Of a stretch of 64,000 bases of DNA, positions 1 to 64,000 are shown piece by piece. The notes below the pieces were generated by a model, which searched no databases, was not told the DNA's origin, and worked only from the letters and a program-made list of their open reading frames with translations. Position numbers and translations under genes: made by a program. Location: NCBI GenBank assembly GCA_951406725.2, contig OX597818.1, positions 71,052,001 through 71,116,000 on the forward strand, read 5' to 3'. Position 1 is the first letter of the stretch. Each line of letters begins with the position of its first letter. Source of the stretch: Octopus vulgaris (Eukaryota).

Positions 1-757
1 TACTGCCAATGTTTTGAAATGTCATTAAAATGTCCAATCTTAGAGCGACATAGTAGTAGAAAGTTGTTGGTGATTATAGTAAGATTATTGTTCCTAATTA
101 ATTTGGTATACAGCAGATTTAACAGTGCATAGTTCAGGCATTGTCAGAGTCAGCCTAACACTTCTTTCCTCAAAGAAAAAGTAGAATTGAATTTTTTTTA
201 AATGCACTGTATTAGTAAAATTTAGTTATGGAAGAGATATGGAATTGACAATATCATTGACCCTCATTTCTGTGTTAGATATAGGTCACTTTATGTCCGC
301 AAATTGTGCAATTTTACTAAGTATCAAAATAACATTTGTTTTCTTATGTTTTTCTTATATGTATTTTGACAATGTCATCATTATTTTATAAGCTCATTAT
401 GGTTGTTTATATCAAGTAGTTAATCTGCCTATGCACAAAAATTATTAAGAGTTAGAGGAAAAAATATTGACCCCCCCCCCCCATCTACTATGTTTGTTTG
501 GGCTACAGTTCTCTTGTACATAATACACATACAGTTATATTTAGAGCAAGGAGGTTTAATTTATAGTTAATCACAATGACTTTGCTTTCCATTATATCCA
601 AAGATAACTCTTTAATCCAGTATCATATGATATCCAACTAATAACTTTGTTTTACAATCAATACATGCATTCAGGCTAAAAATGGTGGAGTCTGTGAGTT
701 GGCTCAGATGCTTGAAAGAAGCATTCAGTGATTGTTACTATTATTCCTGCTTTTTTA

Positions 758-818
<61 letters not shown>

Positions 819-861
819 GCTTTTTGTATTATCATTATTATAATTATTATTATTGCTTTTT

Positions 862-914
<53 letters not shown>
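758..914. repeat. (TAT)n microsatellite with two GCTTTTTG interruptions
   Basis: Direct reading; explains the poly-Y/poly-I/poly-N ORFs. Confidence 0.95.
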
Positions 915-2445
915 TAACAAAATAAATATTTTGCAAAGAGAATCACATTTTTCAGAGCTTCTAAAAGCATAGATAAAATATCCATTCATTCCCCACTAAA
1001 CCCTCTTGTGTTTATATATCTTAATCTGTAGGGTGCTAGAAGTGAAATATTGTATTTAAACATTTAAACAAGTGCAGGTAAAAACCTTGAAAAGCATAGC
1101 TTCAATATTTAAGCTTTAATTATAATCAGATGAAAGCAATTTTAGAAGTTCTGTGCAATTTTCACTCAGCCACATGCAAGTAAGACTTAAAATAACAAAT
1201 AGTTTTAATGGATACAAAAATATGCTTCAGCTTTGTTATTTTACAAGCAGAAATTGTAAAAGGCATCAATATAATATATATGTTGCAAGTATAAGCTCAT
1301 ATGTTGCAAAGAGGAAGGACATTTTAGTACAGGATAGATATTCAAAACTGATTGCCTGAAATAATTTTTTTTTAAACCACACAACTTCCTCTAAATTATT
1401 AATATGGCTAATATTATTTGAAATGTATCTTCCATGCTAAAAATTAATACTATTACACTTCAACTAACTTCCTGTTTCTAGTTGTGTTGTTTATATACAC
1501 CTAGCTAAGGCTGGATTCCTAGTTGCACATTTCTTACTTCAAGCTCTTAACTGTAGTATCATTACACTAGATACTTTACTTTATATACTTAGCTTAATGT
1601 TTTGCTCTTATGTCTACCTTTTTGCTATACTGCCTAATGCCATGTCCTCAGAAGTGTTGCTCCTACTGCTATGTTGTCAGCACTACTGACACCAAACTAA
1701 AATCTCCTTAGGTGTACCATTACTGTATTATATTCTTCTTGACTTTTTTTCACTATATGATATAAATATCTCTTAATCCTTAAACGCCTTGAGGACTTTC
1801 AAGGTACAATCTTAGCTCTGGTTTTATAACATGATCCAGATGGAAAATTAAGTTCACCTTAATGCCTACTCTTTCTATAGGATAGTGGTTTATCATAAAA
1901 AAAAAAAAACTTCTCACGACACTTGGTGCAAACTCCCTGAAATACAGATGAATTAAAACAGTACAAAATAACATGTTATATTCCAGAGACACAACGAAAG
2001 AAAACCCAACCACAACAAATTTGAACTCAGGACTTTTGAGCAGTTAATTCAATACATTCCCTGCCCACACATCTCTCTTTCTTAACCAAGGCCAGTCTCT
2101 CACTATATTCTTAATTCCACTCTTCTTTTACCAACTTGCATCAAACTAACAGATCCACCATAAATCCTCTTAATTAGAAGGGCATTGTTCTATGTTCCTT
2201 GAAGGAATACTGTGGCTATCAAGATTTGCACCCTAACCCTAACCCTTTTGTTAAATGGTGAAATTCAGTTGCAGTTAAAACTTTAAAAAAGAATGTATAA
2301 AATGTTTTTAGAAAAAAAAAATGCTAAGAATACTTATAAAAGTGTTCCAGCCTGGCCACAGCCATGATGACTAAATAAATAAAAACCTAGAAAACATGCA
2401 TTCACTGACTGGAAAGCTTAAAAAGAAAACCTAACAGATTTTTAT

Positions 2446-2525
2446 GCACACACACACACACATATGTATGCACACACATGCATGCACACATACATGCATA
2501 CACACCTGTGTGTGTACACGTGCGT

Positions 2526-2578
<53 letters not shown>

Positions 2579-2590
2579 CTCTCTCTCTCT
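2446..2590. repeat. compound (CA)n/(CT)n microsatellite
   Basis: Direct reading. Confidence 0.95.
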
Positions 2591-2739
2591 CCATTGCAAA
2601 CGTCTCTTAAATCACTCAAAATGTTATCAAACATGTTCTAAATACAAAGTTAAGTTCAGGGCCCAAAATAGATGTTTGTTTTGTGCAGTGGGACTAACTC
2701 CTGTCACAGAGAAGTGTAAAGTCTTTAGAAGATTGTACA

Positions 2740-3760
2740 AAAGGTGAGACAAGAAGCAAACTGCATCTTGCCGAAGCCATGTGTAAGTTGACTTCTTACA
2801 TCAGGGAGTGGAAACGACACACATGTGTGAGTGTAAAGGAAATTCTAGGTGTGGAAGCAAAACTTAGAATCAAAGGGCCTTAGGGTTAACTTAGCAAAGA
2901 CCAATTTTCTAATAAAATGGAAAACAAACAGGTTACTAATCCTTTCAGGAAAATTACCCTGGTCGAAATGTAGAAAAAAGTGGTAGAAATTACATGTGGG
3001 GTGTCCAATGCAAACTGTGGACAAAGGGTTGCAGTAGAATCACAGGAAGCAACAAAGTAAGTTACTTCCTGATGTGCAGGAGCAGTGAATACTAAGGACA
3101 CACTGGAAATAGACTTCCCCAAATGCCTGGGAGGGTCCTTAGAGTTTGTAGATAGCATCAGTTACTTAGGTGACCTAATTAACAATGGAAGACGTTGTTT
3201 TGAAAGTATACTTGTTAGAATAAGAATAGGATGGAGAAAGTTGAGATGGGTATTACTTTTGTTGGCAACATAATGTCTCTCTCTTATATTGAAAGGCAGA
3301 TTGTATGATGCTTTGTGTACAAACAGCACTGCTACATGGTAGTGAAACATGGGCTGTGAATGCAGAGGACATGTGGAGGCTTGAAAGAAATGAATCCAGC
3401 ATGCTGCACTGAATGTGCAATGTCAGTTTGCATGTATGATAAAGTGCTTGTTGAGAGAAAAACTGGGCATAAGAGGCATCAGGTGTGGAGTGGAAGAGAG
3501 AAGACTGCATTGATCATGTGATGTATATGTCATGTGATGTAAATCACATTGGTCATGTGGTGTATATGGATGAGGACAGTTGCATGAAGGAATGACATTC
3601 ACCAAAATGTGGATGGAACATAGAAGAGAGGAATCCCAGAGAAGAAATGGGAAGACAAAGTAGTGGAAAATGACCTTCAGATGTTGAGCCTCACAGAGGA
3701 AGTGACAAAGGACCAAGATGATTGACGATTTGCTCTACTTGAGAAGATCTGTCCATCTAA
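2740..3760 (+). mobile_element. RTE-clade LINE, decayed 3' part of ORF
   Basis: LEFVDSISYLGDLI..RIRIGWRKLR, KGRLYDA, ETWAVNAEDMWRLERNE; homologous to the copy at 11631-12032; frameshifts and stops. Confidence 0.85.
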
Positions 3761-4114
3761 GACAAAATAAGGCCCTAAAGGCGTGTTGTTTATGTCTTTG
3801 CTCCTGTGCACATTCTGTCCCTAATAAATCTATCCCAACCACTCCCTCTACTCATGTCCTCTCACTGCATTCCCTTCTCCTCGATCTCTCACTCTCCTTT
3901 TGCATTCTCATCAACTTACCCTATCCAATCCTCTCTACCACTTCACCTCTCTCGGTAACCTGAGAGTACATCCCAACATAACTTCACCATTCTCTCTCTC
4001 TCTCTTTCTTTTCTAACTTGTGTAGTTATGTATCTTCTCCACGGCAAGACATCTGTTTTGTCCCTCTATCATTCTTTACTTCTCAACACCCAGCACAAAG
4101 TCATCTCCTTGATA

Positions 4115-4335
4115 CTATTCTCTCTTCAATTGAGGTGATTTTGTTTTCCAAGTTACTTGGTGGCCTCGTTTGTGCTGGTGCCACGTAAAAAAAAAAAGAA
4201 AACACCTAGTCCACTCTGAAAAGTGGTTGGCATTAGGAAAGGTATCCACTTGTAGAAACCAGGCCAACACATGCCAGTTTGGAAAATCGACATTAAATGG
4301 TGATGATAATGATGATGATGATGATGATGATGATG
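4115..4335 (+). mobile_element. RTE 3'-tail-type short repeat ending in (GAT)n
   Basis: GGTTGGCATTAGGAAAGGTATCCACTTGTAGAAAC..GACATTAAATGGTGATGAT matches the reverse complement of the 11005-11180 LINE tail. Confidence 0.7.
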
Positions 4336-4599
4336 ATATATATGTGAGTATATGTATTTTTGAATTTGTGTTTGTCTCTGTGGTCATGCAAATTGCTAGA
4401 AAAGCAGCCAAATCTCTCTGAAATTACACATTTCATAATTTTGAAATGGAAGAACACATTGGATAGTCCCCAAAATACAATAAGGTTGTGGTAGTCAAGG
4501 CCTGGAAGATCTTTAATCACAAGTCTTGTGAATAACTGACCCAGGAATAAACAATAATTGTACCCACTTATATCAACTGCTGTACATTAGATAATAGTG

Positions 4600-5060
4600 C
4601 AAGCATGGCTGAAAGGCACAGACGTAGCTGTGTGTTGGTTGGTTTGCTTCCTAACGGCATGGTTTCAGGTTTGATCTCACTTTGGGCAGGTGTCTTCTGC
4701 TGTGAGTGGGTTTGATGGGTGAAGGCTGAGAGAAGCTTGTCATGTGTGTGTGTGTGCCCATTTGTATGTATGTGTTCATGTGTATATATGTGCATGTGTG
4801 TGTTACTGCCTCCTTGCCTTGATTTTGCATAATAGTTGTGTCACTGCCATGTGTGTAGTGCCCTTCATTGTGCTTCATTTCCAGTCTTCTGTAAAAACAT
4901 GTCTGGCCTTAGGAAATATTAACTCATTAGGAAACAGGTGAGGGTTGACAAACAGGAAAGGTATCCAGCCGTAGAAAATCCACTTCAGCCAATTGTGTGC
5001 AACTCATGTGAGCCTGGAACATTTGATATTGAAATGATGATGGTGATTCTGATGATGTAG
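4600..5060 (+). mobile_element. decayed SINE with RTE-like (GAT)n tail
   Basis: tRNA-like head (GGTTTCAGGTTTGATC), TTGGGCAGGTGTCTTCT core, AGGAAAGGTATCCAGCCGTAGAAA..TGATGATG tail. Confidence 0.6.
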
Positions 5061-6819
5061 ATGTAGATACACTGTTTGAATAAAAGCTGGGATGGTCAGT
5101 GCTGGAAGATATTCGAGCATAAATCTCCTGGAACACAACTAACCTGAATCTAAACAACAAAAACTATAGCCTCTAATACTAACAACAAACTTATACATTT
5201 GAAAATGTATTCCTTGATATTCTATGTATGAATAAAAGACAAGACAATAATGGCTCTAGAATATATAACCTTAACCAGCTCAGCTACATCAACAATAATT
5301 TGAGAAATTATGTCTATCACAAACTGTACCAACACAATAAAGCTCTGTTGTCTAGTTTTTGAGATTCAAAATTTCTAATCAATAGTAAATTTGATTAAAA
5401 TAACCCCAGTACATGACAGGTACTTTTTTTAAACCCTTGATGAATGAAAAGTAAACCCAACCTAGACAGAATTTGAAATCAGAAAGTAAAGAATCAGTAT
5501 ATCGGTTCGAAATTAAAAGAAGAGGTTTTAATCTCATAATTTTAAGATATTTCTCCTGTGTTCTGTTAGTTGAGTGGATAAATGTGTGCTGCTTGTGTTT
5601 TCTCTCGAATGTGCAGGTGGGATGGAGGAATGGCAATCTGACATGGTTGTAGAATTAGATTTATTGGTTCATTTAACTCAATACTGCTAGGTACAGTAGA
5701 ATAATAATATTTACTCCAAGATGAGTAGATTTCCAGTACTAAAACTCTGAGTAGTGACTTGGGTAGATCTAAATTTGAAAGTTTCTCACAAAATAGATAG
5801 AGAGCAAGGAATTTGGGAAGAGGGAGTTTGTTGATTAAATTGATTAAATATACTTCAATATTACTTTATTTTATTGATCCCCAAAAGATGAAAAGCTAAG
5901 CTGACCCTGGCTGAATTTGAACCCCCTACATAAATAAAATTATTCAAAACTGTAAGAAATTAATCTATGACCCCAAATTTATTCTGCCATGAAGGTGTGG
6001 TCTAATGTTTAGAGTGCTCAGCTTATAATTATAAGACTGAGATAATTCCTAAATCAAGTAATGCTGTATCCTTAATCATTTCACATTCTACTCCCACCCT
6101 ATGTATTACTACAGTCACAGAAAAAGCTATGCGCACCGCAAAATCAAACAGATTTAACATAGAAACATTTTGCTTAGGTCCTTCAGAGAGGGATCTTAAA
6201 ATTTTTCAACTTATTTTATCCCTGTGTAGTCAAATAAAGACTGAAAATATCTAATAAGACTCAAAACCTCCACCTAAAAATGTGTCACTGCATACACACC
6301 TCTTTGCTGATTAGAAAAGATATGTTTAAACATATTTTTATCTCTGTTATTTACAGGAATCTGATTGTGGTGAAGGAGATTTTTCAGTTATTTCTTGCAT
6401 AGCAAGTAACTACATACAACTTAAATGTGTGAATTCTGCATGAATTAGGAAACGATGGGGATTCAAAAGCATTCATTGTATATTGACTGTAGAAAATAGT
6501 TTAACATTTAATTCTTTATTGCCCACAAGGGGCTAAGCATAGAGGGGACTTGAGCATATAAACATCCATAATGGGAAAAAAATGGGCATTTGTACATGTG
6601 GGAATCGATTCCCATACATATATGGTCAATTTGTTTTGCTTGATTCAGTCACTGAACTGCAGTCATACTGGGGTGCTACCTTGAGGTCAGATGAATTGAC
6701 CTCTGACCTTTTTTGGTGGGAGAAGGTCAAGTACTTGTTCTGTCAGTTTCTTTTACCAAGCTGGTACATGCAGGGAGGTGGACAGTCAGCTGTCTAGCAG
6801 TGGTGGGGCATACATGGAC

Positions 6820-8999
6820 ACAAAGATGTAGTGCACCAACAGATGACAGCACATGGTTGCTTGCGCAGTGAGAGCTAGCAGTGATCTTCATTGGGCAGTG
6901 TGCCAAGTGACATTGTTGTGTTTACTTTGCAAGTTGTGATCACGTGTGTCTGCTGTAGTCTGTGACTTTTGTCATCGGTAGGAAGTTAGAACAAAGAGCC
7001 AACATAAAAGTTTTGTGGTGGAAAGTTGGAAAGTCTGCTTCAGAGACATTGAGCATGCTTCAGCAAGCTTATGGTGATGAGGCAACGGGTCATACACAAT
7101 GTTTTGTGTGACAAAGGCACTTCGGAAGTGGAAGATCATCCCTGGAATAGGATGAGTGATCAGGAAGACCTGCCATGAGCATCACCCTCCCAGAGATGTG
7201 GAGACAGGTCATCAGTTTGTACATGAGGACAATTGGAGGAGAATCAGTGAAGCATTTGCGGGAGGACGCTCAGCGAAAATGACTGGATCTGTGAACTGCA
7301 AAGAATTGGATTCTCCAGGATGACGATGACGCACCTGTCACCAAGCTCTTCTCACTCATCACCTGTCACCAAGCTCTTCTCCCTCGTCACCTGTCACCAA
7401 GCTCTTCTCACTCGTCACCTGTCACCAAGCTCTTCTCCCTCGTCACCTGTCACCAAGCTCTTCTCCCTCGTCACCTGTCACCAAGCTCTTCTCCCTCGTC
7501 ACCTGTCACCAAGCTCTTCTCCCTCGTCACCTGTCACCAAGCTCTTCTCCCTCGTCACCTGTCACCAAGCTCTTCTCCCTCGTCACCTGTCACCAAGCTG
7601 TCACCAAGCTCTTCTCCCTCGTCACCTGTCACCAAGCTCTTCTCCCTCGTCACCTGTCACCAAGCTCTTCTCCCTCGTCACCTGTCACCAAGCTCTTCTC
7701 CCTCGTCACCTGTCACCAAGCTCTTCTCCCTCGTCACCTGTCACCAAGCTCTTCTCCCTCGTCACCTGTCACCAAGCTCTTCTCCCTCGTCACCTGTCAC
7801 CAAGCTCTTCTCCCTCGTCACCTGTCACCAAGCTCTTCTCCCTCGTCACCTGTCACCAAGCTCTTCTCCCTCGTCACCTGTCACCAAGCTCTTCTCCCTC
7901 GTCACCTGTCACCAAGCTCTTCTCCCTCGTCACCTGTCACCAAGCTCTTCTCCCTCGTCACCTGTCACCAAGCTCTTCTCCCTCGTCACCTGTCACCAAG
8001 CTCTTCTCCCTCGTCACCTGTCACCAAGCTCTTCTCCCTCGTCACCTGTCACCAAGCTCTTCTCCCTCGTCACCGGTCACCAAGCTCTTCTCCCTCGTCA
8101 CCTGTCACCAAGCTCTTCTCCCTCGTCACCGGTCACCAAGCTCTTCTCCCTCGTCACCTGTCACCAAGCTCTTCTCCCTCGTCACCTGTCACCAAGCTCT
8201 TCTCCCTCGTCACCTGTCACCAAGCTCTTCTCCCTCGTCACCTGTCACCAAGCTCTTCTCCCTCGTCACCTGTCACCAAGCTCTTCTCCCTCGTCACCTG
8301 TCACCAAGCTCTTCTCCCTCATCACCTGTCACCAAGCTCTTCTCCCTCGTCACCTGTAATCAAGCTCTTCTCCCTCGTCACCTGTCACCAAGCTCTTCTC
8401 CCTCGTCACCTGTCACCAAGCTCTTCTCCCTCGTCACCTGTCACCAAGCTCTTCTCCCTCGTCACCGGTCACCAAGCTCTTCTCCCTCGTCACCTGTCAC
8501 CAAGCTCTTCTCCCTCGTCACCTGTCACCAAGCTCTTCTCCCTCGTCACCTGTCACCAAGCTCTTCTCACTCATCACCTGTCACCAAGCTCTTCTCCCTC
8601 GTCACCTGTCACCAAGCTCTTCTCCCTCGTCACCTGTCACCAAGCTCTTCTCCCTCATCACCTGTCACCAAGCTCTTCTCCCTCGTCAGTTGCTCACCGA
8701 AAGCACCATTGCTGCACCCACCCTATTCGCCAGATTTAGCAGTTGCAGATTTCTGCCTCTTCCCCAAGGTGAAAATGAAGTTCAGAGGTTGCCATTTTAA
8801 CACGGTTGTCAAGATCAAGTCACATTAGGTCTTCAACTCACAGAAAACGTCTTCTAGGCTGGATTCTAAAAGTGGCAGAAATTCTGGGGCCCAGTGTATT
8901 GCTGCAGAAGATGACTATTTCAAAAGAAATGATGTTAAAAAATAAATAAGTTACTTTTATCAACCATAACTAGTGTGGGAAAATTTTGATATCACTTCA
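6820..8999 (+). mobile_element. mariner (DD34D-type) transposon, internally deleted, carrying a minisatellite expansion
   Basis: N-terminal HTH remnant KLEQRANIK..GKSASETLSMLQQAYGDEA..SGRP (6980-7170); WIL.DD.AP at ~7307-7336; LLHPPYSPDLAVADFCLFPKVK at ~8709-8775; left end not resolved. Confidence 0.85.
7332..8688. repeat. 28-bp minisatellite (GTCACCTGTCACCAAGCTCTTCTCCCTC)n, ~48 copies
   Basis: Period 28 read directly (units start at 7621 and 7649); the 28-aa repeat of ORF 7320-8828 equals 3 units. Confidence 0.97.
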
Positions 9000-9004
9000 C
9001 ACAC

Positions 9005-9045
<41 letters not shown>

Positions 9046-9048
<3 letters not shown>

Positions 9049-9402
9049 CCAAGGACTCCAATTTTGTCATCAAGATGTTGGACAAGATACTGCGATAGCC
9101 TGGGCTTCAGAGGTCCACAGCTCTTCTATATTCTCCCAAAGGACCTGAGAGACCTGCATGGGGTGGATATAGGTGTCTTCAAAATAAAGCTGGACCTCTT
9201 CCTGTCAAGCGTCCCAGATGAACCAACTTTGCAGCAGGAGGTGCAGATAAGGGCAGATGCATCAAACTCTCTCATTCACCAAATGTCAATTCCTAAAAAG
9301 CATTTGTGAAGTAAAATTATGTAGCAACACCAAATGGCGGTGCCCCAGCATGACCACAGCTTGTGAGCAGAAACTAGATAAAATAAAAATAAAAAAATAA
9401 AA
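9046..9402 (+). mobile_element. CR1/L2-group LINE 3' end with 3'UTR and A-rich tail
   Basis: SLGFRGPQLFYILPKDLRDLHGVDIGVFKIKLDLFLSSVPDEP; tail GGCGGTGCCCCAGCATGACCACAGC..(TAAAA)n. Confidence 0.8.
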
Positions 9403-9954
9403 TACACACACACACATGACAGACTTTCTTCTGTCACTCCCTCTTTCTTCTAGTCACTGTACCATACTGCTGCTGTACATAAAGATAGTTGTGGGTTTCC
9501 CTGTCTCCCCTATTCACTATACTATGCAGGCTCTCTGTGTGAACTAGTCTAACTTGATTTTTAAAATTTTTCTGTCGTTCACAGTTTATTCTATTCACTG
9601 CTCTAAGCTCCCTATGAAATGAGGTTTGGCATTCAATTCACCAGTATTCAGTCCCTCCTCCTAATATCTTTACCACTCTCCCTCTTTTTCCCATCAATGT
9701 ATCCAACTGTGCCCATCCACTCTACTATCAGCCCTTTACCCCTGGCCACTTATTGACTTCACTCTTCACATTTATCCACTTCTGATACTACCTATCACTC
9801 ACTTTCTCTCTCTCTCTCTTTCTCTCTCCCTCTCTCTCTCCCTCTCTCTCTCTCCCTTTCTCTCTCTCCCTTTCTCTCTCTCTCATATCAATCACTCTCT
9901 TTACCATCATGCTTTCGCTTTTGTCATCCACCCATCCTGTTTGTTGTTGTCACT

Positions 9955-10650
9955 TTTTCTTTAGTTCATTTTGTTGTTTACATTGCTTTGAGTAAATGAA
10001 CACATCACATTGTAGTAAGGAATCTAACACATCAAGTACACTCTGCAAAGTGGATACTACCAGGAAGAAAATAAGTCCAAAGTTAATCATAAAAATGGCA
10101 ACACTCTTCAGTATGATATTATCTGCAATGCTGAATGAAGCTTTTGACAGCAGCATCCCAGACATCTGCATCCCAAATCTCATTGATGGTAACTTGTAAA
10201 ATTTCTGCTGTCACTAAAGTAAGAGAGGCTGATTTCAGAGACCTTATCTTTGCCATATTGCTTTTGATCAGGACATGAAGCTGGAGATGGACTGGTTGTC
10301 AAATGGTTGTCAAATGTGAATGACAAAATTGTCCCTACATAGGCATAACAAACACTGTAGAGATGCACCAGCCTGTCCCAAGAATCTTGATCCAAGGACC
10401 TTAGATCAGTAAATGAAATTCAATTTTAGTCAATTGACAGAGTCTCCTCAGCAACACACTCTAACAAAATGGCAAACATTGATAAAGAAAGAGGTACAAG
10501 CACTAGAGAGCTTGTCATGTCCTTGCCATTACTAAGAGTCTTTTTGACTATGATAGTCATCTACCACTTGAATGTATTGGATACACTTTATCATAGCCAA
10601 TAGTTGTGAGATTGCTTGATCCCATATTGTTTCCAGTCATTCAGAGCAAC
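9955..10650 (-). mobile_element. highly decayed LINE-like (CR1/Jockey group) fragment
   Basis: Coding-like composition with broken frames; only weak resemblance to the endonuclease-RT linker region. Confidence 0.3.
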
Positions 10651-10742
10651 ACAACCATGAGAGTGGGTAGAAGAGAGAGAGCAATCGCTGATGGAGTAGG
10701 GTGAAAAGAGACAAGGAGGGCACTGGTAGAGGGGTGGAATAT

Positions 10743-10778
<36 letters not shown>

Positions 10779-10880
10779 CACAATGAACTTATTGACATAC
10801 AAATAAGCAAAAGTATTAAAAGTTTCTCTACAACTCTTTTGTAAATAGTTAAAAGCTGCTGTCTGTCTCTATTTTACAAA

Positions 10881-10946
10881 TGGAGTGGACATACCTGATG
10901 AGCTAGTGATGACTAGATGAAATTACCTGAGCTGTTCTTCACTTCA
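10881..10946 (+). ncRNA. degenerate type-I hammerhead-ribozyme-like motif, probable Penelope pLTR remnant
   Basis: CTGATGA (10895) + stem CTAGT-gatg-ACTAG + GAAA (10919); flanking TGGAGTGGA / TTCACTTCA can pair as stem I. Confidence 0.45.
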
Positions 10947-11004
10947 TTCTGCTGAGAACACCCTGTGTTTTAACTATGAGATATACATGTGCAGCAAAGC
11001 TAAA

Positions 11005-12026
11005 CATCATCATCATCATCATCATTTAGCGTCCGCTTTCCATGCTAGCATGGGTTGGACGGTTCAACTGGGGTCTGGGAAGCCAGAAGGCTGCACCAAG
11101 CCCAGTCTGATCTGGCAATGTTTCTACGGCTGGATGCCCTTCCTAATGCCAACCACTCTGTGGCTGTAGTGGGTGCTTTTTACGTGCCATCGGCACAGGT
11201 GCCAGACGGGGCTGGAAAACGGCCATGGTCGGATGGTGCTTTTTATGTGCCAATGGCACGGGGGCCAGGCGAGGCTGGCAACGGCCACGATCGGATGGTG
11301 CTTTTTACGTGCCACCGGCATGGAGGCCAGTCAGGGCGGCACTGGCAACAGCCATGATCGGATGGTTCGCTTATGTGCCACCGGCACTGGTATCACAGCT
11401 GCAATTTCCATTGATGTTGATCGACTTCCATGTTGGTTCTGATTTCCACTTGCCTCAACGGGTCTTCACAAGTGGAGTTTTGTGTCCAAGAAGGAAAGTC
11501 GACTGGCTACATCCCAGGTAGAGGCCACAGGTTATGGTCTCACTAGTCCTGCCGGGTCTTCTCACGCACAGCATACTTCCATAGGTCTCGGTCTCTAGTC
11601 ATTTCCTTGGTGAAACCTAAAGTTCGAAGGTCATGCTTCACCACCTCGTCCCAGGTTTTCCTCAACCACTAGGATGTGGCACTTTTTCACACAACTATCT
11701 TCAGCCATTCTTGTCACATGACCATACCAGCGCAAATGTCTCTCTTGCACACCACAACTGATGCTTCTTAGGCCCAACTTTTCTCTCAAGGTACTTACAC
11801 TCTGTCGATTATGCACACTGACATTACACATCCATCGGAGCATACTGGCTTTATTTCTTGTGAGCTTATGCATATCCTCAGCAGTCACAGCCCATGTTTC
11901 ACTACCATGTAGCATGGCTGTTCGTACACATGCATCATACAGTCTGCCTTTTACTCTGAGCGAGAGGCCTTTTGTCACCAGCAGGAGTAAGAGCCCTCTG
12001 AACTTTGCCCAGGCTATTCTTTGCCC
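11005..12026 (-). mobile_element. RTE-clade LINE, 5'-truncated and relatively young, with 3'UTR and (GAT)n tail
   Basis: Open frame RIAWAKFR..KGLSLRVKGRLYDACVRTAMLHGSETWAVT..LRWYGHVTRM; (CAT)n at 11005-11025. Confidence 0.92.
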
Positions 12027-12159
12027 ATACATTTATTAAATATGTTTCCATGCTAGTTTATGTAGAATAATGTTCAGTGAGCTCTTATAGTTGATGTTTA
12101 ACAAATGACAAAATAACAATGTTATGTGATGTGAAATACCACTCATGTTTTGTCTCAGT

Positions 12160-12205
12160 GTGACCCATGCTAGCATGGAAAACGGACGTTAAACGATGAT
12201 GATGT
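12160..12205 (+). mobile_element. isolated RTE 3' tail
   Basis: CCCATGCTAGCATGGAAAACGGACGTTAAACGATGATGATG, near-identical to the reverse complement of 11010-11055. Confidence 0.75.
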
Positions 12206-12929
12206 ACCACCTACCATATGACATGCATATGAGTGAGAGAGAGAAAGTGTGTGTGTGTGTGTGTGTGCACATGCATGCATGTGTATGTAAGATACAATCA
12301 TATTTATTAAACATATAAAGCAAAGGGCCTCATTTAGGCTTGTAGACATCCATCTTTAAAAAGATTCTCAAAGAGAAAGACTATTGGTAATATTTACAAA
12401 TATCAGTACCAAACTTTCTCTGGGATTTTGAGCACAATTAAAGAATGATACATACAAGTCTTAAGCAGTCAACATTCAGTAAGTTATTGTTACTAAGTAT
12501 AACAAGTAGTTCAGCATGTACAGATCTAAGGTATAGCAATAACCAAAATCTAGTTTCAACAAGCTATCAGATCTTTAATAAGGTTACACAGTTGTGATAG
12601 TTCAGAATTAGACATCATATTCTCTTTTTAAGGGGAGCCCATTAGTTTGATGTGTGTGTGTATTTTCTGCTTAGTTATGGGGGAATCGCATCAACCATAA
12701 CCCTTTTTTTCAGGACCTTCAAAACTAGTGAGGGAAATGGGAGAAAGTTATCCTCAATTTGGTAAGCCATTCCAAATGCTTGAAACAAAGCAACCTCACT
12801 AAAGGCCCCTCAAAGATCAATTCATGATGTAAAACTCGGTAACAGATTAAGTCTACTTATGACACACACTGCCAGAACAAATATCATACGGCATACTATG
12901 CAACATTAGTAATTGTACCAGTCTTCTGC

Positions 12930-13068
12930 CCTGGTCTGGTACTTAACTTTATCCACCATGAAAGAGTGAAAGGCATGATTGGTGTTGGTAGAACTTGAAC
13001 TCAGAATATAGACAGCAAAAACAAATATTACAAGGCATTTTGTTCTACACTTTAACAATTCAGCCACC
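12930..13068 (-). mobile_element. tRNA-derived SINE (family A), decayed
   Basis: CTGGTACTT..GAACTTGAACTCAGAAT, similar to 23781-23988. Confidence 0.6.
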
Positions 13069-13286
13069 AACATTGGGCAGTTCAAAGAATTACCTAGAAG
13101 CTCTTTGCTAAATGGAATTGTAAATTGACAGAAATGTTTGACAGTATCAAAAATTGATGAGATAGGAATATTATGACATTAAGAATATCAATAATTTTCT
13201 ATCAGCTTATCTATCCTTTACTCTCTCTCCTCCCCCTCTCTCTCTAAACATAGGTATCTGTGTGTGTATAAGCTCTAGTATGTGTG

Positions 13287-13317
<31 letters not shown>

Positions 13318-14975
13318 GCATGTATACTCACACATAAAAACAATCACAACACTTGAAATATATCAACAGTGTGACACCATCACCTCAGTCAAAGTAAGGC
13401 AAAATTAAATTAGGTATTAGCAAACAACCAATTATATCATTAATGGTAAGCTTATTTTGACATTACTAAAAATAGCATTGAGTTTTTGGCAAATACCCTT
13501 CAGAAGACTCAATAGCAAAACAGTTTCACTGTGACGTGATATGAAACATTTGTAAAGATTAAGTCAAATGCACAGACACCAACCTATGAACGAATAAAAA
13601 AGCTCTTATATGGTTGTTCAACTTACTAAAAATAACATATTTTCCTAATCTCATACCCTATCATGATAGAAACAAAAAAAAGAATTATGTTGAATCATAT
13701 TATCCTAGGTTCATTGCACATAGGAAAAAGATAGACTTCTCATAACTGGAATGCTTCTGATCATCAGTTGTTCAGTCAGGGATAACAATGGGGCCAAACG
13801 TTTACCATTAAATTGACAAATAACCATTAGTGACTTCCTTGGCAAACACAATGTGCTCGGGAAAGAATTTTCATAGGAGAACAGAGTCAATTTCCCATTG
13901 CCTTCTTTTAGGTACATTTTACAAGATGCCATCATGTCAGATATTCATTAAGATCTCCACAGCTACCTCAGCTGAAAGAAATATCACAAAATATTTTATA
14001 CAATGCCCTCGGAATTCTGCCACATCATCCCCACTGGACTAGAACTTTATTTTATCACCTTCAGAAGACAAAGTTACTCTCAGCAGAACTGAATTCAGTA
14101 AAGAGCATTTTGTCTGATTTTCTAATAAGCCTACCAGAGAATTAGAGAGTTCCTCATTTGATCACTCTAAAATTCAAATATTCAATGAAGCTATTTTCTT
14201 TCCTGAATGCATATTGATGAAAAATAATTAAATAAAGAGTTAAAACAGGAAAACTATCAAAGATTACAAGAGCAAATGGAGTATTGCAATGGTTAAATAT
14301 ATTTTATTCAGTATCTTGACTGCAGAGACACTGGGATTGAGTTCCTCATGCTTGTGCCACAGACTTAACAAAGTCAGAGAGATTGGTTTGCATTCGGTTT
14401 TGTTTCAACATCCAATAAGTTTCTGATGCAAGAATGAATTACTTGACGGATGACATGAAATTTAAGATAATGAGAATGTTTCTCTTAAAAAGGAATAATA
14501 ACACCACTATTATCAGTCATTTCACTGATTATATTTTCTTACATAATATCCTGCTGGAGACTTTTTGTAAATTTCAAACTCTGAATTTGTGTGTGTGTGT
14601 GTGTGTGTGCATGAGCACATGCATGCATGCGTGTGTGTTTTATATAAAGTATATTTGTATGTATGCGTATTATGGAACATGGACGTTAAATGATGATGAT
14701 ATATTTGTGTTTGCTCACATCTAGTGTTTAAATACTTGTGAAAATAAGATTTTAGAATCAAAGATAAAAAACAAACAAACATATAAATGAATCACTTCGT
14801 TGCAAGGAGAATAGAAAATAAACACCAGAATACAAAGGGAAAATAAGGAATAGACTTAATAGCAATAATAAATAAACATTTTAATCTTCTGCAATTAAAA
14901 CCAAAAAATGCTTCATGTAAATTTCACATAACAACTAATAATGATAGCAAAAGCAATAACAACAACAACAACACA

Positions 14976-15340
14976 GCAGTCCCATCAGATGATATTCAGT
15001 CTCTAAAAGGAAAAGAGAAATTATCTAAATATAAAGATAGGGAAACAGAGAGGAGCTGAATGTGGGGCCTGAAAACTGAAACACTCCCTATAAATAATAA
15101 GTGCTTCAGGAATGATTAAAAAGAAACACAAACAAATACATAAAAAAGTCCAGGATTTACAAATATACCTGACACACAAAAATGGTATCACTTAAGCACA
15201 GCACACGTACTATGCAAAGTAAAATCTAACAAAACCATAACAAAAAGACTGTAACATATCCAATGCACAAAACAACAGCACTCAGTGAAAGCATGCATTA
15301 GAAATAAAATTATTGAATAATAATAATAATAATAATAAGA
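14976..15340 (+). mobile_element. R4/Dong-like (restriction-like endonuclease) LINE 3' end followed by (TAA)n
   Basis: VPSDD..KEKLSKYKD..MWGLKTETLPI..GMIKK..STAHVL across frameshifts, the RLE C-terminal pattern. Confidence 0.75.
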
Positions 15341-16309
15341 CTACATAATGATAATAATAATAATAGCAACAACAACAATAGATAAATAAACAAATACTCA
15401 TTTCATTTTTCTTCATTGAATCCGTAAATATTTTACTTTTTGTCAGATTTTACTAGAACTCATCAAAGCACTCATGATTGTGATTAATTTCTATTGGTAC
15501 TTGATTTTTCAATTTTTTGGAAAAAGCCATCATCAATATTATATACCTCCTCTATGTCTCATTAACCCTTAATTGCAAAAATGGCAGACATCTTAAAAAA
15601 GTGTTTTCTTGTATTCAAATCAAGTCTGCGAATATCCTTTCTGTAATCTCTCTCTCTCTCTCCCTCTCTCTCTCTCTCTCGTTTAGTAGCTGATATGTAG
15701 CCTAATTTTTTTAAATGTGTCTTTGTGTATGCTTCTGAAAAACATTTTTTTTTTATGTTTCAAAAAAAAATTAAATTGTCTGTAAATAGAAATTGTATAT
15801 TTTTCATATCTGGATTCAACAAAAGCCACAACAAAAATAAACAAAATAAAAAAAAGATAAGTCTATTACAAACTTTAATGCAATAATGTGAAGATCTTTA
15901 AAAAAATAAAACAAAAAAAAACTTTACAAAAATGCAGTCTTTTTCATTTTTTTTTTGTTATTTTTAGATATATTCAATTTTAAAAGTAATTTGTTTTATA
16001 ATCAATATTATCCTAAATCTATAGAGGTGTGGTGTAGCTTGAAGTGGTGTGACACAGTATGCATTGTAAAGTCAAAATATGCTCTCAGCAAGCTGAGCTT
16101 GTGACTCAGTTTCAATTCCCAGCTGAAGTTAATTCAGTTCAGTTCACTTATACTGCTAAATGATTGGGTAAAACATTGAGGTCAGACAAACACATTTCTT
16201 CCCATTCCCCATCCACTGGCAGGATTTAGTGCCTCAGTAATAATCCCGTATGTGAAATTGGAAAAAAAGCACAGTTATATGACAACAACAAAAACACAAT
16301 ACCTACTAT

Positions 16310-16350
16310 TAATAATGATGATGATGATGATTTCATTGCCACTACTACTA

Positions 16351-16391
<41 letters not shown>

Positions 16392-16420
16392 GTAATAATA
16401 ATAATAATAATAATAATAAT
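16310..16420. repeat. compound (GAT)/(TAC)/(TAA) microsatellite
   Basis: Direct reading. Confidence 0.9.
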
Positions 16421-17544
16421 CTTGTATAGATGCTAAATGCTCCCAACAAGTTCATCAATCACATCATATATGCCTTGCGAATCAAAACTGCTATCAGAAA
16501 TATAACAAGCTTCCCAAAATGGTGTCAAAGATATTTTCTTACAAATATTAAAAAACGAAAAAATATGGGTCATTTGCTTGAAAAGGACCAGAAGTCATGG
16601 GCTTGTCCTTTCTTATGTCATGCCACATAAACATTTTAAAATAAGAATTGTGGATGTTTCAGTTTTTCATTTAAATTTTTCCAGCTTTCTTTTATTTATT
16701 TTGCATTAAAAATTTATGGCTGTGACTTTTCAGCTTGCAATATTATGATAAATTTCCAATAAAAGATACACGTGTGTGTGTGTGTGTATAAATATGTGTG
16801 TGTATATGTATCACACATGCACATGCACAAATGTGTAGGTGCGTTAGAGCATATATCTGTGTGTTAGAGAAGAAAAAATGAAAGCATTTGTCAATTGTCA
16901 ATGACAAAATGACAAAAACACTTTGATATTTCAATAAAAAACACGTTCCAGTTTAACAATAGTTATATTAGCCCAACGCAGTTATCACCTTGTGTGCTAT
17001 CACATTCACATCCATTTTTTGATACTTTTGTACACATGCACACAGACACACTGTAAACATCACAATGTAGTTATCTGAAGTGCCCTTTGAAAAATGACTT
17101 AAGCAAATGAAATTTTAAAAAAAACAGTAAATGGTACCAATAATATACTCTGTTGCAAACAGTCTTCTCATATTCTTCCAATTGATTTTGTTTGTCTATC
17201 TAGCCAACAAAGAGGGGGAAAAAGAAAAGCAGAAAAAAAATGGTTTCTAAATGAAGTTAAAGTCATTCTCAAGAATATTTTTATTTTTTAAATATTGTGA
17301 CATTTTATATTGGCATAGAGAATCAAATATTCTATATAATAACTATAGATAGATTGTGAATTTGAATAAAGCATGAAATACTGAATTAAAAAAACCAAAA
17401 AACAGTTTTTACTTGCTTGAAAGTGTTTATGGGTGTATTTCAAACATTCTCAGTTTTAAATGCTATTACTCCAAGTTTCTCACAAAAGCAATTGTCTTTC
17501 AAGAAACCTATATTAATCAGTTTTAAACACATTTGTATTAACAG

Positions 17545-17568
17545 TGTGCAATGCTTGATCTACATAAG
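17545..17568 (+). CDS. candidate 24-nt frame-preserving microexon (CAMLDLHK in phase 0, or VQCLIYI in another frame); host gene unknown
   Basis: TTTGTATTAACAG|TGTGCAATGCTTGATCTACATAAG|GTAAGC: canonical acceptor, strong donor, length a multiple of 3, TE-poor surroundings. Confidence 0.5.
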
Positions 17569-17709
17569 GTAAGCAGGTTTATACATCCAGGCCCAGATGC
17601 CATTCGATTAGCCCTTTTGTCAACTGTACTCAATCTATTGACATGTATAGTTGCACAAAAGGCTGAGGAGACAAAAACGAGATCTGGGTGTATAATACTC
17701 CTTACCTTA
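17565..17709 (+). promoter_or_regulatory. long imperfect RNA hairpin overlapping the microexon 5' splice site
   Basis: TAAGGTAAG pairs with CTTACCTTA (17701-17709); TTATACA with TGTATAA; CCCAGAT with ATCTGGG; AGCCCTTTTGTCAACTGTAC with GTATAGTTGCACAAAAGGCT; TCAAT with ATTGA. Confidence 0.75.
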
Positions 17710-18344
17710 CACATAACGAACACATACACAAAAACATGCACATATATAAAAAAGTTACATTATAAATTTTATATTTTTCTGCACTTCATATTGAGTTCTT
17801 TTCTCATGTTCGTATGTATCAATATGTAGTCATTTGCTTTTATATATGAGAGTGTGTGCATATATCTGATTCTGCTACATTTTAAGAACAGCATTGATTT
17901 AAACATTTCAAATAAACAAAGAAAAATACTTTATTGTAGAAGCCAAAACTGGTCTAGTATAATGGTTGGCTACTGAATGTGTTTCATGGGATAACTAAAT
18001 GCATTGTTTCAACTCCAAGCTTCTTTCATTTAGATATTGCTTCAACAATCTCAGCAGAGAAAGTCGTAAAGATTTACTTTAAGGAGTGATTCAAAACAGA
18101 CATCTCTTAACCAAGTTAATTCTTGTAAACAATCAGAAAGCAGCTGATTGAAACCACCATGTTTCTGGATTGCTTACATCCTGAATGTCAGGGTCACACC
18201 ATTTGGACTCTTGTTAATTTCATAGTCAAGCATCAAGAATACATTATTAAAGATTGCATCAAGGTCAACTTAGAAGTTGCAGCATAGTTATGTTGTGTTG
18301 TATGTATGCACATGTGTGTATGTGTGTGTGTGTGTAAGCATATA

Positions 18345-19609
18345 CAGGGGTTGGAAAAAATAATGGAAACGCCTTAAAATTTTAAGCAAATTTATTTTAA
18401 TATGGAGTAGGACCACCTTTGGAAGTAATTACACCTTGAATTCTATGAGGTATGAACTTGTACAAAGTTTGGATTGTTTCCAATGGAAATTTTCTCCATT
18501 CTTCAGCTAAAAGTCTCCAGTTCTTGTAGTGACGACTCCTTACTTGTTTTTCTAAAATGTACCCCATAAATGTTCGATAATATTGAGGTCTGGGGACTTT
18601 TGTGGCCAGATAAGATGTTCATCTTCACTAGAATGTTCCTCATGCCATTCAGTAACCACTTTAGCTGTGTGAAATGGCGCATTATTATCCTGAAAGATTG
18701 CGTTTCCCTTCAGAAACAGTTCTGCAACCATAGTATGAATTTGATCAGATAAAATATTTAAATAGTCTTGACTATTAATTCTGCCATGAAGGGAAACCTT
18801 TGGGCTGGTGGATTTCTAAGATATAGCCCCCCACCTGATCATCACAGATCCTCTTGCATGTTTAACAGTTGGAAGAAGACAGTCTGGTCAAGTGCTTCTT
18901 TTGGCTGTCTCCACATGTATACTCAGCTGGTGGCTGGAAATAAGGTAAAGGATGACTCGTCCAAGAAAATAACATTCTTCCACTGCTCTGGGAACCAATT
19001 CTGTAGGTTTTTACTCCACTCTAAATGCTTTGCTTTTGAAAAATGTTTGTTTTTGAAAGTAGTGGTTTTCTGATTGCAGCCCTACCATGAAATCTGGCTT
19101 TGTACAGCTCCTGGGGAACAGTTTTTGTGGAAACTGGGTTCTCAAGGTGATCATTAAGCTCTGCAGTAATTTTGGGAGCTGTACTTTTATGATCCTTTCT
19201 AACAATTCGTGTAAGAGTCCGACGGTCCCTATCTGAAAGTTTTGGTTTGCTTCCGGAGTTTTGTTTCAAAGAGGAGGTTTCTCCTTTTTTCTCAAAAGCT
19301 GCCATTACTTTTGAAACAGTACCTCTTGATACACCAAACATTTTGGCTGTTTTCATTATACTAGCGCCTGCCATATGAGCACCAACAATTTGTCCACTTT
19401 GAAAGTCCTATAGATCTCTCATTTTAATGAATTTTAATTACCTTTTTCTGATGATATCTGAAAAGAAACAGCAATTTTAGCAAAACATATTAATCAACAC
19501 TAACAATAAATCAAAAAACAAAAATAAACAAGCTTTTGACAGTTTTATAGATATTTCAAAATTATGATGCTATGATGCTAAGTGTTTCCATTATTTTGTC
19601 CAAACCCTG
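18345..19609 (-). mobile_element. full-length Tc1-family DNA transposon (DD36E/Incomer-like), ~28-bp TIRs, TA target duplication
   Basis: TA|CAGGGGTTGGAAAAAATAATGGAAAC ... GTTTCCATTATTTTGTCCAAACCCTG|TA. Confidence 0.93.
18397..19422 (-). pseudogene. Tc1 transposase pseudogene (~342 codons, stops and frameshifts)
   Basis: MRDL*DFQSGQIVGAHMAGAS..VSRGTVSKV (HTH); VIFLDESS; FQDNNAPFH..WPQKSPDLNIIE; GGPTPY*. Confidence 0.92.
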
Positions 19610-19786
19610 TATATATGTTGCTTCACTTTGAGATACTCATTTCTACACAGCTCACAGCAGTCTACACTCATTTATTTCAAGTTTATATTTCATGCTTATA
19701 TTAGAAATAAATTTGTTCAAAGCTCATTTGAAAACTATTGCACTTGACCACACAAACACACACACAATCACAAACACACACACAAA

Positions 19787-19853
<67 letters not shown>

Positions 19854-20159
19854 AGAGTAATTAGATTAAGGCAGGCTTCTCATGTTTCACCAAATCACTA
19901 GTGTGCCTCACAAAGAATGTCAGAAATTCTTCATGTACCATTTTTTTATAATGTTGTTGACTGGAATGATGTGAAAGCTACTCTTTGATATCAGGGCTCC
20001 ACTTCAAAAAATTTCCAAATGTCATATTTTCATATTTTTGCAATTATATCAGCAAACCTCCAATCAAACTATTTGTTGGTTGATATTGGATAACCTCAGG
20101 AGTAAACCATTCTTTTTGTTTTACTCATTTTATGCCTGTGCTTGATAATTTCTTCAGTA

Positions 20160-20650
20160 GAATTAAGTTAAGGCTGCTAACACGTTTTAGAAATAGCTCA
20201 TACAATTATACTTCTAAAAATACTAATATACAAATAATTACTTCATTCTGCTATGGATTTTGTGTAATACTCTCATGAAAGAGAAACTCACATGGATTAA
20301 CAACAGCAATCTTGACGGTGCCAGTATCTTTTCCATTGCAATCCTCACAGGAAAAATTATATCCCATTCCTTTGTATAGCTCTGGCTAATTTGCATGTAA
20401 AACACAGATTGATCTTCCTTTAAAATGGAATATTTTTTGAAACAGGTTTTCAGTTTCTGCTCTCTTATTTTGAATTTTCAATACTCATGAAAAATATTCT
20501 GTGTAATGAAAATACTTATTGATAAAAACTCTTCAATTGATGAAATCAAACTTATCAATAAGCTCAAAATGTAGCATTTGAATAGCTTGACTTTTGAAAT
20601 GATTCTCGTCATCAAGCATAAAACTTGAGCAATTAAGAAAAAGCATGAAG
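20160..20650 (-). mobile_element. possible decayed hAT transposase C-terminal fragment
   Basis: VKIAVVNPCE / SFSFMRV across a frameshift resembles the hAT dimerisation motif (P....ERSFS). Confidence 0.3.
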
Positions 20651-21476
20651 GATTATCTCTATTTCAACATAACTATTTTATCTTTCTAGAGTTAGTAACA
20701 TATGTACCAGTAATACACGCAGGTCAGTTCAATCACCTACTTTCCTTTCCACCATTGACTTTATGGATATGCTGTGTCATAGTAAAAGCCATTGAGCAAG
20801 AGCCATGCTTACTATAAATTCAGGTTGCCTGCATAATTATCAAGAAGTCACTGACCAACACATTTTAAACTCTGCTCCATAAACATAGCATCTCTTTACT
20901 CTGCCTTTTCTACTGCTACTGCAGTAACACCCCCCCCCCCCATCTAATCTTGCCTCTGTCCTCACCTCATTGCCCATGTTGTGTCCAAGGTGTGCTATTA
21001 TAAAGAGTACGAATGGCACACTTTTTTCATTCCTTCCCTATGAGGGTTTATGCTCCCACAGAGACAGAAACTTTGTCAGCCCTGATAAAATACATTTCAC
21101 GCATGACCCTCTTATCATTTTTCAGGCCTCATCTAACTAATACTACATGGTCCACTCTAGCTTTAAATATCTTTAAAGGCATCATGCTGTGATTTGAAAA
21201 AAAATTTTACTGCTATTCCTAGCTAGTTGAGTGACCATATAGAGGCCCTTGTGGTGGTTTGAAAGAAACTATAATCTTGAAGGTGAAAAAAGTCTTTGAT
21301 AAAATCTTTATCACTGGCCTCTGGTCATTCTTTCATCTAAATGTCTTACTATTTTCAATTGTTTCTTTTATTGCGATGGACTAAGTTTCTTCTAGATGTT
21401 GATTCCCCAATTCTATATACAACGATGTCTTTACATTCTTCACCTTTTCATAAGTTCTTTCTTTTATCTTCTTTCT

Positions 21477-21524
<48 letters not shown>

Positions 21525-22006
21525 ATCATTTATGACCCATTAGAATGAGAAAATTATGTAAAATTTCCTAAGGTCTTTACAACTTGCTTTGTTTCAGCCA
21601 TCATGGCAGAGATCATGCTGGAGAACTGCCAAGTGGCACTATTTTTGTTAATTGGCATCCTAACAGTTATTAGCAGTACAGTCCTTTTACACCGTTCATG
21701 GCTCAAATCTTTCTGCTCTTTCTCCAAAAGGAGATTCAGAGAGCTATGATGAACACTATTGCTACACAAAAGAAATTGAACACTGTAATACACACTCTTT
21801 TCAATAGCTCTTGTAATAATTTGTTTGTTTCTTAGCACAAGATTAATTAGAAAAAATTCATCTTTTAAATATTCTTTCAATTTTGACTTTAGTTTTTCAT
21901 TAGTAATTGTTACTGTTAATTTCATCCTGCCATCTTTCATCATTTTTCTCTCACAAATATTCTTGTTTTCATTTCTATATCATGCAGTCTCAGGTTAAAC
22001 ACTCAT

Positions 22007-22050
<44 letters not shown>

Positions 22051-22576
22051 ACTCACATATTCTTTCTCACAGAAACACACACCTAAATATTCTACTTGTA
22101 TTAAGGTTAAAACAAATGTTTCCATTTTTTTTTACCATTTAATGTAAAGAAAAAGTAAAACTGATAGAAAACATAAAACAACAACAAAGACATACACAGA
22201 CCTCATTTCCAAAACTTCTGCCATGTTTGTATAAAGAGTAGGTCAGAACAACTAATTACAAAATAACAAATGTAGGACGTCTTCACTGACTGTCACACTA
22301 ATTATCGATCTTCTTAAATTGATTTTATTTTCAAACTTTCTCCTTGATCTCAATGAAGGACAAGAAAAGAATTTTTCTCTGATGGATCAAACAAATTTCT
22401 TCATGGATATTATTTTCCTTTTGTTTGTGATTGCTATTTAGCCTCAGGTCATCTCTGATCAAGCAGACCTCTCACTAAAGGCTTTCCAAACACGACTATT
22501 CCATCTTTTTTATTTTCACATCAATTCACTCAACTGCTTTGTCCAATATATTCGCCTCTGTTTAAGACAGTAAAAT

Positions 22577-23310
22577 CAGTGGTGTGTGGTGATTGTTGCA
22601 ATTGGGGGTTGCTCAACACTGACCACACTGAAAATTAAATTAAAAGTACGTATTTCTGCAACTGTAAAAGCATTTAAGATCAACACGAATTGAATTTTAA
22701 GTAAAATGCTTAAGCACACAACTAAGAAAATCACAGAACTCACTGAGCAAAATATCAACTCACAACCTTTCACATTGAACCGTTTTCGATGGCCAATGGC
22801 AAAACAGCTGAGACTACCTAAACTTGTAGTGTTTGGTGCACTAACAGTGCCAGAATTTGATCTGAGTTCTGTTTCTGACTTCTAAAAGTGTATTAATTAG
22901 TTTTGCAAAATTAAGATCAATGTTATATGATGATATTGTAAGAAAAAAATTAGTGTAAAAAAATTGGTTTTAGTTTAGGAATTTTAAATTAATTTACGTG
23001 TACAACTTCTACCTACAAAAACGAACATGCGACACTGCTGGCAAAGCTTTCACACACCCTTCACCATTCATTCTTTGCCATTCTCCCATTAACCCACTAT
23101 ATGCCCGGTACCATATTATGATACAATGCTCTGTGAGGTGTGTAGTTCTATTTCAGGACACCCGCTACCAAATTTCAAGCAGGGTTATAACAAAAGTTTT
23201 CCATCCTGGTTTGTGATTAAATTAATGAATAAGGCTAATGTTTATAATGAATATGCCATTTTCAATGGGTGTGTGGTGAACACCAAGCTCACCTGGAATA
23301 TACGCCCCTG
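22577..23310. mobile_element. possible non-autonomous hAT element
   Basis: Ends CAGTGGTGTG.. and ..TACGCCCCTG resemble CAG(T/G)GGCGTA hAT TIRs; no 8-bp TSD seen. Confidence 0.3.
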
Positions 23311-23780
23311 TGCAATTTCACTTTTCAAAATGAGATCTGTGTATGTTTTTTTATATTGTTGTCTATATTTATTTTGCTGTTGTTTTTCAAATGTTTGTAA
23401 TTTTGTTTGTTTTTGTTTATCAGATTATTAGTTGTGGTGATGTTGTAGTGGAAGTGTTGGTTGTGGTGGTGGTGGTGGTTGTGGTGGTGTTGGTGTAGTT
23501 TTCCTACCCTAATGTACCAATCAAATTTTAACTATTCTCAAAGTTTCCAGTTCTATCATTAATTCTTTGTTGTGAACCAACCATGATTTCTGAGTCAAGA
23601 AGCAAATATTGAAACTTTGTTGTATTTGTTTACTGGTCCACACTCAACTTAAAAAGGGAACCTCTGAACAGCCACTCAGCCTACAAGAAATAGCAGCCAA
23701 AGCTTGTTCAAATCACACCCTACTACCTTTAAAAAAATGGGTGGACATATCAAAAAATTTCAGTACTATATTCTTTTCTT

Positions 23781-23988
23781 CCCTAGGCACAAGACTCGAA
23801 ATTTTGGGGGGAGGGGGCCCAGTCAATTAGATCGATCCCAGTATGCAACTGGTACTTAAAATTTATTGACCCTGGAAGGATGAATAGCAAAGTCGACTTT
23901 GGTAGAATTTGAACTCAGAATGTAAAGACAGACGAAATATCGCTAAGCATTTCGCCTGACATACTAACGTTTCTGCCAGCTCGCTGCC
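23781..23988 (-). mobile_element. tRNA-derived SINE (family A), near complete
   Basis: Minus strand GGCAGCGAGCTGGCAGAAACG (A-box-like), GAGTTCAAATTC (B-box), TCATCCTTCCAGGGTCAATAAA..AAGTACCAG central domain. Confidence 0.85.
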
Positions 23989-24869
23989 AATTTCAGTACT
24001 ATATTGAAATATAAATTGGATGGCCATGACAAGAGTGTCTTGATTATCGGCTTGTTAAGTCAGTCATCTTGATGGTAAACTGTGATTCATACTTTTTTTT
24101 TTTACATATCAGAGTTTCGTTACTTCAGAATTTGCATTAATGTTCAGTCTAAAATTTCTGTAACAGCCCGTTCTTCCAAAACATAAAAAAAAAAAGCATT
24201 TGGAAGTGCTCTTTCATCCCCAACAGGATCTCCTTGTCCTATGCCATTATTTCCAAAATGTATTACCAAAATTGTACCTGAGCCCCATTACAAGATTTTG
24301 TCTCCGTAGTTAAGTACAAGCTTTTACAATAAATTTAGTATAATTTCTGTTACACACCAAATTAAATTCTGTTTTTGGATGAAAACAAATTGTCACCCTG
24401 CCATCTTCTAAACCTACAAACCAACAAGGAGGCTTCTAGGCATTCAGGTCACCCACCAAAGTAGCAGCCAATTCCTGTCATATAACACCCTAGTGTCTTA
24501 AAAAAATGTTAAGGATATATTAGCTTGTGTACCCCTACATATAAGTAAGGCCAGTGTAACCCAGTACCATACACATAAAAGAAGTTGGTCTCAGAAATGT
24601 AAATCAATGATGTACTCAACAGTTTTATATGATGGAATTCAATCAACCTGTCTTCATCTACAATTTGGCTGAACCAAGCTATTGATAGCTATCTTGTTTA
24701 AAGGCACAGTATGGTACCATTTAACATAACTCTTTAATTAATAGTTCAAAACCTATGAACTTCATCATTTGTAGCTGTTTACACATAAACAGGATGAGTA
24801 AGAACTATATTTAGATACTGAACATATGTATCCCTAGTATAAACTCAATATATTTAAGCCTATGAAGAG

Positions 24870-25020
24870 TCTCTAAATGATCATTCTGCCTACTAGAAAT
24901 AGCAGCCAAATCTTTCTTAAACCACACTCAGCCTTCTTAAAAAAAAAAAAGAAATGATCATAGTTTGAATGCTCTTTATCTTAGGTCTGTTCAATTAGAG
25001 TCAGCCTGAGGCTAAAAGCA
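24870..25020 (+). repeat. copy of a dispersed 'AGAAATAGCAGCCAAAT' repeat family (related copies ~4395, 21200, 23680, 24460, 26980, 41410, 46410)
   Basis: Recurring CTAGAAATAGCAGCCAAATCT..CACAC..TCTTAAAAA motif on both strands. Confidence 0.6.
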
Positions 25021-26389
25021 ACAGCAACTAATGAATATTTTGATTTCTTTCTTTTTTATTGACCTGGCAGAAGAAGGGGCTGTGCTCATAGCCTTCACAG
25101 ACCTTCCAACACCAACAAGATCAGTGAAGTTAATAGAGATTGTGCAAGTGATGCATTTTCGTTACTAGTACAATTCAGATGCTAGAGAACATGGTTGAAA
25201 GCCTCCCGTTCTTTTGCTGTAGCATATAAGCTTTACTGCATAATTCCAGTTTGAACTTAAACTGTACAGACCTATATCTCTCAACAGATATGTTCATTCA
25301 GGATAAATGCATTCAAAACAACAATGCAATCAATAGAATAAGTGTCCGATAATGACTTGAAAGTGAATGTCTGAAGATATATTCAAGAAATCATGATTGG
25401 GAAAATAAAAAACATACAAGTATTGTCTCATTAATGTATGCAGTAAAAAAGAAACTAAGAGGTGTTAATGAGGACAAAATGGAAAGGCAGGGTAGAGGTG
25501 AGAAAAACATCCTAATAACAAATTAACTAATAATGAATGAAATGTAAGTTATATAATGATATGAACCGGTTAGTAATTAGTGAAGTTGTTTGACGCACTT
25601 GTTAATAATGAATGCGCAATGTGCATGTGAGAGAGAGAGAGAGAGAGAGTATATACTTGACAGAGAAAACGTATTGCTGTTGAAGAATGCTAGTTTCTAT
25701 TCAAACTAGTTAGTAGTAGCAGTTTTCTGGAACAGCGTATTGCCTGAAGATATAACTACTGTTATAAAAACGATGTCAAGCAAGTGAATAATGAGATTCA
25801 GTGAAAAATTTAAAAAATACAAAAATCATAAAGTTCAACTGAATGGTTGGTCAGGGAATGAGTGCATGAGTGATTACAAAAGAAGGCTTGTAACAAAGGT
25901 AGGATGTACAAATATTAAGGGAAATTCAATATCACTGAATCTTCCATACGACAGCCAAATGATGAGAAACTAATATAGTTTCACAAATTGAATAGAAGCG
26001 GTCAAATAGGGAATCTAAAAGTGCATTTTATTGGAAGAAAAACACTGAATATTATAATATCTTACAGTATGGCGTTTTTTTTTCTATCCTTATCTATTCA
26101 TCAACACAATGTTTTGTATTGAATAGTACTAAACAGTACTTAGTTTTTCTTCTCAACTCTTTCGCTACCATACCTCTAATGGAAATACTCTACTTAATTT
26201 TGCAAATAATCAAAAATTTTGAGAGATTCAGTAACATAATTAACTTTTGTCTTTATTAAAATGGTATTTTGAACATAAAAGGTTCTCACATAAAATTATA
26301 ATGAAAGGTTTTAATTTAAATCTAAAACCCCTTATTACAGACAATTTCAAATAGGTTAATATCCAAAAGGCTACGTTTCTTGACAATGA

Positions 26390-26720
26390 CGTCATCATCG
26401 TCATCATCCTCTTCCTCATCATTTAATGTCTGTCTTACAAGCAAACATGGGTTGAGCAGTTTGATAGGAGCTGGCAAGTCAGAAGACTGATCCAAGCTCT
26501 ACTGTTTAGCATTGTTTCTGTGGCTGAATGCCCTTCCTAATGTCAACCATTTTACAGAGTGTAGTGGGTGATTTTTATGAGGCACCAGCAGCAGTGGGGT
26601 CACTAAATAACTCACTAGACAAGACCCCCTCAGCTGAGGGGTGTGTACTTTGGAGAAAGGTAACTTTGTGCTAGATGAGAGGTTAGCATATAAGTAGAGA
26701 CACTCTCCTACAATAAACCA
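26390..26720 (-). mobile_element. RTE-tail-type repeat
   Basis: (CAT)n-TTAATGTC..GGCTGAATGCCCTTCCTAATGTCAACCA. Confidence 0.7.
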
Positions 26721-27791
26721 CAAAACTCTCTAATGTAGAATGAGATAAAACATTAAATTATTATACTGAAACTCCTTGTATGCCTTTTACTTTAAAAGTT
26801 AAAAGTTAATATTATCCTGAATCTGAGGACTTGTTGAATAGCTTCTGGTGAGCTCTGATAAAGCACAAACATTCCAGCAGTGAGTCCCCATATCCTTTAT
26901 TCAGGCATTATGTGTCTAACACCACACAATCCAATATGTCCTCCTCTCCAGAACAATAGTGAATGAGTTGTGACACATTCTGCTGCTGCTTCTAGCAGGT
27001 CGAGTGATCACATGTCTAAGACATTATAAAGGCGGTTCTTTTGTCAGCCACCACCCCACAGTAGACAAATCTCTTCTTGTATTGGACACTAGTTGAGTGT
27101 AATCAAATACAGTATTACTGGTACCTATTTATCAGCTTCATTAATTATAACTAAGTGAACACAATAAATAAACATAAGCCAAGGCCCTGTGGTAGATATG
27201 AATTATCTGTTAGCATGAACCTGGTATCTTATCCAGCTGCACAGCTTCATATACGTAGCAAGAGAAAGTCTCTTAAATCATACCTGATGAAATGAGCTGA
27301 TTTACTTTGCTGTTAAATGACAATCAAATCAAACTGAAGAAATCTTCAACGTTTATAAGTAACTGAAGGAAAATAAAGCAAATTTTAGGAATTTCCATGT
27401 AATAACAAAGTCAGGAACAAACTGTAATAAACAGAATTCAAAATATTTCAGTTCTACGGAGATTGAAAAACTAATATCATCTCACATCAGACAACAGGAA
27501 TTTAATAGATTATCTAAGCCTTCACCTTTCCAAAGTAAATAATCCAAACCCTAACAAATGCAGACAACTGCACTTTTAATCTTCAATCTGTCTTCAAACA
27601 TCATCACAGCAGCTTTTCCATTTAGAAATTCTAGAAGTAATCTTAATGATATTAAAATGCTGTTTCATTGAATTTGCAGTTTGCACTTTATTACTTTGTT
27701 TTATATCTTTCCCTACACTTTGTTATAAACCTGAGTTTTCTTCTTGAATTATGCATTACTTTGAATGTGTACACACATGCCCTCACACACA

Positions 27792-27830
<39 letters not shown>

Positions 27831-28540
27831 ACACACACACACATCAATATCCAATTTACATAAATTTAGCAGAATCGTTAATTTCCATAGTAACATGGGT
27901 GATCAGTTCCTACCGGTTTTATTCATGTTGCGGGTCATCTTTTATCTTTATATTCAGTAGACCAACCTCTCCTCAGAGTGTTAATAATCAATGGACACAA
28001 GCATAGCTGTATGGCTAAGAAGTTACCTCCTCGACCATGTAATTCCAGTTTCTGGGACCTTCTATGCAGCACATTGAACAAGTAGTATCTACTATAGACT
28101 AAGGATAATCGGTACTTTTTCACCAAAGCCATACATTCATATATAAATACCCTATGTAGTATTTGTTCTCTCCAAATTGCACACACAGACCCTTTATCAC
28201 ACACACTGTCAAAGATGCAATGAACTTGCAATAGGCCAATGGGTAACTTGTAACCAAAATACTATTGATCACCAGATGCAATATAAAATTATTTTTGTTA
28301 ATTAATAACACATAATAGCTCACTTATTTAGTACTGATTGGTGAGGGAATGATGAAGGGGTTGGGTTAATAATCAAATGTCTATTTCCACAGCTGTACTT
28401 TAGTTGTTCACTTTGAACATTTTGATAGATCTTCAATGGATATATCATTGCTGTCGGCCTATTTGTTTTCAGTGTAGTTATTGCAAGTTATAGGTTGTGA
28501 TAAGCCTATCTGTTATTTTGTGTTTCAACAACCAGCAAGC

Positions 28541-28573
<33 letters not shown>

Positions 28574-28765
28574 TTAACGTCCACTTTCCATGCTGGTATG
28601 GGTTGGATGGTTTGACAGGGGACTGGCAAGCCAGGAGGCCACTCCAAGCTCCAATCTGATCTGGCAATGTTTCTACAGCTGGATGCCCTTCCTAACACCA
28701 ACCACTCTGAGAGTGTAGCAGGTGCTTTTTACGTGGCACCAGCATGGGAGCCAATTGGGGTGGGG
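28541..28765 (-). mobile_element. RTE 3'UTR/tail copy
   Basis: (CAT)n-TTAACGTCCACTTTCCATGCTGGTATGGGTTGG..GGATGCCCTTCCTAACACCAACCAC, close to 11005-11190. Confidence 0.85.
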
Positions 28766-28770
28766 GGCTG

Positions 28771-30515
28771 AAAGAAGCTTTGAAAACATTGGCTAGGAAG
28801 ACGATGGACACAGGCTTGCCATTTGAACCTTTAAAACATAAATTGGCAATGAAAATATAAAAAAAAAACTTACTTTGAATAACGAAGAAACCATGGCTTC
28901 GTTAGTGCATTCAGAAGCCAAAAAGTTATTAGTGTAAAAGAACAGAAAAAATCAGCTATTCTTGTCAACATGTGGCACTGAGGCCACTGTGAAAACTATG
29001 ACAAGCTTTTCCTGAAGAATATAGAAGCCACATACTTTCAGAAACACAAAAGAAATGAGAGAAATTAGTTAAACCCAATGAAAAGTTAATAATAGATGAG
29101 AGATTGAAATGTGAAATGTGATTGACTGGAATGAAATGTGACAATGAGTCAATAAATGATTTATTTTATGAATAAATTCACAAATAACCAGCATTTTGTA
29201 AATTGAATCAACTTCAAGAAAACTCTGAGCAAGAAACAGACTGGTTTTCAGACCAGGATTAAGTTCTTTGGGCATAAAAATGAAGGTATTGGAATTCCTT
29301 CACACTCATCCAAATTTAGGATATGGTAACTTAATATCATAAGCAGAAACATCATTTGCTAAATTAAAAACAAATATTGATGAAGAAAATTTCTTTGCAA
29401 GCAAGAGTTATTTGAAAATATCAGTAAAACCTTGGCTGAGCAATAATCAATTACAGACAACACCAATTGCAAAAGTATTTATGTATCAAGTGTCATAATT
29501 GTGGTTACAGCAACTAATAAATTATCTGGCTTTCAAATTAAAGTGTCATAACATGAGCGATGCCACTTGACAAAATGTTACTCTCAGTGCCTCCTATCTA
29601 TAATGTCATTGAAACTTCACGTGGAAATTAAATAGATCTTGATAAAATTTAAGATATCAGCTGTAAATGAAATCCTGTTCCAATTTGAACAAAAATAACA
29701 CATTCTGTTCAGGTCTTCCATATTTTTTCAAATACCACCAGTTTAATATTAATTTATCAGTGCAAAACTTGATCAATTCTGCCAAATCAGATTTGAAGAT
29801 GAAGGGAATGGTAATTGCTAATTTTTCACACAATATTAAGGTTATGAAGCAGGAATCTATTGTGATAGATTATCTATATGACTTATGCTTTGTAAAGGGT
29901 GTTGATAATTTTACTTGTGGAGTGAAGCTTTACATTATTCTAACAGGAGTAATGCATAAAGCACAAGTTAGTTGAAATTTTCTCAAGATTTGGTGTTCCA
30001 AATGCTTTGATCTCTAATAATGGTGCTGAATATGTCACTTAAAAGCAATTCTCTAACTCGTTTGCAAAAATCCCCAGCAAAGAACCTGAAATCAGATAGT
30101 GTGGCAAAACAAGCATTGAAAATTCATTCAAGAATTGCAAACTTCAATTCATATTTATGCAAGATACTTTTCAATGACACAACTGCCCCAGGTGGCTGTA
30201 GAATACATCCAGCAAAATAAGGATGTCAAAAGATATGTACAAGTTGCTATAAATCTATTTTTTTACATTGGTGAACAAGTTTCTTATAAGCCTAAGTTGA
30301 TGTCATCATACCAGATATAACACTAAATAGATTAAGAAATAATTTGATTCTTACTAAAGATGATGGGACAAGTCCTAGATTTGCAGGAGTTTCCACATTC
30401 ATCAATGAATCCAAACACATCTATATTATAGAGACAAGTAACAGTATAACTCTGGTGGATTTATTATTCTTGTTGCCATCATGAGCTTTCAGTTTAGTCA
30501 TTGCATCTTTTTAAC
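28771..30515 (+). mobile_element. decayed Ty3/Gypsy-like LTR retrotransposon internal region (gag to start of pol)
   Basis: LFLSTCGTEA, KPNEKLIIDERLK, KMKVLEFLHTHPN and KCHNCG knuckle-like remnants in broken frames; no LTRs seen. Confidence 0.45.
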
Positions 30516-30536
30516 TTGCAGAAAACTATGCAAATA

Positions 30537-32239
30537 TTATTGAACCTTGGGAGGGGCCGTTTTTTATTAGTTTTCCAAACTCATATGTTAAACACTTTGG
30601 TCAAACAGTTAATCGTTCAAATGTTCAGAATTGTTAGTGTTGCCATTTTTTTTTGTTTTTTTTTTGTCAAATAATTATTTCATTGCATTGTTGCAATCTC
30701 TTCAGTGACACATCTCTCTGCATCCATTTCTTTTGTTGGGATTCGTCTGAGATCTGTCCGAGATGAGTTTGTGAGTGTGCGTATGTGTGTATGTCTGCAT
30801 GTGTATGTGTTTATACATAAGTGTGTGTGTGTGTGTTTAAATACTGACTATTTCATTTTTCATATACATAAGAGAGTGGTTTTAGTTTTCTCTTTGCTTA
30901 CTTTGCAAACGCACACGTTCATCCATATAATGTTTCTCTCAAAGACAGTTAAACCATCTCCTTTGTTTTGATAAATGTGGAATAAATTCATATCTATCTG
31001 TGCATTAGCATGAGCATGCGTATGTGTGTATGGGAGGGCATGTGTGTACAAGCGTGTGTGCCTGTGTTTGTGTGTACGTGTGTATGTGAGTGTATTTCTG
31101 TGTCTCAGTGTGTCTTTATGTGTGTGTGTGAGTTCCTCTGTGTTTGTGTGTGCTTGTGTACTTCTGTATGCATGCATGCTTCCATGTGTATGCAGATGCG
31201 TATATGTGGGTCTGTGTGGGCATGAGGGCATGTCTGTGTCCTTGTTTGTCTTTGTATGTGTGTATGCGTGTGTCCGTTCGTGTGTGTGTGAGTCCATGGG
31301 TCTTTGTAAGGCCTCTGCCTAATGAGAGTATTTACTATTCAAAACCGGTCGTGTTTCATTTATCAAGACTGACCCAAGTATCTGTCGTAGTGGTGAGTCA
31401 TCCAGGTGTCTAGACAGGATTTCTATGCTAATTCAGTTCAGCACACTACCATGTTGTTCTTTGGCATACTGGTAGAGTATCGAGGTTTGTCTTTGATCCC
31501 CATATTCCCTCTAATGTTCAGTTCTCCTCATTTCACCTATGTATGCAGTCTTCCAGCTTTTACAATCACCATTCATGCAGTTTATTCGGTAAACCACATT
31601 TCTGGTTTTGCAGTAGACACCAGGGCTGTATTTGCACACTGCACAGTCCTTCTCTACACATGTGGGTTTTCTGAAGGAGTATGTTTTGCATATTATTGAC
31701 CTGATAGTAAACATTTATCAAACAAAGGAGATGGTTTAACTGTCTTTGAGAGAAACATTATATGGATGAACGTGTGCGTTTGCAAAGTAAGCAAAGAGAA
31801 AACCAAAACTGTTATCTTAAGTATATGAAAAATGATATAGTCAGTATTTAAAAAAAACACACAAACACACACGGATGCACACACTTATGTATAAATATGC
31901 ACACATGCAGGCATACACACATTCACATACTCATCTCCAACAGATCTCAGACGAATCCCAACCCTGGAATATAAATTCAAAAGAAATGGAAGCGATTGCA
32001 ACAATGCAATGAAATAATTATTTGACAAAAAAAGAAATGGCAACACTAACAAATCTGAACATTTGAACGATTAACTGTTTGACAAAAGTGTTTAACATAT
32101 GAGTTTGAAAAACTAGTAAAAAAACAGCTAATCAATAAATTGGTTAACGGAGTAACTAACCCATTAACTAACAAGAAAGGACCGAACCAGTGTGTGTGTT
32201 TATTATTACCAGCATAATGCCCCCCCCAAGGTTCAATAG
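30537..32239. mobile_element. 1.7-kb foldback element with ~440-bp inverted arms, flanked by TA
   Basis: 30537-30977 is the reverse complement of 31711-32239 (e.g. TTGAACCTTGGG / CCCAAGGTTCAA; CTTTGCAAACGCACACGTTCATCCATATAATG / CATTATATGGATGAACGTGTGCGTTTGCAAAG); right arm has ~90 extra bp. Confidence 0.9.
31319..31700 (-). pseudogene. Penelope-like GIY-YIG endonuclease fragment
   Basis: CVEKDCAVC..CKTRNVVYRINC..C..AYIGEMRR.EH*..SILYQYAKEQH..EILSR..LRQILGSVLINETRPVLNSK, one frame with 2 internal stops. Confidence 0.85.
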
Positions 32240-33979
32240 TATTTCTTTCAACACATGAATTCACACCAAGAATCTTGCAAACCAAATACAAATATGAACT
32301 ATACAAATATTAGGAAAGCCAAAATGGCTGTACATAGTCTCTCCTCTGGTAGCTTTAAAACACAGCACGTACTTCTGAGTTATTGACATTTAAATGCATG
32401 TTCCACCCGTTTCCTACAAATACTCTACTCTCCTCCATGTTGTGCTTCCTTCTCTATACTCCATCTCAACTTTCGTACATCAACGTGTTCTAACAACATG
32501 CAATAACACAGCTTTTTTCCTTTTATTTTTATACATAGAAATATATAAGATAGCTCTTTCAGTTGATCTCAAACTTTCTAAGTTTATTTTCAGAGTTATT
32601 TAGATATCTTTATGTCTCATAATATCAAGATTCCTCATTCCAAATTATTGGTTCATCATTTTGAATTTGTTCTTTCAAAATCACCTCTGATACTGGCATT
32701 CAGTAGCTGTTATACTCTAGAAACACTATTTATCTCTTTATTCATTAACAAGCATCAGAACTAACAATTTTTTCAGGATTAAATTGCTCACTGCAGTATA
32801 TTAAATTTATTCACAAGAATATAAAATATTAACAATCTAAATAGGACCTGAAAGGCTTTAGAATTATTAAAACTGTTCATTACCTGCTATTTTCCACAAA
32901 GAATATTTGAAGTTCTTTCATCTATACTTGTGAACTAATTTATGGAAAGAATTCTTTTTAATAGCAGAGAATAAAAGCAGGAAAAAAACAAGAAACAGTA
33001 ACTGTTTAAGCTAAACATAAAAATGGGGTAAAATAGAGGGGTGCAACTTTATGATATCCATTTAAAAAATTGATTGAAACAGGAAGGTAATGTAATTTTT
33101 TACGATATGAAGAAAGAAATGGCTTTGTCTACTTATGTTTTTGTTCTCAACTGTTGTCATTTCCCTTATAGGAATGATATGAACACTGCATCTTTACATT
33201 TCCGGCAACCTTGTGAATCTAAGGCAGTATATCTATTTAAACATTAAAATGATTGGTTGGATAGAGTCAAATTGATTTAAGGATTAAAGCTGTAAATTGT
33301 AAACGATTCTAGGCAAATGAATGCTTTATTTCTATCACATTTTACTAGAAGTACCAGAAGTGGGGAAACAGGAATTTAGATTTTCACACCTGATGTATTC
33401 GTTTTGCATTTTCTTATCTCTGATGTGAAATAATTATCTTGTGATGGAATGTTACTTCCTAATTTATACTATGTACTCTCTAAACTGTACAGTTGGTGAG
33501 GACATGACACTGTGTAGTGCTATGCAAAAGAAGCCACCCAGTATACCCTGAAAAAGGATTGGCATTAGGCTGGGTATCCAACTGTAGAAACGAAGCAAAA
33601 AATGAAATGCGTATGAGACATAGTCTTTCAATTTGCCATGGGGAGAGTACCTCCAAATACTGACTCCAAGTGTGCCAAAAAATAGCTACCATGTCTTTTC
33701 CACATCACACCATACTCTCTCCTCCCTTTAAAAAGGACATATTTGATAATTTGTCCCTAAATGCACCATGTCTAAAAATATAAAAAACAGAAAATGAGTT
33801 GATCGTGGATCTAGAGAGCCTTTGGTTGTAGGTCTGCTCTGCTTGACCAGTAAAAGAAATTTTCAAGAAAGTTAATAAGGATAGCCTTAAGATATTCCAA
33901 ATTCTCATATAGTATTTGTAAGTACAAGAAATATGTGAATTATGGGATTTTTATTTATATTTTATCATTATTATTATTA

Positions 33980-34192
33980 AAGCAGCCAGCTAGCAGAATT
34001 GTTAGCACATGAGGAAAAAATGCTTAGCGGCATTTTGTCCATCTTTACATTCTGAGTTCAACTTCAGCCAAGGTCAACATTGCCTTTCCTCCTTTCTGGG
34101 GTCGATAAAATAAGTACCAGTTGAGCACAGGAGTCGATGTAATCGACTTACCCTCCCCCCCAAATTGCTAGCCTTGTGCCAAAATTCGAAAC
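33980..34192 (+). mobile_element. tRNA-derived SINE (family A)
   Basis: GCAGCCAGCTAGCAGAA..TCTGAGTTCAACTT..GGGGTCGATAAAATAAGTACCAG; flanked by (ATT)n. Confidence 0.85.
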
Positions 34193-34239
34193 TATCATTA
34201 TTATCATTATTATTATCATTATTATAATTATTATTGTGA

Positions 34240-34570
34240 AGGCACATGGCTCAGTGGTTAGAGCATCGAGCTTACAATTGTGAAGTTGTGAGTTCAATTC
34301 CCGGACCAGACTGTGTTGTGTTCTTGAGCAAGACACTTTATTTCATGTTGCTCCAGTTAACTCAGCTGTAGAAATGAGTTGCGACATCACTGGTGCCAAG
34401 CTGTATCGGCCCCTTTTCTTTTTCCTTGGATAACATCAGTGGTGTGGAGAAAGGAGGCTGGTATGCATGGACGACTGCTGGCCTTCCATAAACAACCTTG
34501 CCTGGACTTGTGCCTCGGAGGGTAACTTTTTAGGTGCAATCCCATGGTCATTCATGACCAAAGAGGGCCT
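34240..34570 (+). mobile_element. tRNA-derived SINE (family B, CORE-like)
   Basis: A-box TGGCTCAGTGG, B-box GAGTTCAATTCCC, TGTGTTCTTGAGCAAGACACTT core. Confidence 0.85.
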
Positions 34571-34580
34571 CTTCCTCCTC

Positions 34581-35108
34581 CTGAGTGAAAGAGCAGTGCA
34601 TGCCCTCAAAGTAACACTGGGGGTACAAATGTACAAAGCCCAATAAACCCATCATGACTACTTGTTTGATAAGGGTACAACAGGCTCATGCATTACAAAC
34701 TTATGTTTGTAGATGAAAGGCACATGACCTTGCGGATGGGACCCAATTAGAATTTTATTCAGATCAAGTAGCCCATCCTACTCAAAAGTTCCCTGAATAA
34801 GGGTTAAGGATGTTGAATGTAACACCTATGTTTCCAGAGGTGAATTATTCAAACCCTAAAGAATTCCTCTCAACGCACGGCAATGATGCTCCCCAACTAC
34901 TGCTAGTGATCAGAAATGTACATATTGTCGGTCACCAAGGGCCATGCTTAACTGGTTATGGTCAATCAACTGACAAGAAAATCTGTAGTATTGAACAGAA
35001 TATCTACTGTAACTCATCTTTTCCCCACCAAGTCAAAACATGAAAACACTTCCAGTCACTTAAGATCATAAGTCATGTAAGCCAGTGCCTGGTATTGCAT
35101 CAGGCACT
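34581..35108. repeat. ~530-bp interspersed repeat, inverted copy of 50865-51410
   Basis: GAGCAGTGCATGCC..CACTGGGG vs CCCCAGTG..GGCATGCACTGCTC; CCTGGTATTGCATCAGG vs CCTGATGCAGTACCAGG. Confidence 0.85.
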
Positions 35109-35158
35109 TGTTGTTGTTGTTATTATTATTATTGTTATTAATATTATTATAATTTTAA

Positions 35159-35370
35159 GGTGGTGAGCTGGCAGAATCATTAGCATGCCAGGTAAAATGC
35201 TTAGTGGTGTTTCGCTCATCCTTACATTCTGAGTTCAAATTCCACTGTGGTCAACTTTGCCTTTCATCCTTTCGAGGTCAGTAAATTAAGTACCAGTGAA
35301 ACACTGAGATCAGTGTAATCAACTGGTCACTTCCCACTAAATTTCAGGCTTTGAGCCTGTAGTAGCAAGG
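35159..35370 (+). mobile_element. tRNA-derived SINE (family A)
   Basis: GGTGGTGAGCTGGCAGAATCATTAGC..GAGTTCAAATTCC..GCCTTTCATCCTTTCGAGGTC..AAGTACCAG. Confidence 0.85.
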
Positions 35371-36169
35371 ATTGTTATCATTATTATTTTGGTTTGGCTC
35401 AGGTTCAGTCTGATTCCTGCTCGGATTTATGTGGATAGCATGTTACTACCTGTAACCTTGGATAGGCAGAATCATAAATTAAAATGTGGTATTTGTTTTA
35501 AGTCTATACTCTAAGTTCAAATTCTATTAGGTTTGACTTTGCCTTTCATCTTTCTGGGATTGATAGCATAAAGTCCCAGTCAAGTACTGCAACAAAAGTA
35601 ATTGGCTGATCTCTTTCCATTACAATTTCTGGTCTTGTACCTAAATCAGAAACTATCATCATTCATAGTAGTTTTAAAGAGACATGTTTAACGGTTTTAC
35701 TCAACATTAATCCAGTTGGGGGAAAAATACTCAGCCACTATTTTTTGAATGACATGAAGGAAGAAAACTTCAACAAATGCAAGATGGTGGGATAGAATGA
35801 GACATCCTTGATGTTACTGAATGATCTCTAAACATAAGTGGATTGCAAGTGGATTAAAAGCCAGGCTGGGCATCATCAGTGATGCAGGAGCCACATAATT
35901 AGAAAAGTTATGTTTGAAACAAACAGATAGAGAGAGAAAGAGAGAGATAGTGTATGTGTGTGTGTGTGTGTGTATTCTAATGGATGTACTAACACTTCCC
36001 ACACTCTAGAGACTTGAAAATTCTTTCACTCTTCTGTGGGCATTTTTCTATTCTGTCTTAATTAATATTTGAAAATAACTTAGATGAATCTGGTAAAACA
36101 TTTATATTGAAGTGAGATATAGCTGATTGATTCAGCTACTGGTTTATGACTGATATGTATTTTTATAAT

Positions 36170-37830
36170 AATAATAATGAAATTATTGTATACAGTGCTC
36201 AGGTGCACCACAACTTGTCAGAAAGTGCGTATAAAGTATATGCAGTAATGTACAAATGTCTGGAAAGCGAAGAGTGTATGAGTCAGATACATGCTTGAGT
36301 GTGTATGGAGGGGAGAAAATCAGGTGTAGTGTTGGCGAATCTCAGGAAGTATGGAAGTTTTGAAGGATGCAGTGCTCCGACAACTAACAACTGATGCCGG
36401 CAGTCTGTTCCATGCTTCAGCAACTCTTAGCGTGAAAAAATGTTTCCAAAAGTCATGGGAGTTGTACTGTTTTCTGACTTTGTAAACATGTCCATGGGTG
36501 TTGGACAGGTGGAGTTTGAAAAGGTGCTCAGAGTTATTGTTTGTAAGATGGTTAATAATTTTATGGGTGTCTGCCAAGTCAGCTGCCAGACGTCAGAGTT
36601 TCAATGTCCATGCCCAGGGAAGTAAGGTGTTCAGAACATGGCAAATGCCTGATGGAGGGTATTCTCATGGTTGCGCATCACTGAACAGCTTCCAGACGAT
36701 TAATATCCTGGGCAAGATAGGGGTTCCAGACTGGTGATGCAAATTCCAGGTGAGGTCGTACCATAGCTATATAAAGCCTCAGATAGATAGCCGGAGAGCG
36801 GTTCACAAAGGACTTGGTGAGTGATGCCAAGATACCCTCAGCCTTCTTGGCAATTTTAGCGATGCGTTTTGTCCAATGCAAATCGCTGTCGACAATAACA
36901 CTCAGGTTACGTTCACACGAAGACTTTTTGAGAATAGTGTTGTGGAGGGAGTAAGTAGACACTGGGTTTTTCCTCCCAGAATGCATGGTGGTACATTCAT
37001 CCACAGCCAGCTTGAGTTGCCAGTCCATGATCCACTGCTGCATTGTGTCCAGGTCTGATTGCAATAGAGATCTATAGTGTACAGGATCCGACCTCTTTAT
37101 TTCGAGGTACAGCTTGATGTCCTCTGCATATTTCAGCACTGTGGCATTCTTTAAGTTGGCATCTATGTCATTAACATATGCAACAAATAAAAGGGGGCCA
37201 AGAACAGATCCCTGTGGTACACCAGATGTCATCTCATAGGGTGAAGAGTGCTGTCCTAGAACTGTGACAACCTCTTTTCGGCCGATAATAAAGGACTTCA
37301 ACCAGTTATAGAGATCATCTCTTACACCCATTGCAGAGAGTTTCACCATAAGTCTTTTGTGTGACACAGAATTAAAAGCCTTTGCAAAGTCCAGGTAAAC
37401 AACATCCACCCAGGATCCGCTATCAGTGATTTGGATAATGTCCTCAAGAAACTCAATGAGTTGATTACAGCAGCTGGAGTTAGGAATAAATCCAAATTGT
37501 GACGGCTGGATGAGGCTGTGAGACTTTCAGAAGTTCCAGAGAGTTTCTCTGACACAGGATTCCATCAGTTTGGTGATGCAGCTAGTAAGACTGACAGGGC
37601 AATAGTTGACAGGCGAAGTGCGGTCACCTTTTTTGAACAGAGGGATAACACTGGCAGTTTTCCACTGCTCTGGAGTAACACCATTGACAAGACAGAATTG
37701 AAAGAATAGTGAAAGTTGGTTTAGAAGAAAGTACCCACTGCGTTTGAGAAGTAGGTATGTAACACCATCGAGACCAGGAGAGGCATAGTTGCGTTTATTC
37801 TTAAGGTGGCGTTCATCAATCAAGATTTGA
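36170..37830 (-). mobile_element. CR1-clade LINE, 5'-truncated, RT domain plus 3' end
   Basis: SPGLDG, WKTASVIPLFKKGDR..NYCPVSLTS, DVVYLDFAKAFNSV, SGVPQGSVLGPLLF, YAEDIKL, MVRPHLEFASPVWNP, AEAWNRLP. Confidence 0.95.
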
Positions 37831-38297
37831 CTTCTGGATGCAAGACTGGACATTTGTTTAGCTTCTACCATTCTACACCAGCCACCTCCCTGATATAGAT
37901 ATTTATAAGAATGCCAAAAGATGATTCTGGAATACAAAGAAGATATTGGAGAGACTGTTTCATGTTTTTCCATGTTCTTATTCCCTGTGGTTTATATGGT
38001 GATAGAGATTGTGCAATTTGGGAAATGACAAAACTGAAGGAACATTGAGAGAGACAGTGTTATTTTCTAAAGGACATAATATAGACAGAAGGAAGATATC
38101 TTCATTGTCCTCACGTTCCTTTCCTCTGTCCGTTCTAACTTTGATCTTTAAATAGTCATCCTTCCCTCTTTCTTCTCCTTGCACTTTCTCATTGTATCTA
38201 CTCCTCTACTTACCTCTGTCTCTCTATCTTCACAATATGTGTGTGTGTGTATGTGTATATATATATATATATATATGTATACATATGTGTGTGTGTG

Positions 38298-38329
<32 letters not shown>

Positions 38330-38372
38330 AGAGTGTGTGTGTGTGTATGTATGTGTATATGTGTGTATAAAT

Positions 38373-38562
38373 ATCATCATCATCATCATCATCATCATTT
38401 AGTGTCCGCTTTCCATGCTAGCATGGGTTAGACAGTTCAACTGGGGTCTGGGAAGCCTGAAGGCTGCACCAGGCCCAGTCTGATCTGGCAGTGTTTCTAC
38501 GGCTGGATGCCCTTCCTAACACCAACCACTCCGTGAGTGTAGTGGGTGCTTTTTACGTGCCA
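38373..38562 (-). mobile_element. RTE 3'UTR/tail copy
   Basis: Nearly identical to 11005-11190. Confidence 0.9.
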
Positions 38563-38599
38563 TATATATATATATATATATACACATATATATGTATAT

Positions 38600-38659
<60 letters not shown>

Positions 38660-39852
38660 TATATAAAAAATACATCAAGTACAGGACATCACCAATGAGT
38701 GAAAAATATGTCGACACATAATGAGAGACAAGTATGGGACAAAATAGCAAAAGAAGTCTAACCCCTTCGCAGTTGTTGACTGTTAATTATTCCCTATTTC
38801 GAGCTTTCAACGACAATATAAGAAAACCTTATTAGACATAATTTTAAAAATATGAAATGTCTGGCGAGTGAGAGCTTCAAATGAACAAACGACAGAGTAA
38901 ACAATTGATGAAGACAAACATTAAGAGCCGTTAGGCCAAGACACATTGTAATGGGTAACGCCTGGGAGAAATTTTGAAAGGATATAGAATAACTATATAT
39001 ACACATAGGATCATTGTGATTTAACATCCCTGTTCTATGTTGCTAGTTTGGACCCAGTTTGACAGGATCAGTGGATTAAATGACTGCATCGTTCTCCATT
39101 GTCTACTTTGACAAGGTTTCTACATGTGGGCGGCCTTCTTAATGCCAACAACATTACATCATGTGCAGAGTGTTGTCATGCCACAAGCACTAGTGAGGTT
39201 GCATTACAATTTACAAGAGTATAAACCTCAAGAAAGGAAGCTTTATGCTCAGAGATAAGGGTTAATGGTATGAGAGAAGGGGTCAGAGCAGAACAAGTTT
39301 CTTGCTATTGAGGGGCTACATGGCTACTTACATTTGAAAAGAAAAATGGGCATGATCAGGGTGGAGTAAGGAAAAAAATTCAGATTGTCATGTGACTCTC
39401 AAGGCACAAAGTGAGCAGAAGTGAACAAAGCAGAAGAACCAGGAGTGGTGGTGGTTGGGTGGGGGAGCTACATACATTTCCTTGACATCCATTTAGTGAA
39501 TAGCTAAGCCATCTTTTTTGCCATCCTCATTCTGGTTTACAATAGTAAACAAACACACACACATACACATGATGGGCTTTTGCAGTTTTTACCATTCAAA
39601 AGGCATTGGTCAACTCAAAGCTATGGTAGAAGACACTTGTCCAAGCTGTAGGATTGAACTCAAAACCACATGGTTGTAAAGTGTACTTTTTAATTGCAAT
39701 GCTACACCTGCAACACACACACACACACACACACACACATTGTTGAAAAGGGGTTAATTAAGACTTGATACAAATCAAAAATTATGGTTAAAAAAATAAA
39801 GTTGGAAATATATATACATATATATATATATGTATGTATGTATGTATGTGCT

Positions 39853-39883
<31 letters not shown>

Positions 39884-40444
39884 TTCCTTTTTTCCTTCCC
39901 TCATCCTTTTATCTAAAACTGCATTCACCTTTATGCTGGCTTAATTTCTTTTCCCCAGAAAAAAGAATGAAATGCTTACTGAATAATTAAATGTTATAAA
40001 CATCCAAGAATGTGTCTGGAAAATCAAGGAAAATTTCAAACTTTATTTTCTATTGATAAATAACTGTTGTTGTTTTGTAATTTGTGAGTGAACGAATGGC
40101 ATAGATTTACGAATAAAGACTTACATGGTTCCAAAATGTAGAGATTGCTACTTGAAACAGACTTGTTTGTATTATCTTTTTATTTATCAGCAGCTATGGT
40201 TTGGCAGAATCATTAGAGCATCAGATTAAATGCTTTGTAGTGTTTAATTGTAGCCCTTTACATTCTGAGTTCAAATCCCATTGAGGTCAACTTTGCCTCA
40301 CATCCTTCTACAATCAAGAAAGGAAATATTTCTTCAAAATAATTTCAAGCCCATGTTAGAAATCATTATTGTCATCATCATCATTATCATCATTATCATC
40401 ATCATTATCCAACCCATGCCAGCATAGACAATGGATGCTAAATG

Positions 40445-40494
<50 letters not shown>

Positions 40495-41779
40495 ATCAGA
40501 ACAGTGAATTAGAAGACTTGATAGGGCAACTGACAAAATTCCTTGTGGTATTTAGTTATGTCTCTTTGTGTTTTGAGTTCAAATCGCACCAAGTTTGATT
40601 TTAGTACAAATCAGAAACTGGGACTAACATCACCAGTTGTTTCCTCCACCAAATTTGTGGCCTAGTGTTGCTCAAATTGGTTATCCTTATTATTGGTAGC
40701 AGTGTTGCATCACCAGACATTGGGTCTCAAGAATTTATTTTGCTCCTCTGTTAGTATTATCATTGTCATATTACATCAGCTTTCTAATAAAAACATTTTG
40801 TTCAATGAACATCACAGCTTCTTGCCACCATTCACAGCCCTTCATCTTTTGATTTTTTCTGGGTTTTTTTTTCTTTCTGAAGCTGGAATATTAAGATATT
40901 ACATGTGAGAGGAGTTAAACTACCAACAACCTGATATTTTTCTTAATCATATATTATCATCCATCATTATTGCAGTTTTAGCTATCATCTTTGCAATCAT
41001 TCTCAGTATCAGCAGAAGCATTACAGCATCAAACAAAATATGCCTGCAGTTTTATTCGCATTTTTTGTTCAAATCCTGCCACGGCTAATTTATTGATTCC
41101 TGGAAGGATAAACATAAAGAACTGATCAACTCATAGGATTCATTTTATTTTCCCAAGAGGCATTGGAAATGGGGATGAAATTAGAAAACTAAAACTGACC
41201 CCCCAGTTTTATGTCACTTTCATCAGCTTTTAATTGCCAATAGGATTTAGGCTAAGTTTTCTCTGCTTCTTTCTGTTTTGACAGTTTTTCTACAAGTATC
41301 AGTTTTCTTAAACTTTATTTTACCCAAGTGTTGTCTATCTAGGACTATATTTTTCAAGTGTCTTTCACTATCTTTTAAATTATATAACATGATTTGAGTA
41401 AAATGTGTTGCTATTTCTAATAAATCAGTTGACCATGTGAAGGCTCAGTGAATGACTTGCTGCAAGTACTTATTCTCCATGACATTATTTCATGAGCTAA
41501 GTGGACTGAGTCAGTTGTATTGGTCAGAAATAGGAAGTTGTGCCATTTGAATCACAGACTCCTTAACAGCCAAGGAGAGTAAGTAACAGCTTTGGTCTCA
41601 TCAAAATAGTTGTTTGGCCTCAAAGGTCTTAAGAAATGAAATGAGATCTTTCATGGAGTTCAATGGATATGAGTTTATTCTGCCCTTGGATAGGATGCCA
41701 GTCTATCACATGTAACATTCCAAAAATGATCTGGCAGATGAGCTGTGACAGTACAAAATAAAGTCTTCTACTTAGAGAC

Positions 41780-42770
41780 ACAACAAAACAATTTTCAGGA
41801 CTTAATCCATTTTCCATGCTCATATGAGTTGAGCATATCTGTTTCAGCAAAGTTTCTCATTGAAATGTCTTCATATATCATCATTTTACTTCACTTTGAT
41901 TCTCTGCACATTCGGAGGTCAGTCTTTTTTGCTGATTATGTCTACCTTTTGTTCTTCTGCAAATTCCTTCCACTTGCATCACTCGGTACTTCTTTACTTC
42001 TTAACTTTCATATGTATCACATACCCATGTTAATTAAGTCTTCTCTTTTGCATTCTACATTTGATTCCTCTTATATCTAGTTTTCCTCTCAGGTAAATTT
42101 GTATTCCATTGTTCATGCAGCAGAATATTTTCAATTCATTCACATGTTTTCCACATTCAATGCCTACTGTAACATCACATTTTGTACTCGAGCATCATGC
42201 CATTCACCCTTCGCTCACAGACTCCTTTTGTAGCCAGCATAAGTAAAATAGCTCCCAAATTTTCTCTACCTTGTTCTTACTCTAGCTGCTAATCTTTTGG
42301 AAACCTCCCTTCTACTATTAATTAAGCTGCCTAGATAACACACGCACACACACTAACAACTACTTTTAGAAAGCCCTCCAAACTTTTGAAAGAATTTAGT
42401 CCAGGAGTGCTGTTACTGCTAAGTCTCCCTACATGGCTACTAAATTCAAAATCCTTTTTCTCAATATGACTGTAATCCTACAGGACTCCTTGTGCACTCA
42501 CAGTCTGCAAGGGAATTTTTATTCCTTTTCTGCATATCAAATATGAATGCTTCCCAGATGGCAATATTGCTGTTTTTCTGACTAAAACTTTTATCTTGAC
42601 TAGATTAATTTCACAACTTCTTGATTCTAGGATTTGATTTCAAGTTTTCAATCTCATTTCTAAATCTTCAGCAGAGTCATTAAGGAGAACTACATTATTT
42701 GTCATACAGAAACAACCATAAACAGTTTGTCTCTCAAACTGTTCTTATTATGTCCTGCATTATCATTTTC
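41780..42770 (-). mobile_element. decayed RTE LINE fragment
   Basis: Nucleotide similarity to 55450-56300 (CTTTTGTAGCCAGCA, GCCTAGATAAC, GTCATTAAGGAG..GTCATACAG); heavily frameshifted. Confidence 0.6.
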
Positions 42771-42784
42771 ATCCACATTGTATT

Positions 42785-42990
42785 GCAAGCTGACAGAATA
42801 ATTAGCATGCCAGGCAAAATGCTTAGCTGTACTTTGTCCATCATTATGTTCCGAGTTCAAATTCCACTGAGGTACACTTTGCATTTCATCTTTTCAGGGT
42901 CAATAAAATAAGTACCAGTTGAGCACTGGGGTCAATCTAATTGACTTAATCCCTCCTCCAAAATTGCTGGCCTTGTGCCAAAATTTGAAG
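42785..42990 (+). mobile_element. tRNA-derived SINE (family A)
   Basis: GCAAGCTGACAGAA..GAGTTCAAATTCC..AAATAAGTACCAGTTGAGCACTGGGGTC. Confidence 0.8.
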
Positions 42991-43228
42991 CCAAATATTG
43001 TGTGCTCATAAATATATGTCATCATCATCTTTTTAACGACTACTTTTCCATGTTTGCATGGGTCAGCAAGAGTTTATTGATGCAAATTCTCTATGGGAGA
43101 AGATGCCATTGTGCTGCTAACTCCCACTCGTTTCTAGACTGGGTAATATTTCATCATGGCTTGACATGTTTCTGCAGAATATTGGAAATGAATGTGTTAT
43201 TAAGGAGAGAGAAGAGAGAGAGAGAGAC

Positions 43229-43287
<59 letters not shown>

Positions 43288-44049
43288 TACACACATACAT
43301 GTATGTATGCTTCTTTCAGTTTTCATCTTCCAAATCCACTAAGAAGCTTTGGTCAACCTGGCGCTTTAGTAGATAACACTTGCTGAAAGTACCATATAAG
43401 GGGACTAAACCTAAAACCAGGTGTGTACGCACACATATACATACATATATACATAAATAATATGCATACATGCATATACAACAAAGAATGAATAAAGAGA
43501 CAACTTTCATCAATAAATATCTTCCACAACTCAATACAAACACATAACATAATACAGAACACTACTAACCTTTCAATTAGTACCACTAACCCCCATACAT
43601 CCCATACACCATTCACATTACACATCTATATCTACCCTAATTGCACCAAATCCAAAACTACTTACCTCCTTTACACATAATTGTTTTACTCAGGGACTAG
43701 TAGACCTGACACCGTTCATTAATCAGTGTACATTCAAAACAATGATTAGTAAATTCATGAAACTGGTATGCTTTTGAATCTCTTTAACAATTCCCAACAA
43801 TGACTTTTATTACTTTTATTCCTACCTCAGTTCATCTAATTTTATAAATCTATCATTAATTTTCATAAAAAGCCTTTACTTCTTTTGGTTTCCAACGTGC
43901 ATTTTCACTTATTTTCCTTCTTACTTTCCCCTTACATAATATCCATTCATGCATATATATATATAAATAAATAATATGGATATATGCATATATATATATA
44001 TATACATATACATACATACATACATACATAAATAATATGCATTCATGCA

Positions 44050-44099
<50 letters not shown>

Positions 44100-44131
44100 A
44101 ATATATATATGTGTGTGTGTGTGTGTGTATG

Positions 44132-44176
<45 letters not shown>

Positions 44177-44199
44177 GTATATGTATATATATATATATG

Positions 44200-44275
<76 letters not shown>

Positions 44276-44300
44276 AATAATATGTATATTTATATATATA
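44050..44300. repeat. (TA)n/(TG)n compound microsatellite
   Basis: Direct reading. Confidence 0.95.
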
Positions 44301-44301
44301 A

Positions 44302-44477
44302 ATATTAGACAGAATGAGATAACAAAGCCAAGGCTGTGAAGAGTTTTCAAGACATTTATAAGGAAAAAGATATAGACATAGTCTTACAGCTGTAAGACTA
44401 TGTCTATATCTTTTTCCTTATAAATGTCTTGAAAACTCTTCACAGCCTTGGCTTTGTTATCTCATTCTGTCTAATAT
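44302..44477. repeat. perfect 176-bp spacer-less palindrome
   Basis: 88-bp arms are exact reverse complements centred on ..TTACAG|CTGTAA.. Confidence 0.97.
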
Positions 44478-45689
44478 ATATATATATGCATGCTAGTACA
44501 AGACCCACATTAAACTCCTCACTCATATCACTATCAAACCAATTGTTTAACTCTGGTCTGTCCATAGCACTTACTTAGCATTACCTGCCACTCGTTTGGT
44601 CTTCTAGATACCAATACCTCACACACACACACATATATATATATGGATGCACACTCATATACATACATGCACTCACGTATACACACATTTACACAAATAT
44701 ATATAAATATATATATATATATATACACACACACGTGCATATGTACTAGCATTATTTTCTTTTATATGATACACTGTGTGTGTATGTTTGTGCATGTGAC
44801 TGTATAATGATACATCTCCTTTGCTAATTTGAATTTCCTTTCTGAAAGATTAATTAATAATAAGTATAGCTCATCTAATTATAATTATTTCCTCATGGTA
44901 CATATTTTTAAGGAAATATTTGCCTGTATTCCATCTTTCTTCATCTTCTGTCATTTCTTTCTTCTTGGTTTTTTGAACTTGGAAAGATTATTAATAAATT
45001 GTGGTGGGAAAGGGTGAGTCAATTAAATTGATTTTGGTACTTGATTAGTACTTTATTTCATTGACCCTTAAGTTGCCTTTAAACTCAAAACTTAGGTAAA
45101 TCCAACTTAAAATTGCAGGTATTTTGTTTCACCAACCTCAAACCACAGTTTGTTTAAGTCAATTTAGCCATGCCAATTTCACCACTCTCACCCATCTTAC
45201 ATAAAACTTATGGGAGAGCAGTACTTTCATTTTCATGTGGTATTCGTAGATGATGAAAACTTGGCTTGAAAGGAAGAATTCTGTCCTTAGACTTTCAAAT
45301 GTGCCTACTACATAACTTTCTTCATACTATCAGGCAGAGGAAGGCTATCACACTTCCTTACCAAATGAAAGTAATAGGTGCTCTTCCCAACAGATTCAGC
45401 TGAATCAACAGTTTAACATAAACCCACAAATCTGTGTTGCATTCATACTGAACATGCTACACAGTTTAGCCATCCTGCCAAAATCATGGACAGGTTCAGT
45501 TGCTGGCAGCTGCAACACAGAGATGTCTGTAGAGTTCATCCAGAACATGTAAAATCCACCAATAACACTATCAAGCCAATTTTCTTTTGGAAATTATCCA
45601 TGATCCCTGACTTGAAAATTCTTTAAAAAAAGACTACTGAAGCAGTTGCCATTGCTGTCTAAAATCTCTCCAAGACCACTGTCATTCGT

Positions 45690-46014
45690 ACTATTCCCCA
45701 ACTCTCTACATGGGGGTCCACACAATGAATTAGTAAATTGGAGACCCACAATAATATTTTAAGGACTACTGAAAATAAATTGCTTTAGCCATATGTATTT
45801 GTGAGTGTTTTGCACGAAACAGTTCAGTTTCTTTCTCTAATGTTTTATTCAGTTCAACCTACATGAGTTAATATGAAAAAAACAAAATAAGAATTTTGAA
45901 AGAAGTTCTATAAAATAGTTTTTAACATCGAATGGCTATGAGTGGTGAGGTGTCCACCAGAATAAAATAGTAATCAAAAGGGTTCATAGATAAAAGATGG
46001 TTGAGAATTATTGG
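45690..46014. mobile_element. hAT/Charlie-like MITE, decayed
   Basis: Ends TATTCCCCAACTC..GGGGGTCCA and GGGTTCATAGATAAAAGATGGTTGAGAATTATTG resemble CAGTGGTTCCCAAC-type TIRs. Confidence 0.45.
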
Positions 46015-46944
46015 TCTACATGGTAGAGAGCTGTGAGCACCGGGTAACATTCCAGAGGACAAGCACCCAACCTTGGTCTGTGTTTAACTCTAATTCACGA
46101 TTGAAAATTTGGTTAAAGAGACAAGCTGTGAAAAGCTGTGACTGACGGCAACTGCATCTATTAACCATCATTCAGGAATTTGTGCTGGTGTATCAAGTTC
46201 AATACATGCCAGACATCAGCTTCTTCTAGATGAGACTCACCTCTTTGCTTGTGAACTTTTCTCGGTTTTTTTCCAACAGAAAGTTTGTTCCCAACCAGAC
46301 CCCCAAGTTCATTGACTGAGCTCCCAGTCATGCAACAGAAGCTACTGTCCTGCATGGATTTGCCCCTAGCACCAGCCAATAAATCTTTATGTGGTCATTC
46401 AGTTACAACAGATAGTAGCCCAATCTCACTCCTGTCACAGCCATCTTAAGGAAAGTACTTTTAAATAATGTTGTTGTAGATATAAGATCAAGACAGACAG
46501 GATGGTCACAGCTGAAATGTCTTTGATCAGAACCCTTTTTAATAAGGATTGACCCGGGGTTTAAATCCCTCAATGATGAAAGGTAAAATCAACAGTGACA
46601 GATTTGAACTAAGAGCATTTATAACTGAACATTTTGCCCAGTACTCTGCCATTTCCAGCCATTCATTGTTATTCACAGACATAAAAGAATAATGGCTTCT
46701 CAGACAGGTACAAGACCACAAACTTTTTTTTTATTTTGGGAGAGAAGAGCAAGTAGTTAGATAGGGGTTGATCTCAATCGTTTACTGATATTTATTTTAT
46801 CAGTCTATAAGAAGAGGTAATGTTGACCTCAAAAGGATTTAAACTCAAAATGTAAAGGGGTGGAGCTAAATATATTAAGCCAAAAGCTTTACTGTTTCTA
46901 TCACTCACTCAGTAACCCACTTTAGGATGGCACCAATTTCAGTA

Positions 46945-47140
46945 GTACAATGACACAAATTTTTTGAGCCGGGGTGGGGGAGTATAATTAATTAGATCAA
47001 TCCAAGTACATGACTGCTCCCTTATTTAATCAACCCCAGAAGAATGAAAGATGAAGTTGAACTCTAGAAGATTAGAATGCAGAATGCAAAGGGAAATTTT
47101 ATAAAAGCATTTTGTCCAACAACCGACCGATTCAGCCAAA
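46945..47140 (-). mobile_element. tRNA-derived SINE (family A), decayed
   Basis: TCAACCCCAGAAGAATGAAAGATGAAGTTGAAC..AAGCATTTTGTCC..TTCAGCCA. Confidence 0.6.
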
Positions 47141-47389
47141 CTATTGCTTTTCATATTAGTCATGATTGATTGATTGATTCTAGTTTCAGCTTATGAGCTG
47201 TGGCCATGCTGGGGCACCGTCATAGTAATTTTTTTCTAGTAGAGGCACACAGTCTATAATTTTCAGGGAGATAGTTAGTCAATTAAACTGACCCCAGTGC
47301 TTTACCAGTATTTAAGACTACCACAAAATAAAGAAGACAATAATAATAATAATTAATTTTATTAACCCTGAGCACAAATGTCACAAACC

Positions 47390-47880
47390 TTCCCTGGAAT
47401 ATTATCCTCTAATCACCTGTTACATGCTTAGAATAACTTAACTCACGTGGACCACTTTTGCTGCAGTCACCCACCTTTTGATATACTTGCTGGAGGAGAA
47501 CACTTCTCTGCCAACTTCACTTTCCTTTCCAAGTGAAACCTCTTAAAGTCAATGAGGGTTTGATCAAAGAAGGTATCTATGTTCAAACAGTTTGCCCTTC
47601 ATGTATTTTAGACAGTTCCACCTGGCAGTACTTCCATGCCTGAAGAGTTAATCTCAAACTAGTTGTACCTCATCATAGCAATTCCACACAAAGGATTTGT
47701 GAAAGTTATCTGTTATAGTCCCCAGCTCAAAGTTTTCCAAACCAGACTAGCTAGTTTATCCTCATCAATACCAAAAGTTTCCTCGAGAACATCGCTGCTC
47801 TCTTACCCACCAATAATCTTCTACAGATCACAAAAGTGGAAGTTCCACCAACAACATTGTTTGATTGGAAGAGAGCTGCA
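47390..47880 (-). mobile_element. 3' fragment of the Tx1/L1-like LINE found at 53345-54810
   Basis: Shared ATGCTTAGAAT, CAGTCACCCA, AAAGTCAATGAGGG with 53350-53490. Confidence 0.55.
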
Positions 47881-49939
47881 AGTGCCAGATAACATTCCAA
47901 ATGCAATAATAATAATGATGAGGAAGAATTAGAACAATGGTATGTTTTGATTAACAGCAATTCCAATTTTAATAGCAGTCTATTTTACTGCTGCTTATAT
48001 ACTCAACCTTCAAGAAGTTAAAAGCAAAGCCAACTGCAGCAATATTTGTATTTAGACCTCAATATTAAACGAAATATCTCACCCTTCTTCAATGACTATC
48101 ATCATCATCATAATGGCAATAACTTTAATTGGTTATAAACATCAATAGTTAATAGAAACTAACAAAGGGGTATCCATGTGCTCACTTGAGCTAGAACAAG
48201 AACCTAAATCTCCCTTAAACCATAAATGAAGTAAACTAAAGAACATAGGTGTATCTAGTTCCATACTTTGCACTCTCAGAGATCTCTGTGATACTCTTGG
48301 GAATAAACCCAAATACTTTCAATTATAATATAAGCTCTTAGAGACATACATACATACATACATACATACATACTACATACATGCATACACTTGTGTGGAG
48401 ACCCTACAAAAAAACCTTTACCCATCAGAAGAAAAGAGATATTATCTCTGTATGAATGTGTATCTACACAAATATTTGTCTAGAAAAGTGACAGAACTCT
48501 TATCATACATTATATACACAAAACATCCATTTATATTTACCTATACGGCACAATATCGACAGCATGTATTTTTCTCCTTTTATTAAGTCAATATGATTTC
48601 TTACCTAGCATTGTAAAATTCCTGAGAACAAAACAAGGAGAAACAAAATGGTTGATGTAGGTTAAATAAAAGTCTTGTTTATTACTTTTTTTAATTTCTT
48701 TCTTTTTTTTTTTTACATTTCAAAAGGAAGGAGGATTCCATCTCCCTTCCTTGGAAGTGGGGTTTAAAAAATGAGAAGCTAGGAAAAAATAAGAAACAAT
48801 ATACTTATTACAACACAACAAAATTTCAGAAACTTGGTAAAGAAACTTCTTTGCTTCTTTGCTTAGAATTATCAAATACTAGAATTTTAAAAAATATGAT
48901 TCTAGGTGTGTTTCATTTTCTTCTACAAACTTAAACAACAACAACAATAATAATAATTGGAGGTAAAACAAAACAAAAACATAAAAACAAAAAAAAAATT
49001 CAATAATTTTAGAATTGAAATTTACTTTGAGAATGCTAACTAAATACGAATTGTAGAATATGTTTCTGAAAATATTCTTTCTGTTTTTTTTTTTTGTTTT
49101 TTTTTTTTTTGCGACAAAGCATAACATATGAATAACAAAAACTGTATAAAAATATAGTCGACAGTATAGAGGGGAGGGGAGATCATATTTTTAAGGGGTT
49201 TTCTTTGTTTTTAGGAAAATCCTCAACCTTTTTTATTTCATATTTTCCTGCAAGTTATTTAAATAAGTGTTACAGGATACATGCTGAACATTTCAACCTA
49301 TGAGATAAGAATGCCAGATCCATAACAGAGATACTTCGTCTATGACTGAGAGAGAAGAATTCTAAAAGATTCCATTGAATTACATTTTTTATAACTTCTG
49401 TATAACAGAACACTTTTTGAAGCTGGTGATCCATATTATGATAGGGATAGAGCATTCTGTAAAACTGTTCATCCATGAGGTAAACATATAGAGATAAACA
49501 TATAAGAGTGGATTAACACATACACACACGCATGCACACACACACACACGCACACACACACACACACATACACGTGATATTAAATTGGTAAAGTTGTCAT
49601 TGTGTTACACAGAATGTTTAGTGATATTTGTTCTGATTCTATGTGCTCTGAGTTCAAATCCAGAGGAAAACAGATCTCTTGAGACTTAACAAAAATGGTG
49701 ACTAGCTTAGTAAGTTCTAAAGTAAGTGCCCTAGTATTTCAGTTGATCTCTCTCCAAGCTAGCACACTAGCTGCTAGGAGAGCATGCAAGGGGACTGCCA
49801 AGTCATGTGCAATAAAAGGAAAAGGGTCTGTGACTGTACTCATACATGTATATATACATCCTCGTCATAAATCTTTATACTTAGACAACCAAAACATGTA
49901 ACCAAGGAGTGAAAAAGACCAGTGGCATTACTTCAGCAG

Positions 49940-49984
49940 TAACCCTAACCCTAACCCTAACCCTAACCCTAACCCTAACCCTAA
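49940..49984. repeat. interstitial (CCCTAA)7 telomere-type repeat
   Basis: Seven perfect CCCTAA units. Confidence 0.9.
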
Positions 49985-50620
49985 TCACCAATCAAATGTC
50001 AAAGAGAAAGTTATTATAATTGAATTTACTGTTTAACACATTCTGCTATTCTGTAAGATTCAAATGAGCAGACACACATCGCTTTATTATGAGGGATAAA
50101 AAATTATTTTAGTGATTGCAAACACAGCAAAAAGTTTTCTTTTCTCTCTATTCCATTCTATTTTACAGCCTTTCTGGTACAAACCTTCCAGAGACAATCT
50201 CTGGCTCCATGATACTAACAAAACCTCTCACTTGAGAGTATTTATAATTAAATCACTGCATCATGAGAAATATGTGTAAAAACCTTTTTTAAGCTAGGTA
50301 CTGTATACCAACTTATACAAACAAGCAGTCATTATTTTATTAAATTTTATCAAATTCTTGAGTCCAAGAACATTAACCATTTCACAGTATAAACCTTTTG
50401 CAGCTTAAGAACAGCACTTTTCATAACTTTCCACTGTATTGGAAATTTGTTGTATATTTATGTGTAGACATAAAGCTTTGGCATTGTAACGGAATATAAA
50501 TATTCATATCATTCTGGAAAGACTAAAACAAGTAGAAAGATTTGCAACGAGACTTTGAGGTGCTTCACAATTCAGTTTACTGAGTAGCTTCCTGCCACAC
50601 AGATGCTTGTCACAATATTT

Positions 50621-50666
<46 letters not shown>

Positions 50667-50679
50667 TGATGATACTTTT

Positions 50680-50862
50680 TAAGGCAACTGGAAATCTCAT
50701 GCAAGATTGATGACTTGCAAAAAGCAACCTTATTGGGAGCAGTGCACATCTTGAGGAAAGTATTATCTGTCTGAGGTCCTTGTTGTGACTTGACAGATGA
50801 ATAAAGACTCTGATGCATTTTTCCCTACACTGTGTTACGAAGGAATAATAATAATAATAATA
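50680..50862 (+). mobile_element. R4/Dong-like LINE extreme 3' end between (TAA)n tracts
   Basis: DLQKATLLGAVHILRKVLSV*, short 3'UTR, then (TAA)n. Confidence 0.75.
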
Positions 50863-50864
50863 AA

Positions 50865-51410
50865 TGCCCTGATGCAGTACCAGGTAGTGGCTCTCATAGC
50901 TTCTGATCTTAACTGATTGGAAGTGTTATTATGTACATTGTTTTGTGTTGGAATGAAAGTAAATATTCTGCTCAATTCTACAGATTTGCTTGTCAGTTGA
51001 TTGACCGTAACCAATTGGGCATGTCCCTTAGTGGTTGATGATATGTGTCTTTCTGATCAGGAGCAGAAGTAGTGGGGAGCATCAAAGCCATGTGTTGAGA
51101 GGAATTATTTGGGGTTTGGATAATTCACCTTTGGAAACATGGGTGGTTCGTTCAACATCTTTAATCAATCTTTATTCAAGGACCTTTTAAGCAGGATGGA
51201 CTACTTGACCTAAAGGAAACTCTAACTGGGCCACACCTGCAAGGTCATATGCTGTTTATCTTCATATGAAATCCCCATGTCGTGCACATATGGTTGTGAT
51301 GCATGTGCCTAGTGTACCCTTATGAGATGGGTAGTCATGATGGGTATACTGGGCTTTGTATATTTTACCCCAGTGTCACTTTGGTGGCATGCACTGCTCT
51401 CTCACTCAAT
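50865..51410. repeat. ~540-bp interspersed repeat flanked by (TAA)n, inverted copy of 34581-35108
   Basis: End-to-end similarity to the reverse complement of 34581-35108. Confidence 0.85.
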
Positions 51411-51421
51411 AATAATAATAA

Positions 51422-53340
51422 AATGAAGTGGAACAGGGCAATATTAGAATAATGACACAAAGATCCCAAGGCCCAGATGAAGTACAAAGATATTGACTGA
51501 AAAATGTTCCCCCTCCCCCCTTCCTGGATTTTATAAAGTCTTGAGCTGGTACAGGTGTCTGATAACATATCAAATTTTATTTGGAGATCAATGAAGAATT
51601 GGAACACAGAGTTAAATTTATGAGGAAATTCTTTGGCAAGGTATATTTCAAGGAGACAGCCAACCAGCATTGCTGTTTGTGGTGTGTATGATACCCCTCA
51701 CAAAAATATTCTAGAAAGTAACATCAGTGTACACCTTGAAAAGAAGAGGAAAATTAAATCGTCTGTTATAGATATGGATGACTTAAAGATCTTTGGGAAG
51801 ACTGAATGTGGAATAAATGGCCTAGTTTCTACAGTGCAGATCTTCAGTAAGGATATTGAAACGGAATTTGGGACTAAAATGTATGGCATGTTTATAATAA
51901 AAAAAGACAAGTAGTGTCATCTGATGGTGTAGAACTAACCAATGGCAAGAAAATCTAGGAGATTGAGACTAATGGATATGAATAGCTGGGTATTTTGGAA
52001 TATGACAAAATCAAGGAAAGTGAAATGAAGGAAAGCTTTAGGTGAGAATATCTCAGAAGAACCAAATCAATAGGCTCAATGGAAAAAAACAAGATCAGGG
52101 CAATGAATACATTGGCTGTTTCCTTACTGCAATGTGGCACAGGTGTTGTTAGGTGGACAAAGAGCAAGCTTGAGGAAATGGAGAGGAAAGCCAGAAAAGT
52201 GATGACTATTAACAAGGAACTGCACCCCAAAAGCAATACTGATAGACTTTGTGTGCCAAGGAATAGCAGAGGAAGAAGCCTCATAAGATGCAAGATCTGC
52301 GTTGTCAACAAGAAGAAGAGTCTGGGATGGTACATCAAACCACAGAGCAAATCCTTACTTGCCACTGTTATATTTAGCAATACAATACCTACCGAAAATG
52401 TGATGCACCCGTAAGTCTTGAAGAAACAAAATGAAGAAAGGATAAACAATTTGAAAATGAAATCACTGCATGGAGAATACCTCAGAGAAATTGAAGGAAA
52501 AGACAAGACCAACACTTGGAAATAGCTAAGAAAAAGTGATCTGAAAGGATGCACTGAGGCTTTGATATGCAACACCCAGGAACAAACTCTGAGAGCTAAT
52601 TACACCAAGTTCTAAATAGATAAGAACAGTAAATTACTCCTTTGTAGGATATGTGGTGGCAAAAGTGAAACAATCTCACATATTGTGAGTGAGTATAGCA
52701 AGCTGGCCCAAAAGCACTATAAAAGGAGGCACATTAACATGGCTAAGTTCATCCACTGGAGGCTATGTGAAAAGTAAGGCCTGTACAGAGCACAGAAATG
52801 GTACAAACAGGAACCAGAAGGAATTACCAAGAACAAGGAATACCATAAGATACTATGGGGTTTTACAATCCAATGTGACTCCCTAATCAAAGCTCAGAGA
52901 CCAGACATTGTTGTGGCAGAAAAAGGAAAAAAGGAGACCAAGATTATAGATATTGCAATACCTGGGGATGCATGCATAAGTGACAAAGAACTAGAAAAGA
53001 TGGAAAACTGCAGACTACGAAAAGACAAAATTGCAAGAATATCGACTGAGGAGAGTGTCTGTCATCCTGGTAGTTGTAGGGTCACTTGAAGCACTAACAA
53101 CCAGGTTCAAGAAATATGTCAGAAAAATTGGAATTGACAGGAGGGCAGAGCAAGACCCCAAAACTGCTCGGCTGGGGACAGCTAGGATTTTGAGATTGGG
53201 TCTTGGGTGTTGAATGTCTTCCATGATAATTAGCCAAGTATCAAAGCTTATATGGTGCAGAAAGAGACCCTGTGTGACCTCTGATAACAAGCTGCTGTCT
53301 GTTCTCACAGAATCAACCAGAGCAAACAAGACCAAGCACT
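51422..53340 (+). mobile_element. R4/Dong-like non-LTR retrotransposon (RT, Zn knuckle, RLE), 5'-truncated pseudogene
   Basis: IFQGDS, MDDLK, EFG, RAMNTLAVSLL..LHPKSNTDRLCVPR..GRSL, CRICG..ETISHIVS, RPDIVV..IIDIAIPGD, ARLGTARILR. Confidence 0.9.
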
Positions 53341-53344
53341 TGAG

Positions 53345-54810
53345 AAGTGCATGCTTAGAATCAGTCCATTCACCCTAACCATTTTTTCGACAGTCACCCA
53401 TCTTCTCACAAATTCAACGGAAGACAACACCTCCCTCTCTACCCTCACTTCTTTTCCGAGTTGATCTTGAAAAAGTCAATGAGGGCCTGATGAAGTGGAC
53501 GATGTCTTTCCATTATCCTTTCAGATTCATCCACTACACAACTTCTTTCACCACCTGCCCTGCCTTGTTAAAGGTGGGTAGTAAGTCAATACTTATAATA
53601 GATTCAGCCTATAATCAAATTTGTCTTCCATGCAATAACAGCTGTTTGACATATCTCCATAAGTCAGCAATGTTCAGATACCACACGAGTGCATTCAGTA
53701 TGGTTTTGTTGCTCTACATACATCTCAGGCAGTCTCACATGATGGTGCTTCCATGCCTGTTGTAGCACTGCCAGATCAGGCTTTTCTAAAAGTTATTCAT
53801 AGCAGATCCTGGCCCAGACAGACCAGTTAGTTCATACTGCCAAGAGTTTCCCCAAAAACATCATCACTTATATCCATCACTATATTTCTCTATAAGGCTA
53901 ATGTAGAACTTCCACCAACCTCATTTCCCAGCTGGTAGAGGGTGGTGAGTGTTTGGTGAGATTCCAAATGCCAGGGGGCCAATCTTGGTCTTTACTAGAG
54001 CCAGTGCTGCAGCTCCAAAGAATGTGGAATACATCTGTTCCACAAGAAGCAGAGAAAAATATGTTCCAGTCCAACCAACCAAATGTAGACTGGAGCAATG
54101 TACAACAGTCAGACAGTAAGTTATTATGGAAGTGATGTAAATATTCACTGCCTCAACTCAACCTTTCAGGAATAACTTCCTTTCAGCCCATTTCTGTGTG
54201 AGGCTGGCCATTCTGCTATTAAAAATCATCCCAGCTCTTGTTCACCTAAAGGTCCATGCCAAACTAAACCCAGAACAATTTTACTGGTCCATCTGTCCTA
54301 GAATGATATTCAAAAGTTAGGCTTGCCTCTCTAGCTGCCAAGTCACAAGCTCACTTATCTGGATTTATGCTCATCATTGCCTCATATTCCTTTTACCTGA
54401 ACTTCCATAGTTCCTAGCACCATTATGGTGATGTCATCATCCACATATGTCAACCCAGCTCTCCCACATCATAATTTGAAAAGGATGTCCTTCGAGAGTT
54501 CTTACTTATGCAGCAAAGGCCTGAGTGCAGAGCATATAGAAGAGATGAGAGAGGACATCACTGATGGATCAAGCATGCAAGCACTACTGACCATTGCTGC
54601 AATCCAGCCACTGAAAACAGGTTCAAAATTGACTGCTTTTAGAACTGTTGCAAAGTAGCAATGGTTGACCCTATCAAAGGCTTTTGACTGATCCAATTTG
54701 ATCAGGGCCCACTGACACCAGACATGCACCCTCTATGATGAAAACATGAGGTGGAGGTCATTGTAGATGGATTGCTAGGGGACTGCACACATTTGAGTTC
54801 CTCTACATAA
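53345..54810 (-). mobile_element. Tx1/L1-clade LINE fragment
   Basis: ALIKLDQSKAFDRVNHCY...VLKAVNF...FSGWIAAM; YVDDDIT at ~54430-54450. Confidence 0.75.
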
Positions 54811-55039
54811 TAACGATGATGATGTTGATGACGCTTTAGGCACAATGCAGCAATTTGGAGGGTAAGAGATTAGTTGGAAAATGGGCTCATGAATCAGATA
54901 AAAATAATCCAAAATAGAGGCTTTCCTCATGAGGCCCAGATTCAGACAATCAGGAAAAGCCTCAGTAGTAGTGATAACCTCAACGAGAATAATGTAGGTT
55001 CCATTCAGAACACAAAGGGTTGTAAGAAAGGTACTTGAT

Positions 55040-57125
55040 CATCATTATCAACATCATTTAACATCTATTTTCCATGCTGGTATGGGTTGGTTGTCCTGAC
55101 AGGAACTGGTAAGGGCAGGGGCTGCAACATGTTCCTTGCCTGTTTTAGCTTGGTTTCTACAGCTGGATGCCCCTCCTAATACCAACCAGTTTACAGAGTA
55201 GAATGAGTGCTTTTTACGTGGCACCAACAGTAGTGCTTTTATGTAGTACCAACACCAGTGTTTTGCCTGTGGCACCAATACCCATACATATGCTTTTTTG
55301 ACATGGCACTTGGTACTAAGATCTCAATCCTGTTGTGATGGGTATCTCTTCCTGAGTACAGCAATGCACCACATACCTCAGTCTTCTGTCATCTCTTTCA
55401 TAAGGTTCAGTGCTTTGAGATCAGCCTTCAATACTTCATCCCAAGTCTTCCTGGGTCTTCCTCTTCCTCAACTTCTCTCCTTTTTAAATGATTGACACTT
55501 CTTAATGCGACTCTCCTCATTCATCTGCATCACATGACCATACCAGCACAGTCTCATCTCTTGCACACTGCATGTAATTCTTCTTATACTTAACTTTTCT
55601 CACAATACACTAGTGGTCTGTTGCACATGTACACTGACATTACACATCCAGAGGAGCATACCAGCTTCAGTCCTCTCTAGTCTTTGCATATCTTCTGCAT
55701 TCAGGGCCCATGTCTCACTATGATGTAGCATTTAGTTCGTACACATGCATCAGACAATCTTCCTTTCATTTGGAGAGAGACCTTTGGTTTCCAAAAGAGT
55801 AAAATCTCTCCAAACTTTTTCTGCCCTATACATATTCTTGCAATAGCAACTTCTTTACACCCTCTTCCACTGCTGATTAGGTCACCAAGGTAGCAGATAT
55901 TAACTACAACTTCCAGAGAGCTTCCAGGATACTTGAGAAAATTAGTTTCTCATGTATCTGTGGTCTTTATAGCTCCTGTATATCTTCCACATACAAACAC
56001 TACATTCTCTGCTAACCTTCCTACTATTCCATTGCACCTCTTGTGTGTCCATGGCTTGCACAAATAGAATTTCTGCCTACACCTTTCCTACACATCATAC
56101 AGGGCCATTTTCCTGAAGGGTGAAGGGTCCTGTCTAATTTCTTGTTTATTAGGATCTTGGTCTTTGTTAAGTTAACTTTAAGACCCTTTGATTCCAGGTC
56201 CTGTTTCCACCCCTTGAATTTTCCTTTTAATTCTGTTACAGATTCTGTTATGAGGATAACATCATCAGCATATTGTAGTTCTCAGCCTTAAATTTCTCTG
56301 TTATGGCCTGGAAGATGTTGATAAATAGGAGTGGGGCTGAGAACCAAGCGTTGGTGGGCACCAACTTGTACACTAAATTTATCACTGTACTCATGGCTGA
56401 CTCTTTACCTTACTAACAACACTCCTGTACATGGCCTGTACTACTTTCACAAGCCATTCGTCTAGCCCTAGCTTCCTCAGAGACCACCATGTTACAGAAT
56501 GATTTACTCAAGTGAAGGCTTTCTCTAGATCAACAAATGCCAAATACAACAACTTGTTCTTGGCCAAATACTTCGCTTGCAGTTGCCTGACTATGAAAAT
56601 AGCATCCTTGGTGTTTCGCCCTGGGACAAAGCCAAACTGCATTTCATCTAGTCTAAATCTGTTCCTAATCAAGCTATAACTCTCTTGGCAACTTTCATCA
56701 TCTGGTCCAGCAATTTGATGCTTCTATAATTATGTCTATCAAAGGTAGCTCCATTTCCCTTGCAGCAGCTGACGATGATGCTGCAGCGCCAGTCACTAGG
56801 GATTATGCCTTCCTGAGTAACCTGAGTTACTATGCGCTTGACTAGGCTGTATCGAACTCCACCAGATATCTTAAGCTTCTCTGCAGTCACTCCTGATGGA
56901 CCAGGGGCCTTCCTCGCCTTTATAAATATAATTGCATTATCTACCATGCTACTGTCAACTAGGACAGCTGGTCCTTCTGTTGGGTTCACATAAGGGAGAC
57001 TCCCTTTATCCCACTCATTCTCCACATTTATAATCCTTCATAATAGCTCTTCTACACCTCTTTCTTTTTAGGATCACTAAGAGCAAGCATTCCATTGTCT
57101 GTCCATATACACTTCTCTCTCTCAC
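55040..57125 (-). mobile_element. RTE-clade LINE, RT domain to 3' tail, decayed
   Basis: KAPGPSGVTAE..IPSDW..KGNG..NYRSIKLL, QFGFVPGRNT.DAIF, AFVDLEKAF, YADDVIL, GLKVNLTKTK, (CAT)-type tail. Confidence 0.92.
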
Positions 57126-57339
57126 ATTTTGATTCTCTCTAACACACTGTCTTGTATGTTAGAGAGAAACTGAGTATGACCTGGTATCAAGAATATTGAT
57201 TCCAAATGCAAGACATTCATGTACACCATGAATGATGATGATGATGATGATGATGATGAGGAGGAGGAGGAGGAGGATGGTGATGGTGGTGGCAGCGGCA
57301 GTGGTGAGGAGGAGGGGAGGAGGATGGAATACAGTTGGG

Positions 57340-57760
57340 GTAAATAAGTGTGCAGAGTTAATTTTGAAGATAGGCTGGAAGGTAAACTCTGATGGCATAA
57401 AATTATCACAAGACGACATCATTAAATCACAAGGGAATAATGAGAGATACAAATACCTAGGAGTGTTGCAAGACTATAGAATAATGGGAGGAGAAATGAG
57501 AGAGAAAGTCACTAAACAAGAGTACAAGAAGAGAATTAAGAAGGTGCTAGAATCAAAATTAATTGAAGGGAATATCATTAAAGCCACGTCTTGGCTGTGG
57601 CTGATGGATTGGAGCTTGGAGCGAGAGACCAAAATACTAATTATAGCCACTCAATGACAAATCTGATAAAGGCAAAGATTGACGAAACTCAGTTAGATAG
57701 CAAATGAAAAATATGTAGGAAAGGAGATGAAGATATCAATCACCTTTTGGTTGAGTGCTG
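57340..57760 (+). mobile_element. internally deleted R4/Dong-like fragment
   Basis: YKYLGVLQ..KKRIKKVLESKLIEGNIIKA joined to LERETKILIIATQ..ICRKGDEDINHLLVEC. Confidence 0.75.
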
Positions 57761-58534
57761 TATACTAAGGACCCCATGGTCGTGAGTTCAAACTTCATTA
57801 CTGTCACTGTACTTCTACTTTTGGATAATCATCAGTTTGAGTACATTACCAACAATAAGTTCCAGTTTTATTTTATATAAATGAACAATTAGCAGAGTAT
57901 AGGGCATTGAGGTGTAAAAATGATTGAATCAACAACAGGCAAATGCCCAATTTTGGAAATATAAAAAAGAATTAATAAATGTGGAGAAATTTAATACCAA
58001 CAACCTACTTATGACTGCTTATAATAAAAGTCTTCATATCTGAATAAAAGTCTCAACGAAACTCCTGTCATAATATTCCTGATAAAATTCAACCAAAATC
58101 ATGATTATACTGAAAATTAGAAAACATAAGCAGTGAACTCGGCAACATATTCACAAAATTATTAAAAAAGACAGAAGGAAAAGTTTAATTTTGTAGCTTT
58201 CAAAAACATTTCACCAGCTTTTTTTTTTCTATCTTGCCCAGCTGCTAATTACTGTACCACTTAATTATTGTATAAGTTTTACGTTTTGAACTTAAAAAAG
58301 AAAAAGGCATTGTTCATATTTTGTTAAGCTACAGCTTCAACATGTATTTACATCCAAGAATATTGAAATGGGTTGCCAGTTTGTTTTCCGTTCCTAAATG
58401 GCTACGTTGGAATTATGAAATAAACAAGACGGGGAACACCCAAGATTTGAAACACTAACTTTTTGAATTCTATCTACAATCTTAAAGTACATTTAACTTC
58501 AGTTCAATTTATACATATATAGATATGTATATAT

Positions 58535-58835
58535 TCTTTTATTCGTTTCAGTCATATGACTGTGGCCATGCTGGAGCACTACCTTTAGTCAAACAAATCA
58601 ACCCCAGGGCTTATTCTTTGTAAGCCTAGTACTTACTCTATCGGTCTCTTTAGCCAACCTGCTAAGATATAGGGACGTAAACACATCAACATTTGTTGTC
58701 AAATGATGGTGTGGTAACAAACATATACATGTACATACATATATATATATATGATATGCTTCTTTCAGTTTCTGTCTACCAAATCCACTCACAAGGCTAT
58801 AGTAGAAGACACTTGCCCAAGGTACCACGCAGTGA
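58535..58835 (-). mobile_element. SINE (family C) with CR1-like tail
   Basis: GTTTCAGTCATATGACTGTGGCCATGCTGGAGCAC tail; GAAGACACTTGCCCAAGG core. Confidence 0.75.
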
Positions 58836-59605
58836 TATATGTGTGTGTGTTCCATACTGACATGAATTAAATGAGTCATTGCCGTGCTCCTAAGTTTCAT
58901 TTTTGGCTTTAATTTACATGGTTGGATGGCCTTCCTGATGTCAACCACTTTACAGAATGTACTCGGTACATGTTTTTCATGGTACCAGCACTTGGGTAAG
59001 TGTTGTATCTTAAAGAAGACTAAAGGGAGTGCATTTTAATTAAATACCAGCATCAGTAAGCCTTTAAGTAAGATCACGATAAACAGCAAGAGATGGATAA
59101 ATGGTAACAGTGAATGATGGATACTGATACTGAACAACCAGCAAGGGGGTACAGGTAGAGTGTATGAAATACATGTATATCTTAGGAAGCCCCTTATGCA
59201 TAAGCCTTGAGTTGGGTAACAAATGAGCGAGAGGGGATAGAGAGTTTATGAAACGGTCACATAGGTGTAATGCTATCCTTCGCTACACTGGAAGTACTGT
59301 ACAGCAAACAGAGAAGATCCACTACCATCCATAGTCAGACTAGCACACGGTGCAGTGAGAAGGGAGGAAAGCATGATTCAGAGATAAGCAATGCGGTGCA
59401 AGAGGCAAGAGAGATTTAAAGCAAAACTCATAGGCAGTGGAGACACACAGGTTGTGTTACAAAAGCATACAAGTGCTCAATACAATCTTGAAGTTCGTTA
59501 AAGTATACACACACACACGCACGTTTATATATGTGTGTGTGTGTGTGTGTAAAGATGTTTTGTTCAAGATGCAAATGTATTTTAGGTATCAATTTGAAAC
59601 TTGTA

Positions 59606-59701
59606 TACATTATTTACATTTGATGGATATTTGTCCTCATCTTGTTTGTTGTTAACAACAAACAAGATGAGAACAAATATCCATCAAATGTAAATAATGT
59701 A
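59606..59701. repeat. 96-bp spacer-less palindrome, one mismatch
   Basis: 48-bp arms centred on GTT|AAC. Confidence 0.95.
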
Positions 59702-59929
59702 CATAATTCCTCATCTCTTAAATACAGAACTCTGTATTATCAATTTTAAATTAGTGATCTTTTTGTATTTCCTTTATTCAGACGAGACCAAGATCTCAAG
59801 GATTTAGAATGTTATTACTTTAAACTAAAACACAATGGGCAAATAAGGAAATATGAAAAATCATTTAATAAAAGATTCAATACTCAGTTGAATTTTCAGT
59901 GTGTGCAGAAATATGTATATTTATCTGTG

Positions 59930-59952
59930 TATGTATATATATATATATATAT

Positions 59953-60007
<55 letters not shown>

Positions 60008-60019
60008 TACATACATACA

Positions 60020-60052
<33 letters not shown>

Positions 60053-60068
60053 CAAGAGAGAGAGAGAG
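59930..60068. repeat. (TA)/(GATA)/(TG)/(GA) compound microsatellite
   Basis: Direct reading. Confidence 0.9.
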
Positions 60069-60717
60069 CAACTGATAACACCACTGGTCCCTATCATTGC
60101 CTTTATTGCTTATGCATGATTTAAATGTTTGTAGTTCAAAGTTGTAAATGGAAAATAAGTTATATTACTTTCACATTATGAAGACCATTAAATTCCAGTT
60201 CAAGTATTACACATTTCATTTATTAACATAGAAAGTTTACGTGTGTGTGTATGTGTGTGACAGAAAAATAAATGGTGTTATTCCAGCTCTAAGATCAATG
60301 CCAAAAGTAAGTAATTTATGAATGAAGTAGTTGCATTGCAGTTATGTGTGTGTGTGTGTGCGCACGCGCGTGGGCCCAGTATCTCGGTAAGTAGTCTATT
60401 ATTGTAATGGTTGCATTAGATATTTGTTAATCATACAAAACTTATCTTTAAATAAAACATTTAATGTTGTGATAGTTGCATTTTAGATTATACTAAGATA
60501 ATTATCTAAAATTAGTTTTATTTAGTGTCTGTTGTTGTGAGACTTGTATTTTAGACATGATTTTGCACACACACATACACACACGCATGCATGCATGCAC
60601 ACACACACACACAAACACACACGCATTTGCACATGTGTACACATAAATTTGTACGTACAAATTAATGGAAAATGCTCAATGCATAAAGTAGAGTTTGCTC
60701 ACCATTAAATTAGTTTT

Positions 60718-60752
<35 letters not shown>

Positions 60753-63151
60753 ATTTCAAATTTGAATCTGGTGATAATGAATATCAATAAATCTTTTATC
60801 AGTTGTTTTGGTCATATGGACTTTGCTCACTTCTTTGAGTGATTTTCATGGTAGACTGGTGTATTGTTTCATCACACAATCAGTTATGTTTTATTGTTTT
60901 ATAGAATTTCCTAGAATGCCTGATTCACCCAATGATCATATGTTGTAAGAAACTCGAGAGAGTGATTTAAATTTTCCCTTTTGAAATATTATTGCTCCCT
61001 TATAGTCTATCGATGTAATAGCTACATTAGCCATTTTGATATGTAAGTCCATGTGATAATTAATAGTGATTAATGATGGTGATGTCTTTGTTGATTTGAA
61101 TATGATTGTAATTAGTTTTAACAGCAAGTAGATGCACTATGCAGCACTATTGTTCTTTGTCCTTGCTAAGTTTATAGGATTATCATAGTATGAATGTAAA
61201 TTCCACTTTCTCCTCAACATATTTTCTGACAGAGATTTATAACACAAAGGAATCCTATCCTTAATGGTGTCACAGAATTCTGTGTTTGTCATGGAATCTG
61301 CTAATCCAAAGCTGGTAAGTTATGTAATGTGAAAGTTTCTCGGATGGTCATCCAAGGTTTTACTCCTGATTCAGCACTAATGTAACAGCAGCAGAGGTAT
61401 ACCATGAACCAATGGGGGCAGTATTGAAGGCTGCTTGCTCATCATTATTGGTGGTAACAGTTTGCTTTTAACACAGTTTGTATTCCCAAGCAAGGGTTCA
61501 TAGTTTGCATTCCAGTCACCAGAACTACACTTAACTTTCAAATAACTCAGTTCACTTGGCTGTAAATAGGAACCCTTTGGGTGTAATGCTTACTTCTATG
61601 GGCATAATTAATAAGTATTCCAGTGACTTAAACTGCTGAGTTTGAATCCCCTTTTGTTCTGGGTATCACTTATTAGATAGGTGAGTCTCCACTAAGTTTA
61701 CTTGCCCAGAAGAAATCTTCACTTAGTGTCTCAGTGATCCAAAAGTACTGAAGGAGTACTCAAATATAAGTCATGTGAATTGTCTCAAAAGTACCATCAG
61801 GGTGAAAAATATTTTTTTAAATATCTCTAACTGCTATAGCTGACATTCTCTATTAAATATGTTATAAATATATTCTATGTAAGATTATTGCCAAGTTTGT
61901 TTAACTGTAATTGTGTTTCTTTATTCCATTTGTTAAGTTCATAGCCATATTTTTCATTGTTTCACCGTCAAAGACATTCTATTTATGTCATAAATATCTA
62001 TAAGACAAGTGAATGTATAACATTCAATATTCAAATTGTGTAGTAAAATAAAGACAAGTAAAGATTTAAATGAAATTAATTAAAATTTGAACCAAATATC
62101 TTGAGAGTGCTTAAAAGATTACGCATAATGCAACCACCATTCAATAAATTAATTCCAATTCCCAAGATAGACTTCTAAATAAAAACTAAGTGAAACAGAA
62201 AATATTATTAGCATTTAAGAGAAAATTGCCCAAATCATATTCCTCAAAGCTACTGAGGCACTTTTCTTTGTGTTATTTATTTATTCATTTATTTATTTTG
62301 TAAGATTTCAAAATATTCTGCATAACAAAAAATACATTTTGTACTGTTCTACAAAATAAAATTTTCTTGATATCAAGAAAAAATAAAAGAAAAAGAAAGA
62401 AAGAAAGATAGAAAAAAATTCCCCAAATTTTTCATTCTTTGTATGGCCACAGATTGAAAATCTACATACACACATCATCAGGAGAAAGAAAACTTTAATT
62501 ATTTTTATTTACTTTATTTTCCCTAATTTTCAACCTTGAAGAAATGAAAAAAAAAATGAACAAACTTTAAACATTAAGGAACAACATTCACTCCAATTGG
62601 TCCTACTGTGTATGTTGGTAAAAGTTTAACAATGAAAATCAATAATTTTTTTCTGTTTTCATGCAATCCCATACGGGACGTATTTATGGACATTTGAAAA
62701 GAAATGTTCCAGGTAATTTCTATTGCATAAATGGACTTGTCTACCCTCTTACTTCTACCCAGCTTCAATGTTATTTTATACTGCATGGAAAAAGCAATAA
62801 CCAGCTTGTTGGGGGTTTTTTTCTATTGGGAGTGAAAAAAGAATAATGACCAAAACAACAAATATATCTAATAATGACTTAACCTTTCCTGTAACACTTC
62901 CATTAATTATCATTTTATATAGTGGGGTGTACACACACACACATTTGCATGTGTGTGTGAATAAGTGAATGTAGCCTTATATATTGAAATAATTTGGGCA
63001 CATACATTTTAGGTCAGTAAATTTTAGAATATTGTCTGAATGTGAAAATAATTAAAATTACAATATTAAAAGTTTGGTTTACTAGCAATAGTATACACAC
63101 ATATAAATACATATACATGAACACACACACACACACACACACACACATGTG

Positions 63152-63189
<38 letters not shown>

Positions 63190-63894
63190 CATACATACAT
63201 ACATAGAGAACAAGAGAATTGTTTAGATTAGATTAAATTAAATTAAATATTAATATCTTTATACTTTTAAAATTATTTTCTTTATTTTTACATGCCATAA
63301 TGCCAATTTTAAAATCTTTAATTTCTTTTTTCTTTCTTACATCATTGAAGTGATTACAATTTAAAAGTGACTTGTTAATTACACACTAATTGCAGTTGTC
63401 TTTAGTCTTAGATTTTATTTTGCTAAATCAATAATTTTCAAAATTAGATGTCTAAATATTTTCATTTATATTTCCTATATCCTCCATGCAAATTATTTTC
63501 TTTTAAAAATATTATAAAATAGAAAATTCTTATAAACTAATACCATTCCCATTCAGTATAGAACTTACAGAAAGAAGGAGAAGTTTAAGGGTTGACAAAC
63601 AATTCATTGACTATATATATATATTAAGTCTGCACATTTTCTGTCTTGTATTTTGATAAATCACTGCAAATTTTCACCGTTATTTTCGTGATTTTAATTT
63701 TCTTATATTAAAAGTCACTTTTTTTCTTCTTTTTCTTTTCTGTATTGTGTATTTTGTAAAGCAAAAAGAAAAAAAGAAGAGGAAAATAATTTGTTGTGGT
63801 ATATTATTTCACACACACACATGCACACACACACATGCACACGCATATATTATATACGTATACGTTGTCTGTTGTCTATTTTCACTGTTGTGTT

Positions 63895-64000
63895 GCAGTA
63901 GGCATGGTTGTATGAAGAAGTTCACTTTACAATAACGTGATTTCATGGTTTATTCTACTGTGTGGCACCTTGGGAAAGTGTCTTGTACCAAAGCCTCAGG
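63895..64000 (+). mobile_element. SINE 5' part running off the window end
   Basis: GGCATGGTTGT..AAGAAGTT..GTGGCACCTTGGGAAAGTGTCTT, matching the family C core. Confidence 0.6.

What the first reader, a model, noticed from the sequence alone, without database searches (positions are those of the whole stretch)
17532..17709. 24-nt microexon whose 5' splice site is locked in a long hairpin by a downstream anti-donor sequence
Seen: a canonical AG|24 nt|GTAAGC exon candidate in TE-poor unique sequence. The donor and last exon bases (UAAG|GUAAG) are perfectly complementary to CUUACCUUA ~135 nt downstream, which resembles the U1 snRNA 5' end (ACUUACCU). The intervening sequence forms nested helices, including a ~20-bp inner stem, with bulges and mismatches unlike a young MITE. 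Inference: a structure-controlled splicing switch and/or an editing-complementary sequence for ADAR; A-to-I editing is extensive in coleoid nervous tissue (established). Editing of the exon-terminal AAG or donor adenosines could couple recoding to inclusion. The inner stem (17610-17665) is also pre-miRNA sized.
Basis: partly seen in the sequence, partly recalled or inferred. Interest (0 to 1): 0.75.

Follow-up and report, generated by a model that had tools for sequence, protein, structure and literature searches.

The report
Hairpin-hidden splice donor in octopus Kirre
Inside a giant intron of the octopus cell-adhesion gene Kirre, a single-copy sequence is predicted to fold into a hairpin that hides a strong splice signal behind a 24-base exon-like stretch, likely keeping it skipped; no protein or transcript using it was found, so a regulated splicing switch remains possible but unshown.

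Summary
In detail: AG|24 nt|GTAAGC at 17545-17568, a perfect 9-nt complement of the donor region at 17701-17709, and a 145-nt hairpin (z -5.8). New here: the window lies wholly inside one 104.8-kb, phase-0 intron of Kirre/IrreC on the same strand, so the 24 nt would add eight residues in frame to the cytoplasmic tail, at a junction that varies between isoforms in molluscs. The hairpin is single-copy, whereas 5 of 5 other strong hairpins tested nearby are repeat families, so it is not a recognisable MITE. Opening the donor is predicted to cost 15 kcal/mol (real Kirre donors 2.6-8.9). But use is unsupported: 0 of 12 cephalopod Kirre proteins carry the peptide, the acceptor is weaker than all 11 real ones checked, neural-microexon signals are missing, and the one possibly-RNA contig is unspliced (one A>G, depth 2.5). 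No conservation test had power. The inner stem has pre-miRNA size but lacks a lower stem. Best reading: a structure-silenced, normally skipped exon; an ADAR-linked switch about 15%.

The parts
1..64000 (+). Interior of one 104.8-kb phase-0 intron of Kirre/IrreC (between K603 and S604 of P0001; flanking exons end at window position -2325 and begin at +102460)
17513..17544 (+). Weak acceptor region: branch-point-like 5-mer 17513-17517, a competing AG ending 17520, AG at 17543-17544; pyrimidine fraction 0.50
17545..17568 (+). Candidate 24-nt exon, stop-free in phase 0 (CAMLDLHK); use not shown
17566..17574 (+). Near-consensus 5' splice site AAG|GTAAGC, one of two donors scoring 7 or more in the unmasked part of the intron
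17565..17709 (+). Single-copy imperfect inverted repeat; predicted 145-nt multi-helix hairpin
17701..17709 (+). Anti-donor: exact complement of 17565-17573, 3' strand of the basal helix
17579..17695 (+). Second helix 17579-17591 paired with 17683-17695; holds A17589, read as G in one depth-2.5 contig of a possibly-RNA run
17608..17666 (+). Inner 21-bp stem with 15-nt loop, pre-miRNA sized, without a lower stem
17538..17574 (+). Alternative reading: branch-point-like 5-mer 17538-17542, 27 nt before AAG|GT, a juxtaposed acceptor/donor as in a recursive site, with a poor pyrimidine tract

Best explanation
A single-copy inverted repeat in the large cytoplasmic-tail intron of octopus Kirre is predicted to fold on the pre-mRNA into a hairpin whose bottom helix covers a strong 5' splice site, likely keeping the in-frame 24-nt exon in front of it skipped by default. 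Shown: host gene, strand, phase, open frame, single copy, and skipping in every protein that spans the junction. Predicted: the fold, and a cost of about 15 kcal/mol to free the donor. Inferred: the donor is free only until the anti-donor is transcribed about 132 nt later (cost 6.8 before, 15.2 after), so U1 has a short window; with a weak acceptor the exon is rarely defined. The hairpin thus acts as a silencer of a cryptic or rare exon, whether kept by selection or merely making a strong intronic donor harmless, and is probably an intronic ADAR substrate as a side effect.
For: Host and phase. Fold. Opening cost 15.4 versus 2.6-8.9 kcal/mol for 9 real Kirre donors; step from 6.8 to 15.2 once 17701-17709 is present. 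Single copy: 1 candidate in DNA searches, self only in pattern searches with 2-3 mismatches, while 5 of 5 other strong hairpins tested gave 40-1594 candidates, one family seen at 76-82% identity. None of the 25 listed stronger hairpin windows in 464 kb holds a donor scoring 6 or more. Skipping: 9 of 12 cephalopod proteins join K directly to S, 2 leave for other ends, 1 stops earlier, 0 carry the peptide. Wobbles favour the sense strand: 4 G.U and no internal A.C in the best fold, though only 2 G.U in the other register. One 217-nt contig of a possibly-RNA run covers 17505-17721 unspliced with A>G at 17589, where DNA run X9 of the same organism label reads A (depth 2.5, may be an error or allele).
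Against: No read shows the structure, U1 binding or any splicing at this site. The acceptor (pyrimidine fraction 0.50 versus 0.69-0.88 for 11 real acceptors) may be too weak for the exon ever to be defined, which would make the mask irrelevant. The coincidence is rare per site (my estimate: 2 such donors in 63,879 unmasked nt, about 0.5% for a 145-nt hairpin), but this genome has 1323 windows with notes, so a chance case is expected somewhere. Skipping in protein sets is also what a non-exon gives. The splice-site matrices I used are rough, recalled frequencies.
Confidence: 0.45

Rival explanations
1. An old, one-off inverted duplication decaying without function; the donor-like 9-mer inside it is accidental and is never engaged, with or without the hairpin.
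For: The arms align with 53 identities, 5 mismatches and 28 gap positions, as a once-perfect repeat with small insertions would. Strong donors arise at chance rate in this intron (5 sense, 7 antisense) and the repeat gives an equally strong donor on the minus strand. A reversed control of the 9+9 pattern also hits once in the genome. Weak acceptor; no protein with the peptide.
Against: Nearby strong hairpins are transposon families (5 of 5 tested), this one is not; siblings at 25% divergence would be caught about 22% of the time each, so a family of more than about 13 copies is unlikely (rough calculation).
Confidence: 0.27
2. A regulated cassette microexon: slow polymerase, a helicase or ADAR editing opens the hairpin in some neurons and eight residues are inserted into the Kirre tail.
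For: In frame and stop-free in the right phase. The junction is variable: abalone isoform pairs differ by six residues there (3 of 3 species pairs), and O. bimaculoides isoform X2 leaves it for a terminal exon that maps to window 60905. One A>G in the stem.
Against: 0 of 12 cephalopod proteins include it. Microexon code not met: AG-free zone only 22 nt, no UGC before the acceptor, no long pyrimidine tract (against PMC8797185). Replacing six helix As by G lowers the predicted opening cost only from 15.4 to 13.9 (G overstates the stability of inosine pairs). Editing rarely alters octopus splice sites.
Confidence: 0.15
3. The inner stem is an intronic microRNA precursor and the outer helix is incidental.
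For: 22-nt arms, 15-17-nt loop, about 21 pairs, 61-nt size and U at positions 1 and 9 of the 5' arm fit MirGeneDB averages; single copy; 94 novel octopus miRNA genes exist and are not in print as sequences that I could read.
Against: About 2.5 of 11 lower-stem pairs; no CNNC in 4 registers; basal UG in only 1 of 4. No Rfam match. No match of arm 9-15-mers in the supplements I could search, bar one unrelated 8-mer.
Confidence: 0.08
4. AAG|GTAAGC is a recursive (zero-length exon) splice site that splits the 105-kb intron, gated by the hairpin.
For: Very long intron; a branch-point-like 5-mer 27 nt upstream of an AG directly followed by a strong donor; such AG/GT sites occur in very long fly introns (PMC6110457).
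Against: AAG rather than YAG, no pyrimidine tract; fly sites have strong juxtaposed motifs; the hairpin would hide both halves.
Confidence: 0.05

Closest known systems
Donor-masking stem-loops of MAPT exon 10 and SMN2 exon 7 (review PMC11802352, passages read)
   Same: A pre-mRNA hairpin covers the 5' splice site and is expected to hinder U1 binding and favour skipping.
   Different: Those are proven on real, partly included exons. Here the exon is unproven and the hairpin is 145 nt with about 45 pairs; that the known stems are much shorter and marginally stable is recalled, not read here.
eMIC/Srrm234-dependent neural microexons (PMC8797185, passages read)
   Same: 3n length of 24 nt, weak acceptor, insertion into a non-Ig cytoplasmic part of a wiring receptor.
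   Different: No long AG-free zone, no UGC before the acceptor, no long pyrimidine tract; no inclusion seen.
Exon/intron editing-complementary duplexes and intronic ADAR substrates
   Same: Long bulged duplex across an exon-intron border on the sense strand; most octopus editing is intronic or 3' UTR (PMC9699675).
   Different: Only 4 exon bases are paired, at the very end of the helix, so recoding geometry is poor; one doubtful A>G only.
Fold-back MITEs of this genome (e.g. window 44311-44468, 59606-59720)
   Same: Similar size, inverted repeat without a central spacer, TA at both ends.
   Different: Those have 40-1594 candidate copies and near-perfect arms; this one has one copy and gapped arms.
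Kin of IRRE / IrreC-rst (P0001; XP_029636688, XP_014783579 as listed)
   Same: Host gene, already annotated; exons match P0001 at 100% apart from boundary overhangs.
   Different: No listed isoform includes the 24-nt segment.

Membership tests
Cassette microexon | Canonical AG/GT ends, 3n length, open frame in the host phase | tested here: met
Cassette microexon | Inclusion in transcripts or proteins | tested here: inconclusive
   0 of 12 cephalopod proteins; one possibly-RNA contig unspliced; no spliced RNA data were reachable, so rare use is not excluded
Cassette microexon | Conservation across cephalopods | not testable with these tools
   only near-identical organisms were served; no related genome held
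eMIC/Srrm234 neural microexon | Long AG-exclusion zone, UGC near the acceptor, long pyrimidine tract | tested here: not met
   competing AG 24 nt upstream, UGCs only inside the exon, pyrimidine fraction 0.50
Donor-masking RNA structure | Stable helix over the 5' splice site on the sense strand | tested here: met
   predicted only:
Donor-masking RNA structure | Breaking the helix changes splicing and compensation restores it; covariation | not testable with these tools
   needs a minigene or diverged orthologues
ADAR editing-complementary duplex | Duplex on the transcribed strand with A>G in RNA but not in the same animal's DNA | tested here: inconclusive
   one A>G at 17589, depth 2.5, no matched DNA, run type guessed
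ADAR editing-complementary duplex | Exonic target A well inside the duplex | tested here: not met
   A17566 and A17567 are 2-3 nt from the helix end
Canonical pre-miRNA | About 22-nt arms, about 16-nt loop, about 19 pairs | tested here: met
Canonical pre-miRNA | Paired lower stem and Microprocessor motifs | tested here: not met
   2.5 of 11 pairs, no CNNC in 4 registers, basal UG in 1 of 4; the 11-bp figure is recalled
Canonical pre-miRNA | Reads from both arms with 2-nt offsets; conserved in two species | not testable with these tools
   no small-RNA data; octopus miRNA sequences not readable
MITE | Many dispersed copies | tested here: not met
   positive controls 84-86, 97, 98
MITE | Terminal inverted repeats and target-site duplication | tested here: inconclusive
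   the repeat ends in TA on both sides, which is palindromic and uninformative; no longer direct repeat in the flanks
Recursive splice site | Strong juxtaposed 3' and 5' motifs around AG/GT in a very long intron | tested here: not met
   5' part strong, 3' part weak: AAG and no tract

The most novel reading that the evidence does not exclude
An unannotated Kirre microexon is gated by a co-transcriptional RNA lock: U1 must bind before the anti-donor is made 132 nt later, or ADAR must loosen the stem, so polymerase speed or editing decides whether eight residues are inserted beside the tyrosines of the adhesion receptor's tail in octopus neurons.
Probability: 0.15. Interest if true: 0.72.

Novelty: new member of a known kind. 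Interest (0 to 1): 0.4.

Why it matters
Kirre/IrreC receptors are wiring and adhesion molecules, and this junction of their tail already varies between mollusc isoforms. If the exon is used, it is a compact, testable case of RNA structure, and perhaps editing, controlling splicing in a cephalopod, where editing is reported to alter splice sites only rarely. If it is never used, it is a clean example of a strong donor in a 105-kb intron made harmless by its own complement.

Tried and rejected
Rfam: 0 matches at gathering score in the window; 4 chance matches, none on the hairpin. Pfam on 296 open frames of the window: only transposase and reverse-transcriptase above cut-off or credible, no host exon, explained by the window being intronic. 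Sequencing runs: no RNA holder listed. Four runs guessed as RNA (X3, X4, X5, X12) gave flat cover with very deep repeats, behave as genomic DNA and say nothing on splicing (its tables were cut). Runs X9, X10, X16: about 5 differences in 1.5 kb, none listed in the hairpin, no power; X16 has no cover at 17464-17708 at low depth, which proves nothing. Metagenome scans for the two inner arms and for the exon plus donor: 0. Four genomic open frames over or near the site are not in the protein collection. Search at 50% clusters with the upstream exon gave 11 proteins, 8 further ones read, none with the peptide. No long-range partner for the exon or the internal loop clearly above reversed controls. 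Papers: no hit for arm sequences; no listing for Kirre with octopus microexons (titles and abstracts starts only). The octopus isoform annotation and data files of PMC9699675 could not be read; they, and MirGeneDB itself, may already settle the exon or miRNA question. H/ACA and C/D box readings were considered by eye and dropped (box spacing does not fit). A look-up of the full protein with the eight residues inserted was not made, so that isoform's presence in the collection is tested only through cluster members.

Full report
Observation. The sequence shows AG at 17543-17544, 24 nt, then GTAAGC; 17565-17573 is the exact complement of 17701-17709. The region folds at -60.3 kcal/mol, z -5.8, 0 of 200 shuffles as good. 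The fold has a basal helix over the last four exon bases and the donor, a 13-bp second helix, an internal loop and a 21-bp inner stem. Among 2472 unmasked 160-nt windows of the gene span it ranked second of 18 listed. A Tc1/mariner fossil lies at 18343-19611, so the site is unique only locally.

Host gene. Pfam found no host exon among 296 open frames of the window. In 200 kb fetched on each side an exon scan found two Ig exons and a cytoplasmic exon on the + strand. They belong to P0001, named kin of IRRE 1 / irregular chiasm C-roughest in Octopus records. All its exons map on the + strand; the window lies inside one 104.8-kb intron between K603 and S604, phase 0. The 24 nt read CAMLDLHK without a stop in that phase.

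Is the exon used? Of 12 cephalopod Kirre proteins aligned, 9 join K directly to S, 2 leave the junction for other ends, 1 stops earlier, and 0 contain the peptide. The junction does vary: abalone isoforms differ by six residues there in 3 of 3 species pairs, and the O. bimaculoides X2 ending maps to window 60905. No run on record as RNA was served; of eight runs laid, four guessed as RNA behaved as DNA. In one search the fifth guessed-RNA run, X20, gave one contig in 1.9 kb: 217 nt, 17505-17721, depth 2.5, unspliced across both sites, with two other letters, one listed as A>G at 17589. That fits unspliced pre-mRNA with one edit in a CAG context, but the run was chosen for holding part of this stretch, its type is a guess, and the change may be an error or an allele.

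Splice signals. With rough recalled matrices the donor scores 7.2, among 5 sense and 7 antisense donors that strong in the intron; in-frame stop-free YAG microexons precede 2 and 1 of them. The exon pattern alone is therefore ordinary. The acceptor has a pyrimidine fraction of 0.50 against 0.69-0.88 for 11 real Kirre acceptors, a competing AG 24 nt upstream and no upstream UGC, unlike eMIC-dependent microexons (PMC8797185, passages).

Is it a MITE? I tested 5 of them for copies: 1306, 1594, 1289, 40 and 286 candidates, one family seen at 76-82% identity. The finding gave one candidate, itself, and only itself in mismatch-tolerant patterns. A rough calculation says a family of more than about 13 copies at 25% divergence would have shown. 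A one-off old inverted duplication remains possible: the arms align with 53 identities, 5 mismatches and 28 gap positions.

Mechanism. Freeing positions -3 to +8 of the donor costs 15.4 kcal/mol, against 2.6-8.9 for nine real Kirre donors. On growing transcripts the cost is 6.7-6.9 until 17700 and 15.2 at 17710, so the donor would be accessible only briefly. I infer default skipping by a kinetic lock plus a weak acceptor, as for the donor-masking stems of MAPT exon 10 and SMN2 exon 7 (PMC11802352, passages). The best fold has four G.U pairs and no internal A.C mismatch on the sense strand; in the alternative register only two, so this is weak. My chance estimate: two donors scoring 7 or more in 63,879 unmasked intron bases give about 0.5% for one 145-nt hairpin, but 1323 windows of this genome carry notes, so an accident is a live rival.

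ADAR coupling. The exonic As sit 2-3 nt from the helix end, where ADARs are described as unable to edit (PMC3113232, passages and a figure legend). Substituting G for six helix As lowered the cost only to 13.9 (this overstates stability, since inosine pairs are weaker). In octopus most editing is intronic or in 3' UTRs and very rarely altered splice sites (PMC9699675, passages). An ordinary intronic substrate is plausible; an editing-driven switch is not supported.

miRNA. Arm, loop and pairing sizes fit MirGeneDB averages (PMC11701709, section 9 read whole), but only about 2.5 of 11 lower-stem pairs form and CNNC is absent in four registers. Rfam has no match. Supplement searches found nothing relevant, but the main octopus data file was unreadable, so absence from the miRNA catalogue is not shown.

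Literature seen. Search listings only. Passages: PMC9699675, PMC11802352, PMC3113232, PMC8797185, PMC6110457, PMC8294545. Supplements: PMC9699675 file 3 part 1 read and files searched, PMC11701709 and PMC8125070 searched. None of these describes this site; the claim reaches no further than those searches. Earlier scan notes on similar octopus hairpin-microexon cases were not checked.

Verdict. A real, single-copy, sense-strand hairpin predicted to hide a strong donor in a Kirre intron, most likely keeping an in-frame 24-nt segment skipped. Use, regulation and conservation are unshown. New member of a known kind; interest 0.4; the switch reading about 15%, worth 0.72 if true.

Noticed in passing
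L024:7676-7714 (window about -2324 to -2286): The first 12 codons of this intron translate identically (VRFSQHYHTYLV) in octopus and in a decapod-type read-through protein P0014, then diverge just after a second GT donor 33 nt downstream; other molluscs' read-throughs differ. Likely a conserved alternative donor adding 11 residues with a tyrosine pair to the Kirre tail; better supported by conservation than the microexon.
   Followed up: partly
window 60905-60970: Alternative terminal exon of Kirre: matches the C-terminus of O. bimaculoides isoform X2 (P0004) at 19 of 21 residues; it would drop the conserved C-terminal end.
   Followed up: partly
window 61276-61314: Second in-frame, stop-free exon candidate (39 nt) ending at the only other strong unmasked donor of the intron, 410 nt after the 60905 acceptor.
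   Followed up: no
P0017/P0027, P0022/P0026, P0025/P0024: Abalone Kirre isoforms differ by VLYAGK at the homologous junction, cutting into a YDEV tyrosine motif; that this motif binds Nck-type SH2 domains is recalled.
   Followed up: no
window 18343-19611: Tc1/mariner fossil with TA-flanked inverted ends and a broken transposase on the minus strand; very high copy by contig depth.
   Followed up: partly
window 44311-44468 and 59606-59720: Near-perfect fold-back palindromes from families with over 1000 candidate copies; at 44311 the two arms abut, while at least some other copies have a spacer.
   Followed up: partly
window 7332-8688: 28-nt tandem array of 48 copies, giving long spurious open frames.
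   Followed up: no
window 16958: A 16-nt insertion relative to this assembly is present in 5 of the 8 runs laid: a common indel polymorphism.
   Followed up: no
P0019: A transporter-like sequence is filed in the cluster of the 52-aa Kirre fragment P0013; a clustering artefact, ignored.
   Followed up: no
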